A DNA stretch of 63,909 nucleotides, counting the filler, from Hausera hauseri (taxonomy: Eukaryota), in the NCBI GenBank assembly GCA_046269625.1. It is 12 parts of 12 records of this genome, joined end to end, with 100 filler letters (N's around TTAATTAATTAA, not from the genome) between each part and the next. Parts side by side here need not be neighbours in the genome. Positions count along the whole stretch, not along the records: positions 22,715 to 26,881 come from JBJURY010725324.1; 11 more parts are not named here. One strand, given 5' to 3'. Positions 1 to 63,909 of the stretch are shown here, piece by piece. The position numbers were made by a program, and so were the translations under genes. Below the pieces are notes generated by a model. That model had not been told where the DNA came from. It searched no databases and saw only the letters and a program-made list of their open reading frames with translations. The first letter of the stretch is position 1. Each line of letters begins with the position of its first letter.

Positions 1-870
1 CAGAGCTGCATGTGTCGGTATGAATGATCATCCAGACAAATATATCACATCACTCGACTTTGTCATGATAAAGCCAAGAGTGACATTTTTTATAATTCGC
101 CATCCACTACCCTTTAAAGTGTAGTTGGCGATTTTCTCCTCAAGCGTTTTGCCTACGTCGGCAATTAAATCTTCGGAATACGGTACTGCTCGATGTGACA
201 GGTATTATTGTTTCCTGTCACCTTCCAAATTTTCAAATTCTGCAAGTGCATAATATTGCACTTCGCAGTGATTGTGTTGAAATTTGGCCACCTCTGTACA
301 ACCTGCGGGTACATCCTTCAGTTGCGTTGCTGCTTTCGTCGATATGTCCATCTTCATGTTCTCGTACGATCTGTTCAGATCGTACTTGACTGTAATGTTG
401 GGAATACTGGCCTCCTATTCTATTTTTGCTATTTCTGCTGCTGCTGCTGCTAGGCACTGTTTCTGATTAATTCGTCAAGACTTGCTGAGGCCTGACGTTT
501 CATACTGGTTGTTGTTGTTGACAGGATGTTGCTGCTGTACTGTCCATAAATATTTGTTTCTTCGATCGCTTAAACTGGTTTAAGTGGTCCTTGTGCAAAT
601 TATAAAATTGTACATAGTTAATTTGAGCTTCAACTACTGAACAACCGGGACAAACGTAGGCCCCTTTATTGTGCAGCGTTGTGGTTATGCCATAGTACTG
701 CTCCATTGTACACTATGATAACCACTAACGTTGTGCACTATATTACTACAGTAGTGTGGGTATGTGGGACAATGCACATGCATCATCTTCTTGGGCCGCG
801 TGAACGGACTGAGATGATGCTTGTGAATCTCATAAAAGTCGGGGTACGGCAGAGGGTTGTAACATGACAC
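1..870 (-). pseudogene. Polinton protein-primed DNA polymerase B, N-terminal fragment with upstream Cys/His (Zn-finger-like) segments
   Basis: The reverse complement of 1-470 aligns closely with 32680-33170, the start of the pPolB in contig G (YTxKGSGW, LSGxSFIPT). Stops are present, e.g. CGA>TGA in G-R-S-F. Upstream is CPGC...HKDH at 500-706. Confidence 0.8.
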
Positions 871-2143
871 CAGTTTCCCTCACTTGATTGGCTATTTTGA
901 ACATTTCACTAAAAATTTCGGATGACCCCCTGGCCGTAAAGAAGGTCGAGCAATGGACTTTGGACAGAGTGACCGCGTGACGAGTTGAGCAAAATTTAAT
1001 AGCGGTGCGACTTTGAGAAATGTAAGGGAGAGGCGCTAGAAGAGGAAGAAGCAAAACAGGAAATGCGCCACGCGTAACGAGAAACGTGTTGCTAGCATTG
1101 GCAAAATGTGTACAAAGGGTAAATCGATGTTGGCGAATCCAATGGACAATGGGAACGTGGGGAAAAATCGATGGGAAAATTTCAGAGGGGGGAAATTTCC
1201 CTTTACATAAGTCAAACGGCGATGGAAATTGATTGAACTCATGGCCCATCAGTAGTTGAGCATTTCATATTATAGCTGCCTCACGATCAGACCAAAGGAT
1301 CCAGGTGAAAATGGCAACCGAACGAAAAAAGGAACCGAAAAAACGCATTGTTATAAGTCTAAGTCAAAATCAGTGTAGTAGGTAGAAGTGTCATTTCGTC
1401 CTCACTTCCCAAAAAGTGCTCAGATGTACCTCGGACCAAGTTTTCCCCACCTATCTCCTCCCGATACCATTAGCCAAGAAATTGTCCAGCCGAATACTTC
1501 AAAAACGAGTCCTCCTGCAAAACTGGAGGCAGTTATGAAACTGTTGACCTGGCACTGTGGGTTTTGCAATATTTTTCCTACTTGTGAAGCAGATAATATC
1601 AATATCAAAAGGAACAAGCATCTAAAAGCACAAGGAGCAAAAAAGCAAAGGATTAAATTGTTAAAAACGAAATTTGTGAAATAATTAATGATGATACCCA
1701 CTTTGATACAGCGATGTTAACCAGAATTCCGTGGCCTGAGGATGACAAAACAACTGGGTCGTTGTATGCTGCGTTCATATGAGATAGGCTACAGCACCCC
1801 GAAAGGTTAGGCAATCGTTGCTATAAAATCTCGTTTGATATCGTTTCACATAGGGTGAGACGGTCGTAAACAAACGAAGTTTGATATCACGGTTTGTACC
1901 ATACAAGGGCCAAATTCACGGATTCGACATGCCAAAAATGTACTTGGGCGTCCAGCAAAAAAGCGACTGTTTGTTTGGCAATTAGAGTATAATTTGTGAT
2001 TGTTTTATTTATACAGTTTACAATATACAAATGAGTTTGTCGCACTTGATCTTTTTACCAATCTAATTAGGCAGTAAAATGTACTATATTATATTATATT
2101 CAGAACAAAACATTGAAAATGTATCTTAAGCGCAATCTATATA

Positions 2144-2171
2144 CATAGTCCAGTCACATTAATGTGACCAC
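2144..2171 (+). repeat. Left TIR of the Tc1 element
   Basis: CATAGTCCAGTCACATTAATGTGACCAC, the inverted copy of 3336-3363. Confidence 0.95.
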
Positions 2172-2291
2172 CACCTACTTTCGACGTCAACGTGAAATAA
2201 CCAATCACAGAAGGCAGGTGGCAGCACATTGCAGTGGAGCGTATATAAAGGGTGTCGGAGGGAAGCGGAAAACATTGCAATCGTTGGCGTA

Positions 2292-3332
2292 ATGCAGAAA
2301 CGGAGCGATTTATCCGACGTCCAAAAGGGCATGATCATTGGCTTTCGGGCCAAGGGTGGAAGCATTTCCGAAACGGCTAATTTTGTAAACTGTTCACGTG
2401 CCGCCGTGGTAAAAGTATACCGTGCATGGCAAAATGGCACTATCCAAAATCAGCGACGTGGCAAATGTGGTGCACCACGGGCCATAGATGACAGAGGTGA
2501 ACGACGGCTGCGGAGATGCGTTCGGGCGAATAGACGTGCAACCGTTGACCAACTGACCGCCCAGATGAACCAAGGAGCTACCAACAGTGTCTCCTCAACG
2601 ACGGTTCAGCGAACGTTGCTGCGTATGGGCCTCCGCAGCAGACGCCTGGTTAATGCACCGATGCTGACTGCTGTTCATCGGCGACGAAGGCTGGAATTTG
2701 CACGCCAGTACCGCAACTGGACATCCACTGAGTGGCGACAGGTGGCTTTTTCCGATGAATCACGTTTTATGCTCCATCGGACAGATGGACGTTGGCGTAT
2801 ACGGCGTGAAACGTCTGAAAGCAAACACCCTGCAACAATTGCCGGAAGGGTCCAAGCTGGAGGAGGGAGCATTATGGTCTGGGGAATGTTTTCGTGGCAT
2901 TCTCTGGGTGCACTCATCATTGTGGAAGGCACGATGGATCAACACAAGTACGCATCTGTCCTTGCGGACCATGTCCACCCCTACATGCGAATTGTTTTTC
3001 CTCAGGATGATGGCATCTACCAGCTGGACAATGCGCCGTGTCATACAGCTCGCAGTGTACGTGCGTGGTTCGAAGAGCACCAGGATGAGTTTACCGTACT
3101 CCCCTGGCCACCAAACTCCCCGGACTTAAACCCAATCGAGAATCTGTGGGACCACCTCGATCGGGTTGTTCGCGCCATGGATCCTCAACCGCGTAACCTA
3201 TCGCAGCTGGCCACGGCACTGGAGTCGGCATGGCTCCACATCCCAGTGAGTACCTTCAAGAACCTAATTGACTCTCTTCCTGCACGTCTCGCAGCGATCC
3301 GCACTGCGAAAGATGGTTATTCTGGCTTTTGA
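2292..3332 (+). CDS. Tc1-like transposase, DD36E, 346 aa from ATG 2292
   Basis: N-terminal HTH with GAPR linker; FSDESRF, QLDNAPCH and SPDLNPIENLW motifs, with 36 residues between D2 and E. TATATAA near 2242. Confidence 0.95.
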   Translation: MQKRSDLSDVQKGMIIGFRAKGGSISETANFVNCSRAAVVKVYRAWQNGTIQNQRRGKCGAPRAIDDRGERRLRRCVRANRRATVDQLTAQMNQGATNSVSSTTVQRTLLRMGLRSRRLVNAPMLTAVHRRRRLEFARQYRNWTSTEWRQVAFSDESRFMLHRTDGRWRIRRETSESKHPATIAGRVQAGGGSIMVWGMFSWHSLGALIIVEGTMDQHKYASVLADHVHPYMRIVFPQDDGIYQLDNAPCHTARSVRAWFEEHQDEFTVLPWPPNSPDLNPIENLWDHLDRVVRAMDPQPRNLSQLATALESAWLHIPVSTFKNLIDSLPARLAAIRTAKDGYSGF

Positions 3333-3335
3333 CAC

Positions 3336-3363
3336 GTGGTCACATTAATGTGACTGGACTGTG
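3336..3363 (-). repeat. Right TIR of the Tc1 element
   Basis: GTGGTCACATTAATGTGACTGGACTGTG followed by TA. Confidence 0.95.
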
Positions 3364-3539
3364 TATGTTTGCTGTATGAACCTAATGAGATGAGTAATAA
3401 GAAGGAAGAAAGTGTATCAATTAGTTAGTGCCACGATTGCGCCTTGAATTGATAACGTAATATTTGCCGTATGAAATATCAGAATTGTCATCAAATTCCT
3501 AATGTGACTCCCATGGCAACAGTGTTTGACATGTGAAAA

Positions 3540-3647
3540 CAGCACCTATCTCGTCCATTTATTCCTTATGAATATGGAACTGTTGATGAGACTCTGGTAT
3601 CTTTTTGTGGTGGATGCAATTTTGGGCAATATATGCCAAATAAACCA
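3540..3647 (+). pseudogene. piggyBac transposase remnant
   Basis: Translates as TVDETLVSFCGGCNFGQYMPNKP, matching the piggyBac TxDExLxxFxGRCxFRQYxPNKP motif. Confidence 0.7.
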
Positions 3648-3849
3648 TTTATTATCAACAAAAATGTCAGTTAAGAAGACTTTACTCGGCAAAGTCGGCG
3701 GATCGAAATCCTAAAGCTCACTTGGTTTCTTGTCTCACATAATTTAAATTGAAGTCTAAAGAGTTTTTAAAAGTATTTATTATTTATCAAATATTTAAAC
3801 AAATTAAAAAGAAATAATAATTTGCTTATTATTTATTTTTGCTGCTCCA

Positions 3850-4299
3850 TTACTTTCTCCTCTCCTTTATGATCTTTGTTCACTCTTTTCAACCATTTCA
3901 CTCTTCTACGAATTATTCTACCGTCTTCCATGTTTTTAAACTCCCACTGATGCGACAAAATTTGTCAAATTATTTGATACGGTCCTTTGAACTGATAAGC
4001 ATATTTTTTCTTTTCTGAGGATCTACTTTCACGAACACTTTCTGTCCAATTTCAAAATTTCGCTTCCCTCTCTTTTCCCGCTCGAAATTTTCCATTCGGT
4101 TTAACTGCATCTGTAAAATGTCGTGTAATACTTTGTGTCAGTTTACCGTTATCGATCTGTCTTGTGACCCCTTCAGCTGCGTGCAAGTTGTTTTCTCGTT
4201 TAAAAACAATTTCAAATGGTGAGCGTCCCACTGTGCTTCGTACTGTGGCGTTTATCGGAAATTCAATTTTCGATACAGACTTCCACCATGCTCTACCCA
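3850..4299 (-). pseudogene. Ty3/gypsy integrase C-terminal remnant with a possible polypurine tract
   Basis: INATVRSTVGRSPFEIVF and GPYQII motifs, followed by purine-rich AAAGGAGAGGAGAAAG near 3853-3868. Confidence 0.65.
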
Positions 4300-4399
4300 N
4301 NNNNNNNNNNNNNNNNNNNNNNNNNNNNNNNNNNNNNNNNNNNTTAATTAATTAANNNNNNNNNNNNNNNNNNNNNNNNNNNNNNNNNNNNNNNNNNNN
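4300..4399. other. Artificial contig-joining linker (44 N + TTAATTAATTAA + 44 N)
   Basis: The identical 100-nt linker also occurs at 8572-8671, 18030-18129, 22615-22714, 26882-26981, 32580-32679, 36672-36771, 40755-40854, 50735-50834, 55175-55274 and 59590-59689. The 12-mer gives stops in all six frames. Confidence 0.98.
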
Positions 4400-5971
4400 A
4401 GGAAACAATTCCATAATGGGAATAGTACCGGCAATGTGATTAAGGAATTTCATGAAATTTTTGATTTAAATGATTCTGATGATGATGATGATGAAGAATT
4501 CGTTATTAAATTACCCAAAACCAACACCGAAACCATTATCAAGTCATCCAACTGGAAAATCGTTGGGAAATAATGACGTAACGACGATCATGTCTAATCG
4601 TTGGCCGCTTGAGTCATCGATCAGTGCAATTACTAATAGGAAACAACGAAATATGCTGAAATGAAACAAAAACGCGATAATGTAATAATTGAACATCGAT
4701 ATTTACCAAACGATAACAATAAAGCACCAACGGAACCATCAGTCAACATGATGCGACAGAGAAACCATGAAGTCAATTCTACCGAATCTAACATAAAATG
4801 CATTTACACAAATTCATGAATATTAACCAGACAATACTCATCAGAGATCGTTCAACAATTCATATTCCGTTTATAAAGATCGAAATAATTCTAGTCGAGT
4901 TCATAATTGTCCGGATACGAGGCATAGTGCCACCAGCGATTTGACAGTGGTGAATAGAAAACGACCAAATTATTCACCGGAACTTTCCCATAGCGTCAGT
5001 GGAAAACGACAGAAATTATCGAACGTTCAGGACCGTGTTGTCGGATCGGGGGTTTTCGATGAATTCTATGCACAAATGGAGTTGAACAAACATTCACAGA
5101 GAAAGTCGGTGTCACCGCTTAGTGATTACGGATCTCCCAACATTGTGAACGATAATCACATGCCTGTCGACAACGATTGGTCGATCGGAAAGCAGTTTGC
5201 ATTTACATCGAAACCCCAAAGCGATAGCGGTTTTACGATGCCAAAAATCTCAGTTACATGTGACAAAATGATGGAATCGAAAATGGACGATAGCGATGAT
5301 GACGAATTCATCATTAATCTGTCGGACGTAGAATCTCAATTTCACAAATCACCGAGTATCTCGCCGAATCAGAATTGGCATTCGTCATTTGATATGAAGA
5401 CGGAAATCGATAACAGAACAACAAATACGTTTTCTGTACGTTTCTAACCGTTTCTCTATTGGAAGTATTTCAAATTTTGCCCATTTAGACACCTCGTCGC
5501 GTTGACAACAAACAACAGACAGGTTTGTCCGCTGAGCGAAATTATGCNNNNNNNNNNCTTAAAGTGTAACCGGGATAGTTGGGGTCGTAAGAAACACCAA
5601 ACCCCAATGGAGTCGGACGATGACGGTACGCCGTCCAATAGAATCGGTGTGAAATACACAAGTAATGTAAGTATCCGTTAACGTAAGTGATAAGTAATGT
5701 GCCGTACGACCAGTCGGATAGTGGATACAGCACGTACAGCGGCAGTACGAGTACACCAGATGGGACACAGAAAATGTCCCACGGGCAATGTGAAGCATCT
5801 GATGACGATGATGAATTTAATATATGTCTGGATCCGTCACGCAATCGAATTATACCGAATGAGCCATATAACCCAGTAAAAGACAATAACTGTATGTCGA
5901 ACAATCTCGTCTCAGACGACGACGATGACGACGAATTTCAGATTATATTTCCAATATCAAAACAGAGGTAA
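4400..5971 (+). CDS. Fragmented low-complexity Ser/Asp/Asn-rich protein with four acidic-EFxIxL motifs, function unknown
   Basis: Successive + strand ORF pieces of similar composition, separated by frameshifts or a gap. The motif SDDD(D)EFxIx[LF] recurs at about 4472, 5286, 5798 and 5912. Confidence 0.4.
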
Positions 5972-8671
5972 ATCGTTATTTGTTATTGGCTTACCGTATG
6001 ACAAATAGCAGCAGGTGACAAGACGACACCATCTAACCGTACGACGTTCATCGTCGGTGATCGTCGAAACTAGTGTGATCCCAGATAGGCTAGTTCGGGT
6101 GCCAGTCGCCAAGATATTTTCTTAATAAATTACTTTAATTCCTGACTGGCTCCTTCTGGTTGCTGATGACGGAATGGTCGTGGACAGATAATTTATATTC
6201 TGATTACGTTGCCGTTCTGAGAAACACTTGAATAATGTAAATATTTAAAATACTCCAATTCTCCCCTTCCCAACCGCCCCTTAAATGCACCAGTTAAATT
6301 ACGTTGGTTGACTTGCACTGCACCGTGGGCAAGTTACTGCTTTACTGTTATTGTTGTTGTTAATGCGCGCACACACACACACACACACCTAGTAGCTGCT
6401 GTTTGATATCGATTAGTTGTGCCAATTTGCTGACTGGACAATGCATCGGTTGGTAGATCGATGAGTAATTCTGCAGATTGTTGTAGTGGCTATTGTCAAC
6501 GGTTGATGACACACACACATGTGTCAATTCAATTTCAATCAATAAATTATTCCGTATGATAGAAATATTGTATCGTCCTTCAATTAGACGTGGACCGTAG
6601 ATGTACAATATTAATTGATTGAAAAGGAATGTAAAAGTCATGAGAATTGAAGTAGTACTAAAGAAGGATAATAGTATCAAGTTTATTTATTATCTGTTTT
6701 ATTGTCTGGTTAATCTTCAAATACAGATAAACCAGCGATTATCAAAGATTTTCTTTTTTATTTTTAATACTGTCTTGTTCAAGATTAAATCGGTCGAGTA
6801 GAACATTCATCAACGTTCAAACTCTGATGGACTAACATAGAAACTTTCTCAGATTATATATGAACGTGTTGGTCATGATTCAAAAAACTGTTATTTTTTG
6901 TAATTAAATATCCGAATATACGAAACGAGATAAATTCCAAAATAAGATAGTAAATGACAAAACGGCTAATTACCACGAGATTCAAAAACCGTACAAAAAA
7001 TTATTAAAACAAAATGATTATTTTCTCATCATGACAGTCTATCAACCAATAATTTAGCTGTCCTCTAATTATAGTAATGACAAAAAAATCGACAAATAAT
7101 TATCATTGATTATCTCAGTTAAAAATATCCTGTGGGGATTGCATCATTTATGGGCTTGAAAAGTAGACTGTACATGAAATCATCGTGAACTATTTAGTAA
7201 CTAGTTCAATGTCGGAATGAACTCAATCAACAAAGCAAATTTGATTTAACATTTAAATAAACGGATCACTGCAATCGTATACACAAACACAAGTGGAGAA
7301 AAAAGTGTCTAAAATTAGTAACATGATTATTAGAATAAATCAATAAAATGAAACGAAGTTCGTTACACAGGCTGTTAAAAACGACAATTACTTACACTTC
7401 ACAAAAAATTGAGAGCGAATAAAAAAAGGAAGTAGAATTCACCGAATTCCATTGTAGCAGAATTTGATGTAAAACGTCTCAGTTTCGCGGTATCATATCA
7501 AAGTTCAATGTGTTAATAATGATTTATTAATGGAGTTGTCGGTTGTTTCTCTGGGTGTGCCGTAATATGTTACATTACATCGTTAGAAACGGGACAGGCA
7601 ACTTGGCTGTTATTCCTCGAAACTGTTAATCCCTGAACTTTGTAAGGGTGTCCAGTTTAGTTTTACAAGTTATGGTGGAATTGTCGCATGATGTGTACCT
7701 AGACGTAATTGTTTTCTTATATTTGATGGCAAATTCTTGTCATTAACAATATATGAATTGCATCTCAACCAATGTACCATCTTTGGTAATTTGATATGCA
7801 AAGAATTCTGTTCATATGGTAGAAAGAATGAATGGATAAGATATATCAATTCATCAACAATTAAATGTGATTCTGACTTGCAATTCGAACGACTAATATC
7901 CAATTCATGCCATGGAAGATGGTCTAAAAGTTTATTCTCGTCGCCAACCGTACTGAGAGCGTTTGTCAAACAGCACGAATCATCTTCAGTTGCTGGTGGC
8001 AAATTGTGACAATAATGTTCGAAGCAATGACCAGACTGATTGCTTGGAACTTATAATTATGAACCCAATGGGATACAACTAATCCCACAATTGACATCGA
8101 TTAAGTTAATAGAACTTCGGATACCAGATTCGAGAGGACAGCTGATATGAGTACCACAAGAATCGTGCAAAGCCTTGGAATGGGATCTACAGTTACAAAA
8201 CCAATTAAAGTCTATACCTGATTTGATGTGTAGTCTGAAATTTAAGCTACTTCTAAATGAATACGTGTTGATGGACTCGACACAAGAAATTTCTTCAGAA
8301 TTATTATTAGTCGTATCCGTTCGCCTCATAGCACAGATTGTTGATGCAAATTTAAGCCTCGTAAAATAAATTTTAGAAGCGGAAGATCGGGGCCCGCCTA
8401 TGGACCCGGCACGGCGGCAACGGACGCCCGGCCGTGTCCAACCAAATGGACCAGAGGGCGCCGGCCGCTGTGGGCACCACAGGCTGCACGGCATAAAAAT
8501 GTTTCATTTTGATTTCAATTGTATTAAATTTAAAATTCTGTCCGGGAAATGACTTAGGCGAAAACAAATTGNNNNNNNNNNNNNNNNNNNNNNNNNNNNN
8601 NNNNNNNNNNNNNNNTTAATTAATTAANNNNNNNNNNNNNNNNNNNNNNNNNNNNNNNNNNNNNNNNNNNN

Positions 8672-8799
8672 TAAATGAAACAACAAAAAATGTCACAGAA
8701 ATGAACGCATTCAAATGAAATTGTTGTTATTAAATGAAACAACAAAAATTGCATGCAAAATGAACGCATTCAAATGAAATTGTTGTTATTAAATGAATC
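8672..8799. repeat. Tandem repeat, about 59-bp unit, about 2 copies
   Basis: TAAATGAAACAACAAAAA...ATGAACGCATTCAAATGAAATTGTTGTTAT repeated at 8672 and 8731. Confidence 0.8.
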
Positions 8800-8960
8800 A
8801 AAACGCAATCCACCGCATACAATTACACATTCATACTCAATCGAAATCCAAACATCTGCCAAACACACACACACAGAGAGAGAGAGAGAAATCAAGTCAG
8901 TATATCAGAAAATGTATTTACAAAAAGGATAATACAAACACAGTAGCATAAACCAAGTAT

Positions 8961-11564
8961 CTATTTCCTGTTAATGGCTTCCTTAACAACGCGTAAAATC
9001 TCACTGCGCGCTGCACTGATATTCAACATCGATTCTGCCTCCAACACAAGATGCAATGGCCGTTCTCCAGTCTGCGTCAAACGTTTGATATCCTTCTGCT
9101 GCATAAAAACCCCCTTGACAAGCATCGAAACGTCAAAATTCTCCAATAAAGTCGTCCGCAAATCCTTTGTCGTCAGAATATAGCGAATATTTGCCGGATA
9201 ATGATTAATTTCAATTTCCTCACGGGCAATTTCCGACACGCCGGTATTTGCTGCCGTATCCAATTTCACGCCGCAACTGTCCAATTTCATACTCAATTTC
9301 AATGCAATTTGATGAGCAGTTTTTGCATGGGTATGGGCAATAAATGCTGCCTGCGGATCGGACGGCGTATTGTACGATTGCTGCGGTCGAGTTTCCTGCC
9401 GGATTTCCTCGAGAATTGCTTCATCTTCTTCTGTTATTTCATCCGGACAATATTCCTTCAATTCCTTCAGTTTCTTTTCCTTCTCCTTCATCGCTTCTGC
9501 TGCATCAAATTTATATCCGTGTCCACGAAATCCCGACGGCGCCTTCATTTCCTTTCCCTCCTTTTTCATTCGTTCACAAAATATTTGATGGGCATCCAAC
9601 AACTCATTCGGCGGGATTTGATCGTTATCCTTAAGCGCCTTAATCAACCAACTGAAATTCACTTCCTGATCAGCTGTTACAAATGTATACGCATCGCCCT
9701 TATTGCCCGCTCGTCCGGTTCGCCCGCAACGATGCACGTAATCCTCATAATGATTCGGACAATCGTAGTTTATCACACACACCAAATCATTCACGTCCAA
9801 TCCGCGGGCAGCCACCGACGTCGCAATTAAAATCCAAACGTTATCGTGACGGAAATTGAAAATAGCCTCCTCCCGTTTCTCCTGCGTCAATCCGCCGTGC
9901 AGCGGAACATTCTGAATATTCTGATGATTCAAATTATTCGATACGGTCGTTGCCATTTCCTGTTTTTCTACAAAAACCAAAATTTTCCCCCGATCCTCAA
10001 ATTCCCGAATAATATCAAACAATTTCATAAATTTGTCACTTTCATCCATCAGAAAAACGTGCTGCGTCACGTCACTACAAACCTTATTTCCGCCACCGAC
10101 TCTCACCTCAATCGGTTCTTTCATGATTTTCTTTGCCAAACCCTCAATTTTACGTGGAAATGTTGCACTAAACATCACAACTTGTTTATCGGGACGAATT
10201 CGGCCAATAATCGCAACAACCTGCGGTTCGAATCCCATATCGAACATTCGATCTGCCTCATCTAATACAACAAATGTACATCGGGATAAACTCAAATTCC
10301 GCCCATTATTCGTTGCCATTATGTCGATTATTCGACCGGGAGTACCGACGACAATCTCCACACCTTTTTTCAATTTTGCAATTTGCTGCGCTGCATCGGC
10401 ACCACCGAAAATACAGCCGCACCGAATGTGTTTGAGGAAAATCGTAATTTTCTCAATTTCCTGGAAAATTTGTATGCTCAATTCACGTGTCGGACAGAGA
10501 ACGATGGAAATTGGACCCTCGCCACTGGCAACAGATGGCTGATTGCTGATGTGACGAATCATTGGTAGGAGATACGCTAGAGTTTTACCGCTGCCGGTTT
10601 TGGCAATGCCGATCACGTCTTTACCGCTCATGATCGCCGGAATTGTTTGGCATTGAATTGGAGTCGGTTGGATCATTTTGTTGTATTTCAAAGCGTGGAG
10701 AATCTTCACCGATACAATTGCGTGTGACCATTTCGTTATCAGCTTCGGACAATCGCGTCCTTTCGTGTAGATTTCCATTGATTTCTTCAATCGTTTCGCT
10801 TCACCGATGGACATCATGGTGACTTCCGGTACTTCATTATACAAATTGTAATTGTATTTCCGATAATATGTTTTATCATGATTGATCTCCGGTAATTTCT
10901 GTCGTTTATCTTCAAATAACGATTCCGCTAACGATTCCAACGTGTCTGGTTCTGTGGACATTGGCACATCTTCCATTTCATCGTCTTTCTCATCGACAAA
11001 TTCCGACATCGATCCGTTACCTTCTTTCGACACCGGTGGCACCAACTGTGACATAAAATAATCCAATGGATCCATATCACCGTTTTCTTTGTCATCTTCA
11101 TCAGCTTCTTCAGATTTCTTTGTCGATTTCGGAATCATTTCAACGAACTCGTCGCTATCGTAATCAACAGGCGTTATTTCTTCCGTCGGTTCGCTACTGC
11201 CGTTTTCATTCTCTTTCGGTTTATCAACCGGTGGCTTCGTGTCTTTTTCGTCGACGACTCGTCGTTCGTTCGATGACTTTTCTCGTCTCGACGATTTTTT
11301 CGATCGACGTCGACTTCGATCTGTCGAACGTGATTTCCGTCGTTTATCTCGTGAACGATGACGTTTGTCCCGCGAACGGGATCGGCGTTCGCGAGTTTTT
11401 CTGTCCCGTGATTTTGAACGTGATTTTGCCGTTTTTCGATCTTTCAATTTCGCACTTCGGTCATTGCGATTCGATTCGTCGATTCTTACGGATTTCTCTT
11501 CACTTTTCGTCTGTTCTTGGAAAACTTTATCGCTGTACATGAAAGAAAATGTATTATTTATCAA
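8961..11564 (-). CDS. DDX46: DEAD-box RNA helicase DDX46/Prp5 (pre-spliceosome assembly)
   Basis: RS-rich N-terminus, DPLDxFM motif typical of Prp5/DDX46, AKTGSGKT, PTREL, TPGR, DEAD, SAT, ARGLD, HRCGRTGRAG, GFxGxGYKF and a C-terminal KH-like EINHYP region. The exact start is uncertain (possible 39-nt intron at 11533-11571). Confidence 0.92.
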   Translation of the reverse strand: MINNTFSFMYSDKVFQEQTKSEEKSVRIDESNRNDRSAKLKDRKTAKSRSKSRDRKTRERRSRSRDKRHRSRDKRRKSRSTDRSRRRSKKSSRREKSSNERRVVDEKDTKPPVDKPKENENGSSEPTEEITPVDYDSDEFVEMIPKSTKKSEEADEDDKENGDMDPLDYFMSQLVPPVSKEGNGSMSEFVDEKDDEMEDVPMSTEPDTLESLAESLFEDKRQKLPEINHDKTYYRKYNYNLYNEVPEVTMMSIGEAKRLKKSMEIYTKGRDCPKLITKWSHAIVSVKILHALKYNKMIQPTPIQCQTIPAIMSGKDVIGIAKTGSGKTLAYLLPMIRHISNQPSVASGEGPISIVLCPTRELSIQIFQEIEKITIFLKHIRCGCIFGGADAAQQIAKLKKGVEIVVGTPGRIIDIMATNNGRNLSLSRCTFVVLDEADRMFDMGFEPQVVAIIGRIRPDKQVVMFSATFPRKIEGLAKKIMKEPIEVRVGGGNKVCSDVTQHVFLMDESDKFMKLFDIIREFEDRGKILVFVEKQEMATTVSNNLNHQNIQNVPLHGGLTQEKREEAIFNFRHDNVWILIATSVAARGLDVNDLVCVINYDCPNHYEDYVHRCGRTGRAGNKGDAYTFVTADQEVNFSWLIKALKDNDQIPPNELLDAHQIFCERMKKEGKEMKAPSGFRGHGYKFDAAEAMKEKEKKLKELKEYCPDEITEEDEAILEEIRQETRPQQSYNTPSDPQAAFIAHTHAKTAHQIALKLSMKLDSCGVKLDTAANTGVSEIAREEIEINHYPANIRYILTTKDLRTTLLENFDVSMLVKGVFMQQKDIKRLTQTGERPLHLVLEAESMLNISAARSEILRVVKEAINRK

Positions 11565-13513
11565 ATCTTACTTATTCGTATCGTGTATGATTTTCAAAAA
11601 TACAGTAACGAAAAATTTTTTAGAAAACACAAATTTCGAAAAGTGATGTTGATTGAAAAAGAATTAAAACAAAACGTTTTTGTTTTTTGTTACCGTCGTT
11701 TAAAATTGGCATTTACCATTAATCGTAATAATTGGTTTTATGAAACATTATAAATTAGTCGAGTATAAATTATAATTTTATATTTATTCAATATTATAAT
11801 TATGCAATACAATTATTTGCAAATTTTAGACACTTGTGTGGTAATCCCCCAAAATTTGCTCTAATTTACGCAAAACCGAGTAAATTGGTCATTGTATGAT
11901 AAAAACCAGGCAAATTAACAAATTGCTATTTTTTGCATGGAAAATCAGTTGCAAATAGTAGTTTCTTAAAAATCCGAATTTAAATTTTCAAACTGAAAAT
12001 ACAGCGTAAATTTAATTTCATAAGATAATTCTTATTTCAATGTTTGACTTTCATTCATTAACATTCGGCAAAATCAAAGACCTCATAAACAATATTCGAC
12101 TATCAATACATTTTTAGGATGAGTCGAATAATTTTTATTGCTCCCTGAATTTGAACATGCAAAATCAGTAACGAAACATTTCAGACATGGCTATCAAGTT
12201 GAACGGATTGACAAACGTTTCAACATTTTTGATATAAACGTTAAGATAATTATTTTATATTAGAGAAACAAACAATCAAAAAATTACAAAAATTTTTCAT
12301 CATTCAAGGTTCGAATTTCTGACTAAAAATAAATCTAACTTAAAATATGTATCAGCATTTATTTAATGTAATTTATTTACAATCCAAAGAAAAATAAATC
12401 GTTCAATTAAATTGTTAAATTCATTTGTCAAAAATCAAAAATCCACCCAAATAAATTCCAAAATAACTCCACTATTAATTCTGACATTAAACAACGCTTG
12501 TATTCTTATATTTAAATTAATTTTACTTGTCGAAAATATTCCTCATAAATAATTAGTCAATCAAAGCCAAATATTAAAGTTCGTTTTGTTAAGGTGAACA
12601 TAAAATCCCATTTTTAATGTGCCAAATTTCCCATTTTAACCAATTGGTTAAAATAAGTTTGATATTTAATCAAACAAAAATCAATACGTAAATTGTTGAC
12701 GGATTGTTATTTGTAATTTTGATGAACCCAGCCATTATGTCAAATTATTGTTAGTCAACAATATAATTGTGTAATAGTCAAATAATGTTCAGTATTGTCC
12801 AATTTTTTAAAATCAAATCAAATAATTCTGAAAACAACACCATAACATTGTGACATTCTCTAATTTAAATATTGCGCTCCGTTTAAACTCAACAAGGCGT
12901 TTTTTTAAGATTTCGTAGTTCCAGTAATTTTTGTTGTGCTTACTGTTCATTAATTTGTTTAAAATTATAGCGAGTGTGTATTTATGCAATAATAGAACAT
13001 TTGTAAATGTGTGTAATTTTATTATCCAATTATATTCCAATATTGCAAATGAACAAAACCAAATTTTAAAATATAAATTTCGTTTACTGCGAAGCCGTAA
13101 AAAACACTGCAAAAATGACTTAATATTTTCTTACATTTATTTTTTCTAGGTTGATTATTTATACATACACACACATACACACAGTATAATTATATGTACA
13201 CATAAGTGGTATAAAATAGAAATAAAATTTTTATTTAAATTTAATTTGTTTCAAAAATTCTGTTTGAACCTTTACATATAAATCCATCAATATGAAGTAA
13301 TTTTGTGTGTCACCTCATTTACCACTTTTTATATTATTTTAGATACTTTACTCCGAACTTTGATAATTGTGATCTTGTACATTATTCAGTAATTCCAAAT
13401 TATATCCGACGAAACGATGATAAAGTACTATATTCATTATTATTTAATTTTTGTTTGAAACGTCATGTTACGTAATCATTACGCAATAATTAAATAAAGT
13501 TATTTTTGTTTAG

Positions 13514-15120
13514 TTGCACAAAGCAGCATTTTTCGGAAAAGCAGATTTAGTTAGCAGTTTAATTTCAAAGGGTGCGAATGTCAATTATGCTGATAAAGTA
13601 GCCATTTAATGAACAATATTAAACTATATGTTACCGATTTAGATGGGCAATACGGCCTTGTTATTTGCATGCAGATTCGGCTATTTTAAAACTGTTAAAG
13701 TATTGCTGGAGAATGGGGCAAATGTAAACGATCGAAACATCGTAATTTAAATATTCACCATCCAGCAATGACCTATTTATAGAGGGGCTGCACTCCACTG
13801 TATTATGCGGCTTTGAGCGGCCATTCGAGAGTTATGCAATTACTAATAGAATATGGTGCTCAAATAAATGAACTCGACGAGAACAATAAGAGCTTGTTAT
13901 ACAAATTCGCAGTTTTGGGAAATTTTAATGTCGTCACAGTTCTTCTAGCCAATGGAGCTCCAGTTGATGAAATAAACAATGTACGACATCATATACAAAT
14001 GACAAATGTTACTCATATTTAGTTGGGTCGATCCCCACTTATAGGTGTGATTGAAAATGATAGAAATGGCAATTTATACGAAATGGCAAAATACCTCATC
14101 GAAAATGGAGCTCGAGTTGATGGTAGAGAAAATGTTATCAATAAATATATGTACATATTGTGTTGTTATCATTAAATAATTCAGGACACGGATTTGCCGT
14201 TGTTAAAGGCATGCCATTTCCGACGTACGAAAATGGTGGAATTGCTGATTGAATCTGGGGCAAATGTTAATAATACACCAAAGGTAATTTTTATGAACGA
14301 GAAACCGTTTGATTGAATGTATGACTAAAGAACAAGCAGTCAGCCCTCGAAATTGCAATATGGCATGATAATGTTGAATTAGTCCGTTTGTTACTTGATA
14401 ATGGAGCTAATGTAAACTGTAGAAATAACGTAGAATTCATTTTGTTGTTATATAAAATTTTATATAATTCCATGTAGTGTGGAACATCAGCATTGAGCCA
14501 ATCAATGACCCACAGAAATGAGGACATTGCAAAGATGCTGTTGCTTTATGGAGCGCGTCCAAACACCAGAAATATTGTTATAATAAACTGATTTGATGAA
14601 TTGATTAACGAATTTCTTAGGGAGGGAGAACAGCCTTATTTTATGCATGCAGGGCTGGAAATTTGGCTTTAGTGAAATTGTTACTGGATTGGAATGCAGA
14701 TGTTAATATTCGAGATAAAGTTTAGATATATTTGTATTATCCGTTTATGTTTGAGTACAGTTCGGCGAGACTGCATTATTTTTGGCAATGAAAGATAGAG
14801 ACGAAGATGTAGTAAAGGAACTGATAAATCGTGGAGCTGATGTCAATATAAAAAATGAAGTAACGAATATTCGTTTCGTGATCGATAAATAATAAATGAA
14901 AATAACAGGAAGGTAAAACACCATTGCTGAAGTGTTTGTTTGCCACTGACATTCTTAATATTTTGATGAATAAGAGTTATGTAAGTTTGAGATATTTTTG
15001 ATCGGATCGAATATTATCAAATTTTAGAAAATGACGGAGTTTTATCGGAAAATTGTAAATGACAGCTTTTCAATGGCCAGTCTTCTATTTGAACACGTTG
15101 ACATCAATGAGCAGGGTTAT
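13514..15120 (+). CDS. Ankyrin-repeat protein, spliced, about 10 repeats; start and end not resolved
   Basis: Exons 13514-13597, 13643-13741, 13783-13980, 14023-14133, 14185-14283, 14331-14429, 14478-14576, 14621-14719, 14761-14859, 14909-14980 and 15028-15120 join in frame across GT-AG introns, giving GxTAL/TPL...LLxxGANVN repeats. Confidence 0.9.
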
Positions 15121-15189
15121 GTAAGTTGCTTTGGAAATAACTTCATTTTTACATAACGACGTATTTGTATATTAGCGTATTTAAACAAA

Positions 15190-17700
15190 AATAAAATATC
15201 AATCAATAATCTCACACTCCACCGTGTTGTCTAAAACTTTGTCTATTACCCAATCCACAAAGCGATTTTGAAGTTTTCTCTTTCTTTTTGAACGAATCTC
15301 CGAGTTTCGATGCTGAACATTTTGAGTAATACTGGCCAACGAGATGTGACTCACATGTCTGGAGAATCCATTAACGTTTGTGGTTCAAACATCTGTGCAT
15401 CTAGTAGGGATCGGTTTCACATAAACTTCATCTCCATCTTTATGGAATACATAACTCTGATTCTGATTCGACTGGATCTCCATTTTTTGTTGCCGTCATA
15501 TTATACCAAAATGCCATGTCCAGAACATTTTTACCGGCTCTCGTTCAAATCAATCGATAGATGTTTGTGACAATTTTTAATCTCGACTATCGTCACATTT
15601 AAATTCGGCTACCTCTTGTCCAAGATGTGCGTTTTCCTAATTGTGTCAGTAACATCTGGTATTAGGACTGTTGCGTCGCACACCTTAGCTGTGTATTCAC
15701 TCCCGCGCTTATAGAGCCAGCTAGTTGCTATCCAACGTAGCAATTAGACAATCCTTCGCATAACCCGCTTACTCTAATTCGTTTGTCTTTCAACAATAGC
15801 GAATTGATCAATAGTTTGTAACCCCATCTAACAGCGGCATTAACGCCTTTTATGACGACTTCCAGCTCAGCTACATTTATATGACAGCCGTCTGTTTCCT
15901 TTCGTAGTCAGCTTGCATCGCACCAGACTTTGCAGGTTTCTGATACATAATCTGCCCATCTTCCACGGACTGGATCTTCTTTTTGTACTATTTCGTGAAA
16001 TACCCACACTTACGTGACCAATTTAGTCAGTTCAAAGTTCGTTTTAAAAAGCTTCACCAAGATCTCGACCATTCACATAAACAGTAGTAATGACCAACCA
16101 ATCTTCCACAAATGGAAAATGCATCTCGTCCATGAATCCGTTATGTCAGAAATCTGGATGATAGAATTATCTGGTTTACATACGATCATATTATTTTACT
16201 GACCAAATCGCAATCCCAGAACTCTGCTATTGCATAACTCGATTGGCATCATTCATTCAAGTCCGAACCTTTCCAATCTGTCCTTTACTATCGCCACTGT
16301 GATGACATTTTCATTTACCGCGATATCATCAATATCAGTGTCTGTTCATTCAGCCATCAAAACTATGTTAACAATTTTCCAATACTTTTTGATGCAACGT
16401 TAAGTCATAACCCAAAGGCGTTACACAATACCTTTTCCCTTGAACTGAATAACTTGATATTTCCACATTAAACTGTCCACATGAATTTGTAAATAAGCAT
16501 CTCAACGTTATTGTTCATATTTCTCCATTTACGTAATGTTTCTATTGCAGGTTACACTTTCTCCAGTATGGGGTGAAACAAACCGACCGGACTTTGTTCT
16601 TATTTTCTTGCATCACCACTCTTACCGGTAAAAATACCCTACATTTCTAACCTTTTTAGGGATAGTGTAGTAAAATCCACATCTTCTATAATAATTCCAT
16701 CAGTCATATCAATAGCGAAATCCTTTTTAACGGAAACTTTACCCAACAATACTTTCCCTCTCGAATTAATATTCAGACCACCAACAGCACTCGCAAAATT
16801 TATTCATAACACTGCGTCTACTCCAGGAAGAGATTTAACTACTGACGAGAGAACTCTAACCTTCATGTCATCTACAGTGACTTCTCAATTACATGCTCCA
16901 GTGAAGTTCAGTATCTCCTCACTCATAACAATCACGTTTTTCAGGTCGAGGTAATAGTCTCTGTTTCCGATAGACATTTTCGACAATAAATGTACACGAG
17001 CTAAAAGAATTGATTGTACAATAAAATATTGACAACTGAGACTAATTATTGGGTAGGAAACATTCACTAACGCTGCTATTCAATGATACTTTCTGATTCC
17101 CTGTATGGAAGTTTCTTCACCAGTAGCTAGTTTTTCCACACTAAAAGCATAAGCATTTTTAAAATTTTCTCAAGTTCTTTCTTCTGCGGTTTTGGCCTTT
17201 GCATACGTTGCGCCACTAAGCATGTTCCGCTGTTGGTTTCTAAAATAGATCTTGTTAATTTCAATAAATAATAAATATTCTTATCCGAAATATGGCGAGA
17301 ATTTAAGATAATTTCCACGTTTTTGGAAATCCGCAAACAAAGTCGGTTTTGACGAGCTCTTCATCGAATTACCGTTTATGATTGCTGATAAACGACAGAG
17401 GTTCGACAAATATATATGCACATTTCACCCGGATACAGTCTCCTTTGAATAAACTGTTCATTGGTCTAGGTCAGAGACAGCGTAAACACCGCCATCATTT
17501 TTATCATCAGTTTGTAAAAATTGTCCTTAGCTTTCGTCGGCAGCATCTGATAGACTGAGAATGCTCCGCCACTAAGAAACAGCGGAATAAAACTGTGTCG
17601 GTCGGAAGTTCTCTGCAATTGGCATACAATTTCTACTTTCTGGATCAACTGGGAAAATCGGTAGAATCGTCATATTAAGAAATTAAGTCAGATAATTTGA
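15190..17700 (-). mobile_element. Decayed Ty3/gypsy-like LTR retrotransposon (gag, RT and RNase H remnants)
   Basis: Gag-like KVEIVCQL...FIPLFLSGGAFSVYQ at 17466-17648, YLQIHVD RT-like segment, and RNase H VWCDAS...HINVAELE near 15860-15930. Many stops. Confidence 0.7.
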
Positions 17701-18129
17701 AGGACATAATGACCGGAAATAACATTTTATAAAAACTGTTTATTTGAAAAATCTGCTCATACGTATATTCATGTTTCAAGCAAACTAAATACTTCCAGAG
17801 TTTCTGGAAAACGAAATGTTTCCATTATATGGCAAAGTCCATATAACACAGACCTTAATTTATGTGATCGATTCCTCTTTCAATGGCAGAAATCTGAACT
17901 TTAAAAAATTATGTTTCATGATCACTAAGAATTACAAAATTTCTCATTGCAGGTACTGAATGACATGTCCTAAGAAAGTTTCCATAAATAGGTAGCTGTT
18001 ATTGATAATCATGGAGAAAACGTAACTGANNNNNNNNNNNNNNNNNNNNNNNNNNNNNNNNNNNNNNNNNNNNTTAATTAATTAANNNNNNNNNNNNNNN
18101 NNNNNNNNNNNNNNNNNNNNNNNNNNNNN

Positions 18130-18255
18130 TTGGAACAAATTTTCCAAATTCAAATCAGATTTTTAATATTACATTTTCAAATTAAAGTTTTAATTTAAAT
18201 TTAAAAGTGTTTCTAATTTAAATTCAGAATTTCTGTTCTCAATTATATCCTCACG
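18130..18255 (-). repeat. LTR-like direct repeat, copy 1 (truncated by the contig end)
   Basis: Matches 19875-19999 and shares GAATTTCTGTTCTCAATTATATCCTCAC. Confidence 0.8.
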
Positions 18256-18256
18256 G

Positions 18257-18730
18257 CGAGAGTTGCTACAGTGGAGCCGTTTCGTGCGACACCTAAGCAG
18301 ACTGCCCCAGAACAATCCGTACTACCTCCCGACAGGACATCTTTGTAGGTTCTACACCGATATAGACAGCCGAGGGTTGTTCGAGTCCTCCGCCTTCTTG
18401 CCAGTCTTTATAAGATTGATGGCGGCAACAGATCGGCTATTCGAGTCGCTGGCTCCATCGGAGAGCCAGCTGATTCCTGACCGTCGAACCGCTGACAAAC
18501 TGACAATTAGGACACTGAGCTCCAGCCCAGACGAAGTTCCCATACCGCTCCGTCAACGTCGGTTGAAGAAAACAAGACTTAAACTAGCTTCAACTGATTC
18601 CAGTTAGGACAATATTCCAACTTGTCCGCACCGAAATCCGAGGATTGACCCGGCCCTTTCCTCAACCGAGGACTCGTACGCTTCAGCGGACGATTTGCGA
18701 GAACTTAATAAAAATTACTCTCATTGTTTG
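18257..18730 (+). pseudogene. Unknown ORF antisense to gag, homologous to 53149-54177
   Basis: RELLQxSRFVRHL...FLPVFxRLMxATDRL...SQLIPDRRT...SYASADDLRE shared with the contig J ORF. One internal stop. Confidence 0.7.
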
Positions 18731-18799
18731 TTTCAGTCGTTTTATTCGACTGTGTTTACATGTTTATCCTTTTTGTATTTGAAAGTTCCATCACAAGGA

Positions 18800-19735
18800 T
18801 GAGAACACTAAAATCCCGGTTCTCTTCTTCCCTCCAGCCTGCTGTAGCACTCATTTTTGTTATTTCCCCTATCGTGACATCTTGCATAGTTAAGGTTTGT
18901 ACAATTTCGTCTGATGTGTCCTTGCTGACCACATCCGTAGCATCTTATTGGTTTTCTGTCGGAACACTGCCTGTTTTGTGACTTTTCCACATCCAAAGCA
19001 TTTAGTCGGTCCTCGTCTGTTGCAAATTCTGATCATATGTCCTTCTTTCTGACATATCCAGCACTTTAACCCACTATTTGGTAGTCTAGTTGGCGTCGTG
19101 TTGCTTCTAGGAACGGGTTGCCTGCTATTTCATCCTGCCACTTCCTGGTAGCTTCTTGTATCGACTCATGGATACTCCTCGACGGTCTTGATTTCTTCTG
19201 CCTTAATCTTTAATTCGTGTATCTTCCGTATTTTCTCCTTTATGGTTTCCGCGTCTCATTTGTCACTGGGGCATCTCTTTTCTCATCTCTGTATTGTTAC
19301 AACTTTGGAACAATAGTTCCTCTTTTAGAGTCTCGCGTGAAAATTCGTGTTTCATAACTTTATCCAGCTGTTTCTCGATTGCCTCGAAGTAAGCCTCCAG
19401 TTCCGCTCCATTCATTCTGTACTAAAGCGCCTCTTTTAGACTTCACATAGCGTTGCGGGTCGGGCGAAAGCCTTCCGTAGTCGGTTTTGATACCCCGTTA
19501 TCCTTGCATCTACTATCTCGTATCATTTTATTGCATCTTTCTCCAAGAGACATTCAACCATGATCTCTCGCTTTGCCGCCGGGATGTTCATATACTTAAA
19601 GAATTTTTCACATCCCTTAATGAAATTCTCCACGTCGTCGCCATTCCTGAATTTGTTGATCAGCAACTGGTTCGCGAAGATGTCCATTGTGGCGTAAGTC
19701 GCCATGTTGGCCGCGTTCGCATCCACGCCGTCCAC
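18800..19735 (-). pseudogene. Gag with 3-4 CCHC zinc knuckles
   Basis: KFRNGDDVENFIKGCE capsid-like start; CWICQKEGHMIRIC and CYGCGQQGHIRRNC knuckles; frameshifted. Confidence 0.75.
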
Positions 19736-19874
19736 CTCGTCGCCCTGCTTGGGTACGGTTGGAAAATCCCCGCCCCCTGGTCTGTCCGCTAAAATAGAAT
19801 TTGATCGTTTGTAATTGCTTATTTAAAAGTAACAACAGTTCTTGAAAATTTTTATTATAATCCAAAATATTTAT

Positions 19875-19999
19875 TTGGAAACAAATTTTTCAAATTTAAA
19901 TCAGACTTTTAATATTACTTTTAAATTAAATTTTTAATTTAAATTTAAAAATATTTCTGATTTAAATTTAGAATTTCTGTTCTCAATTATATCCTCACA
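19875..19999 (-). repeat. LTR-like direct repeat, copy 2
   Basis: Matches 18130-18255. Confidence 0.8.
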
Positions 20000-21669
20000 T
20001 ATTGATTTGCTAATTTTTTGATCAATTTTGGTGATTTGTCGTAATTTTTTTAAATTTTAGACATCCCATAGGCAGTGTGTGATATTTGCATCAAAATAAT
20101 GAAGACAAAAGGGAATTTGGTTTTTCAAAAATACGAATTAATCACAGGCATTGACTGACTGTCTGTCAACCGTGGACTTCTCGGGAAGTAATTGTACAGC
20201 AGTTGGAGCTTAGTAATTTTGATAACTGGTCTTGGGTTTGCTATGGTAATTGTGGTGACTGGACTTTTCTATCGATATTTGTTGGTAGTGTTTTGAATGT
20301 CGTCACTCATAAAATTTTGGAATTCACAAATTGAAATTCAGCGACAGTCAGCTACTTTGATGTACCTTTAAGGGAATTTTAATAATTAATCAATTATTTT
20401 ATACACTAATTTATTTGAACGATGACATTCTGAAAGGTGATGAGTAAATAATTTTGAAAATTTTAAAGTCAAATATCTGATGGATAGGAAGAAAATAATT
20501 ACTTTTAGATATTCATCATTTAGTTATAATGTGGATTACGTGAAATATCTGATGTATGTGGACACAATAATTATTTGTGGATATTAATTATTCAGTTATA
20601 ATTTTGATTAGTTGATTATGTTCCCATCTTGTATAACAGTAATGTACGATGCACATGTGCTCAGATTTATAAACTTATTTCTCATAAATCATTGGATTTA
20701 ATTTTGCCATGCTTCAAATATTTTCCTTTATTTGAACCAACTAGTCATGTCGTAAAAGACTGATAGTTCGAGGATATCGTAAAATCATATGGGATTCAAT
20801 CATATCCTTTATAAATCGAATAGATTTTGGAACCTAACGATCAAGTAATTTGGGATTTTCCATATGTTGAAGAGCTCTATAAACATCGCGTTTTTATAGC
20901 ATGTTTTATAGCAACAACAAAGGCTTCGCAATTTGCTCTTTTAAGTAATATGATACGTTGAGTTATGGATGTCAATTTATTTTGGATTTGTTTAAATTAA
21001 TATTGTTCGATATTTTTGAGATAATCAATCTTTCTAACTAATGTTTGATTTTCTCCATTATGGTCTTATCCCATCCTAATTTTTCCCAAAGGACATCTGT
21101 TATTTCAACATGAATTTTCGTAGTCATTTCAATTTTTATTTCTTCCTTGACTTCGCTAATCAAGACTAGTTATGCAAAAAAGTTAAAAATAATGGGAGGA
21201 GTGGGTGGATTTTGGTTTAAGTATGTTAAGTGTATTCAATTTTTAATCGGGACGCAACAACTACAATTTACGGTTTATCTAATATCATTAATTTAAATGT
21301 AACTGAAAATATTTATAATTATGAATTAAGATTATTCAACATTGAACAAATTATTTAATTAACCGATTGAAATTTATCCATCAAAAATAAATAGTCGCAA
21401 TTATAAAATTGTTTTCAACGTCACAGTTTAAAATTGTCGTAATAAAATATAATAATCTTGAATACAAAATTATCTAAATTCAAAAATACCTCAATAAACC
21501 TTTGGATAGTGGCATCGTTAGTTCAAATATCACAAATGTAAAATAATTTCTTAACATGATCAGTGGCTATATAGTCTTTATTAAAATGTATTTCATATGC
21601 AATTTAATAAAAATAAATTATTTTAAAACTACATTTAACATAAAAAAATTTATTAAAAATAAACAAATT

Positions 21670-22203
21670 TTACAAATAACTGCTGAGATACTTTAATCTT
21701 TCTACAATTTCACTGTAGTAATCGCTAGATGACAACTCATTGAAGTCTTTTAGATATTTTTCATACTCATCATTTGAAATGTCTTTTCCTGGTTGAAGTT
21801 TAAGTAAGCTGTTGGCTTTTTCTTCTTGCATATCGTAAAACATTTTCAACATATTGTATTCTTCTTTCATTACTTTTCTTTGTTCTTTCTCAATAAATTT
21901 TAGTGCCTCATTTTCCTTATTCCTGACTTCTACATTTCCGAATGTTGTAATTTGATTGTTAATTCTTTCAGGTCGTTCTTGAATTTGTGTTTGATGAATG
22001 TTTGTTGATGAACTGATTAAATTTTCATTATTCACTTGTTTTAGTGATTCACAGGCTTTGAGAATTTTATTTTTTTGATTGCACCAGTATAGAATTAATG
22101 GTGACGTAACATTAAATTTCTCAGCGATATCTTTCAGTCTCCATCCTTCTTCTCTCATTTGAATTGCTCGCAATTTGTCTTGTGCCGATAATCTTTCCGA
22201 CAT
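21670..22203 (-). CDS. Small protein with an N-terminal psq/CENP-B-type helix-turn-helix and a coiled-coil tail
   Basis: LSAQDKLRAIQMREEGWRLKDIAEKFNVTSPLILYW fits the HTH pattern. Open 177-aa ORF in very AT-rich DNA. Confidence 0.6.
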   Translation of the reverse strand: MSERLSAQDKLRAIQMREEGWRLKDIAEKFNVTSPLILYWCNQKNKILKACESLKQVNNENLISSSTNIHQTQIQERPERINNQITTFGNVEVRNKENEALKFIEKEQRKVMKEEYNMLKMFYDMQEEKANSLLKLQPGKDISNDEYEKYLKDFNELSSSDYYSEIVERLKYLSSYL

Positions 22204-22714
22204 TTTAAATTTTACTTAATATTTTTTAAGTACATTAATTAAATGAATAAAAATTTGATACAAATATCTATTTTTCTAAATTATATTGGTCAATAAATTT
22301 AGCAAAAATGTGCGTATTGGTCTACCAACTATACCTAATTTTATTAAAATAGATAAGCAGTATTATTTTGATGATGAATCAATTTATATCGTTTTAATTG
22401 GTACATTTGTTTAGCTTTAGTTTCTTGCTCGATGTAATTTTTGCCATTGACTTGTTGACGTATTTCAAGTGATCGTAACGTGTATGTAGCTAATTTTGTT
22501 GAATTTCTACATAATACGAAGAAGGAATGATTGTAAGAATTCTCAAAATATCGTAGGATGTTATCCATCTCTGACGTGAACTGTATTCTCGGTGGAACTT
22601 TATGAAAACGGTTTNNNNNNNNNNNNNNNNNNNNNNNNNNNNNNNNNNNNNNNNNNNNTTAATTAATTAANNNNNNNNNNNNNNNNNNNNNNNNNNNNNN
22701 NNNNNNNNNNNNNN

Positions 22715-23497
22715 GTCGGTCCAATTCTAATTGAAATTCTTAATGAATGGAGTCGTATTTATTTTCAAAATACGTACGTAAGCACCGATTTTATATTTTT
22801 GGCGTTTAATTGCCTGTTGTCATTGTGTTCGGTTTTGATAAAGCCACATGTCCAAATCATGGATTACGTCAACCGGGCGCATTCCGTTGATTCCACGGTG
22901 TGTCGAATGATTGTATGCATGAATAATATCCGGCAGTACATCCACCCAGCGTATGTTTCCTTGCTTCGTAATGAATTTGTTTAGGTGACCGCGCAATGTT
23001 TGATTAAATCGTTCTACGAGTGCAGCTTTGTATTGAGAAAATACCGAATAGTGGTTTACGCCGAACCGTTTCAAGACCGCTGCAACGTTGGCGGTGTAGA
23101 ATTCCTTACCCAAATTCGTTTGTAAATGCTTTGGCTGTTGTTGTTGTATCAGTGTCTGAACAGCGTCGGCAATCTCTTTACTGGATTTGGATTTCACGGC
23201 AATTGCACATACAAAACGACGAAACACATTAATGCATGTCAGCACGTACCGCTACCCACCGTTGATGCTGGGGTGCGGAATCATTTCTATCAGATTCATT
23301 TGTCATACGTTATTTACACCGGCAGCACGGTATGCACGCGTTGGAAACCGCCTTCTTATCGGTTTGTTTAGGCGGTGTGCTAATCGTTTCCCGAGCCAAC
23401 GTTCAGTCTGTTGCCGAGTCTGTTTCACAGTCTTTGCCAGTTTGTCGACGCCAGCATACCCGACGGGATGACGCGGGTCGAACCACACGTAGCCCAT
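22715..23497 (-). pseudogene. Polinton retroviral-like (rve) integrase
   Basis: WFDPRHPVGYAGV...RRRFP, QTNLGKEF, KAALVERFNQTL, YNHSTH and KYKIGAYVRI motifs. Stops present, with D>N at both catalytic Asp positions. Confidence 0.9.
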
Positions 23498-23638
23498 CGT
23501 TGTAGCCGATGTAATTTTTGTTAGTATTACAACAATTAGAACGAAATGTAAATGAAGGATTCGGTAAACTTGGGCAAAATGATAAAAGCCATGCACTCAT
23601 ATCGCCGAATAATCATATACTAACCGTCATTGTTTATA

Positions 23639-23977
23639 CTATGCTGTTGCAGAACCAATGAGTTCACCCAATAATGACGTGGCAATCGGTAGAATTGCAC
23701 CAATGAATCCGCTATCTTGTTGGTACAAGTCCTCTCGTTTCAGTAGTTTACTACGGGCGTTGGCAATGCCAATGAGTTGTTTTAGATACTTTAGTAAATT
23801 CCGCTTTCCACTACCAATGTCAACGTGACCCACAACGATATTGTACAAAATTTTCATCAAATCGTCTACTACAAATTGCGGGAATGATCGCAGCACGTTT
23901 CGCTTATGTCTCGTAGGTGCCTTGAACAAAGCAATAAAGTACGGCTGACTGCGTTTGAATCGCGTTTTTGGCCGCAT
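23639..23977 (-). CDS. Polinton conserved small basic protein ending in a QxGGF-like motif and a hydrophobic helix (probable virion core/membrane-active protein)
   Basis: ...NIVVGHV...KREDLYQQDSGFIGAILPIATSLLG, located between ATPase and integrase. Confidence 0.7.
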   Translation of the reverse strand: MRPKTRFKRSQPYFIALFKAPTRHKRNVLRSFPQFVVDDLMKILYNIVVGHVDIGSGKRNLLKYLKQLIGIANARSKLLKREDLYQQDSGFIGAILPIATSLLGELIGSATA

Positions 23978-24159
23978 TGATGCTTAGACGTTAATTTGCG
24001 TCTAGTTGCTGCTGCTGCTGCTGTTGTTCGAAGCACATAACTGATTATTCGCTTGACTGTAGCGGTGGTTCGTTTTGATACACGTTTCTTGCCGCCGGAC
24101 AGCCGCTTGATAGGTTTACGTTTAATAATTGTTTTTCGGAAATTATCATTTTATCACAA

Positions 24160-24812
24160 TCATGTCGATTTTCGAATTTGTTTATAGACATGTACACCTT
24201 TCTGATTGAAAATGTCTGTTCGTACACGCATGACATCGGGACACTGTTGTGTAAAGTCTATGAAGAAGTATCCGTGTGGCTCGGTCGTAGCATCATGATA
24301 TGCATCTATCAAGTAGGCTCGGTTGTGAGAAAATGCTTGTCGTGCAACATAATCAATGATAGTCTGATCACGGGGATTTTTGAACAACACCAAAGAGTGT
24401 ACGTTTAAATTTCTTGTTCGATGCTGTCCGCCCTGGTGGAACATGTTTTTGCGTAATGAAAATAACCGTCATACCACGGTGTCGTTCAATCTTCGTGAAC
24501 AGGTTGTTGAAGTCCGATTGTTTAGCAGCTTCCTCAAATAAATCGTCGATGACATTAGCATCACCGTTGCGTAATCTCTCAGACCAGTTCTCATCAAACC
24601 CATCAATTACCGTTATCAAGTTTAATTTACAAAATTCCCGATGTGTCAAATCGGACTCTCAATCATGACCAACACCCTGATGCCAGTAAGTGATTGTACC
24701 GCGGTGAATGAAACATGTTACGGTAGTTCTGCAATAGTTTACACACGAAGTGTGTTTGGCCACTTCCACTGGGGCTTACAATCTGGAAAATTGCATCATT
24801 CTGCAGCTTCAT
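24160..24812 (-). pseudogene. Polinton packaging ATPase (A32/FtsK-like)
   Basis: Degenerate Walker A SPSGSGQT, Walker B VIDDL, VIFITQ, LFKNPRD and ATTEPHGYFFID; frameshifted. Confidence 0.9.
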
Positions 24813-24899
24813 CTAAATAATACAACCTTTCCTCACATTATTTGTTTATAATCGTGTTGCACGCTTATAAATAGATATAGTATAAACACTGTTTCCATA
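24813..24899. promoter_or_regulatory. Probable bidirectional promoter between the ATPase and TBP-like genes
   Basis: 87-bp divergent intergenic with TATAAA on the minus strand at 24845-24850, and TATAAATA (24866-24873) and TATAAA (24881-24886) on the plus strand. Confidence 0.5.
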
Positions 24900-25512
24900 A
24901 TGTTAGCTAATATCAACTATCGCGAACATGTTACCCAGTGTGACATTAACACACTACCTTTTAATCAATGTAAGCCGTGACAGTATGTCCTCAAGTGTCC
25001 ACCGGATTTTACATGCATCATATTTCAATCGGGAGTGTCGTATTATGGGTTGTCGCAAACCATTCACAGATGGTAAACTACGGCCATTCGGAATTGTCAT
25101 TGACCAAATCCAATTAATAACGGTAACGACTCAGTTAGACTACCACCAAACAATCAATCTGTACAAATTAGCAATGGCCATAAAATGTACGTATGAACCC
25201 GAACTGTTTCCTGCACTGAGAATGACATTGTTTTGCCCACTTTGTGTCAATGTGTTTAGCAGTGGAAAAATTGTTGTACTAGGTACTCGGACAGTGGACT
25301 ATGAACCGATTATTAATCAAATTAAAAGCCGCATAAATGATTTAGCAAATCAAAATAATGCACTCTACACAACAACAAACTATAAATACCATTCCTATGA
25401 TCATTCAGACATTACTGTTATGGAAGACGACGATAAAACGATTCTACTCAATGATGGTGGCTGTGAAAATAATGAAAGTTCAGATTGGTCGTTGTTGTTT
25501 GGCTACAAATAG
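24900..25512 (+). pseudogene. TATA-binding-protein-like gene (two TBP half-repeats)
   Basis: MLANINYR...IIFQSGxCRIMG (repeat 1) and INLYKLA...YEPELFPAL...VNVFSSGKIVVLG (repeat 2). One stop and one frameshift in repeat 1; the 3' end is uncertain. Confidence 0.8.
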
Positions 25513-25811
25513 AGAATTCTAATGTCAAATTTCTGGAAACAAAAACAGAACCTGTCCAACAATTAAAAAAACCTAATGGCGATTGTCTGGAGGACGATTA
25601 TAATGTCGACTGTCTGGAAACGAAAGGGAAACTCGTTCAGAAATCAGCAGTAGCAGCAGAAAAACCGACGTTAAAAAAGCAAAATGCAATGATTGGAATA
25701 CGTAAACGAAAATCAAAACCGTCGCGCCAAACAGACATTTTTACCGAAATAAATTTTTCGCAAATACGAAATGCATTTTCTGCAAACGCCCGTACCGATT
25801 TCATTGAATGA
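25485..25811 (+). CDS. Hypothetical Polinton accessory protein with acidic and basic (NLS-like RKRK) stretches
   Basis: ORF in the gene-dense block with no recognised domain; may be frameshifted from neighbouring ORFs. Confidence 0.35.
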   Translation: MVVVVWLQIENSNVKFLETKTEPVQQLKKPNGDCLEDDYNVDCLETKGKLVQKSAVAAEKPTLKKQNAMIGIRKRKSKPSRQTDIFTEINFSQIRNAFSANARTDFIE

Positions 25812-26115
25812 TCCCGTGTATCTATGTGCACCCAAGTACAGCTATCGTGTAAAACGGCTTTCGGGTAAAAATTTGAATAAACTTTTTAATGCTCTGCATC
25901 AACTAAACGTGGATTTAAAGTTGAACGAAACGACCGTGCAACAGCAATCTGTCGTTTTACCGGCTCACAAAACCAAATTGTTTGATTTCATCGGTCGCGA
26001 AATGTCCAATGTACCCGATGATGATTTAAAGTGTCGACTGAATATTGAATTGCAAGGATACAAGGAAAAAGCCGGTATCAAAAGCCCGATTTGGCGTGTA
26101 GCTAACTATCAATAA
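25771..26115 (+). CDS. Conserved Polinton accessory protein (possible OB-fold ssDNA-binding protein)
   Basis: The C-terminal LxGYxExxGIKSPxW motif is shared with 36437-36671. Confidence 0.55.
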   Translation: MHFLQTPVPISLNDPVYLCAPKYSYRVKRLSGKNLNKLFNALHQLNVDLKLNETTVQQQSVVLPAHKTKLFDFIGREMSNVPDDDLKCRLNIELQGYKEKAGIKSPIWRVANYQ

Positions 26116-26347
26116 TTTTTGTTTTACCGTTCTTTCATTAACCCAATCTGATGTGAAGAAGCGGAATTCAGTGTATTGTCACCGGAACAATGGGGATTGT
26201 TTTGTGTCAATGAAGCAAAAACAACGCAAAATGAACGCAAAGAATTTGGCTTTGGTTATATGGATAAAACCACCTGTTCAATGATGTGATGATAATAATA
26301 GTTGTTTTTGTGTTATTAACAAAAAATGATTTTGTACCAGATAAGTA

Positions 26348-26837
26348 ATGACGACAGGATTTATAGATATTGAAGCTGTCCAAGATGATAATGCCCGGTA
26401 CCTGATAAAGGAATTATGCGTTATGGACGTCGGTAACATTTTCGAACCGCTTGTGTACGTATTCAAGCCCGCCGTTATGTGGAATCAGTTGACAGAAAAG
26501 GTGAAAATTACCAATGGATATCTCATACGACGTTGTCATGGACTTTATTGGAACGAAGGCAATTCAACCCTTTGCGTATCATGTATCATGAGACACATTT
26601 GTGATCTTTTTGACATTGAAAGTACAATATTTTACATTAAAGATCAAATTGACGGACAAAAGTTTACACATCCATTCACAGTTTCCCGAGTTGCGAATGA
26701 CGACGTATTTAACAACATCGAACAACTCGCTGGCGATGGTACCTGACAATATTATATGTCCGTATCGTGATCATGGACCACATTGTGCTTACAAAAAATG
26801 TCTACGGCTTTGTATTGACTATATTTCATGCAAATAA
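26348..26837 (+). pseudogene. DEDD-like (RNase H fold) nuclease-like protein with a C-terminal Cys/His cluster
   Basis: FIDIEAV...IKEL...FKP...W...HGLYWNEG...CPYRDHGPHCA; one frameshift near 26660. Confidence 0.6.
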
Positions 26838-27499
26838 ATAAATGTATTTCTCTGTTTCTTTTTTCTTTCTGTAAATAAGGTNNNNNNNNNNNNNNNNNNN
26901 NNNNNNNNNNNNNNNNNNNNNNNNNTTAATTAATTAANNNNNNNNNNNNNNNNNNNNNNNNNNNNNNNNNNNNNNNNNNNNAGGAGGAAAATAAACACAA
27001 ATCACTTGCTGCGGCATATGAGAATCGAACAGTGCCTATTTGTAAATTACCAATATTAACAGACCTAAAGGATCCGTATGGAAAAATGGAGGAATATATA
27101 AAATTACGTAACTTAACAAAACACTCTCAGGAAGAGATACGCCAATCCATTATTACACGAAACACGGAAAACAGCCGTGTAACATTACCTACATCACCCA
27201 AGTTAGGTATACTGCCACCTATATCTTATCACCAAACAAACCGATTAATGAAAGATCAAGTAGACAGAGAACCCTATTTAACAATCTCAGAACCCGTTAG
27301 TACGCAAAACACAACATTACAACGTGTAAGTTGCTACACAGACCTGAGTGAACTCAAAGAGGAAGTGAAGGGAGTGGAAAACAATACTCAATCTTTGGAA
27401 AGTTTAGCGGTTATATTATCAAGCAGCACTACCCGATATTGTTCGGCTAGTTACAGCTTGATGGAACCACATATAGATAATCATAACGATGTATTAATG

Positions 27500-30400
27500 T
27501 TTCTCGAGCTTTTACGGGATAATTGACCTCACACCACAGTTCACTTTGATAGCTTTGACCTAAATGCTATGGTTGACACTGGATCTAACGTTGCATTAAT
27601 AGCAAAACATGCAATTCCAGAAGAATTACAATCTCAAATAAAATTGGCTACTAAAGACTTGCCTGGTACTACTTCGGCCTTCCAGCAATGCAGTAAACCC
27701 TATGGATACTGGAAAGTGAACCATGAATTTGCGGACAGAGAGTCAAAATAACTTTTGATGTAATGATTACCTTGGATCCGCGATGCATTTTGGGTATGAA
27801 TGTGTTGCGCAAATTGGAAGGTGTACACATAAACTTATAATCGGGATAAATTTGTCCAAATAATGAAGATAAACTCCCTAATTACAACAAAACAGACATC
27901 TGGGTAGGACATGTTCAGAAAATACCACCCAATTCTAGAATGGTTACAAACGCCAGAACAGTATTCCCAGACAACAGTGTAATTGAGTTTGTGCCGAAAA
28001 CTCTTCTAAATGGACTTATATTGCCACACTATTGCGTTAATGTAATGGGAAGAACCATCCCTGTAGAAGTTTTAAATCCCACTCAAAGATGTGTCACAAT
28101 ATTCACTAAAATAAAAATTGGACAGGCATTAGAAACTACACGCCAAGAGAAATATGACAAAAATGTCGTGACCATTTCAACAGCGGAATATGATAATGCT
28201 GAAAACATACTTAATGTCGTTCTTACTAAAGTCAAGCAAATTTTATCAGATGAATATCTAAGGAATTTCTTAGACCTCATTTGTCAGTACCTTGATATTT
28301 TTGCAAAAAACGATACGGATATCGGACGAACAGATTTAGATTGTTATTTATGCTCGACCCCACAACCGGAAAAGAAGTAGATCTGTTACGACAACCTGTA
28401 CCAAAATGGTACCCTTCTCCAAAAGCACTCCAAAAGGAAGTTGAGTAATAAATTTAAGCTATGCTCGATAAAAGTATCGTAGAACCTAGGTAATCACCTT
28501 GGCCCTCTGCCATAGTTATGGGCAAGAAAGCTAATACGACTAAACACCGCCTGTGCGTAAATTACGTTACCTTAAACAAGCACTTAATGAATCATGCGTA
28601 CTAAATTCCGCAAATACGGGACGTCATTGATGAACTGAAGGATTGTAAATATTTTACCACATTAAACTTACCAAGTGGGTTTTGACAAATTGTCGTAACT
28701 GAAGGGGATCGATGGAAAACCGCATTTAAAACCCATACAGGAGTTTATCAATTCACACGCATGCCACTTGGCTTAAAAACGGCACCCACTTTCTTCCAAG
28801 AATTTATTCGTCTAGTACTAAAAGGAGTGCGGGGCTTATCGTACATTGACGACATCCTTATTGTGTCCAAAACATGGTCTGCCCATTTAGCGGAAATGAA
28901 GGAATTATTTGACCGAATCAGACTTGCTAAATTAAAATTAAATCCAAAAACATTTGAATGGTGTAAGAAGGAAGTTAGATACCTGAGATTTGTCGTTTGC
29001 AGTAAGGGGATATCAACAAGCCCTGAGTTAGTAAATAAAATACTGGAATACCCCCTCCAACCAATGTGGGTAAAATGAAACCATGGTTAAGATTGGGAGG
29101 ATTTTATGCTACCTTCATTCCCTACTTTGCAGAAATTAATCAGCCTCAATATAGGTTATTGCGGAAAGACCAAAAATGGAAATGGACCGAAGAGAACCAG
29201 AACGCATTCGATGAAATTAAAAAACGAATGGTGTCAGCACCAATATTAAGGTACCCAGATTTTTCACTACCATTCATTTTAAAAACTGACGCTAGCATTA
29301 AAGTCATTAGTTTTGTATTACCTCAACAAAGTCCAGAAGAAACAACCGAATATGTAATCGCCTACGGCGGACGTAGCTTGAATAATGCAGAGCGGAAATA
29401 CTCAACTACTGAATTTGAACTATTAGCTATCCGTGATGGATTGAGACATTACGAATATTATGTCTACGGTCATAAGGTTATAATATTTACTGACCACAAG
29501 GCGCTGTTGTCTTTGCGCTCAGACAACAGACATGTATCAAATCGACTCTAAAGATGGAAGTTGGAGCTTTTGAATTATGACTTTGAGTATCGATATCGTC
29601 CTAGCAAAGAAAACACAGATGCCGATGCTCTTTCGAGAATGCCATACAAAAGAATAGTAGCAGCAGCTTATAATTCGTTAGATAACGAGAGTGACAAACA
29701 TTTAAATGAGAAAATCATTAACGATATGTAACAAGAACAACGCAAAATCCAAGTATGAAATATCGAGACCTTACAAAACCTAGATCCCTTTATTGTTCAA
29801 ATCAAACAATTAATTAATAGACAATTAGTTGACTCGGTATCGAATCACATTCAAATCTTTTATGAAAAGTACCGAGTAAAATTAGAAATCGAAAATGACA
29901 TTTTACGACTGAAAGTCGGAGAACAAAAACTGGTCATGGTGCCGGTATCGGCTATCAACGCCGTCATGCTACAAGAACATGATTCACACTTAGCTGGCCA
30001 TCCGTTTTTAAATAAGACTCTAAAGCGTATTACCGCTAAATATTATTGGCCTCAAATGAATAAACAAATTGAAGGATGGGTACGTTCATGCAAAATGTGC
30101 GCTACAAGGAAAGATAGAGTACTTCGTATCAAACCGTTCTTAGGAAGCTTGCCTGAAGCTTGTAAGCCAATGGAAGTGTGTGCAATAGACATCTCTGGGC
30201 CCTTCCCAACATCGGACTTGGGATATAAATACAAACTGTCGCTTGTTGACTACTTCTCTCGCCACGTTGTACTAGTACCATTAAAAAACATGACTAGTGG
30301 TACAGTTGCTGAAACCTTTTTCTATAAAATTATTGCCGTACTGGGCACCCCGAAACAGTCGTTAACTGATCGTGCACCTTATTTCATTAGCGAGTTCTTT

Positions 30401-31000
30401 GAAAAATTATCAAAAATATTCCAATGCAAATATTTATTACCAACATCATACCATCCTCAATGTAATGGTATGATCGAAAGGATAAATCGTACCATTCAAG
30501 GTATTCTTTCTACAAAGGTAGCACAAGATCAAAAAGATTGGCACAATCATCTGAAAACTACGGCTTTTGCAATCAATACTACTCTTACCAAAAGCGCCAG
30601 TCATTCTCCTTTTGAATTAATGTTTGAACGAGTGCCTTTGCTGCCATTAGATACTGAATTACTACCATCCTCCTTGCTAGCTACTGATCATATGGATGAA
30701 CAATACCAGAATTTGCTTAAACGTCTTGAATATGCTCAACGCGAAACAAAGGAATTTGAAAAGAACTACAGATCTAGATATAAAAACACTTTAACAAGAA
30801 AGCACGACTGCATGCTTACTAAATTGCAGATTACATAATGGTCTACTACCCCGTGACGAAAGGCAAATCGTTAAAATTAACACGCACAGGCCAAGGACCG
30901 TACAAAGTCGTCGATGTACGCCCACAAACACTTTTTATTCAGAAAGAGCCCGACAAATACGAGGTTGTGTCAATTCAACAAGTAACCCGAGCGCCTACCT
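27500..31000 (+). pseudogene. Gypsy pol (protease, RT, RNase H, integrase)
   Basis: VDTGS, RMPLGLKTAP, YIDDILI, TDAS, YSTTEFELLAI, FTDHKAL, ADALSR, HDSHLAGH/CKMC, DISGP, YHPQCNGMIER and GPY motifs. Confidence 0.93.
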
Positions 31001-31129
31001 CATACAACGATTTCATGCACGAAACGGAGCTAGACATACCCAAAACGGAAAAGCCCAAAATAGCGGCAATGCTCAAAATTAAACCAATGAGTACCTCAGA
31101 GAATTACTCCGTTCACTTCATTTTTAGTA

Positions 31130-32540
31130 AATACCCTGGAACGTTTATCCTCATTTTTCTCGTTCTCCTCATACCTATTACAATAGCTGATACCAGCCTA
31201 GATACTACAACCACACCGCACACTGAATTAATTGAATGCNNNNNNNNNNACAATTATCAGTATAGATACATTTAAACCCAGTATTTGCTTTCGGACTTAC
31301 CTACCTGTAATGCGACACCTTACAGTTGATTTTGTCCTTTTGTCGCAGCATAACATCTCCTCTATTTGTACAATCCTTGAAGTGCATAATAAAACCTGCT
31401 GCTCCGTAAATTATGTTCAAACTTACACGTACCATGTATTATTGAAGATAAACAATACCAGTACTGTTCTTTGGGAGTGAAATATTATTCTGCACGTTCC
31501 CACTTACCGGGAGATGAATTTATTGGAAACTTTGATGTATTTTCACGCGACTCTTTTATCGCTCGATTCCTAGAATATAATATTAAAATCTGTTATATCG
31601 ACTTCACAAGACAACCTCCTTGCATGAATTTCCGCATCACATGTCTACTATCTTATGAGTTCGAAATCAGCATATGGCTCGACCCCATCTCTACACCCTT
31701 AATACAACCACATTATTGTTATCTTAAGCGAAATGATACTCGCTCATGTTGTACACTCTATCCATACATCTGGTGCAGAATCCGTTTAGATGCATACCAA
31801 ACACGAGGAAATAGACTATTCATTAGAGCGCATTCTCACCGTATTCTTATTCTTTTTTCAGTTAAACGCAACATACCCATTCCGGCCTTTGCTAAGCAAC
31901 ACATAACCTCACCACAATCTGTAAAAAAACTGATAACGCCAAAACTATGGACTACACCTACTATCAAGGAAAGGGGAGATCGAGATCAAGATCAGCTCAA
32001 ACTCAAATCACAAGTTCAATTCAAACCACAAAACCAGTTCAAAATACAAAATCAGCGGCCATATACATTAAAAAGGAAAACACATAAGCATGTATTCTAT
32101 GGGAAATGGATGAAAGAATTTCCCATCATATTCAAATTAACGCCCTACAAATACCGTATTCAGGTAATATTGCAAAATACGATTAACGAACGGAATCTCA
32201 TGATTACTTGTACGGGCTCACATGATAAAGCGAGCATCATACATGAAGCACATAAACGAAATTTTTGTGGAAAAACCAACGCCAGGTATCAATTATTTGG
32301 TGAGGATAGAGACCACGGATAACTCTAAAATTTAACCATAAAAACACTACCAGCAATAGATCAATATCTCCACATAAGATATAATAATGACGATGAAAAA
32401 TGGAAATCAACTACAGCTTGTCGAGGACTACGGAAACATATATCTTACAATATTGGTGGATATTCATATTGATAAAAGGTGTTGGTATTGTCCTTATAAT
32501 GCTTGTTGCACTGGGTAAAAAACCGAAGTGCGGGAATAGA
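31130..32540 (+). pseudogene. Env-position type I membrane protein with two C-x9-CC modules, an FN3-like module and a TM helix
   Basis: Hydrophobic FILIFLVLLIPITIA; CTILEVHNKTCC; CYLKRNDTRSCC; TPGINYLVRIET (shifted frame near 32280); TM YWWIFILIKGVGIVLIMLVALGKK. Confidence 0.65.
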
Positions 32541-32679
32541 TTACTTAAGGACTCTCACTATTCTATTATACAAGGAGGTNNNNNNNNNNNNNNNNNNNNN
32601 NNNNNNNNNNNNNNNNNNNNNNNTTAATTAATTAANNNNNNNNNNNNNNNNNNNNNNNNNNNNNNNNNNNNNNNNNNNN

Positions 32680-35600
32680 CAGAAACAGTACCCAGCAAGA
32701 GCAGCAGCAGGAACAGCATCAACAAGAAGAACAGGAGGCCAATATTCCCAACATTAGAGTCAATTACGACCTGAACAGATCGTACGTGGACATGAAGGTG
32801 AACATGACGGTAAAAACAGCAACACAATTGAAGGATGTACCTGCTCGTGTGCGTAACCGGCTGGAAATAGAGGTGACCCAATTCCAACAACACCACCACC
32901 ACTGCAAAGTGCAATATTATGCACTTGCAGAATTTGAAATTTTGGAAGGTGACAGGAAAGAATGGTACCTGTCACATCCAGCCGTACCGTATTCCGACGA
33001 TTTTATTGCCGACGTAGGCGAAAAGCTCGATGAGAAAATCGGCAACTACACGGAAAAGGGTAGTGGATGGCGAATTATACGAATTGTCACTTTCGTCTTT
33101 GTTGTAACGAAGTCGAGTGACATATTATATTTATCCGGGCGATCATTCATACCGACACCTGCAGCTGTGAAGCAGTCTCTGGCGGTAGTGAATGTAAAAA
33201 ATACTAACGACGGATACTGTTTTCTTTACAGTATTCTGGCGATATTGAAATACGACAAAGTGGACAGACATAGTGCATCTCGTCCAAAACAGTATCAGAA
33301 ATATTTTTCCGAATTGGATTTCGATGAGAGCTGGATGCCGATGAAACTGAAATCCATACCGACATTTGAACGGCGTAATCCGACACTGACAATCAACGTG
33401 TTCCGGTACAACACAGTCGTAGAAATACCAGCGGATGAAGAAATTTACAAAAACCCTCATGTAGATATAATCTATCAAAGTCGGAACCCAAATGGTCACT
33501 CAGTAGTAAATTTTGTGCTACTGGAGCAAGCAGATAAATTTCACTGTGGCAGTAACCAATTTGGACAGATTACTTAACATGGTTCACCATAAGTTTGTCC
33601 AAGAGCGTATACAATGTAAATGGTGTCCTGTATGTCTGCATGAATTCAGGTCGGAAATATCACGGGAGAAACATGTGACTCTGCAGACGAAATTCATCGG
33701 GAACCACAATGTATGTCATGACCGTCAAAAAGGAACTCAGGTTCACAGATAGATCAAAAACAGACAGTCCATCATATGTAGTATATGCCGATATTGAGGC
33801 AATTCTACCACCGCACAACGTGTATGATTAAAAACACGTTCCAATCGCCGTTGGTATGTTGACTGTCACAATAAAAGCGGTCGGTCAGCCGCAGTATTAC
33901 GCCTTTCAAGGCTGGACATGTGTGCGTGATTTTCTGCAGCGTTTGGAAACGATAGAAGAAATGGAAATCGCACCGTGGTATCGCAATAACAGCATAAAAC
34001 CCCTGATTTGGACAGATGAAGATGAACGCCTGACGTTTGCAGCCACCGATGAATGTTACCTGTGCCACCACAAAATATTACCGGAACGGCTCGTACTGGA
34101 TCACGACCATTTCACCGGTCGATACTTGGGGGAAGCATGCAACTCATGAAATTTGGCAAGACTTGTGCGGCCATTCCTGCCGGTGATATTTCATAAATTC
34201 AGGGGTTATGACTGTCACCATATTCTGAAATGGGCCATAAACGGATTTCCGCACTGAGAGCTACCCATAATCCCAACAATGATGGAGAAGTACCTGTCCT
34301 TATCGGCACGCATAAACCGGTTTCAGGTATGGTTTCTTGACTCATTACAGTTCCTCAATGAGTCCTAGCAAAGCTCGTAAATGCCTTGTCTGATGTGCCG
34401 CTAACACTGACGCAGTTCCCCACAAATATTGCACGCAGCAAAGGTATATTCCTGTATGACTTTGCCGTGTCATATGAGCGACTTCGGACAACAGAGAAAT
34501 TACCGCCGCGATGGACAGGTATCACAGAAGATGAATATCAGAGAGCACAGGAATCTTGGACAGAACTCGATTGTAGAAACATGTTGGACTACGTGCTTCA
34601 GTATCTAAATCTCGATGTGTACCTATTAGCCGATGTGTTTCGGACATTTCGGGCTAAAGCGTTGGAGGAAGATAGGTTAAAACCGCTCAACTTTTACTCA
34701 ATACCGGAAATGAGTTGGGCATTGGCACTAATGTCACTGGATTGGGACATTGAGCTGCTACAAGACTCAGAAATGTACCGACTTTTTGACGTTGGCATTC
34801 GTAGCGGCATGATATTTGTCAACAAGCATCACGTAACCAGTGATGACGATGATACATCGTCAATATTGTACATCGATATTAATAACATGTTCTGCTGGGC
34901 GCTTTTGCAACCCTTGTCGTACGGTTCATTTGAATGGATAATGGACGAACAAGAACTGGATACATTGCTGGACAGTCTGCCAGCAGCAAACATGACTAGA
35001 AGCAGCTCAGTCGGCTACCTAATGGAAGTTGATCTCGTGGTACCGGATGAGCTGCATGACTTTCTGGATGAACGGCCGGTCGCACCAATTAGCCAATGTC
35101 CACACGGCAGCTCAAAAGTAAAGAAACTGCTCATGACACATAAAGCCAAATTGAATTACGTGGTTCATTGGCGTCTGCTGCAGTTTTACATGCAGCTTTG
35201 TGTACGCGTCACACAGCTGCATCGTGCAATCCGCTTTAATCATGCGCCGATATTTAAGGCGTACATTAATGGAAATTCCGGGAAATGAGCTGCAGCTTGT
35301 ACAAAATTCAAAAAGGACTATTACAAGCTCAAAAACAAATCACTATATGGGAAAGCAGTGAAAAATGTGAAGAAGCTATTCAATGTTCTCCTGTGCAACA
35401 ACGAAAAACGACTAGTTACGTACACCAGCAAGGCTCAGTTTAGACGGTCAATGCAAATTGCCGATGGATTGGTCGTCGTGCTTCTAAACCGGGAAGAGGT
35501 CGTACTAGACCGGCCAAGCTACATCGGACAAGTGGTGTTGGACCTGAGCAAGTTGCGAATATACGAGCTCCAATATCGCGACTTGGAACGTTACCGGCAA

Positions 35601-36125
35601 ATGTTCGGCGGCAGCGGCGGCTGTGAGATCAGTATTGTTGCCGGTGACACAGACAGCTTCTTTCTTGAGCTGAAAAACATCAATCGAGACCAGTTGCTCC
35701 AATAAATAATGTCAGATGGACTACTGGACACGTCCAACTACCCATTGGACCATCCACTGTACAGCAGCACGATAACAAACAAAATCGGCTGCTTCGAGGA
35801 CGAAAGTGAAGGCCGGGTTCAATACAGCGAATGGATATTTTTGCGCCCAAAGTGTTACAGTCTTCTGACAGACTGTAGGCCGAAAATGCGGGCAAAAGAC
35901 ATCAAGCTGAAACAGACGGAAAGAAATCACAGTGATTATCGCCGTGTCTATGATGGACAAGAAGACGGAGAAGAAAGAAGGGCTGTTGTATCTCAAACGC
36001 CCGTACGATCGATTGAGCATTAGCTGTATACCATCACAAATAAAAATGTTGTTTTTTCATGCAACGATGACAAGCGAAAGTGAGTGGGGCGAAATAAGAG
36101 TTGGGCGTACGGACATTGGCGTTGA
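32680..36125 (+). pseudogene. Polinton group-2 protein-primed DNA polymerase B with an endonuclease VII/HNH-like insertion
   Basis: GSGW, YADIEA, CYLC...DHDHFTGRYLGEACN, GYDCH, FLDSLQF, DVYLLADVF, YIDINN, KxxNxSLYGK, GDTDS, LRPKCYS, DDKR and AYGHW motifs; many frameshifts. Confidence 0.95.
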
Positions 36126-36436
36126 GATAACACAAGGTCAGTAACAAAACAGTTCAGTCAGTACAAAGATGCAATTCAAACCAGCCAGATCATTGTGACA
36201 TTTGTGATCTTTGTTTGTTTTACATTCATCTGCTGTACATGAGATAAATAACGTATTTGTACACTAGTTTTTGTCTTCTGTTTTATAACAGGGAAATGGG
36301 ACTTAAGTTGGGTTATCGAAAAAAAATCTCATATTACTCAAAATCTCAAACACTTTTCACAATACAACACAACACAACAGAAAAACTCAAATAAATTTTA
36401 TTACAAATCATAAACTAAAAACACCAAACACTAAAG

Positions 36437-36671
36437 TCAATTCATTAAAGTAAACTTCCCCAACTTCCACATTGGCGATTTAATACCACACAGTTCCTCA
36501 TATCCTTTCAGCTTCATTGCCAGGTGTCCTTTTACCCCTTCCGTTGGCAAAACTGCTGTTTGTCCATTTTCACGCACAATTTTCGCCATGTTGCCTTTAA
36601 GGAAAAGCGAGGATGTGTCCCGAATATCATTGGACAACATTAAATCATTGTCCACTTTCTTCATCGTTTCC
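36437..36671 (-). CDS. Accessory protein C-terminal part (homologue of 25771-26115), convergent with pPolB
   Basis: LAMKLKGYEELCGIKSPMWKL; truncated by the contig end. Confidence 0.55.
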
Positions 36672-37024
36672 NNNNNNNNNNNNNNNNNNNNNNNNNNNNN
36701 NNNNNNNNNNNNNNNTTAATTAATTAANNNNNNNNNNNNNNNNNNNNNNNNNNNNNNNNNNNNNNNNNNNNAGACAGGAAGACCTATAAATAAAGGTAAT
36801 GTTTTCATAGAAATTTTAAAAATGTTTTTCTGTTTACATGTTTATTGAATGTTGTGTTTATTGATGTCTTTGTTTGCATGTTTATTTCATTTTTAATGTA
36901 AAGAATGTATCATTTGAGATAGTTACACAATGTACGTTGTCGCTTGTGAAATTTCCTTTAAGATACACTCTACACATCACATCAAAAGGACCCTTTTTTA
37001 GCCTCTTAAAGTATCATGGACGTT

Positions 37025-37760
37025 AGTAGTAGTATAGTAAGAGGTAAACTAGTATCATTTTGAAGGCTGCGCAGAGGTGGGGCCAGGTGGACGTCAGGCG
37101 CAGGCACAGGGGCAGAGTTATGTGACGTCATAGGGAGCAGGCGGCACCCAGTGCCACATGCATGTGCTCGGAAATTAGAGTCAAAGGGAGAAGTTGTAGC
37201 GTGTATCTGGAAATTAAAGATGAGGGAAGGAGTCAGGCAGAGCAGAGAGGTGCCGCATGCATGTACCCAGAGTTGTGTTTAGAGTCAAAGGGGTGGAGTC
37301 AGGATGGTGTCTGAAGGGGGAGCAAGGGGAGGAGCTAGGCTGGCACAGCCTGGTACAAGGGGGCAGAGTTAGTCGTCACAGGCTGGTGCAAGTGTTGCGG
37401 GGTGTCACATGCGTGTACCCAGAAATTGAAGATGAGGGGAGGAGTCTGGCAGTGCATAGGGGCGGAGTCAGGTGACATCAGGTGTAGGCGTCAGGGGCGG
37501 ATTCAGTCAGTACAGGCGGTGTGGGGTCCTGCATGCATGTACCTGGAAATTAAAGACAAGGGGAAGAGTCAGGTGGAGCAGAGATGGCGTCTGAAAGGGG
37601 AGTAAGAGGACAATGTAGAGGCAGAGGCTAGTCAAGATGGTGGCTGAAGGCGGTGGTGGGATGACTTTTATCTAAGTTTTTAAGGCACAAGATGGCACCT
37701 GAAGGGTCCGTGTGGGCAAAGTCAGGCAGAGACCAGTCAAGATTGTGGCTGAAGGGTACT
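37025..37760 (+). repeat. Putative Polinton terminal inverted repeat / subterminal degenerate repeats
   Basis: AGTAGTAGTATAGT, then recurring GAAATTAAAGATGAGGG, GCATGCATGTACC, GGGGCxGAGT and GATGGxxxCTGAAGG units. The partner TIR is not in the window. Confidence 0.6.
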
Positions 37761-38371
37761 CGAGTAGATAAGGGGAGCACATTTTGTATATACAGATAAG
37801 ATATGATAGTAATTGCCTTGTAGATAAGCGCATCGTTGTAGGGTGTTGGTAACTGTTCAATTGATATACTGTGCGCTGACTGATCAAATGATGAGACAAA
37901 GTTCTGTGAATAACCGTTTGGTGGCGGGCTTTGCGCCGACTCGTCATACACGGGTGAAAAGGTCTGTATAGGAGCCCTTTGGGTGGCGATGGACTTGTCA
38001 TAAAATGGTAAAAAGTTCTGTAATGGTTCAGTGTTAATAAACGACATAAGGTTCGACGGAGGCTCGGTTTGTGTGGTAGCTGTGGCAGTTAACGGGTATC
38101 GTCCCAGCACGTCTTTTGGAACCGTTGCTATATAGTCGATGGCGGAAAAAATCTCTCTTTGCAAGGCGACGAGTTGTTCAAATTCTTCGTATGTGAGCGA
38201 GATTCCATTTTTAGTCGAGAACTTTTTGTAGCTTTCACCAAAGTATCTTCTAATATGCACCAACACTCTGTTTCGATACGAAGAAACTGTAACTAGCTTG
38301 GCCAGGCCTATCTGTCTTGCCAACGCAGCATCGCCGGTCATGTAGACGTTGTTATCAAACCACATAAACAT
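37628..38371 (-). CDS. PC4/Sub1 (p15) domain protein with a low-complexity tail
   Basis: LVTVSSYRNRVLVHIRRYF...TKNGISLTYEEFEQL matches the PC4 pattern VxVxxFxGxxxIDIRxY...KGISLxxxQWxxL. TATA near 38410. Confidence 0.8.
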   Translation of the reverse strand: MFMWFDNNVYMTGDAALARQIGLAKLVTVSSYRNRVLVHIRRYFGESYKKFSTKNGISLTYEEFEQLVALQREIFSAIDYIATVPKDVLGRYPLTATATTQTEPPSNLMSFINTEPLQNFLPFYDKSIATQRAPIQTFSPVYDESAQSPPPNGYSQNFVSSFDQSAHSISIEQLPTPYNDALIYKAITIISYLYIQNVLPLSTRVPFSHNLDWSLPDFAHTDPSGAILCLKNLDKSHPTTAFSHHLD

Positions 38372-38429
38372 TTTGAAAACAGAAAGCCCCTCTGGGTGTG
38401 CGACTCACTTATATACCATTATAACCGGT

Positions 38430-38880
38430 TTACACCGGATGTGTGACATCATAGATATTTATACAAGTAGTTTCTCTGCAGCCAAGGTAAGACGAAGCGC
38501 CAAACGAGCCTATCGTTGACGTGTTGTCTCGTTGTCGAAAAGGACATGAGGACGCGTCGCATGGAACATCCTCTGGCTTTGATGAGGATGAAATAAATGA
38601 CGTAGAGTCCTCAAGCATTACTAAAACATCTTGTAAGGGTCGCTCGTTGTAGATGAATTCTCTGTTAGAGTTACGTTTAATGAAAGTGTCAATGTCAGCA
38701 TGCAGTGGAGGAAGTCTAAAGGAATCAAAATAGTGAAATGTGCCAATGCCATCATAGTACAAAGATACCCAATGCGTATCGGGTTGGTCGCTGGGATCCG
38801 TATTTATGACAAAGGCTGCCAGCTCTGTCGGGTCGATTCGTTTGGGTAACTTGTCACGGTACACGACTTTGACAGGATGT
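38430..38880 (-). pseudogene. Adenain-like (peptidase C5) maturation cysteine protease
   Basis: INTDPSDQPDTHWV, YFDSF and NERPLQ motifs. After a frameshift it reads SNA*GLYVIYF, with the catalytic Cys codon now TGA. Confidence 0.88.
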
Positions 38881-40182
38881 CAGCGTTTGAAAATGTCAGA
38901 TTTTAAAATTGTATCTGTCGAGTGTCCATCTTTTTTAAGCCACAAAGTCCAGTAACATTTGTCTGCTTTTGGAAATTTCAATGATAGAGGTCCGTTTTTC
39001 GCGAGTTCAAACTGGTCCCCATCCAGACGGCTGGGACTGAGATCGAACGCATAGAGGGCATAACCGTCTTTGAAACTTTTGTAGTCGACATCGCAGCCAG
39101 CGTCCTTACCGATCAGACCCATGGCTAGATTAGTTCCAAAAAGGGATCGAGCGTAATGGTCGCGCTTGAAATCTACCTTTAACGGCTCCCCCGTGGCCGT
39201 CCTCCCATCGATGGTGACGTTCAAATATGTCAAGCCGAAATGTTGAAAGTTGAATGGATTATTTCTGTAGGTGCCATTAAAAGCCAAGGAATTTACTATC
39301 GCAAGGAATTTACTATCGCGATCATGGTGCGCTTCGGCGTTTGACTGAGGAAAAGATTGTCTTGAATGTGCAACAACATTCCTCTGGGTATGGACAATGT
39401 CTTTATCATGACTCGTTTGATGGGGTATTTTGCGTTCGCTGTAGTCAAGGTCTTTTCGTGGACCAGAGAAATGTCCGGATTTAATTTGGCTTTCCTGACC
39501 ACCAGGAAGGCGCATGTTATAATTGATTTATAACAGAGCGCGAGATCGTCGGCTATAAGGTTGGAGGAGTCTTTAGAAGGGGTGAGTTTGATCTTTACGT
39601 CCACTCCATTCAGCATGGGCAGTCTTAGGTTAAAATGTCGCAGTGTAAGTTTCCCATCATATCCACTTCTTGACTACCGGCAGCCAACTCACGACGAGTT
39701 TTCAGTCCGACGTTAGAATCGGCTTTAGCTTCATCGAAAAATTTTGGCGTGTCGTTGTAGTATAGGGCTGCCGTCAGGTGACCCCTTTTGGCTTCCTGAA
39801 AGTAATTTAAAACGGCTTCGACGTAAGACCTGTATGGGTAAGTGTTTTTTCTAGGCGTGATTCACGTGTCGTTCAAGGCGATGTCCACTTGAGAAAATAA
39901 TCTGGTAATTGTTGACCGGGGCCACGTCTGCACTGTCCGGTAAATTATCACCGTTGGCCAAAACGACTTTGGCCCGCACATGCAGAAAGGTATTAAACAA
40001 ATCTAGATACTCTTCGCCACTTCCGGATATTTCAAATTCTATGGGCGCCCCGGGCGCGAGAGAAGCAAGAGGGTAAATGTCTACAAACTGACCTTCCTCT
40101 AGCGCTGTTTGTGTCAGAGGAACACTAAACAAATCCAAACTGGAATGGGGGCATTCGTACGAGCTGGGGTTATCAAAGCCAT
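38880..40182 (-). pseudogene. Polinton major capsid protein (double jelly-roll)
   Basis: ECxxSxLDLFSVPxTQ, PIEFEISGSGEEYLDL, LNGVDVKIKL, AKYPIKRV, NPFNFQHF and GYALYAFDLSP motifs. A 17-bp tandem duplication at 39285-39318 causes one frameshift. Confidence 0.92.
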
Positions 40183-40186
40183 GTCT

Positions 40187-40661
40187 TTAATCAAAGATGT
40201 CTGAATACTTCCTTCCTCGTCGTTTCTTGGACTTAGTGTGAGAATTGCTCGAGGGCACTGTCCGTTTTATTCTTTTCTTAACAGGTTCGCCTGGTGGCGT
40301 GGATTTTCTTTTACGATGCATGCTGCCACCTGATAGGTTGCCTGCCACGTGATTCACGGCACCTTGCACCAGTCTCTGTCCGGCCGCTTTGGCTCGGTCT
40401 CGGAAGGATTCGCCGACGTTTCGACCAGTTAACGCGTCCTGGGCCACTTACAAACCCATCCAAACGCCTTCCCTGATCAAAGCTTTGCCTCCGGTTTTTA
40501 ACTACCGGAGGATCAATCGACGCAATCCAATAAAGAAACTTCTGATGCCTCTTCCACGTTGACTTCTGCCACCAACAAAAACGGGAATTCCGTCTCCTGC
40601 TTGACTGTGGTAAGTCTTTGTAAACCTGGGCACTTCGATGTAAAGGAGTGTGCCTAACCAT
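40187..40661 (-). pseudogene. Polinton QxGxG virion protein with amphipathic helices and a basic tail
   Basis: YHSQAGDGIPVFVGGRSQRGRGIRSFFIGL...KTGGKAL...VAQDALTGRN...KKRRGRKYSDIFD; stops and a frameshift. Confidence 0.8.
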
Positions 40662-40754
40662 CTTTTTTTTTGCAAAAAGTAACATCACCACCGAAGAACC
40701 GTTCATGAATCGGATCTTTTGTCCCAGTGTAATATTACAGCCCTGAAAAAGGTT
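40662..40754 (-). pseudogene. Probable C-terminus of the minor capsid protein (penton)
   Basis: LGQKIRFMNGSSVVMLLF resembles the GxxIxFxxGxxxVxLHF ending, in the expected position. Confidence 0.45.
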
Positions 40755-40854
40755 NNNNNNNNNNNNNNNNNNNNNNNNNNNNNNNNNNNNNNNNNNNNTT
40801 AATTAATTAANNNNNNNNNNNNNNNNNNNNNNNNNNNNNNNNNNNNNNNNNNNN

Positions 40855-43800
40855 ACTTTCACTTTAATTTCCGCTTCCGGTTTATTTTTCAATAGTTTAG
40901 CGTACTCTCTTATTAACAGCTTGGGTACGGCACTATATGCGGTATTTTCGCTAGATAGTTTAGTCAAGGTGGGAATCAATTTCTTTAACTTATCTTCGCT
41001 TATGTTTATTTTCAATACACCGCTCAGTTCCCTTTCAGCCATTATGGGATCAAGTAGCATTTGCACGTCGAATTTCGTCTTATGCGCACCAGTAGGTGAC
41101 TCATAAATTTGTATTGGAGTTCTTTGACTTTGCTTGGTTAGATCTTGGAGATATTCATTCCACTCAGCTTCATTATCTGCGTCAGGTAATTCATAATTCG
41201 TTAGCGCCGTATGTCCGACCTGGACTATTTCGCGTAATTCTCTTATTTGCGGTTGCAATGTTTTTATCACGGATATTCTAAATCCGTCGCCGTTTCCGCA
41301 TGCTTGTTATATTAGTGTTATCAATCGACGCATTTCTTCTGGTTGTATCAAGGCTCTTTCCCAATAACTAGTAATTTCTGCGATTCTGTCACTTTGCCAT
41401 GTTTGTATAAATTCCGTTTTATCGTTCATTTCGGATTCTGTAAGCAAATATTTGTTTTTGTAAATTTCTGTTTCCCTTAGTAATTCGTTTAGCTCGCGTT
41501 GCCTTTTTTCGGAGCATAATGGGGTTTCTTTTATTAGCCGTATTCAATTTATTAATCGTTTAACTACTACTTTGTCGCTTTCTGCCATTTCTGTTATTAG
41601 TAAGATTAATTTGTGCATTTGATTTAATACTTCAGAGTCCGGATCTATAGCGTCCATTAGCCTGCCTATGAACTCGGCTTCGTCGGCTGTCAGCTGAAGA
41701 TCTTTTCTAATCTGTGTTAATTCAGTGTGGCAGTGTAGATCGAACCCCGGCGTCCATTCTGGTGGATTCTGTAAATACTGTGGTGTCTGTGCCAGAGCAA
41801 TCCGGTACTCATTACATACTTCTAATGTTTCTATCTCCTGTACAGAGATTTCCTTTAACGGTTTCTGTATTAGATTCTGTATTCCTTTCCAACGGATGCT
41901 TACTAAACTTCGTTGAAGATCACTTAGCTTATTTCTTTTTTTCTAGAAGTCCTTTTCTTCTATCACATTATATATCTCCGTTAATGTTGTTTGTTCTTGG
42001 TCCTTGTCATAAATTCAAGTTCTAGGAATGATTCAAATTTGATTTGTAATTTCGCTTCATCTTCCATCGTACCGATATACAGTAACATCTCTTCCAGTTG
42101 ATGTTTCATTATAGGCTCAGCTACGGCGAAATCTCACAATCTTTCATTTATTATTCCCGCTATGGTAGGTAACAAGTCTATCCACTTTCTTAATTGTTTA
42201 GATATTGCTAGTTTAGCATATATTATTTCGTCTAATGCCTTAAAAGCTTCTTTTAGTTCATGATCTGGTCCTCGTACAAATTCTATGGTTTGTTTTATGT
42301 AGTTGAATTCTTTTCTATACTCGTCTAATTCGAGAAAGCATGCACGTATTATTCTCCGTGCTTCTGCTTTTTCAAGGTGAACTATACCGATCTTTAAGTC
42401 GTTAATCTTGGCTCGTATTTTATTTTCTCTTTCAATACGTATTTTTAAATCTGGGTATTTCTGATGTTTATCCTTTATTAAGCTGCACATTTCTATTAGA
42501 AAAGAAATATCAATTTGGTTTATGCCTAATATCTCTAAGTTGACATTAATTAGTTCGTATACTGGCTTGTTATGAAGATAAAAAATTATCGCTTCTTCGA
42601 TCTCGTATAGCAATCTCTCTAAGTTACGTTTTACGCATTTTAGTTTTGGGTTGTTCTTAAGTGTGTCTAATAGTCCTTGCGTTTTATTGAGCTGGTCGAT
42701 AATCGGCTCGTTTCTATTCTATGTTTTCGTAAACTCAGTTTCACTCTTTGTCCACAATTCTAATTTCTTTTGCCAACTTTCTATCAAATCTTTCGGCGTT
42801 TCATGAAGTTCATATGGTATGTTTTCTTCTTCTTTCTGAAGTCCAGTTTTAAACTTTTTATATAATTTTTCTATGAACTGTTGTTCTTTTTCGGAGATAT
42901 CCAATTGTTTGCTCATCTGCTGGAGTTTCCGCAGGCTCTCAGGTAGTCTTTCGGGATCGTTCAGTGCGTCTCTTATTTCTATTAGCTCATTTGCATTTTT
43001 CCAAGATTTTCTAATCTTTCCAAGCTTCACCGGTTTTTTCTCTTCTGCTTCCTCTTCACTAGGTGGTAACGAACATACTTCATTGATTTCATCAATATTT
43101 GAGATTTTTGTTGTTTCCGGTGCTCTTTGGGTTATTACAGGAGTATTTAACTTTGTTTCATCTTTTAAAGTGATGGTAAAGTCTTCCTCTTTTTCTAATC
43201 CTTTCTGAATAGGGGCTGGTGAACGAGTTCTCGACCTTTTCCTAAGAGAAGCACGTCTTACTCTATATTTGGGTATCGTAAGCATTAGTGGGCCAATAAA
43301 TTCACTTTCAACCTCATTTGCTGTTTTATTCTTATTTTGGGATACGATTTCGGTATCTGCGTCCAAGTCTACACTTGAAGACGTAGTCGGCTTTTCTTCT
43401 TTCTCCTCTTTTGTCGCTTTATTTAGATTTTTCTTCCTTGCCATGTTAGTATTCTTAGGTGCTATAGCTTTTTCGTATTCCGTTTTTGGTTCTCTTAATC
43501 CATGATAAACTTCCATTTGTTGCAGCTTTTCTTCGCATTCCTTCCTAACCTTGATTACTTGCGGATTATTAGATTCGCCCATATTTCTTACATACCTTCG
43601 TAAGTCTTGCATCTCGATAATCATGCTTATATCACCTCGTTTTCCATAGATTCCTTGAAAATTATCTTTTATCATACTAGCTTTACTAATCTCTGCAAAT
43701 GATACACTCGGTGGATTAGGGCATGATAGGGCTACATGTCTTTCCTTACCACATGAATAACAAATCAAGTTTCCGTCCCTGCCGATCTTTTGTCGTCCGT

Positions 43801-44758
43801 CTTCATTTACTGGAGATTTAGGTCTACTTATTGTCTTGTTCTGAGCTTGCTTGTCAATTCCATTATTTCTATTTTCGAAATTTCCATTATCTATATATAT
43901 GTTCTTATTGCTTCGGTCATTATTTTGGCTCCTATCCGAAGTATAGCCTGTTTTGTTATAAAGGACTGTACGTGTTTCGATTATCACTAAAGTTCCTATT
44001 GTCATGTCTTATGCCGCAATTAGAGGCATTCTGAGCCCTATTCTCATAGCCTGGGTCCTTATTATTATCGTTAAATCTTCTATTGTTTCGGTTCCTATTC
44101 CGATTATCGCGTTCGTTATTTCGGTCATATTTATCACTCTGTCTAGCGTATCTATCTAATGCCATTTCTAAGTTTTGAGCTAATTGTAATGCTGTATCAA
44201 AATTATCTGGTCGAGCTAAAATTAGTTGCTTAACTAAATCTCTGGACCAAATACCGTTTATTAACTGAGTTGTCATCATGACATCTAAATCCGGCGGACT
44301 AGCATTTTCTGCCGCTTTGCGTTCTGCGTCTGTCTTTGCCTTTGCCGCATTTGCTATCCTTAGAGTACTTACGTAACTATTGGCAAGTTTCTTTAGTGCG
44401 AATGCGAATTGAGTAACCGATTCACCTTTTTGTTGTGTTCTGTTCTTAAAGGCCATAAGCTTCTGCTGTGGCGTCAATGTTGGCAATAGTTTGCGATTTA
44501 TGGCTCCTACTATAGAGGACCATGATTTTTTCTTGTCATTAGTAAGTTCATTATAAGCGTCTGCAGCCAGATTTTTGAAGTATAAAGACAATCGCTTATC
44601 ATAACCTCGGGCGCAAGACTGGCACCTTCTGCGAGCAATTTATAGGTTCGTAAAAAGTCATTTAGCCCGTCCGAGTCACCATCATATGCCGGTAAGTTCA
44701 ATGAATCGAACGTAAATATATCCAGTTTTTGAGCTACGGCTGGGTTCTCTGCTGCCAT
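40855..44758 (-). pseudogene. Gypsy gag with one CCHC knuckle and a very long charged/coiled-coil extension
   Basis: LPAYDGD, QQKGESVTQFAFALKKLA, PDNFDTALQLA and CYSCGKERHVALSC motifs, continued by ORFs 42719-44005, 42134-42613 and 40855-41270. Confidence 0.8.
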
Positions 44759-45117
44759 CTTTATTTTATTCGGTTTATCTATTTTAATTCTAGGAGGAGC
44801 TTTGAATTCTCTAACGGAGGTTAGTTCGGTGTCGGATAAATAATGCTTATCGATTACCTTGTCTTCTATATAAAGCTTATTTCGAGTTTCTCTTTGATTA
44901 TGTTTCTCTATACCGTTTATTAATAAGTTTGATTTGAGTTCGACCTATCAGTGTTTGCTCTTAATTTGATTTTTACTTAATTCCCTTCTAACCTCTTATA
45001 ATCCCAAGTTTAAACTCTTTACTAATAACGTATAACAATTATTTGGTGTAAGTGGTGCTATTCGCCCGTGTATCTTTAATAAACTCTCAAAAGTAATGTC
45101 TAGCGAGGTACAAACTG

Positions 45118-45134
45118 TCCTGCTAGGGTCGCCA
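45118..45134 (-). promoter_or_regulatory. tRNA primer-binding site
   Basis: TGGCGACCCTAGCAGGA, 4 nt after the LTR end; complementary to a tRNA 3' end (...UCCUGCUAGGGUCGCCA). Confidence 0.85.
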
Positions 45135-45138
45135 AATA

Positions 45139-45830
45139 TGTTACAGTTGGGGTGGCCCTTACCTTCTTCCTCTATAACAATATTTTCTCTAGATTTAATT
45201 TGTTGTATCAGCAGGTTAGAACTATTCGTTCTCGAATAGTCTGCTTGTGCCTTAAGATTTAACTGAATTTATGTAGTGATGCTGGTACTGCTTGCGATAA
45301 AATTGCGTGTCTCAAATTATAATATCTCAACTTATCTATGTATTTTAAGTAGATTTTATCCTTATGGAAGTCAAATCGTCTTTAAGAGACGATGAGAAAC
45401 TATAAAGGGATTTTAACAAACAATCAACTAAATAATAACCTTTATTTCTGATCACAGTTATGAACTCAACACAATGGATCACAAAATTTAACTTCAAATA
45501 GTCAATATCAGTTTTTAGCTCGCAGTTTTGGTTTGACTTGGTCGATTCTAAGTCGACGATTATTGTTCTCTCCTGTTCTGAAATAAGCCTGCTTATATAG
45601 TGGCAGGATCGGTGCCGAATACAATATTTACACATTGTTTCGAGTTTGCATGCAATTCCAATCAATTTCATATTTACTAATTAGTTATCACATATTTTGA
45701 TAAAGCAATTTTCTACATAAATTCACGATTACTATTTACAATTCATAACTCAACCACTTTCTTGAATAAACAATTCGCTTTGGAAATAACTTGTAAATAG
45801 CTTCGACTAGTTATAATTCATTATGTTACA
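45139..45830 (-). repeat. LTR (692 bp)
   Basis: TGT...ACA termini, preceded by purine-rich AGGGAGAAA and followed by the PBS; TATATAA near 45593. Only one copy is in the window. Confidence 0.85.
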
Positions 45831-45972
45831 TTTCTCCCTGAGCGGCATCCTCGGAGGAGCCTATTGCGTAAGAAGAGGTGGCGCCCAACGGCCTAGACTG
45901 TCTTAACTGATTCATTTTTTCTGGCAGGTCCGTCAGTGAATTTCGTTGGTCTCGACTGATTACTGGGCTTGT

Positions 45973-46395
45973 CTACAAGTTGTAACTATGGTAAGGCTTG
46001 ATCCTAACAATTCGTGTATAGTTCCCATCTGAGTAATATTTCAACTCCGTGGCCTCTGCTTGACATACTGGGCACGTTGTCTTTCCGTTGTTGAGTGTCC
46101 ACTTTTCTAGACAATCTCGACAGTATTTGTGGCGGCAATTTTTACTGTCCAAAACTACATAGCCTTGCCTTAAGTTTGCTTTACATACGGGACATTCACT
46201 ATCTTCCTTGTCCCAATCGTCTCTATCTAAGTCGACTTGAATAGTTAGTTCGATGAGTTCGAATACAAGGCCTTCTCCATCTTGATACAGGTATCCGTGA
46301 ATTACCTTCTGTTTAGGGTTAATTGAACTTTTACGTGGGTCACAGTTTACTTGTATCAGGGACCAATTTGTGATAATATCCTTGTTTAGGTCCAA
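45973..46395 (-). CDS. C3HC4 RING-finger protein (putative E3 ligase) inside the retroelement
   Basis: CPVC...CRHKYCRDC...W...CPVC. Confidence 0.85.
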   Translation of the reverse strand: MDLNKDIITNWSLIQVNCDPRKSSINPKQKVIHGYLYQDGEGLVFELIELTIQVDLDRDDWDKEDSECPVCKANLRQGYVVLDSKNCRHKYCRDCLEKWTLNNGKTTCPVCQAEATELKYYSDGNYTRIVRIKPYHSYNL

Positions 46396-46419
46396 AATCT
46401 TCCCTTCTATTTTATATTT

Positions 46420-46908
46420 TTAGTATTGTTTCTTTAACAATATGCGAATCTGTTTATCCACAGGAACTACTATTTTCCCAGTCCTCTTCGAACGGAAAAT
46501 TGATGTAAGTTCCCAGTTTAGTATCTTCCCATACATAGGTGTTTTCAAAGACTTCTCTCGCCGGGCGAGTTTGATGAAGAACATGGCTTCCTTTATTATC
46601 TTTTTACTATAGTATTCGGTAGTTGCCAGCATTCTAGGAAAATCTTGGGCTGTCCTGCAATGTACGTCCCCTTTTATTCTTTTTCCTATTAGGGCATTAA
46701 TTTCCGTTATTATGGGACTCTTAATTCCCTTTTTTAACGGTTCTATCTTCTGTGAGGTACTTGGCCTGCTTTGTTGGTTCTCCCCTTTTTGTTCCTCATC
46801 TTCCCCTTTCTTCTTGAATAGATAGTTGTAAATGGATAACGTCTTCCTGGGCTGGGATTTTTCTTCTAACTTCAGCTTTTTACTTATTGCTTCTGGCCTT
46901 GGTTCCAC
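46420..46908 (-). CDS. Hypothetical Lys-rich accessory ORF
   Basis: 162-aa open frame between the exonuclease-like and RING ORFs; no recognised domain. Confidence 0.4.
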   Translation of the reverse strand: MEPRPEAISKKLKLEEKSQPRKTLSIYNYLFKKKGEDEEQKGENQQSRPSTSQKIEPLKKGIKSPIITEINALIGKRIKGDVHCRTAQDFPRMLATTEYYSKKIIKEAMFFIKLARREKSLKTPMYGKILNWELTSIFRSKRTGKIVVPVDKQIRILLKKQY

Positions 46909-47165
46909 TTTTTGTTCCTCCGGAGACTTGGATGTTCCCTCTAATGTCTTATTTTCTTCTTTGATCTTCGTAATTCCGTTTTACCTTCTTGTTGTTCTTC
47001 CTTAGGTTCTTGTACTGTAATTCTGAGATTATGCTTGCCTGTTGGCTGGACGGTTCTGATCGGGAAATAAGGCTTTATGTTTTTTCTATATTTGACGTCT
47101 ATCAGTTCAGGTTTTAGGGAACTACGTAAATTATGTGTAGGGTTTCTAGGGGCCCCTTTGTGCTC

Positions 47166-48226
47166 CTATTTTAATGTCCTATAGATTTCCTGCAAATATT
47201 TGGAACGTTGGCTGACCGTTAGGAGTCTTGGAATCCTATTCAAGTCATGGCTCATTGCTTCGACCATTAGTTTAAAGAAAGCTTCTGGTACGGTCGGTCG
47301 ATTCCTTTCTTGTACGGTTTTCTCCATCCGTCCTTGGACCACTGGATGAGTGGCTATTGCTCTAAGTCCGGCAATATTTGCATCAGATATCCCTAATAGC
47401 TCAATCTCTCGTCGTACATTATAACCGGCTATCATACGGCCATAAAGACAATGGTCTAACTCTGAACTGACTTGCTGGATATCTGTCCCTCTTATGAGCC
47501 GGTCCCTTCTTATCCCAGTCACTTCTGCATATGACTCTTGGACATGCTTCATGGGGTTTATGAGTGTGGAATATATTTCAGTCCCATCTCGATGGGTATC
47601 CCATATCCATCGTCTCCTCTGCCACAATTCATTGCTAAGATTCTTATGTTACGTCCATCTTGGACTAGTCTATACGATTGCTTATGTTCGTCCTTTTCTA
47701 CTTCTGTCGGAGTCTGTTCAAATTCCAGAACTGGCAGCCCTAAGTTGCAGTTCTCTTTATAGGTCACTTCGAACATAAGTTTAACAGGAAGGGCTGCTAC
47801 TCTAAACTCCAGACCATAGTCGATACTTTCTAAGCCCTGTCTATTTATTCTAAATGTACTAAACCGATATTGATGCCCTTCATTGGAGTTCCATGGTTGG
47901 CCTTCTACTCTGTAGTATAGTTCCCCGTCAGCTAGGTGTATGTATACTTCTTGAGTTTTATTAGTTCGTTTTGGAATCAGTTCCTTTAGTGAGTAGGCTC
48001 TCGCTTGGTTATTTTCACGCATTGCGTAGAGGTAAACGGTTCGATTTTCTTCTGTTATACCCTTTAGGTCATTTGGGATCTCGGTCACCTTTGAAAATTC
48101 AATTGACGTTTCTGCTTGGAGGGCTTCAGTTATGCGTCGGTAGATGGATTTTGATTTGGATATGAATACTGTTGCGTGTTCCTTTAGGAAATTGTCGACG
48201 CTAATTCGACTGATCATACTTACCAT
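47166..48226 (-). pseudogene. Accessory protein: unknown N-terminal domain plus a DnaQ/REX4/ISG20-like DEDDh exonuclease fold
   Basis: ILAMNCG...IEMG, frameshift, then IYSTLINP...EVTGIRRDRL...LYGRMIAGYNV. Confidence 0.7.
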
Positions 48227-48404
48227 TCTGAAAGAAAATACAAAATAAGGGTCAATCCTAAAATAAAGTATTGTTCTAAATTTGAACCAATTCTTTGTTT
48301 GATGGCGGAATAACCCGATCTGTAGTTGTCAGGTTATTCCATCATTAATTCTATCCTGTGGTACCATCACCTTTAATTCCCTCTCATTGATTTTAGGGCG
48401 TTTA

Positions 48405-49739
48405 TTATAGCAGTTTTTTGGCTATCAATCGACAAAACGCAATTATCATTATGAGAGCAAATGTTGGTGATCCAATAATCGATATTAGTGATAAGGTTGT
48501 CCATTCAGTTAGTTTTTCCCTTTTAGTAGTAGTCGTAATTTCGTCTTCCTTTTCCTCGTTAATCGGTGGTTTCGTTGAAACAATCTCGTTGAGGGTCCGC
48601 GCCGTAAACATTCTCCTTTGTTTGTTTTCTGCACTCATTTGTATTATATAGTCCGTTTTGGGTTTCAGACCAGTGCATTTGGTTCGATAGCTACTCTTAA
48701 CCAATGTTACTTTCTAATTATTGTGTAATGTTCGGCAGTTTATTTTTACGTTGTAGTTAAGGATCTCTTCCACCATGAACGTTATTTCATGCTGTTGTGT
48801 CCAATATTTTATAGGAATTATTTCTAGATCCTTCTGAGACGATCTATTCGTTGGAATGACTTTGATGAGTGCGGGAGTAGTAGACTTTATTTTTGTATTT
48901 GTAATTCTACTCGTTGTCATTCCAGGTGAATTTTGCTCGATCGGATTTCTAAATTGGTAGCTTCCTAGATAAATACTCGACTGGTTTGTTCTGACTTCAT
49001 ATGAGTTTAACTAAATCCTATATTTATATTTCTGGGGTAACTTGCAACATCTTTTCGGTTGTTCGACGTCGATTTGACAGTACTGTTGGTTGTGAGCTGG
49101 TATATTCTCTTTCAGGAACTGGACCGTTATTACTCGACCGTTAATTAATTGTCCCTTTGTATTTATTTAGGCACAATTGTCCTTTGGATTTTCTGTTATA
49201 CTGGCGATATTTTCTTTCAGCATCCGATTTACTGGGTCGACGGACTGGAGCATTTCTTTGGGTTTTATCCCACGATGCCTGTTCGAAGCAGGGATGACTA
49301 ATTGGAATTGTGGTTTTATTTCATAGATTTTAGATAATTTCGGTAGATATAGTCGATAGGTAAGGTTATAAGTGCGTCCGAGATCCGTATTGCAGCATTG
49401 CTTATGCTCTCCGGGCTCAAAATCACAATTCTTTGCTTCTTTTGTTATTACATCCTCTAGGACGATTTGAAATCTTCCAAAATTGTGGTGTGGTCTCTGT
49501 GCCTTAAATCCAACTCATGTGGAGTTCGGCGAGTAATATTGAATTGTGACTGATTTTAATAACGTAATATCTTCTTGTCTTTGCGTTTCCTCTATTGTTG
49601 GTATCTTTTCCCCTGGTTTGGATCTACTTTTCCGCGCTCCATATACGTTTTTTAGTGTAGATCCGTCGTGCCACCATTGAGTTTCTGTTCCCGGAATATA
49701 AGAAGCAATTAGCGATAATGCTAAAACTATCTGAACGTA
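48405..49739 (-). pseudogene. Env-position type I membrane protein (signal-like segment, 2 x C-x9-CC modules, FN3-like module, TM)
   Basis: In frame behind the integrase TGA: YVQIVLALSLIASYIPG, CDFEPGEHKQCC, CQIDVEQPKRCC, GLKPKTDYIIQMSAEN and LSLISIIGSPTFALIMIIAFC; several stops. Confidence 0.72.
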
Positions 49740-50734
49740 TCATGTCGGTCTGGTGATAACTGACGAGGTCTTGTTTTCTTGTGGTCTTAGATTGTAATGT
49801 TTAGCTGGCCTTATATCCGTTCTAACTACTCTTTGGATCGATACGACTTCCTCTCTTCCGTTTTTATTGACATAAATCGTGGTTGGTGTTGTACGGATGA
49901 TTTCGTATGATCTTCTTTCAGTACGTGTTAATTTCAAGGATGTACCTTTCTTCATGACTGAGTAATGTATATAAACCAAATTTACCTTTTCCAGATCATG
50001 AGGCTTAGTCTTTTTATCATATTGTTTTTTAAATAGTTCCTGGCATTTGAGTGATAATGTTTTCGCAACTTCCCAACACTTTTGTAATCTCGTCTGTAGG
50101 ACTTCGGCAAAGTTTTGCTCTAAATCTTCGAGGTTCTTTTCGGACTGTGTCATGCCTAGATCTGTGGGTAAGATTGCTTCTCGTCCATGCATCATAAAGA
50201 ACGGTGTAAACCCTGTTTCTGGATGTGGAGTCGTATTAATCGCGAACTGTGTTCCTTCTAGGAATTCATCCAAATCCTTTTGTTCTTTTGCCACTACTGT
50301 TGAAAGTATGTGGATGACTGTCGTGTTCATTCGTTCGACCATTCCATTACATTGTGGGTGGTATGCGGTAGTAGTTAAACATCTTATTTCAAATATCTTG
50401 GTAATTTTTTCGAATAATTTGCTTGTGAAGTTCCTTTTTCTGTCCGATAAAATCTGTTCAGTTGGTCCGTATCTGCAGATGATTTTTCTTACCACTGCGT
50501 CGGCTAGAGTTTCTGCCTTTTGATCTAATAGTGCCACTAGTTCTACAAAGTGCGTTAGTCGGTCCACGCATGTCAGATTATATCTATTATTTTTGTGAGT
50601 TTTAGGAAGGGGTCCTACTATATCCATAGACATGGCTTGCATAGGTCTATCTGGTACGTTTATGGGTTTTAATTCTGCTACGTAGCACTTTGTTTTCTTT
50701 CGTTTTGCCGAGCAAACTTCGCACGCTCCTACCC
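49740..50734 (-). CDS. Gypsy integrase (C-terminal part of pol)
   Basis: CEVC, MDIVGPLP, LSD, TTAYHPQCNGMVER and TGFTPF motifs. The C-terminus SLKLTRT...EVVSIQ is shared with 30838-31000. Confidence 0.93.
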
Positions 50735-50834
50735 NNNNNNNNNNNNNNNNNNNNNNNNNNNNNNNNNNNNNNNNNNNNTTAATTAATTAANNNNNNNNNN
50801 NNNNNNNNNNNNNNNNNNNNNNNNNNNNNNNNNN

Positions 50835-52604
50835 AGACGTACTAATATAACTATCAGTACTAGCATCGTCTAAGAGGACATTTATTCTTTCTTCATACTC
50901 TCCATTGCTTACTATCACTGGAATTGTTCTTAGCGACACTTCATCTTGCTCTTCTGTACTATGTCTTCCTGTTACATAGCTCTTGTTTTGATCTTTCTTA
51001 AATTTTTCTAATTCATTCGAACTTCTGTCGCTTTTACTTTGTGAGGATTCTCGTAACTTGTCCGGTTTAATGCTATCTGACGTATGTCTTCGATTACTAG
51101 TCCGTCCAACTTGCTTTTCACTCTTCTGTGAGTCTGATTCTGTAGTTTCATGCGCGAACTGACATTCATCGCCGTTTCTGCAGTTCCCTTGTTGGTAATA
51201 TCTGCATATCTTCTTATTTTTATCCTCTTTTTCATTACTTCCATGGGAATATTTGCATTTCTTCCCGAAAGTGCAATTTCCCTTTGCGTACGCCCAACAT
51301 GCTCCTTTAACAATTGGCATTTTGCCCGTGACTTCTGTGAAGTGGTTATAATGCTGATTTACCCTTTTTTCTTCTGTACCCTGACTTTTGCGGTGATCAT
51401 GGCCTTGGAAATATTTATAATCATTAGGTCTCGCACCTCCTCTTCTCTAATACATCTATTCCATGCGCGGATTCCGCTGATACTCGACGAATATCGGTTT
51501 CTTCCTCCAACCAATATTTTAACTCGCCGACGGTTTCATCTCTTCTACAACTTCTACGATATCTTTCCCATTGACTGATTAATGTCTCCGGTAACTTCTC
51601 TAGTACAATTTTATATAGTAGCCCACTATCAAGGTCATTCTCTTTGTTCAGGTTTCTAAGTCGCACCACAACGGCTTCCGATAGTGATACTAAGTTGTCT
51701 ATCTGCTTGACATTGTTCAGACTTACTTTCTCGAACATTCGGATTTCATCTATTAACGCAGCGAAATTTCTTTGCTTTCCACCATAAAACCTTTCGAGTT
51801 TCTGCAGTATTGCTTTGTACGACGTTTCGCTGATTCCAAAATTTGCTACTAACTTCTTTGCTTCACCGCTGAGACAGGCTTCTAACTTTATCTGTTTTTC
51901 TATTGCTGATACTAAAATTCGATGTACACAAACCTCAAACGTTTGTCTCCATCTGTAATTGTAATCTCTGTGATCTTTTGCCGATTTTTTTCTTGTTCGC
52001 TCCGATTAGCAACTATACCCCGTAGTCCTGCTACTACATCGGCACTTAACTGACTCAAGACCTCTCTATCTTGAATCAGGTCTTCTAGTTCATCGGTTCT
52101 GTTTTGCTGTCTCGCTATAATCTGAAGTTCTAGCATTTCCGACACTGTTTGTTCATACGTTTTGCAGAAATCATCATAAGTCCTTTTAAGTCCTTCTTCT
52201 GAATTATCCGCATATAGCTTTCCATGCATATTTTCTAACCTTGACTTCAATTTACCCTTTATCAGAAATCTTGTTTCGAATTCCTTTGTTAATCGTTTTG
52301 TGTTTTCCGAACTCGCCTTAAGTTTCTTCTCATAATTTTTATTTGACTTTTTGCTCCCTTCTTTTAATCCTAGAATTAAATGTATGGTGGTTCCATGAGC
52401 TAACTCCTCCACATCCTTGTCCGTCCTTATTCTTTTACCTTGATAGAAGACTTTTAAAGATTCTGCTGATACCTTCAATTTTCCTTCTATTTTGGCAATT
52501 AATTCATTTACTAATTTGATCTTCTCCACATTGATTTGGGTTAATACACCTTCTCAAACTCTTATAAACACTTGTTTGACGTTTTTCTCATCTTTTCTTT
52601 CCAT
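50835..52604 (-). pseudogene. BEL/Pao Gag-protease: ubiquitin-like domain, coiled coil, DUF1759-like capsid, 2 CCCH fingers, aspartic protease
   Basis: EKQIKLEACLSGEAKKLV...LERFYGG...LEKLPETL (BEL gag) and LRTIPV...NVLLDDAST (BEL protease). One stop and frameshifts. Confidence 0.85.
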
Positions 52605-53148
52605 TTGGGAAGTGTGATTCTTTTATTTATGTATCCATTTTCTTTCCGTCTCCTTTTGTTTCTAACCAAGATCTTTTAAGAACTACGGCCCCTTGGTCTA
52701 ATTTTAATCGGCATTCTGCCCAAGACTTAACCATATCCTCACTAAGCGGCACTTCACCAATTTCACCGCAACTCACAGAAGTACTTTCATAACCTTCTAC
52801 GACCTGGTCTGTGAGTTAGGTGTCCCTTGAGAAGATTTTCGCTTCACCAATTTTAAGCCAACGGAGATGAGAAGTACCCGAAACAAGAAGAACATGAAAA
52901 TTTCTCAATACAATCAGAGGTCGTGATTTACACTCCCGGATCACGAGGGGGAGCGTAAACCATGCTCTGCTACCATTTGAATGAAATTTTATACGAGAAC
53001 GATGCAGTAAATTATATATATCTCCTATTAGATGATTGGCCAATTGATCACTGTTATCACTACCTGATGCAATCTTTGTCGTCTTTTCACTGGGCCCATT
53101 TAAGCTTTTCCTTGAAATTTACATATTCTTACCCTCAATTGAAAAATT

Positions 53149-54177
53149 TTAAACCAAATAACCGTTCAGGCATGTGTTGATTTTAAAGTTATGTACATTA
53201 TCTATGAAGCCACGTTTCGTTTCTATCAAATTATCGCATAGGTATGTATTCAATTCATGACTAAATACGTATTTTCTTAACCTAAGCATCTTTAAATTTA
53301 AACCATGTTTTATAAGTTTAGAGCCATTACATTTTATAAAGCTGGCAAATAAAAAACGGAATAGCGTGTAAATGCAGTCGAATAAAACGACTGAAACAAC
53401 CGTGAGGAAAAGAACAAAATAACGAGAGTAACGTTTATTAGGTTCTCGTAAATCGTCCGCCGAGGCGTACGATACATCCGTGGAGGACAGCTCCTGGTTG
53501 GCTCGGGGTTTTCGACGTACACAGATCGGAGTATCATCTGAACTCGAGTCTGTCGAAGTTGGCTCTCGTGTCGGTTCCAACCGGTGGCTAGGGAGTGGTA
53601 TGGAAACATCATCTGGGCTGGAGCTCACTGTCCTAGCCGTCCGCTTGTGAGTAGTTCGTCGGTCAGGAATCAACTGGCTATCCGATGGAACCAGCGATTT
53701 GTACAGGCGATCGGTTGCCACCATCAGTCGCAGGAACACTGGAAGGAAAATCGACGAGTCGAAGAGATGCCGGTTATCCCCGTCCTGGTAAAACCAATGG
53801 AGCGTGCTTGCCGGTAGAGAGTATGGATCCTCTCTCTCCAACACGACCAAGTGTCGCACAAAGCGACTCCTTTGCAGGAGTTCCCGTACCGTCAGAAAGT
53901 CCGAATAGGACCGGTACGGAGCTCGCTTGTGTGTATCGCGACGGCGTTTTCCGTTGGAGGCGGCGTCTCGCTTGGTAATTGGCTCGCCGGGTTTGGTGGT
54001 GTCCGGGTCTTGTGTCGTTGTCGAGTCACGTTGGGTTCTCTTAGGAATCCTGTAGTTCGGAGCGAGCCGTATATTCATTTCGGTGACGGCGACGTCGGCG
54101 GTCCGAGTTCTAGCATCGTCTCTGCCGAGCAGTTCTCCTGGTTTGGAAGATTTTGGAATATTTGTTCGCACAGGCAT
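53149..54177 (-). CDS. Unknown retroelement-associated protein (342-aa ORF; true end possibly near 53400)
   Basis: Long open frame with a homologue at 18257-18730 showing many synonymous differences. Confidence 0.6.
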   Translation of the reverse strand: MPVRTNIPKSSKPGELLGRDDARTRTADVAVTEMNIRLAPNYRIPKRTQRDSTTTQDPDTTKPGEPITKRDAASNGKRRRDTHKRAPYRSYSDFLTVRELLQRSRFVRHLVVLEREDPYSLPASTLHWFYQDGDNRHLFDSSIFLPVFLRLMVATDRLYKSLVPSDSQLIPDRRTTHKRTARTVSSSPDDVSIPLPSHRLEPTREPTSTDSSSDDTPICVRRKPRANQELSSTDVSYASADDLREPNKRYSRYFVLFLTVVSVVLFDCIYTLFRFLFASFIKCNGSKLIKHGLNLKMLRLRKYVFSHELNTYLCDNLIETKRGFIDNVHNFKINTCLNGYLV

Positions 54178-54323
54178 GTTGACTGGTTTCGATGTTTCTC
54201 CATTTTTGTTTTAGAAAATTTCTGTTCGATCCTTGATCTGTGGATTTAAACTAATGTATTAAATCCACAGATCTTGATTGCTTTTATTTTGTAAGTGCTG
54301 GTTATTTCGGCACTTGTAATTCC

Positions 54324-54450
54324 GTGATTTAATTTGTGATTTTATTTTGGGTTTATTTTTAATTTTATTTGATCGTTTAAGCTATTCAGTGATTTAATTT
54401 GTGATTTTATTTTGGGTTTAATTTTAATTTTATTTGATGGTTTAAGCTTT
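54324..54450. repeat. Tandem repeat, about 65-bp unit, 2 copies
   Basis: GTGATTTAATTTGTGATTTTATTTTGGGTTTA...GTTTAAGCT occurs twice. Confidence 0.8.
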
Positions 54451-55274
54451 TACATTTTTTTAATCCGTAATTTATTTATTTGATAGATTTTAATTTTGAG
54501 AAAAATTTGGTGAATTTTATAAATAATTTGAAAAATAATTTTAATGTTTTGTAAGGTGGAACCTTACAAGGCTCCCCCGCCTGAAAATAAAAATTAAAAT
54601 TAATTGGGGATTTTAATTTTGAATAATTTTGCAATGGTTTTGGTTGTGCATGAAAGTCAATAAATTTTTATTTTCATTTAATAAAATTTAGATATTTTTG
54701 CATGTTGACGAATATGTCAACTAATTTTTTCTTTTATTCTATGAAAGATTTGTACGATTTTAATTAAAATTTTTATTTATTTTCTATGTAGAATGTTCAA
54801 TCATATTTGTTCCATATGGAATATCTTTTAATCATCGAAGGGATAGTTGAAGAAGAATGATCGATTTAACAACATTCAAGCCAATTTAACAATTGATAGT
54901 ATTGTTATTTTTAAAATTATAATTTTTATTTGTGTGGTATGACTAAATATATATCAATATCTTCCATTTATTTTTGTTTATTTACAAAAATATTTATGAC
55001 CACTTCATCTGAGAAAGATTTATTGATATGTAAAATTAAAATTTCATGATCAGTTCAACTTCACTTTAACTTTTACGGAATTTGTATATTTTTAACTTAT
55101 TTTTAAATTTCCTTACTTCGTTTATTATTTGTTTAAATATTCCATTGTTTACGTTCCATTTTTTGCAATTATATNNNNNNNNNNNNNNNNNNNNNNNNNN
55201 NNNNNNNNNNNNNNNNNNTTAATTAATTAANNNNNNNNNNNNNNNNNNNNNNNNNNNNNNNNNNNNNNNNNNNN

Positions 55275-55496
55275 TTCGAATTGGAAAATTCCAGTCTCAA
55301 ACTAACATTTATTCATTTGACACAAGGCTTTGGAGAAATAGCTGGACTATCGATATTGGGTTTTTTGTTCGAAAAATTTGGAAGTTTATTTTACCCTTTA
55401 ATACAGGGTGGATCAGCAATATTCATCAGTGGACTTTTACAGTTTGCCACATACTACTATAGAAAACGAATTATTCGACTAACTATAGTAAAATAA
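55275..55496 (+). CDS. C-terminal part of a multi-pass membrane protein, possibly an MFS/SLC16-type transporter
   Basis: Two hydrophobic Gly-rich helices with a GFLFEKFGS loop, ending in a basic tail and stop. Confidence 0.4.
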   Translation, partial: FELENSSLKLTFIHLTQGFGEIAGLSILGFLFEKFGSLFYPLIQGGSAIFISGLLQFATYYYRKRIIRLTIVK

Positions 55497-55929
55497 AGAT
55501 ATTTATACCATTCTTGCGATTTTTCTTTATTTATAATATAATTATTTTGATTTTATACTTGATGGCAAACAAGTTACTTCGTCAATATTTTTTCATATTG
55601 ATAATTTTAGCCAACATCCGATTGCCTCTTCAGGAAATTACAACTGGATTTTTTATTATATCAAGTTACATAAATAACAAAAACAATTAATGTAGCGCAT
55701 CAAAGCGAGTAGAACAGCTAACAGAGAGGAATTAAATATCTTTGATAATATAAATTTTTTGTAAAATTTTAGCATATTGCAGATAAAAATGTAGAGAATT
55801 CTTGAAAACTTGGCTTCTCACAAGAGTCCAGTTGACACTAAAATTGTATATTTTATAACAATGTGGTAACAACTCCCCCACATTTGCTTGTCTTCTTAAT
55901 TTCCAAGTAAGCAAACGCATAATACTGTA

Positions 55930-56900
55930 AGCATAGAATACAGATGTGGCAAGAACGTGTTTGTCTTCGTATCAGTGCTGATGAAGAGCACCCACTGCCT
56001 GAGAAAACCGGGAATACTAAAGGCAGACTTAAAGAGCGGTAAATTATGGATGGATTGGCAGAGGATATTTAATATATATGTGTGAGAGAGAGAGGCTGTG
56101 AGTGGGAGAGTAAAATGGAAGACGTCATTTGTGTGTAATGGAGGAACACATAAACGTGAATGGTAAAGATCTAAGACTGATAAAGAACTTGTGCTGGCAA
56201 CAGAAGGTTAGAGAGATAAGATAGGGTTGTTTTCTATCCCTGTTCTCCCTATATAGTGAAAACATAATGAGATCAATAGCAGATTTGCCCGGATTAAAAG
56301 TTGATGGATATAATGTAATTTAAATAACTTACGCTATGCAGATGACACTGTGCTAATAGCAACAGTATAATATTAAACCCATATTCCCGTATGGATGAAT
56401 ATCGTGGACATCGAGGAAACGATTGGAAAATTATTTGAAAGCAACAGAGACGTGGTTTCTCAGTAGAATGTTGAATATCCTATTGCAGGAAGAACAAATG
56501 AAGATGTTATGCACGAAGCAGAAAGAACGCTTATCAGTAAGATCAGAAAGAGACAAACATCTATGATTGTCTATATTTTAAGAAGAGGAGGTCTGGAGAA
56601 CTTGATCACTACAGGCAAAATACCAGAAAATAAAGGTAGTGGACGGCAGAGAATGAAGTGTAAGACAGATCTGTTATTGTAAAAAGAGCGCCTTGCAGAG
56701 CCGGAGAGAAGGGGAATTTATTGCTAGAAAATCCAGGAGAAATAGTCCCATGTTCTTCCGTCGGGATTTGAACCCCGTACCTCTAGCACTCAAGACGGAC
56801 ATCCTACCCCCAGAACACTGAGCCCCATAGATGACTGGGGACACCAGGAATCGCGAGAGATGCAGTTCCATGACGACTTACGCTTCATAGCGTGGTACCT
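55930..56900 (+). mobile_element. RTE-clade non-LTR retrotransposon remnant
   Basis: NNLRYADDTVLIA and RRGGLENLITTGKIxxxKGSGRQR; interrupted by a SINE-like insert. Confidence 0.8.
56680..56826 (-). mobile_element. tRNA-derived SINE-like sequence
   Basis: Minus-strand head with B box GGTTCAAATCCC and a degenerate A box; no intact cloverleaf. Confidence 0.55.
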
Positions 56901-57099
56901 GATAATGTTGATGTTTTCACAGTAAATGGAGAACAGGTTCTGCGATGGAACACAACACGTTCGGATACATTGTTCTTACCTTTTAGACTGGTTCTGTTTG
57001 TCTTCTTTTCGTATTGTTGTTTTTAGTTGCAAGTGAAGAGTAACGCAAAATTCCTGTACCCGTTATTGAATATGTCATCGCGCTGGGCATATTAACTCA

Positions 57100-57660
57100 T
57101 TATCATCATGTGGCCTGTCTTTTCCAGAACGTAGCTTCCATCACAGCCCATCTGAAAGATTCTGTCTCTAGCCTGCCTCCCTCAAGTTCATGTTCAAAGG
57201 CCCCCTGACGTATTAATGTGTCCAACATAATCGTGGTCGTTCCTTGCTGCGTGTGCCATGAACAATAATTGCAATTACTGTTCTTGCCAGACCGTAATGG
57301 CTTTTAGCGTGGCCATGGAATTTCAATGTTCGAGACATGATACTGTTGATGAGCCAATCGTTCGTGGTATTCAGTTCTTGGAGTATATCTTTGTTTTTTT
57401 TTTTCCTCTCTTTTTAGTCCATGATATTCTTAGGACTTTTCTGTAGCATTTTGTTTCAAACGAATCTACCATTTTCATTATCGCTTGTGTTATAGTCCAC
57501 GACTCACTTCCATAGGTCGCCACAGGAAAGATATACGTTCTTAAAAGCTTTACTTTGACTGAGTTGTTGGTGTCATGCCAGACTCTTCATGCTGTTTAAC
57601 ATCTGAATTGCTATAGCTAATCTCCTTCTCACTTCCTTTGAGCAGTCTTCCTTAATGTAA
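57100..57660 (-). mobile_element. Second RTE-clade LINE 3' remnant
   Basis: DCSKEVRRRLAIA and FPVATYGSESWT...FETKCYRKVLRISW motifs. Confidence 0.8.
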
Positions 57661-57952
57661 AGTAAAATCCATTGTAGACGCCTAAGAAGGCGTATAGGCA
57701 AATATGGAGTTAGCATCCACATATTTTCCTAGACATCGACACATAATTGGGTTATGTTGTCAGCATAACGCCAGCCGCATTTACTTTCCCAGAGAATTTC
57801 TCTACTACTGATTTTTTAGGGTGGGTGGACCCTGGAGCCATTTTGCCTGAGGGAAATAGTTATTTGGAGATTGAAGCACCTATAGACTTGTCTAGAATGC
57901 AGTCACGATAAACCAGCTTATAACTCATCATAAGTTTTTTGTTTTAAAACAG

Positions 57953-58180
57953 GTGTTTTGAACTTCTTCAATGAGCAGCTTAGAGCGGAACCAGAGATGT
58001 CTGCAGCTGTTGCAGCTATCAAAACACTTCTCATGCTTCATTCTTTTTTCCCCCAACACATATCTACAATAAAGATTGTCTTGTTATATCAGTTTTGCTG
58101 TTTTCACTGTACTGTAATACAGGTTTAGCTGCACATACAGTTGCAAGGTAACGGGCAAACTAAGCTGAAATCCTTAAATA
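57953..58180 (+). pseudogene. EIF2B1: Fragment resembling eIF2B alpha N-terminal exons
   Basis: After an AG acceptor it reads VLNFFNEQLRAEPEMSAAVAAIKTLL (compare YFxxQMxxDPDMxSAVAAIRTLL). The next segment has stops. Confidence 0.5.
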
Positions 58181-61100
58181 TCAACTATTTAGTAACAACA
58201 TTTCCTCTTTATTTTTAATTTACTGAATATTTCAGAGAAGAAGTAAAATTTGGGAAATTTGGACTTTGAACACTGAAAGTAGAATCTTACCCTTCTGTTA
58301 AAAATAACATTTAGGGAAGCCTGGGATCTTTTAATCAGATAATTTAATCTTCTCTTTCATCATCATCATCATCATGTGCCATGCCTAACGGCGTTGGCGA
58401 TCATGTCTCTCCAGATCTCTCTATCTCTTGTGTTTGATATCAAATCGGTGGATGTTTCAAGACCATGCCATGTTGTCAAACCATCTATAATCTTCTGCCA
58501 AAGACAACGTGACTTTTCATTAAAATGTAAATGAGTGGATGTTAAATAGTTAATAAATCGGTAACAACTGCGATTTTGAAGCGTTGAACACTATAGAAAG
58601 TTCTAACTTCATAAGGGAGAGGCTGTTTACGAATCGTGAGATGATTTAGGACATAGAAGGCCATGGAAGGTATAGAAGGCCGTAGAAGGTTTCTTTTACA
58701 CAGAAGGGGCAGGGTTATATAAGGACACTACGTAGAGGAAGCAACGCGATTAAGTCTATTTAGTACATATTCAGCTCATTCTTAAAATTCCCATGTGTAT
58801 TCATCCCTGCCACAAGGTCGTTTTTACTGCAAAACGTGACATTGTTTGTTAACATGAGTGACAGTTTTATGTTAACCTTGTTAATAAGAGACAATTGCAC
58901 ATCACATGACCGAGGTTTTGACCCAAATTGTTAAAGTGCATAGTTGATAATTCCAGACAGAATAAGAGTGTTCTATTACAAAAAGTAATAAACATGCTGT
59001 CCCTAATATTAGGTGAAAGAATATTAAAAAGGCAGATGCTAACGTCGGTAGAACTTGTAGAAGGTCGTCTATAAATATAATGGTATAAAAGACCCCGCTC
59101 TTGTCACATAGTTTTATGGCAGTCTTATAAGCCACCCATACATTGAGTGTTGAGAGATTTTTGACAATCATTTGAGCCGCCCTAACGCTGAGGGCTGGGG
59201 AGATTTTTCATATTTCTTTGAGCCACCCATACGTTGAGTGCTCAGAGAATATTAGACAGTCAATCTCGAACATGAGTCCTAAGCTGAAGCCTGAGAATGG
59301 TGCAGAGACTGCTAACCAAAGAACTGAAGATTCCTACACTGATGACTACAGACCGAGCGTGAATCGTCATAGCAACAGACAAAGCTATAGAATTGTGTCA
59401 GCCAGATCTGCCATCAGACGTCTGTATGAGTGTAAGATTAATCCTTTGCCAGACGTCTAGTGTAGGGAGACCAGCCCAATGCCAGACGCCATCCGAGTCA
59501 TAGCTGAAGAGCCGAGATATACCTGAAAACATCAGACACCTAGAACAACATCTGCATATATCGTCGTGTGTGTAGAGACAAGCAGCAACNNNNNNNNNNN
59601 NNNNNNNNNNNNNNNNNNNNNNNNNNNNNNNNNTTAATTAATTAANNNNNNNNNNNNNNNNNNNNNNNNNNNNNNNNNNNNNNNNNNNNTGTTTTGACAG
59701 CGATGGTTAGGAAAGCCCACAATAGCAAACTGCAAATGCAATCAGACAAGAGTCGGGTTATCAGAATCAATGTGTATCAAGATTTGATGAAGTCATGGTT
59801 TAAAAATCAGTATCATTTTCTGATGTACTGTTCCTACAGTTCAAATTTATCTTAAGATGGCAGAAAAAATGCTGCAAGGGAAGACAAAAGGCTTCACCTG
59901 GCTATATGAATAAAAACATAACAGAACTGCCTCGCCACAATTTGTTACTGCACACTGCCAGCCCGCTAGAGTTACACCAGTTTTTCTCCTTGCCGCTAAC
60001 ATTTGCCACAAAAGATAACATTAACCATTCGATATATCACATGATCTCAAGCAAGTTAAAGTATATAAGCGGGGAGAAATAAATGAAAGAGAACATGACA
60101 GATTGGGAGCACAGAAAAAATTATGCATAGGATAATACATAACTGGAATGCAAAGAAAATGATCACAAACAAGTTTATGTTTTTTTAATAAGATTACGAG
60201 ATACAATGAATTATTAAAAATATTCAGACGTTCATCGAGAAACGAGGGCAAAAGAGAAATGAAAGGAAAGATGGTTGGGAGACGTCGGGTTGCCAACGTT
60301 GTACTAATAAGAGAGAACGTTGTGACAGATGGACATGGAAAAAGTTCAGAATTCATAATACAGAATCATGTGATATATGAGAGGAAACGAACGTTAGTTT
60401 ACGTAAAGTGTTATGTTAATATTATGATTCGTCGTCATTGTTTCCCCTTGTTTCCGTGGGTGTCGTCGGGGGTTGTATGTCTGATAAATTCAGAATGTTT
60501 GGATCGATACAAATATTTAATGGTGAAGTGACTTCCCCACGGAAAGGCACCGCGAAAACAAAGGCTAAGAATGTTTGGAGAATTAAAATTGATGTTTTGT
60601 TTATGAATATATCTTGGATAAAGGATATGGGGGATATATGGGGATATATATATATTGAATACTAAGAAGTTCGGATTGAATTTAAGGGAGTATAAATCGA
60701 GAAGGGCACACATAGTCGTGAAATGCTTTATACGGATAACGTAAATAATTCTGTAATGAAAATATGCTCGGGTGGTCGTCTAGTTCGAGGCTTCTCAAGC
60801 AGAAATGGGGAGATTCGTGAATGGGATTTTATAATGTACGGATCGAATTGGGAGATAAATAGACACAGGAAACCTATGGAGGAGAACTGGAATTTTAACG
60901 ATGATAAAATTGATAAGGGTTTGAGAGGAAACGGAAACTATTTTATAAGGGATTCGAATGGAGACATAATAACCGAATTGAAAGTTATAATAAAGTATAG
61001 ACACCCCATCTGTGTGATGACATATGTTTGACCAAGGGAATCAATAGCTAAAGAAAGGTGGCAATAAGGGTCGAGATATTCAGTAGGCTAAAAATTGAAA

Positions 61101-61189
61101 AGAATGGGCTCAGCAAAGAACCTACTAACAAACATTCATGTAATGAGATAAACACGGTCGAAGTTGTTCATATATTCTATAAAAAATAT

Positions 61190-62250
61190 CCAGGCAATGC
61201 GCGCCCCATTGCAATATGATAACTTCAAATGGGTCGAGAATCTTGAAGACATCCCTATCATGGACCTAGGTCCCATTAGAGATACGGGATACATACTGGA
61301 GGTGGATATGGAATATCCGGCTTCCATCTACGTAAGACATCAACATCTGCCTTTTTTCCCTGAGATCAGACCTCCGCCCAATGGAAAGCAGAGAAAGCTG
61401 CTGTGTCATCTGTGTAATAGGGAGAGGTATGTAGTTCACTACGTAAATCTCCAGCAGGCAGTTAGACATGGACTTCATATTACTAAAATCCATAGAGCCC
61501 TGCTGTTCAGCCAGTGCATGTGGTTGCAGCCCTACATAGATCTTAATAAGAAGCTGCGGGCTAATGCCAAGAAAGACTTTGAGAAGGACCAATTCAAGCT
61601 TTACAACACCTCTGTCTTTGGCAAGACCATGAAGAACATCCGCAACAAGGTCAACATCGAGTTGGTCTGAATGGAAGCGGGAAAAGAAGCTCCTTGGCAA
61701 GCCCAACGTCCAGAGCAGCACCATATATGCTGAGAACGTGGTCAGCATATATATGCTGAAAACAGCATTGGTATTCAACAAGCCCATATATGTGGGTATG
61801 GCAATCCTCAACATGTCAAAGATCATAATATACAGATTCAATTGCGACATCATGGTCCCCAAGTTCAAGTGCATGCAGCTGATGTATATGGATACTGATA
61901 GTTTCATCTATTAGATCCATACAGAGAATATGTATGAAGACTTTGCCTAGTTGGCTCAACATATGGATACCTCGGAATACCCGAAGGATCATCCCAATTA
62001 TTAAATTGCCAATAAGAAAGTCATTGGGGAAATTCAAAGACGAGGTGAATGGAGCAGTCATGTCAAAATTTGTAGCTCTCTGATCTAAAATGTATGCTCT
62101 GGACGTATGTGGCCAAATCAAAAAGAGAGCCAAGGGCGTTCAAAGGGTTACCTTAGTCAAGAAAAGCAGTTTTCAGGACTATGTGACAATTCTGCAGGAG
62201 CAGACGCACATTATATCGGAAATTAGCAGGATCCGATCTAGGCATCGTCA
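61190..62250 (+). pseudogene. Polinton group-2 pPolB C-terminal fragment 1
   Basis: GYILEVD, LPFFPE, YVVHY, FKLYNTSVFGKTM, KPIYVG, YMDTDS, FKDE and KRAKGV motifs. Confidence 0.92.
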
Positions 62251-62254
62251 TTGA

Positions 62255-63470
62255 TCATGTACCTTGATGCACATAATCTCTATGGGTAGGCTATAAGTTA
62301 CAGCTTATCCTATAGAAATTTCCAATTGGTAGATGATTCAAGTCAAATTGATATCATGGCTATTCTACCAGATGCAGAAAGAGAATACATTTTGGAAGTT
62401 GACGTAGTTTAGCCGATATCACTGCATGACGGACATGACCAGCTACCGTTCCTGCCGGAATCAAAACCACCACCAAATGAAAAATTTAAAAAATTATTGC
62501 TGCACTTGGATAATCGAAAACGATATGTCAGCCATTATGGTGCTTTATAGCAGGCTGTGCGATATGGCGTGCACATTAAAAAAATCCACAGGGCTTTGCA
62601 ATTCAGTCAGTCAAAGTGGCTTCAGCCGTACATTCAATTTAATACTGATTTGCGAATTGCTGCTAGTAATGTTTTGAAAAGGGCGAATTTAAATTGTATA
62701 ACAATTTGGTAAGACAATGGAAAATATCCGAAATCGCCAATGTATTAAATTGGTTAATGAATGGAAGAGAGCAAAGAAATTAATTGCAAATCCCAATTTC
62801 CTCCATAGTGATATTTACACCGAAAACCTAGTGAACGTCAGTATGACAAAAACAGCACTTAAGTTCTATAAGACAATCTACGTCGGCATGAGCATTTTTG
62901 ACCTATCAAAAACTCTCATGTATGATTATCATTACAATGTAATGAAATCACGATACCAGAATCAGATACAACTAATGTACATGGATACGGATTCCTTCAT
63001 CTACCACATTCAGACAGATGACGTGTTCATGGATTTCATGGATTTGGCATTTTACTAGGATAATTTTGATTACCCGAAAGATCACATCAATTATTCATCA
63101 GCAAAATAAAAAGTATTGGGGAAATTCAAGGATGAGGTTGGCAGTAAAATAATACAAAATTTGTTGGATTAAGACCGAAGATGTATGCTTTGGATGTAGA
63201 TGGACACGTTAAAAACGAGCAAAAGGTGTACAGAGGGCAACACTTGCCAATCATATAACATTTGAGGATTACGTGGATTGCCTTAGAAATGAGACAGTGT
63301 CGCCTTCATCGATGAAGTCCATCCAGTCCCACCGTCATTCCGTCACCACAGTTGACCAGTATAAGAAATCCCTGAGTCCCATTGATGACAAGAGACTGAT
63401 ATTACATGACGACATATGTACGCGAGCCCATGGACATTATGATTCTCATTATGAACATATTTGTGGCTAA
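62255..63470 (+). pseudogene. Polinton group-2 pPolB C-terminal fragment 2
   Basis: YLDAHNLYG, ILEVD, LPFLPE, KTMENIR, DLSKTLMYDYHY, YMDTDS, DDKR and AHGHY motifs. Confidence 0.92.
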
Positions 63471-63522
63471 TGATGGTATAAAACAAAACTTCAGTGTTCT
63501 ATATTATTATTATTATTATTAC

Positions 63523-63909
63523 TGGCGACCCAACCGGGAAAATGGGACAAGGTAATTCAAGTTCTCCGGACTATCATGAACACTTCCGGAAATACTAAGA
63601 TGCGACCCTTCGGCAGTTTGATGGATCATTCACTGATGAGGCGAAACAATGGCTGGAAGATATGATTTATGCTAAAAAATTTTTCGACGGCTGTTTGTGG
63701 AGCTATGTGAATTCCTGTTAACGGAACAAGCTAGAGTTCTGTGGGCGGATTTTAAGGAAAAGAAAGGAAACCAACTGTCGGACGAAGAAGCCATAATATG
63801 GTTTAAAGCGACGTTCATGAAGAAGGTGAACCCTCTCGATGAGGTGGTCGAATTGGCCAACATGTATCAGAAAGAAGGAGAAAAGTTTCTGACATTTGAA
63901 ATCAGAGTG
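63523..63909 (+). mobile_element. Start of an LTR-retrotransposon gag (PBS-like TGGCGACC, then gag from ATG 63542)
   Basis: FDGS...AKQWLE, LTEQARVLW and YQKEGE gag-like motifs; one stop and one frameshift. Confidence 0.6.

What the first reader, a model, noticed from the sequence alone, without database searches (positions are those of the whole stretch)
24900..25360. Polinton carries its own TATA-binding-protein-like gene
Seen: an intronless gene divergent from the Polinton packaging ATPase on the same contig, with both TBP half-repeats (IIFQSGxCRIMG; YEPELFPAL...VFSSGKIVVLG), no N-terminal tail and strong divergence from cellular TBP. Known: TBP homologues occur in large DNA viruses but are not part of the Polinton core set (PolB, INT, ATPase, protease, capsids). 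Inference: this lineage may supply its own promoter-recognition factor to redirect host Pol II to viral promoters, or act as a TBP decoy. This copy has one stop and one frameshift.
Basis: partly seen in the sequence, partly recalled or inferred. Interest (0 to 1): 0.85.

Follow-up and report, generated by a model that had tools for sequence, protein, structure and literature searches.

The report
Polinton mini-TBP with private promoter box
A decayed copy of a virus-like Polinton transposon carries a broken copy of a shortened TATA-binding-protein gene that is intact and conserved in many related elements, where it likely reads a variant TATA box in front of the packaging gene (and the inferred capsid genes) and so would switch them on with the host's RNA polymerase II.

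Summary
Confirmed. The 4.2-kb contig (22715-26881) is a decayed Polinton fragment. Its gene at 24900-~25390 has the TBP fold (Pfam E 3.9e-11; model of a close intact relative, Z 12.3 to human TBP) and has one stop and one frameshift. It belongs to a Polinton-linked clade of ~150-aa TBPs: 75 intact relatives, dN/dS 0.10-0.24, and 19 of 23 loci over 4 kb carry Polinton core genes. The family keeps three of four DNA-kinking phenylalanines and the TFIIB-binding glutamates. Its first repeat lacks helices H1 and H2, and the DNA face carries conserved polar substitutions. Related elements show two promoter classes. TBP itself has a host-type TATA and/or initiator. The ATPase (22 of 23, 1.0 expected) and inferred virion genes have YATAAAC, mostly without an initiator. 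Three such boxes lie 37-38 nt before start codons in this contig. Best reading (0.65): a late-promoter factor that feeds host TFIIB and Pol II. Binding, expression and a TBP-less Polinton control are untested. In print I found only a figure label (Starrett 2021). This scan found the same thing before on other DNA (30 notes, at least 4 genomes).

The parts
22715..26881 (.). Whole contig: internal fragment of a decayed Polinton/adintovirus-like element (no terminal repeats, polymerase or capsid gene on this piece)
   Evidence: contig bounds; gene matches; 38,484 contigs of run X1 lay on it
24900..25390 (+). Pseudogenised mini-TBP gene (two TBP repeats, first one trimmed); end approximate, taken from where the closest intact relative stops aligning
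   Evidence: fold of intact relative
24978..24980 (+). Premature stop, nearly private to this copy
   Evidence: about 99% of summed contig depth in X1, and all depth in X2, X5 and X8, differ at this codon
25030..25036 (+). Frameshift
   Evidence: 51-69% of summed depth in four runs shows an indel here and further contigs end loose here
24866..24873 (+). Canonical TATA box TATAAATA of the TBP gene, with an initiator-like CCATA 31 nt on and the ATG 34 nt on (host-type, inferred early promoter)
   Evidence: class pattern
24881..24888 (+). Variant box TATAAACA only 19 nt before the TBP start codon; unusual for the family (1 of 51 relatives); possible feedback site or chance
24843..24850 (-). Variant box TATAAACA 38 nt before the ATPase start
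24178..24812 (-). Packaging ATPase (A32/FtsK-like), broken by stops and frameshifts
   Evidence: tblastn to relatives E 4e-73; relative L013 hits Pfam Pox_A32 E 1.8e-6
24179..24186 (-). Variant box TATAAACA 37 nt before the start of the basic ORF
23642..24149 (-). Conserved basic small ORF (cluster c4), broken
23631..23638 (-). Variant box TATAAACA 38 nt before a short ORF at 23600 that precedes the integrase
22715..23518 (-). Retroviral-type integrase, broken and cut by the contig end
   Evidence: Pfam rve E 3.1e-5; tblastn E 6e-99
25381..25388 (+). Canonical TATAAATA 39 nt before an ATG at 25420 (inferred start of the next, acidic ORF)
25420..26115 (+). Acidic ORF plus a protein that likely has an SSB-type fold (cluster c3); likely one spliced gene in relatives
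26345..26830 (+). Conserved ORF with a DEDD-exonuclease-like motif (label recalled, no Pfam hit), broken; a one-mismatch box TATTAACA starts at 26314

Best explanation
This is a dead copy of a Polinton-encoded, trimmed TATA-binding protein whose intact relatives likely act as the element's late-gene switch. Shown: TBP fold, Polinton linkage, purifying selection, two promoter classes. Inferred step 1: the TBP gene and its neighbours are transcribed first by host TFIID, since they carry a host-type TATA box and/or an initiator 30-32 nt downstream of it. Inferred step 2: the protein binds the variant box YATAAAC[A/G] with a re-lined, polar DNA face. Inferred step 3: it hands the promoter to host TFIIB and Pol II through the retained E-x-E stirrup, as no TFIIB gene was found in the elements. 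Inferred step 4: having lost helices H1 and H2 of the first repeat, it would escape TFIIA, TAF1, Mot1/BTAF1 and Brf1, which fits the scarcity of initiators at the variant-box genes. The outcome would be an early-to-late cascade that turns on packaging, integrase-block and virion genes.
For: Fold: a model of the closest intact relative has pLDDT 94.3 and matches human TBP at Z 12.3, rmsd 2.9, over 146 residues spanning both repeats; the first non-TBP row is Z 6.7. Family: 75 of 88 candidates pass. 111 of the top 150 clusters at 50% identity carry both family hallmarks. Linkage: 36 of 80 loci, and 19 of 23 at 4 kb or more, hold an ATPase, integrase, protease, PolB or inferred capsid gene. Selection: 11 non-overlapping pairs give dN/dS 0.10-0.24. 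Residues, n=75: the sites of yeast F116, F190 and F207 and both stirrup glutamates are 75 of 75. Polar or altered residues are fixed on the DNA face at V71 (Asn 71), I103 or A101 (Gln 70), V122 (Arg 75), I194 (Arg 70), V203 (Cys 72) and L205 (Asn 75). I194, V203 and L205 are the three sites of the altered-specificity mutant TBPm3 (PMC1636458). KSHV ORF24 also has a polar face, including an N-x-N at the same strand (10.1101/2025.08.25.672222). Promoters, 80 nt upstream, de-duplicated: YATAAAC in ATPase 22 of 23 (1.0 expected), c4 13 of 16 (0.5), inferred penton 8 of 13 (0.4), inferred major capsid 8 of 10 (0.3), PLA2 10 of 13 (0.3), but TBP 1 of 51 (1.2). A canonical TATA precedes TBP in 27 of 51 (9.3 expected). 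An initiator-like TCA[TC][TA] is found in 48 of 64 TBP/c9/c15 starts against 23 of 105 variant-box-class starts, and TATA-to-initiator spacing is 30-32 nt in 25 of 32. In 23 loci, 57 of 120 TATAAAC sites lie 25-60 nt before a start codon, against 0-16% for 12 control heptamers. C at position 7 is disfavoured in selections with TBPm3 and TFIIIB (PMC1636458).
Against: No binding, expression or start-site data exist. No Polinton known to lack the TBP gene could be obtained, so the box is not shown to depend on it (blank). Host TBP is not blind to the box: TATAAACG kept 27% activity in Arabidopsis protoplasts (PMC10005294 Table 4), and a C(-25) variant was crystallised with wild-type TBP (1qn3, listed). 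The stirrup is not invariant family-wide: E-x-E-x-F is in 83 of 111 distant clusters, and L072, L079 and L081 lack the first glutamate. Long-form relatives keep H1 and H2 yet share the box, so helix loss is not needed for it. One of four kinking phenylalanines (yeast F99) is gone. The exonuclease-like genes are mixed (10 of 25 have an initiator), and several genes (c11 0 of 9, c19 1 of 6, integrase 5 of 13) lack a box of their own within 80 nt. In this copy a variant box does precede the TBP gene.
Confidence: 0.65

Rival explanations
1. The variant box is simply a weak TATA box read by host TBP, and the element's TBP-fold protein does another DNA job, such as repressing, bending DNA for replication or packaging, or binding single-stranded DNA.
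For: Host TBP retains partial activity on TATAAACG. One kinking Phe is lost. A Giardia TBP lacking key phenylalanines prefers single-stranded DNA (PMC12209930, listing and start of abstract only). The gene often neighbours a likely SSB.
Against: The box is fixed at C7 across deeply split subclades and avoids the TBP gene itself. The TFIIB stirrup is kept in 75 of 75 close relatives, which a non-transcriptional job would not need. The two-class promoter layout suggests two different readers.
Confidence: 0.17
2. It is a decoy or host shut-off factor that ties up host TFIIB or sits on host TATA boxes.
For: The TFIIB-binding surface is kept while the regulator surface is lost (surfaces as defined in PMC7221094). 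The gene looks early-expressed.
Against: A decoy does not explain the invariant new polar residues on the DNA face or the element-wide variant box. TFIIB binds the TBP-TATA complex through both protein and DNA contacts (PMC10005294), so a free decoy would grip it poorly (inference).
Confidence: 0.1
3. It is the recognition subunit of a larger element-encoded complex, as in the herpesvirus vPIC, and does not use host TFIIB directly.
For: Herpesvirus and large-DNA-virus TBPs work with viral partners (PMC7221094; ORF24 paper). Several conserved small ORFs in the elements have no known function. The first glutamate is lost in one subclade.
Against: No TFIIB or other transcription-factor Pfam hit, apart from zinc fingers and KilA-N, in 89 element-locus ORFs scanned. 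No single neighbour is shared by all subclades. The nearest neighbour folds like an SSB.
Confidence: 0.06
4. It is a processed host TBP pseudogene that landed in a Polinton by chance.
For: It is intronless and broken in this copy.
Against: It has 70% identity to intact relatives, while the model of that relative aligns to solved TBPs at only 20-26%. The family is one clade (SH-aLRT 99) under purifying selection with recurring Polinton context. The breaks are not shared by most related contigs.
Confidence: 0.02

Closest known systems
Cellular TBP (Pfam PF00352; yeast 1ytb, human 1cdw)
   Same: Two-repeat saddle, three of four kinking Phe, Pro after the third Phe, C-terminal E-x-E stirrup.
   Different: About 150 aa against about 180. 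First repeat lacks H1, H2 and the F99 site. Polar DNA face. 20-26% identity. Mobile-element gene.
Beta/gammaherpesvirus TBP mimic (KSHV ORF24, EBV BcRF1, HCMV UL87) with TATT late promoters
   Same: A viral TBP fold with a polar DNA face, paired with a variant TATA box before late genes. N-x-N on the first strand. Weak fold hits to BcRF1/UL87-type models, E about 0.01.
   Different: ORF24 is a large multidomain protein in a six-member complex, binds Pol II itself, lacks the TFIIB glutamates and keeps four Phe. This one is a bare 150-aa domain that keeps the glutamates. The box differs at position 7, not 4. Common ancestry was not shown.
TBPs of Nucleocytoviricota (e.g. ASFV B263R-type, mimivirus, phycodnavirus)
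   Same: Viral TBP fold (17 BFVD matches at E up to 0.001, 7-18% identity); loss of the eukaryotic N-lobe regulator signature (PMC7221094).
   Different: By PMC7221094 those TBPs have diverged at the TFIIB glutamates and often come with their own TFIIB; many also come with their own RNA polymerase (recalled). No such genes were found here.
Polintons/Mavericks/adintoviruses (Starrett et al. 2021, PMC8502044)
   Same: ATPase, rve integrase, adenain-like protease, PolB and PLA2-like genes in the related loci. A gene 'similar to TATA binding proteins' is labelled in Fig. 5.
   Different: The paper gives only that legend label. I could not see which genome carries it. Its text does not describe a family, a structure or a promoter motif (term search, sections 3.2 and 3.4).
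Yeast altered-specificity mutant TBPm3 (I194F, V203T, L205V)
   Same: The same three positions are changed and conserved in this family (Arg, Cys, Asn).
   Different: An engineered mutant that reads TGTA; here the residues differ, and the box varies at positions 1 (T/C) and 7 (C).

Membership tests
TBP fold family (PF00352) | Profile match above the curated cut-off | tested here: met
   43.1 bits against 22.9, second repeat only
TBP fold family (PF00352) | Two-repeat saddle | tested here: met
   intact relative: Z 12.3, rmsd 2.9, 146 aligned, model 1-148 against human 164-337
Canonical eukaryotic TBP | Four intercalating phenylalanines | tested here: not met
   three are 75 of 75; the F99 site is variable in either alignment register
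Canonical eukaryotic TBP | Helix H2 of the N-terminal lobe with its basic regulator patch | tested here: not met
   no helix of 4 or more residues between residues 12-27 or 51-64 of the model; G49-to-Q71 spacing median 20 against 33
Canonical eukaryotic TBP | Acidic C-terminal stirrup for TFIIB | tested here: met
   both Glu 75 of 75 in close relatives and present in this copy; 83 of 111 in distant clusters
Canonical eukaryotic TBP | Nests among cellular TBP or paralogues in a tree | tested here: not met
   45 family rows form one side of a branch, SH-aLRT 99, long stem; only one plant TBP and one insect TBP-family protein were sampled, no TRF2
Viral late-promoter TBP mimic (ORF24-like function) | Variant TATA box before structural and packaging genes | tested here: met
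   capsid labels inferred
Viral late-promoter TBP mimic (ORF24-like function) | Sequence-specific binding and requirement for late transcription | not testable with these tools
   no protein-DNA assay or expression data
Herpesvirus ORF24/UL87/BcRF1 family | Pol II-binding N-terminal domain and extra C-terminal domain | tested here: not met
   listed relatives are 144-213 aa single domains; longer fused forms were not searched
Polinton/adintovirus element | rve integrase plus packaging ATPase | tested here: met
   both on the contig
Polinton/adintovirus element | Protein-primed PolB and protease | tested here: inconclusive
   not on this 4.2-kb contig; present beside relatives (PolB-cluster 8 and protease 7 of 80 loci)
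Polinton/adintovirus element | Major and minor capsid genes | tested here: inconclusive
   assigned in relatives by size, order and recalled motifs; no Pfam, PHROG or PDB-sequence hit
Polinton/adintovirus element | Terminal inverted repeats and target-site duplication | not testable with these tools
   internal fragment; no whole genome held

The most novel reading that the evidence does not exclude
One 150-residue protein is the entire late-transcription switch of these Polintons. It is an orthogonal TBP that reads YATAAAC, ignores TFIID's TAFs, TFIIA and Mot1, and plugs straight into host TFIIB and Pol II. That would be the smallest viral late-gene system known and direct evidence that these 'transposons' run their own early-to-late virion programme without a helper virus. 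In this lineage the extra box over the TBP gene's own start region would add negative feedback.
Probability: 0.4. Interest if true: 0.87.

Novelty: new variant of a known kind. Interest (0 to 1): 0.7.

Why it matters
How Polintons time their gene expression, and whether integrated copies can make virions unaided, is open; no virion programme has been shown for animal Polintons (own knowledge). A built-in promoter factor with a matching box makes this directly testable with a small protein and a 7-base motif. The box also marks likely virion genes among the unannotated ORFs. For transcription biology, it is a natural minimal TBP that keeps the TFIIB surface and drops the regulator surface, a combination not described for viral TBPs in PMC7221094. 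This particular copy is a fossil; the value lies in the family.

Tried and rejected
Whole genome: none held, so other copies could only be seen as short contigs in public runs. Expression: no RNA holder listed; this says nothing either way. TBP-less Polinton control: ATPase and capsid scans of viral contigs and capsid or TBP searches of phage records were blank. The second Polinton fragment in the window (36772-40754) has no YATAAAC on its gene strand, but it is one decayed piece of unknown TBP status, so I did not count it. The TBP scan of viral contigs gave one ordinary two-repeat TBP (L001), and prokaryote genomes gave one MAG contig (L082, not examined). Conservation of the three boxes at 24843-24888 in related contigs (no difference at 25% or more, against four differing flank positions) is not significant: about one in five by hand. 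My first register, which set the invariant Pro25 at the F99 site, was dropped, because spacing and the alignment favour position 23; the Phe is absent either way. An initiator 32 nt after the TATA at 25381 was expected but the match lies at 22 nt. A TFIIB or other partner gene: no such Pfam hit in 89 ORFs, namely 29 and 60 of 152 candidates; the ORFs left out were mostly antisense overlaps or further cluster members. No complex prediction was run: no host TFIIB was in hand and the contact needs DNA. A PDB-wide fold search of c3 and an atlas look-up of c3 did not complete. The atlas only restated the TBP label for P0002. Patikoglou 1999 was not held.

Full report
OBSERVATION. The window is 12 small contigs joined by spacers. 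The finding lies on contig 22715-26881. A reading frame starts at 24900, meets a stop at 24978-24980 and shifts frame near 25033. Read through with X at both breaks, it scores 43.1 bits on Pfam TBP (E 3.9e-11, second repeat only) and E 3.1e-13 on the best solved TBP. The packaging ATPase starts 88 nt away on the other strand, followed by a basic ORF and an rve integrase. An acidic ORF, an SSB-like ORF and an exonuclease-like ORF follow the TBP gene. The ATPase, basic ORF, integrase and exonuclease-like gene are broken as well, so this is a decayed element copy. In four public runs nearly all summed contig depth differs at the stop codon (99% in X1) and 51-69% shows an indel at the frameshift. 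Run X1 holds 38,484 contigs that lay on the piece. These depths are not copy numbers.

THE FAMILY. The search gave 75 relatives among 88 candidates, 144-213 aa, the best at 70% identity. A profile found 67 clusters at E up to 1e-30. Of the 150 listed, 111 carry both hallmarks (R-x-M/L-G and N-x-F-x-x-G) and 2 look canonical. Of 142 metagenome matches the tool kept 80. Of these, 36 hold at least one Polinton core gene, and so do 19 of the 23 loci of 4 kb or more. Pfam confirms the ATPase, integrase, protease, PolB and PLA2-like labels on representatives. The capsid labels rest on size, order and recalled motifs, with no database hit. Among 54 intact coding sequences, 34 pairs had usable divergence, and 11 non-overlapping pairs gave dN/dS 0.10-0.24. 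In a quick tree of 62 rows the 45 family rows form one side of a branch (SH-aLRT 99) on a long stem. The donor is unresolved, cellular sampling was thin and no TRF2 was included.

ANATOMY. AlphaFold on the closest intact relative gave pLDDT 94.3. The Foldseek rows shown at E up to 0.001 are all TBPs (44 matches). VIA gave Z 12.3, rmsd 2.9 over 146 residues covering both repeats. The first repeat has its strands but no H1 or H2. Anchor spacings are 37 against 47 and 20 against 33 residues, while the second repeat is normal. Yeast numbers below come from alignment to a plant TBP plus a fixed offset. Kept, of 75: F116, F190, F207, both stirrup glutamates (75 each) and P191 (74). Lost: F99, where the register is uncertain by two residues but no Phe is conserved in either. 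Changed and fixed on the DNA face: V71 to Asn (71), I103 or A101 to Gln (70), V122 to Arg (75), T124 to Met (75), N159 to Ser (72), I194 to Arg (70), V203 to Cys (72), L205 to Asn (75). That these positions face DNA is from established TBP structure (recalled), except I194, V203 and L205, which PMC1636458 names as the TBPm3 specificity sites near base pair 2. The same paper says the C-terminal repeat reads the 5' half of the box and the N-terminal repeat the 3' half. PMC7221094 places TFIIB binding on the two glutamates and TFIIA, TAF1, Brf1/2 and Mot1 binding on a basic N-lobe patch that includes H2. It reports that known viral TBPs diverge at both. This family keeps the first and, in the short form, deletes the second.

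PROMOTERS. Earlier notes of this scan pointed me to a shared box; I then tested it on my own loci. In 80 nt upstream, after removing near-copies, YATAAAC occurs before the ATPase in 22 of 23 (1.0 expected from shuffles), c4 13 of 16, inferred penton 8 of 13, inferred major capsid 8 of 10, exonuclease-like 18 of 25, PLA2 10 of 13, LRR 5 of 5, protease 4 of 5 and integrase 5 of 13, and never reversed in these classes. It is rare before TBP (1 of 51), c9 (0 of 6), c15 (1 of 7), c11 (0 of 9) and c19 (1 of 6). Position 1 is T in 63 and C in 26 of 94 sites, and position 8 is A in 77. In the 23 longer loci, 47% of TATAAAC and 38% of CATAAAC sites lie 25-60 nt before a start codon, against 0-16% for 12 control heptamers. 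TBP, c9 and c15 instead have canonical TATA boxes (27 of 51, 4 of 6, 6 of 7) and an initiator-like TCA[TC][TA] (48 of 64; 6 in a control stretch), 30-32 nt apart in 25 of 32 cases. The variant-box classes have that initiator in 23 of 105. The initiator consensus is recalled, and start codons are predicted. In the window, the three minus-strand boxes lie 38, 37 and 38 nt before their start codons, and the TBP gene has TATAAATA with an initiator-like site 31 nt on. It also has a variant box 19 nt before its ATG, too close to drive a full-length message if spacing is as usual; this may be feedback or chance.

MECHANISM. Best reading (0.65): host TFIID expresses the small TBP early. The protein then binds YATAAAC and brings host TFIIB and Pol II to the packaging, integrase-block and virion genes, outside TAF, TFIIA and Mot1 control. 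The obligatory C at position 7 lies under the rebuilt first repeat, and the T/C freedom at position 1 lies under the TBPm3 sites. Shown: fold, linkage, selection, two promoter classes. Inferred: binding, timing, TFIIB use, escape from regulators. Against: host TBP keeps 27% activity on TATAAACG (PMC10005294); long forms with H1 and H2 share the box; the first glutamate is lost in some distant members; and no TBP-less Polinton could be tested. Rivals: host TBP reads the box and the protein has another DNA job (0.17), decoy (0.10), subunit of a larger element complex (0.06), host retrocopy (0.02).

KNOWN SYSTEMS. It works like the herpesvirus TBP mimic ORF24 with its TATT late promoters, including a polar DNA face. 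It is not a member of that family: there are no extra domains, and the TFIIB glutamates that ORF24 lacks are kept. It is in the TBP fold family but fails the canonical tests of four phenylalanines and helix H2.

NOVELTY. Seven library searches pairing Polinton, Maverick or the motif with TBP, TATA, TFIID or promoter terms and term look-ups in two Polinton papers (no TBP or TATA) found one relevant mention, the Fig. 5 legend of Starrett 2021. The library lacks most subscription journals. What I saw of each paper: PMC8502044, abstract, term passages and sections 3.2 and 3.4, no figures or supplements, which may say more; its preprint 10.1101/697771, passages; PMC1636458, PMC10005294 and PMC7221094, passages; 10.1101/2025.08.25.672222, abstract, two results sections and passages; 10.64898/2026.06.19.733378 and 10.1101/2023.08.22.554363, term look-up only; PMC12209930, listing and start of abstract. 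This scan has 30 earlier notes of the same kind in at least 4 genomes; they are not independent support. Added here beyond the lines I saw of them: the initiator split between promoter classes, the TBPm3 and ORF24 parallels, and the long-to-short gradient.

VERDICT. A real, conserved Polinton gene family with a matching promoter signal; a new variant of the viral TBP-mimic theme. This copy is a pseudogene. Interest 0.7.

Noticed in passing
window 36772-40754 (minus strand): A second, different decayed Polinton fragment: inferred major capsid, protease (Peptidase_C5 E 0.011) and a PC4-type coactivator/ssDNA-binding gene (Pfam E 1.4e-10) behind a canonical TATATAA. It has no YATAAAC on the gene strand.
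   Followed up: partly
window 23600-23525 (minus); L013, L017, L023, L033, L035 just before the integrase: A short ORF ending in Cys-Cys; relatives start Met-Gly. It could be a lipid-modified virion or membrane peptide (inference). In this contig it follows a variant box by 38 nt.
   Followed up: no
L006, L007, L012, L013, L016, L018, L027 (c9-c3 junction); window 25420-26115: The acidic ORF and the SSB-like ORF are separated by a short AT-rich GT...AG stretch that looks like a spliceosomal intron, which would fit nuclear Pol II transcription. c3 folds confidently (pLDDT 91.8); its best matches are uncharacterised giant-virus proteins, and the few named ones are phage DNA- or ssDNA-binding proteins.
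   Followed up: partly
L054-L081: Long-form relatives (about 160-180 aa) keep helices H1 and H2, and a subclade (L072, L077-L079, L081) keeps Val at the V71 site and in part loses the first stirrup Glu. The short form of this window is a nested clade (31 rows, SH-aLRT 96), so trimming looks secondary.
   Followed up: partly
window 8961-11567 (minus): An 868-aa ORF without introns that reads like a DEAD-box helicase with an RS-rich N-terminus (Prp5/DDX46-like, recalled), on another contig.
   Followed up: no
window 26982-32579, 32680-36671, 40855-55174: Several LTR-retrotransposon fragments (RT, RNase H, integrase and gag-like motifs by eye). The 40855-50734 piece has extra ORFs, including a RING-like one and possible envelope-like pieces.
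   Followed up: no
whole window: The window is 12 unrelated small contigs joined by N44-TTAATTAATTAA-N44 spacers, and other pieces of the same record set are phages, so the source may be a mixed sample; the host is not identified.
   Followed up: partly
L024:225-719, L035:1710-2168, L060:13315-13893, L045:2303-3109: Accessory genes beside relatives: a ubiquitin-conjugating enzyme, RING fingers and a leucine-rich-repeat protein; the LRR gene also sits behind the variant box (5 of 5).
   Followed up: no

Follow-up and report, generated by a model that had tools for sequence, protein, structure and literature searches.

A PC4-domain gene behind the protease gene of a decayed Polinton in Hausera hauseri: a candidate single-stranded DNA-binding protein for element replication

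We identified a PC4-domain gene directly behind the adenain-type protease gene of what is, judged by its gene content, a decayed Polinton in the genome of Hausera hauseri (assembly GCA_046269625.1). The protein is predicted from its conserved contact residues to bind single-stranded DNA (ssDNA). We consider it, with a probability of roughly 0.55, to be the ssDNA-binding protein (SSB) of the element, likely to serve protein-primed strand-displacement replication. An earlier sequence-only reading of the same DNA had offered an SSB role as one option; its identification of a PC4-type ssDNA binder stands, and we infer the replication role from genomic context.

The window, i.e. the whole stretch of 63,909 nt that was analysed, is made up of 12 short contigs separated by spacers of N; it is rich in mobile elements, and the spacers convey no linkage. 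The PC4 gene is located on contig 8 (36772-40754; 3,983 nt), which includes one element end. The order on its minus strand is small gene, capsid, adenain, PC4 open reading frame (ORF), degenerate repeats and the AGTAGTAGT end motif, with the following features.

37025..37033, plus strand: AGTAGTAGT, the Maverick/Polinton (AGT)n end motif, likely the element terminus
37106..37757, no strand assigned: subterminal region of degenerate direct repeats of 20-57 nt, probably the terminal inverted repeat
37628..38371, minus strand: PC4-domain ORF of 247 aa, with an N-terminal PC4 domain and a tail rich in Ser, Thr, Pro and Gln
38123..38347, minus strand: core of the PC4 fold, residues 9-83, modelled at low confidence as four strands plus a helix
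38299-38165, minus strand: Pfam PC4 match within the ORF (residues 25-69)
38408..38415, minus strand: TATA box TATATAAG, 44 nt 5' of the PC4 ATG, a putative promoter element
38491..38915, minus strand: adenain-type protease gene, broken, with an in-frame stop near its start and a likely frameshift near 38611
38964..40177, minus strand: major capsid protein gene, broken, with about 3 frameshifts and 1 stop
40271..40640, minus strand: small Polinton gene, broken (3 breaks), 36% identical to the gene that precedes the capsid gene in the Polinton locus L004; a weaker call

The layout proposed by the sequence-only reading was borne out: the PC4 ORF directly follows adenain on the same minus strand, the neighbouring genes (capsid, adenain and the small gene) are broken, and a likely Polinton terminus lies close by, with AGTAGTAGT at 37025, about 600 bp from the ORF. 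Among vertebrate Mavericks, (AGT)n is the most frequent end motif (PMC8097293). The broken capsid gene shares 44% identity with the intact capsid protein of L004 (397 aligned residues), and an exact 17-bp tandem duplication (39285-39319) is present at one of its breaks. The small gene was also considered as a minor capsid gene and rejected, since zero minor-capsid matches were obtained on contig 8. A look-up of sequencing runs listed a single run, and no RNA run, with this sequence. In run X1, a possible source of the window, 8,310 contig records fell on contig 8, and single positions of the PC4 domain were covered by 42-69 contigs, which fits a multi-copy family. The flank beyond the terminus (36772-37037) had a high summed depth in the same run, and for this reason the copy seems to be inserted into another repeat.

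The ORF itself is longer than had been proposed. The limits 38150..38371, corresponding to 74 codons, proved to be wrong: the frame starts at 38371, continues for 247 codons and ends with a stop at 37630-37628 on the minus strand, so that the PC4 domain makes up its first third. The PC4 signature was confirmed by the Pfam PC4 model (PF02229), which matched with an E value of 1.3e-10 and a score of 41 bits (domain alone, 43.9), above the curated cut-off of 25 bits; the tail had no Pfam match. The ORF also has the TATA box of its own that had been claimed for it, at 38415-38408. This is the sole TATAWAAG on the minus strand of contig 8, where TATAWAW occurs three times.

The suggestion that the PC4 gene stands out as intact among broken neighbours did not hold for the domain. 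Within the neighbouring genes we counted 9 breaks over 1,926 nt (or, alternatively, 6 over 1,556 nt), and part of these break calls are uncertain. At this rate, a PC4 domain of 222-249 nt would be open by chance with a P of 0.31-0.43. The corresponding P for the full 741-nt ORF is 0.03-0.06, in a test that is blind to frame changes within the low-complexity tail. The open frame was therefore rejected as a mark of domestication or selection, because openness of the domain is within chance. At one site the copy on contig 8 has S, in place of the P found in 11 of 12 relatives, and it is devoid of the C-terminal basic cluster that is present in 9 of 11 relatives. Among the listed differences from the other contigs of run X1 (40 of 354), two of the eight within the ORF fall on third codon positions, a spread that looks as in neutral decay. 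The indels of other copies sit in the tail and none in the PC4 domain, among those listed (12 of 17; run X1). By these sequence signs, the copy is probably decayed and likely dead, and its tail may be non-native.

The residues through which human PC4 holds ssDNA are largely kept in the window protein, whose PC4 domain is 30% identical to that of human PC4 over 64 columns. With the numbering anchored on W89, the human stackers F77 and W89 align to Y32 and F44, and the basic contacts R70, R86 and R100 to K25, R41 and K54. In human PC4, loss of F77 and W89 abolishes ssDNA binding, and R70, R86 and R100 are backbone contacts (PMC4350104). The relatives described below have an aromatic residue at the F77 position in 12 of 12 cases, F or Y at W89 in 10 of 12 and R86 in 11 of 12. 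The fourth basic contact, K101, corresponds to N55 and is basic in just one of the 12 relatives. Thus, both aromatic stackers and three of the four basic contacts are retained.

The monomer model has strands at residues 9-12, 16-21, 25-32 and 35-42 and a helix at 61-83, with a mean pLDDT of only 59.5. Its top PDB rows in Foldseek were MoSub1 and PC4 at E values of 0.03-0.3; no PDB match with E < 0.001 was found for this model or for that of the L005 protein (see below), and a search of the viral structure library gave no match at E 0.001. The sequence-only reading had also proposed a structure prediction of the dimer. The homodimer model scored 0.62 compared with 0.01 for the best control, the runs shared at least 90% of contacts, and partner pLDDT was at least 68. 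Of the solved pairs, 21 of 30 microbial and 17 of 29 eukaryotic ones attained the mark used, and none of the single chains did (0/23 and 0/30, respectively). Because the PC4 dimer is already a solved complex, this pass may simply reproduce known structures, and the score is to be taken as likeness and not as binding. On this model, the window protein is predicted to be a homodimer.

In these respects, the window protein is similar to human PC4 and fungal Sub1 (PF02229; PDB 1pcf, 4usg and 5zg9), with which it shares the Pfam match, the predicted homodimer and, as far as the low-confidence monomer model goes, the four strands plus helix. It also has the layout of fungal Sub1, an N-terminal domain followed by a tail, with YRN where Sub1 has FRN (PMC9600219). 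However, it differs from both proteins in its location on a mobile element, its intron-free gene and an identity of about 25-30%. The motif of its family is H.RR[YF]F...PT[KR].G instead of D.REY[WY]...PG[RK]KG, it has neither K101 nor a long Ser/Lys-rich N-terminal region, and it falls outside the cellular-type rows in a tree whose backbone is unresolved.

A search of 1.84 billion representatives returned 80 matches. Twelve single-domain relatives, 33-41% identical to the window protein, have a short N-terminus (about 10-25 residues ahead of the PC4 domain, with no Ser/Lys-rich region), the PC4 domain and, mostly, a low-complexity tail. Eight of them were looked up and came from metagenome-type sources on short contigs. 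Among the representative matches P0002-P0081, many have 3-4 tandem PC4 domains with the cellular-type motif. In a tree of 85 rows and 68 columns (3 near-duplicate clade rows omitted, other groups sampled), the window protein fell into a clade of 14 rows (100/91) and lay apart from the set of 23 cellular-type rows (97/85). This tree has an unresolved backbone and includes zero animal PC4 rows. The profile scores were a tie (44.1 bits for the viral type and 45.2 bits for the cellular type). A search for whole-length homologues with the N-terminal region gave 0 of 57 candidates. No DNA context for the relatives of the window clade was found in viral contigs, and the one of 39 metagenome stretches that passed as such a context was dropped as a bacterial helicase. 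The Atlas matches for the PC4 ORF were all below 0.8 and are no more than leads, with one cluster bearing the label Preplasmiviricota.

The position of the gene is repeated in a complete element. When viral contigs were scanned for capsid motifs, three loci emerged: L002 and L003 were dropped as tailed phages, and L004 was kept as a Polinton. Capsid searches gave 0 in viral contigs and 0 in phages, and later scans returned only the contig of L004 among viral contigs and none in genomes. The whole of this contig (IMGVR_UViG_3300040792_000067, here L005) is a complete Polinton of 12,321 bp with intact core genes, including polymerase, ATPase, integrase, capsid and adenain; its terminal inverted repeats are about 265 bp long, and there is no AGT motif at its ends. 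A gene for a 170-aa PC4-fold protein lies on the strand opposite to adenain, about 100 nt beyond it and convergent with it. Pfam PC4 matched this gene below threshold (E 0.0034), and its family matched the window clade in a profile comparison with 97.1% probability. The context of the PC4 gene rests on these two elements, contig 8 and L005; together they place a PC4-fold gene after adenain in two distant elements and in two architectures.

The L005 protein was modelled with a pLDDT of 94.8 as a two-repeat, single-chain PC4 fold. Its best match was Pur-alpha (Z 12.4, rmsd 3.0, 121 aligned residues), with PC4 at Z 6.1. It thus resembles the type I single-chain PC4-like domains of Pur-alpha and Whirly (PDB 3k44). 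In contrast to Pur-alpha, to which it is 7% identical, its sequence is of the PC4 type, with a C-H-C-C motif at the C-terminus, and the window protein is the one-repeat form. The two-repeat family comprises 111 clusters among 1,185 candidates, with two named scallop proteins among them; the C-H-C-C motif, present in 69 of the 111, suggests an added partner-binding part.

The sequence-only reading had also suggested that the PC4 gene and a TBP-like gene of the window might form a small transcription module, and had noted correctly that the two are on different contigs (contig 8 and contig 5, respectively).

24928..25512, plus strand: TBP-like ORF of contig 5 with a single TBP repeat, arranged head-to-head to a Polinton ATPase gene

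This ORF adjoins a Polinton ATPase-integrase block, matches one of the two TBP repeats only, and has viral TBP clusters as its Atlas look-alikes (0.92-0.93). A broken first repeat upstream of 24928 was considered and rejected, as 677 of 2,000 shuffles reached its score and no Pfam match was found. The composition of the TBP contig (GC 0.40, CpG observed/expected 1.31) differs from that of the PC4 contig (0.46 and 0.89, respectively), and at least two lineages of Polinton polymerase, about 30-41% identical, are present in the window. Protein-primed polymerases at 32792-35702 and 61152-63440 are divergent, and contig 12 has two polymerase pieces in tandem. The ORF at 26348-26746, with the start MTTGFIDIEA, had no Pfam match and may resemble the domain of a DEDD exonuclease or a Maelstrom-like one. 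L005 gave no six-frame match to the window TBP ORF, and none of the small ORFs left in it had a TBP family match. These sequences therefore do not support an obligatory TBP-PC4 module, since L005 has the PC4-fold gene and no TBP match and the window TBP ORF, with one repeat, lies on another contig; this comparison comprises one complete element (n=1) with a PC4 gene of the other subfamily, and within the family of the window element the two genes may co-occur.

A less probable alternative, at about one chance in four, is that the protein is a virus-encoded transcription cofactor, which would bind the melted promoter bubble and aid host Pol II at the TATA promoters of the element, with or without a viral TBP. 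This possibility keeps its weight because fungal Sub1, which has the same domain and layout, acts in transcription through an ssDNA-binding domain with coactivator function (PMC9600219). The TATA box of the PC4 ORF points the same way, as does the occurrence of TBP-like genes both in the window and in MELD viruses (PMC8502044 and its preprint, in figure legends). However, the complete L005 combines PC4 with no TBP match, the TBP ORF of the window is a single repeat on a compositionally different contig, the relatives have short N-termini with no Ser/Lys-rich region, and the L005 protein, with its two repeats and zinc motif, does not resemble Sub1.

We regard it as unlikely that binding of ssDNA or folded DNA serves another step, such as the protection or opening of terminal hairpins, recombination, repair, integration or the hiding of ssDNA from host sensors. 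PC4-fold proteins such as Pur-alpha and the phage T5 protein do unwind or stabilise melted DNA (PMC7549692), the PC4 gene adjoins the terminal repeats in both elements, and the C-H-C-C motif of the two-repeat proteins suggests partner binding; nevertheless, a terminus-side position is typical of any accessory gene (PMC8097293). Least probable of all, and by our estimate very improbable, is a passively captured fragment of host SUB1/PC4 that has no role for the element. The decay signs of the contig 8 copy and the equally high scores against cellular-type and viral-type profiles would agree with such a capture, but the relatives, which are divergent and free of introns, form a supported clade and keep the binding residues, and this argues against it. 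The TATA box, the same position in the distant, complete L005 and the many covering contigs in run X1 are also at odds with a captured fragment.

Adenovirus, phi29 and tectiviruses each encode an SSB of their own for strand-displacement replication. Viruses with protein-primed polymerases, which displace a strand without a helicase, often encode non-OB SSBs (PMC4889955). The replication SSB that we favour would work in a similar way. The PC4 dimer (in the other subfamily, the single-chain, two-repeat form) would stack via the two aromatics on the strand that the Polinton polymerase displaces, shield this strand, and block its re-annealing or its folding at GC-rich termini; the basic C-terminal cluster of the relatives would take the protein into the nucleus. 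Such a role would belong to active elements, the copy on contig 8 being probably dead. The kept binding residues, the related clade and the PC4-fold gene at the same place in L005 speak for this SSB reading. On the other hand, the PC4 gene is at the capsid-protease end, away from the polymerase, in both elements; K101 is not conserved across the relatives; and the PC4 ssDNA-binding domain also acts in transcription (PMC9600219). The PC4 dimer binds two short ssDNA stretches (PMC7549692); cooperative coating of a strand would be putative.

A precedent is the PC4 homologue of phage T5 (PDB 4bg7), a virus-encoded PC4 fold that has been tied to DNA replication (PMC7549692). Unlike the Polintons, T5 is a bacterial virus with recombination-dependent replication, and its homologue matches only weakly in structure, at rank 20 with the window model and at Z 5.3 with the L005 protein. 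The adenovirus DBP and the phi29 and Bam35 SSBs share with the window protein the proposed job only, that of an ssDNA binder of a protein-primed replicon; their folds are unrelated (bioRxiv 10.1101/2021.03.25.437074, PMC4889955). Their cooperativity and stimulation of replication have been demonstrated, whereas a replication role of the window protein is suggested by its context.

In the literature searched, we found no description of a Polinton SSB for strand-displacement replication, and a PC4-fold candidate makes this gap testable with one small protein. Nor did we find a link between PC4 and Polintons or Mavericks; one paper has PC4 as a table label, and supplements, GenBank records, Repbase or subscription papers could hold such a link. 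PC4 was not found in the accessible parts of 2026 preprints, a nematode preprint, a coral supplement and the preprint text of Starrett et al. In the published article (Starrett et al. 2021, PMC8502044), Suppl. Fig. S2 has an ssDNA-binding label, 'SSDBP', in the Hydra and Stylophora adintoviruses, which are animal Polinton-type viruses. There it adjoins SLATT, and the article text carries no definition of the label, with 0 occurrences of either SSDBP or PC4. The 'SSDBP' of adintoviruses may belong to the same family as the window PC4. The candidate loses some of its appeal through the precedent in T5, the 'SSDBP' label, which may be an earlier record of it, the small number of contexts (two) and the decayed state of the copy.

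A wider reading, tentative and somewhat short of even odds, is that animal Polintons have recruited the PC4 fold as their missing SSB, both as a one-repeat homodimer and as a single-chain protein that has two repeats and a zinc motif and resembles Pur-alpha, and that the 'expanded PC4 families' associated with stress in bivalves are largely Polinton genes that are on in early embryos. The bivalve part is our own inference from scallop proteins in the L005 family: P0113 and P0114, annotated as 'uncharacterized', fall into this two-repeat PC4 and zinc-motif family. The reported bivalve 'PC4 expansions' comprise 2-18 copies, and the accessible text of that study makes no mention of transposons (PMC9223095). 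In the bay scallop, two of the PC4 genes are single-exon and two-domain and have their expression peak at the blastula stage (PMC9223095).

Follow-up and report, generated by a model that had tools for sequence, protein, structure and literature searches.

A putative gene for a type I membrane protein with FN3-like domains occupies the env position of two Ty3/gypsy elements of Hausera hauseri

Introduction

The infectivity of LTR retrotransposons is usually explained as the capture of a viral fusogen. In a survey of 1512 elements, for which F- and gB-type baits were used, Env proteins of the F and gB types only were reported, the gB type being defined by a five-domain ectodomain; its main text never uses the words 'fibronectin', 'FN3' or 'immunoglobulin' (PMC13524379). 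Env-less gypsy elements of the MDG1/412/Stalker2 group cross cells via a small TM protein, the short, myristoylated and fusogen-like (FAST-like) sORF2 (PMC11952523). In the bdelloid elements Juno, Vesta and TelKA, the ORF3 slot is taken by genes other than Env, among them a DEDD exonuclease and small TM ORFs; their ORF3s are typically spliced, and no FN3 type is among those described in the available text (PMC5408684). The planarian Burro is a large gypsy element whose Gag-side polyprotein is very long; it has RING and further host-control domains, its Env, a fusion glycoprotein, is placed between gag and pol, and 'fibronectin' occurs 0 times in the accessible part of the review on it (PMC6431247).

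The two elements described here, from an assembly of Hausera hauseri (GCA_046269625.1), share with the surveyed env-bearing elements the order gag-pol-third ORF, a signal and a TM segment in the third gene and an animal-type Ty3/gypsy backbone. There the third gene is of the F or gB type, whereas the gene found here (ORF3) would encode three FN3-like sandwiches without fusion machinery. With the sORF2 elements they have in common that there is no canonical Env but a type-I-oriented TM protein, which in sORF2 elements serves cell-to-cell transfer. ORF3 differs from sORF2 by its length of approx. 480 aa, its folded multi-domain ectodomain and its signal peptide. Similarity to Burro is by description, and the position of the Burro Env is unlike that of ORF3. 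The fold and the type I topology are shared by FN3-containing receptors and adhesins of cells (fibronectin, contactin, NCAM, RPTP, Tie2, gp130, IFNAR and FNDC5), but none is a homologue of ORF3 at the sequence level, and the C-x9-CC pattern is ORF3's own. No FN3-bearing gypsy element was found in the literature covered; Repbase, subscription journals and supplements lie outside this coverage, and an earlier mention is possible.

Results

The window, i.e. the whole stretch of 63,909 nucleotides that was analysed, consists of 12 unrelated pieces with 11 linkers of 100 bases (N runs around TTAATTAATTAA) between them; two 10-N gaps were present at 5548 and 31240. Element 1 lies on the minus strand of the contig at 40855-50734, which starts within the integrase, and element 2 on the plus strand of another contig (26982-32579). 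Their features are given in Table 1.

Table 1. Positions of the features of both elements along the window.
Feature	Position	Strand	Remarks
Element 1: gypsy-type integrase	49743-50732	-	Open frame, 5' side cut by contig end; Pfam rve E 1.2e-12
TGA separating integrase tail from signal	49740-49742	-	P0003 aligns across; element 2 without stop there
Signal-peptide-like segment	49677-49739	-	Hydropathy; stretch near-identical in P0003
Putative FN3-like domain 1 (C-x9-CC)	49284-49556	-	One in-frame stop; bounds approximate; own model Z 8.0-7.6
Putative FN3-like domain 2 (C-x9-CC)	48942-49214	-	Two in-frame stops; bounds approximate; beta-sandwich in P0003 model
Thr/Ser/Pro-rich linker	48864-48941	-	Present in P0003 and P0004 too
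Putative FN3-like domain 3	48582-48833	-	One in-frame stop; Pfam fn3 E 0.011
Transmembrane helix	48426-48503	-	Hydropathy
Basic cytoplasmic tail in shifted frame, true 3' end of ORF3	48329-48421	-	Match to homologue tail
Accessory ORF, broken by frame shift, behind acceptor-like site	47166-48228	-	Second half weakly DEDDh-exonuclease-like
Accessory ORF bearing a C3HC4 RING finger at its C-terminus	45973-46980	-	zf-RING_2 E 1.6e-9; one in-frame stop
Purine-rich (polypurine) tract adjoining LTR	45831-45845	-	Sequence
Putative LTR, 692 bp, TGTAACA at both ends	45139-45830	-	Single copy in contig
Primer-binding-site-like TGGCGACCC behind LTR	45126-45134	-	Sequence
Gag (CCHC knuckle) and long broken polyprotein region	40855-44944	-	Retrotrans_gag E 0.032; rest without Pfam match
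Element 2: pol in gypsy order (protease, RT, RNase H, then integrase), broken	26982-31010	+	Integrase 40% identical over 191 residues
Element 2: ORF3 homologue with signal, two C-x9-CC domains, third domain and TM	31088-32579	+	P0003 tblastn/blastp, ORF3 profile

The integrase frame of element 1 (50732-49743) comprises 330 codons without a stop. Its relatives are 81 Pol polyproteins at E up to 1e-20, the best with 36% identity over 92%. Past the TGA, the same frame continues for 443 codons with four stops (49517, 49169, 49013 and 48716), compared to 29.9 expected from composition (P 4e-9), while the remaining five frames of the region contain 20-41 stops each. As its frame is broken by these four stops, this copy of ORF3 is a dead relic.

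An earlier note on this DNA had described a signal-like segment in the integrase frame right after the TGA, followed by two C-x9-CC modules, a Thr-rich linker, one FN3-signature module and a TM helix, and all of these were recovered. The start had a Kyte-Doolittle 11-mer maximum of 2.55 (residues 2-12), the C-x9-CC motifs were located at residues 105 and 221, and the linker (residues 271-290) contained six T and 11 S/T/P out of 20. Pfam fn3 scored 16.4 bits on the FN3-signature module, which is below the cut-off of 25 bits. The TM helix reached 2.31 as a 19-mer, and no other 19-mer exceeded 1.7 in any of the contig's three minus frames; the topology was taken from hydropathy together with the structure model. 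The extent given earlier (48405-49739) covers a real region, but the gene reaches 48329 in a shifted frame. The break is situated immediately behind the TM helix, from where the tail runs in another frame up to a stop at 48331-48329; none of 2000 shuffles scored as high as this tail against that of the homologue P0003, and 75 of 2000 did against that of P0004. Domain 2 is probably a duplicate of domain 1, judged by their alignment (score 45; 2 of 1000 shuffles as high). Domain 3 showed no sequence likeness to domains 1 and 2 (559 and 666 of 1000 shuffles as high, respectively).

Only three matches to ORF3 were obtained with phmmer among 1.84 billion representatives from mainly microbial collections. 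P0003 is an intact protein of 479 aa with 34% identity over query residues 1-423 (E 3.8e-59), and P0004 has 189 aa and 51% identity over residues 278-442 (E 1.6e-32); both are single-member ENA clusters. The third match, P0005 (E 7.5e-4), was rejected as a chance match to a repetitive bacterial MBG protein. P0003 is collinear with ORF3 of element 1 from signal to tail and retains both C-x9-CC motifs. At the C-terminal end of P0003 and P0004, a Tyr-x-x-Ile motif is present, which we take to be a sorting motif of the Tyr-x-x-hydrophobic type. A word-index search with the read-through protein gave none out of 2495 candidates, and the same search with the three-row alignment gave P0003 alone among 4827. 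The family is very thinly sampled in the collections searched. The link of the gene to gypsy is based on the two elements of the window and not on P0003 or P0004.

No host donor gene was found among the 1.84 billion representatives or in the PDB by sequence (no match) or profile search; two profile matches with E 0.23 and 0.67 were rejected. Owing to the FN3-like fold, capture from a host receptor is plausible. In the Atlas, the best score of P0003 was 0.88 for a 433-aa cluster of 166 members with Arthropoda as the commonest phylum (recognition 1885), which is a lead only, the threshold being 0.9; this cluster could be the ORF3 family or the host donor. FNDC5, IL-11Ra and FNDC9 followed with 0.85-0.87, also under the lead threshold, and an unbroken ORF piece of element 2 gave an uninformative 0.76.

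The P0003 model, computed by AlphaFold from a three-row alignment, had a mean pLDDT of 56.3 with 60-81 in the domain cores. It comprised a signal helix, a helix at 45-73, three all-beta domains of approx. seven strands each, a disordered linker and a TM helix. With Foldseek, FN3 arrays were found in all 41 PDB matches listed (best E 9.4e-10). The whole-chain TM-scores were low (0.13-0.18), which is to be expected if the hinges between the domains differ. VIA aligned 237-251 residues to three-domain FN3 fragments and domain 3 with Z 9.6 and an rmsd of 2.2-2.3 Å over 75-80 residues; 48 of the 50 matches listed were FN3-bearing by title or known domain content. ROS1, CD45 and cytokine receptors contain FN3, and a monobody is an FN3 scaffold. 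Domains 1 and 2 of element 1 itself were modelled from a two-row alignment in which the stops were written as X; the pLDDT was 57.3, and domain 2 came out poorly. Domain 1 matched mostly FN3 chains with Z 8.0-7.6 and 2.5-3.2 Å over 84-97 residues, and Z values of 8 or less, as here, are at a level that the tool calls possibly just a common arrangement. Domain 2 matched FN3 within arrays only and never alone.

Identity to cellular FN3 proteins in the structural alignments was 3-20%. P0001, P0004 and P0003 gave 16.4 bits, 13 bits and no match to Pfam fn3, respectively, so that the ORF3 domains are best described as FN3-like and outside the filed membership of PF00041. On the models, the sandwich fold can be assigned firmly to domain 3, reasonably to domain 1 and by inference to domain 2. 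The proposal that the modules fold as FN3/Ig-like sandwiches thus withstood the comparison with Foldseek and VIA, and the single FN3 module claimed earlier becomes three: domain 3 stands as FN3-like, and the C-x9-CC modules appear to be FN3-like too. In a viral structure library, the full P0003 model gave 141 matches at E up to 0.001. The best 50 were mostly FN3 proteins of phages and giant viruses, and FN3 proteins are hence also found in large DNA viruses and phages. None of these 50 was an F or gB protein by name, an absence that excludes no family, and rank 37 was a herpesvirus envelope glycoprotein whose type is not named. Domains 1 and 2 alone had no match in this library at E up to 0.001, which likewise excludes no family.

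ORF3 parallels Env in position, topology, size and the Tyr-based motif of its tail. The absence of a furin-site/fusion-peptide pattern, as noted earlier, was borne out: P0001, P0003 and P0004 contain no R-x-K/R-R, with one minimal R-x-x-R at residue 36 of ORF3 in element 1, and no internal hydrophobic stretch was detected in the latter. In the control P0031, both a furin site and a hydrophobic fusion peptide were present. A CX6CC motif was absent from ORF3. Regarding the F type (class I), the ectodomain model is all-beta past residue 73, and there was no Baculo_F match to the ORF3 proteins. Instead of the five domains of a gB-type (class III) protein, the ectodomain of approx. 400 residues was modelled as three sandwiches and a disordered linker. 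As to class II fusogens, the P0003 model has no elongated domain at its modest pLDDT, and absence from the fold lists excludes nothing. The WSxWS motif of class I cytokine receptors is absent from P0001, P0003 and P0004. With 479 aa, a signal and three domains, the protein does not resemble the short sORF2/FAST-like type with its tiny myristoylated ectodomain either. The core of the earlier proposal is supported by the fold matches and by the F and gB comparisons: in place of Env there is a type I membrane protein of FN3-like build that bears no mark of a class I or III fusogen.

A homologue of ORF3 is present in the same slot of element 2. It was revealed by a six-frame search of the window with the ORF3 profile, which gave, besides element 1, two matches on the piece 26982-32579 (E 7.8e-7 and 7.7e-6), and P0003 as sole query finds it as well (tblastn E 3e-8, blastp E 2e-6). 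The gene contains several frame shifts and one 10-N gap and is cut by the contig end; its hydrophobic 19-mers are at 31117-31147 and 32442-32466. Four of the seven C-x9-CC motifs in the whole window lie within the two ORF3 genes. In element 2, protease, RT, RNase H, integrase and ORF3 follow each other with nothing in between. This pol order is that of Ty3/gypsy elements; of pol, the contig of element 1 has the integrase only, and there too it comes last. An rve integrase with a GPY/F-type C-terminal module was found, with GPY in integrase 2 and a degenerate form in integrase 1.

Placement by integrase phylogeny had been suggested in the earlier note and gave a sister but no larger clade. A first tree of 81 rows, which left out P0075 because of its shortness, could not place integrase 1. 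Among 82 rows (P0075 dropped), integrases 1 and 2 were sisters with a support of 95.1 (SH-aLRT) in fast IQ-TREE and of 81 in FastTree. No larger clade was starred in these trees, and integrase 1, on its long branch, was not near the sole rotifer-named row. Both integrases are long branches (0.64 and 1.22), and their pairing may partly be an artefact of this. The best of 36 matches to the integrase tail of element 2 was integrase 1 (E 1.5e-7); in plain blastp with the integrase 2 core, two scorpion Pol proteins outscored integrase 1. As element 2 has a homologue in the same slot and the integrases are sisters, ORF3 appears to be a conserved trait of the lineage rather than a single pick-up. Signal, cysteines, three domains and TM have been kept across 40% integrase identity, which suggests selection for the element's benefit.

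Readthrough of the stop codon, one of two routes of expression proposed earlier, was not supported. P0003 aligns without gaps across the position of the TGA, with 15 residues preceding it, three of them Met, and in element 2 the integrase tail runs into the signal without a stop (30823-31239). In neither of these two comparisons was a conserved stop between pol and ORF3 seen, and the copy has four further stops. Most likely, the TGA (49742-49740) is a lesion like the other stops of this dead copy, and readthrough expression is very unlikely. Pol fusion, the other route, was borne out in part. The continuous frame of element 2 agrees with it, and there is a precedent in P0031, a gypsy Pol with the integrase in frame with an F-type Env via an internal signal (Baculo_F E 2.8e-9). 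On the other hand, P0003, the only intact homologue, stands in the record as a separate protein that has a Met of its own, and acceptor-like sites occur just before both signals: in element 1 at 49750 (11/16 pyrimidines) and 49731 (8/16), in element 2 at 31127 (13/16, as in 9 of the 122 sites of this piece). The ORF3 profile matched none of 81 long Pol relatives (28-47% identical, 579-2000 aa; best E 0.19), which is weak evidence. An ATG at 49743 overlapping the integrase stop was rejected as start of ORF3; it is in another frame, and P0003 aligns in that of the integrase. One long ancestral frame is favoured because ORF3 is in the pol frame in both elements. A continuous Pol-ORF3 frame, with or without added splicing, is probable, and a separate spliced ORF3 behind a real stop is possible but less likely.

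Downstream of ORF3, element 1 continues with two accessory ORFs. The acceptor-like site at 48228 in front of the first one (13/16 pyrimidines, top of 328 YAG sites) is the strongest in the contig. The first half of this ORF had no Pfam match. Its second half, weakly like DEDDh exonucleases of the REX4/ISG20 kind, gave leads only with Pfam RNase_T (E 0.11), PolC exonuclease (E 0.084) and ISG20L2 (E 0.82). The putative LTR is a TG...CA unit with the purine tract on one side and TGGCGACCC on the other, and a second copy is absent from the contig. An LTR flanked by purine tract and primer site in this way means that two elements lie in tandem or that the assembly is circularly permuted. No tRNA genes were found in the window. 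The other strand (+) has, at 45879-45889 and immediately ahead of the purine tract, the sequence TGGCGCCCAAC, which resembles a tRNA-Lys primer site and may be due to chance. The gag-side polyprotein exceeds 1300 codons. Gag is followed by approx. 1000 codons of charged sequence without Pfam match, probably helical, and no protease is reached, which is reminiscent of the giant polyproteins of Burro. This Gag probably belongs to the same family as element 1, and the full unit would be larger than 13 kb.

Discussion

We favour, tentatively, the reading that ORF3 is a non-fusogenic attachment protein for cell-to-cell passage and a stable third gene of a deep gypsy lineage. It proceeds from the architecture, from the fold of domains 1 and 3 and from the presence of the gene in the same slot of two distant elements. 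According to this, a deep and thinly sampled lineage of large Ty3/gypsy elements would keep a type I membrane glycoprotein in the env position, built from a cleavable signal, a short helical stalk, two cysteine-bridged FN3-like domains, a mucin-like linker, a third FN3-like domain and the TM helix. The signal would take the protein into the ER. The protein would be made as the end of an in-frame Pol-ORF3 polyprotein that signal peptidase cleaves, or translated from a spliced message, or in both ways, and the basic tail ending in Tyr-x-x-Ile would sort it. Displayed at the cell surface, it would bind a receptor of an adjacent cell, probably one of the germ line, so that capsids or vesicles could pass over through contact and uptake or with the help of a fusogen from elsewhere.

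A shared fold shows no function, and cytokine receptors have FN3 domains as commonly as adhesins do. ORF3 could hence be an immune-modulating accessory without a role in entry, i.e. a cytokine-receptor-like decoy or an inhibitory receptor on the expressing cells, encoded within a 3' cassette. The cysteine-bridged FN3 domains of IFNAR2, IFNGR, IL-22R1, gp130 and IL-9R were level with adhesion proteins in the structural comparison (Z 9.6-7.2), and both intact tails carry the Tyr motif. The RING ORF and the weak DEDDh lead, which resemble host-control accessory genes, share the cassette with ORF3. Burro elements, as described in the accessible text, carry apoptosis and ubiquitin domains (PMC6431247), and rotifer elements have non-Env ORFs in the ORF3 slot in the part of the source covered (PMC5408684). 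However, WSxWS is missing and no sequence link leads to any cytokine receptor; moreover, ORF3 is anchored in the membrane on a stalk rather than secreted, and it lies in the pol frame at the exact position of Env. We consider such a role unlikely, though a serious candidate. Improbable, in comparison, is a receptor-binding partner of a separate fusogen that is borrowed or encoded elsewhere in the element, e.g. in the gap between Gag and protease. The Burro env is placed in frame between gag and pol in the available text (PMC6431247). In element 1, more than 1300 gag-side codons are unexplained and the stretch up to the integrase, which might hold a fusogen, is absent from the contig. Against this, no second TM-grade segment was seen in any of the three frames on the minus strand of the 9.9-kb contig, the gag-side frames have no Pfam fusogen match, and element 2 shows nothing between its protease-RT-RNase H-integrase and ORF3.

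That ORF3 itself is a fusogen of a new class is hardly to be expected. In neither element was another membrane protein seen, and ORF3 fills the slot of Env, but it lacks a furin consensus, an internal hydrophobic peptide and CX6CC, and its ectodomain model shows, apart from a single long helix towards the N-terminus, three separate sandwiches. An equally remote explanation is a passenger useless to the element, i.e. a fragment of a host gene that was picked up once or is merely adjacent. Both copies in the window are broken, and stops are present in 4 of 443 codons of ORF3 vs. 0 of 330 of the integrase, a difference that is not significant (Fisher P 0.14). This explanation is largely refuted, since two elements 40% alike in their integrases have the gene in the same slot and in the same relation to the pol frame. 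In addition, ORF3 has no introns, its coding strand is as A-rich as that of pol (0.39-0.41), a polypurine tract and an LTR follow downstream, and an intact homologue exists.

The conserved cell-receptor fold in this slot suggests that a non-fusogenic surface protein can hold the env position, and the FN3-like ORF3 is a new type of third gene in a Ty3/gypsy lineage. It is doubtful whether it also represents a third class for the env slot of animal Ty3/gypsy elements beside F and gB, namely a fibronectin-like adhesin, encoded where the Pol frame ends, which moves the element between cells by receptor binding and uptake without a viral fusogen and is kept by a deep lineage. If it does, this lineage would be invisible to surveys baited with fusogens. 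The ORF3 sequence provides a bait for finding the lineage in animal genomes. ORF3 further makes it testable whether attachment alone, or an immune decoy, pays for a third gene.

Other features of the window

The remaining pieces contain sequences of different kinds. An 868-codon frame without interruption at 8961-11567 (-) has KH, DEAD and helicase C domains and is possibly a retrocopy or a transcript contig. Fragments of a family B2 polymerase, a PC4 domain and a TBP-like domain, at 34362-35288 (+), 61152-61670 (+), 37628-38404 (-) and 24907-25512 (+), are Polinton- or virus-like. A Tc1/mariner-type transposase in an open frame and a CENP-B-like HTH of a DNA transposon were detected at 2196-3332 (+) and 21670-22215 (-). 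The Tc1-like transposase, the DEAD-box helicase and the family B polymerase fragments on these other pieces are consistent with an animal assembly. At 50835-52553 (-), a ubiquitin-like domain (E 3.6e-6), DUF1759 (E 3.4e-16), which we take to be BEL/Pao Gag-like, and tandem CCCH zinc fingers (E 1e-15) follow in successive frames; this is a further element carrying unusual added domains.
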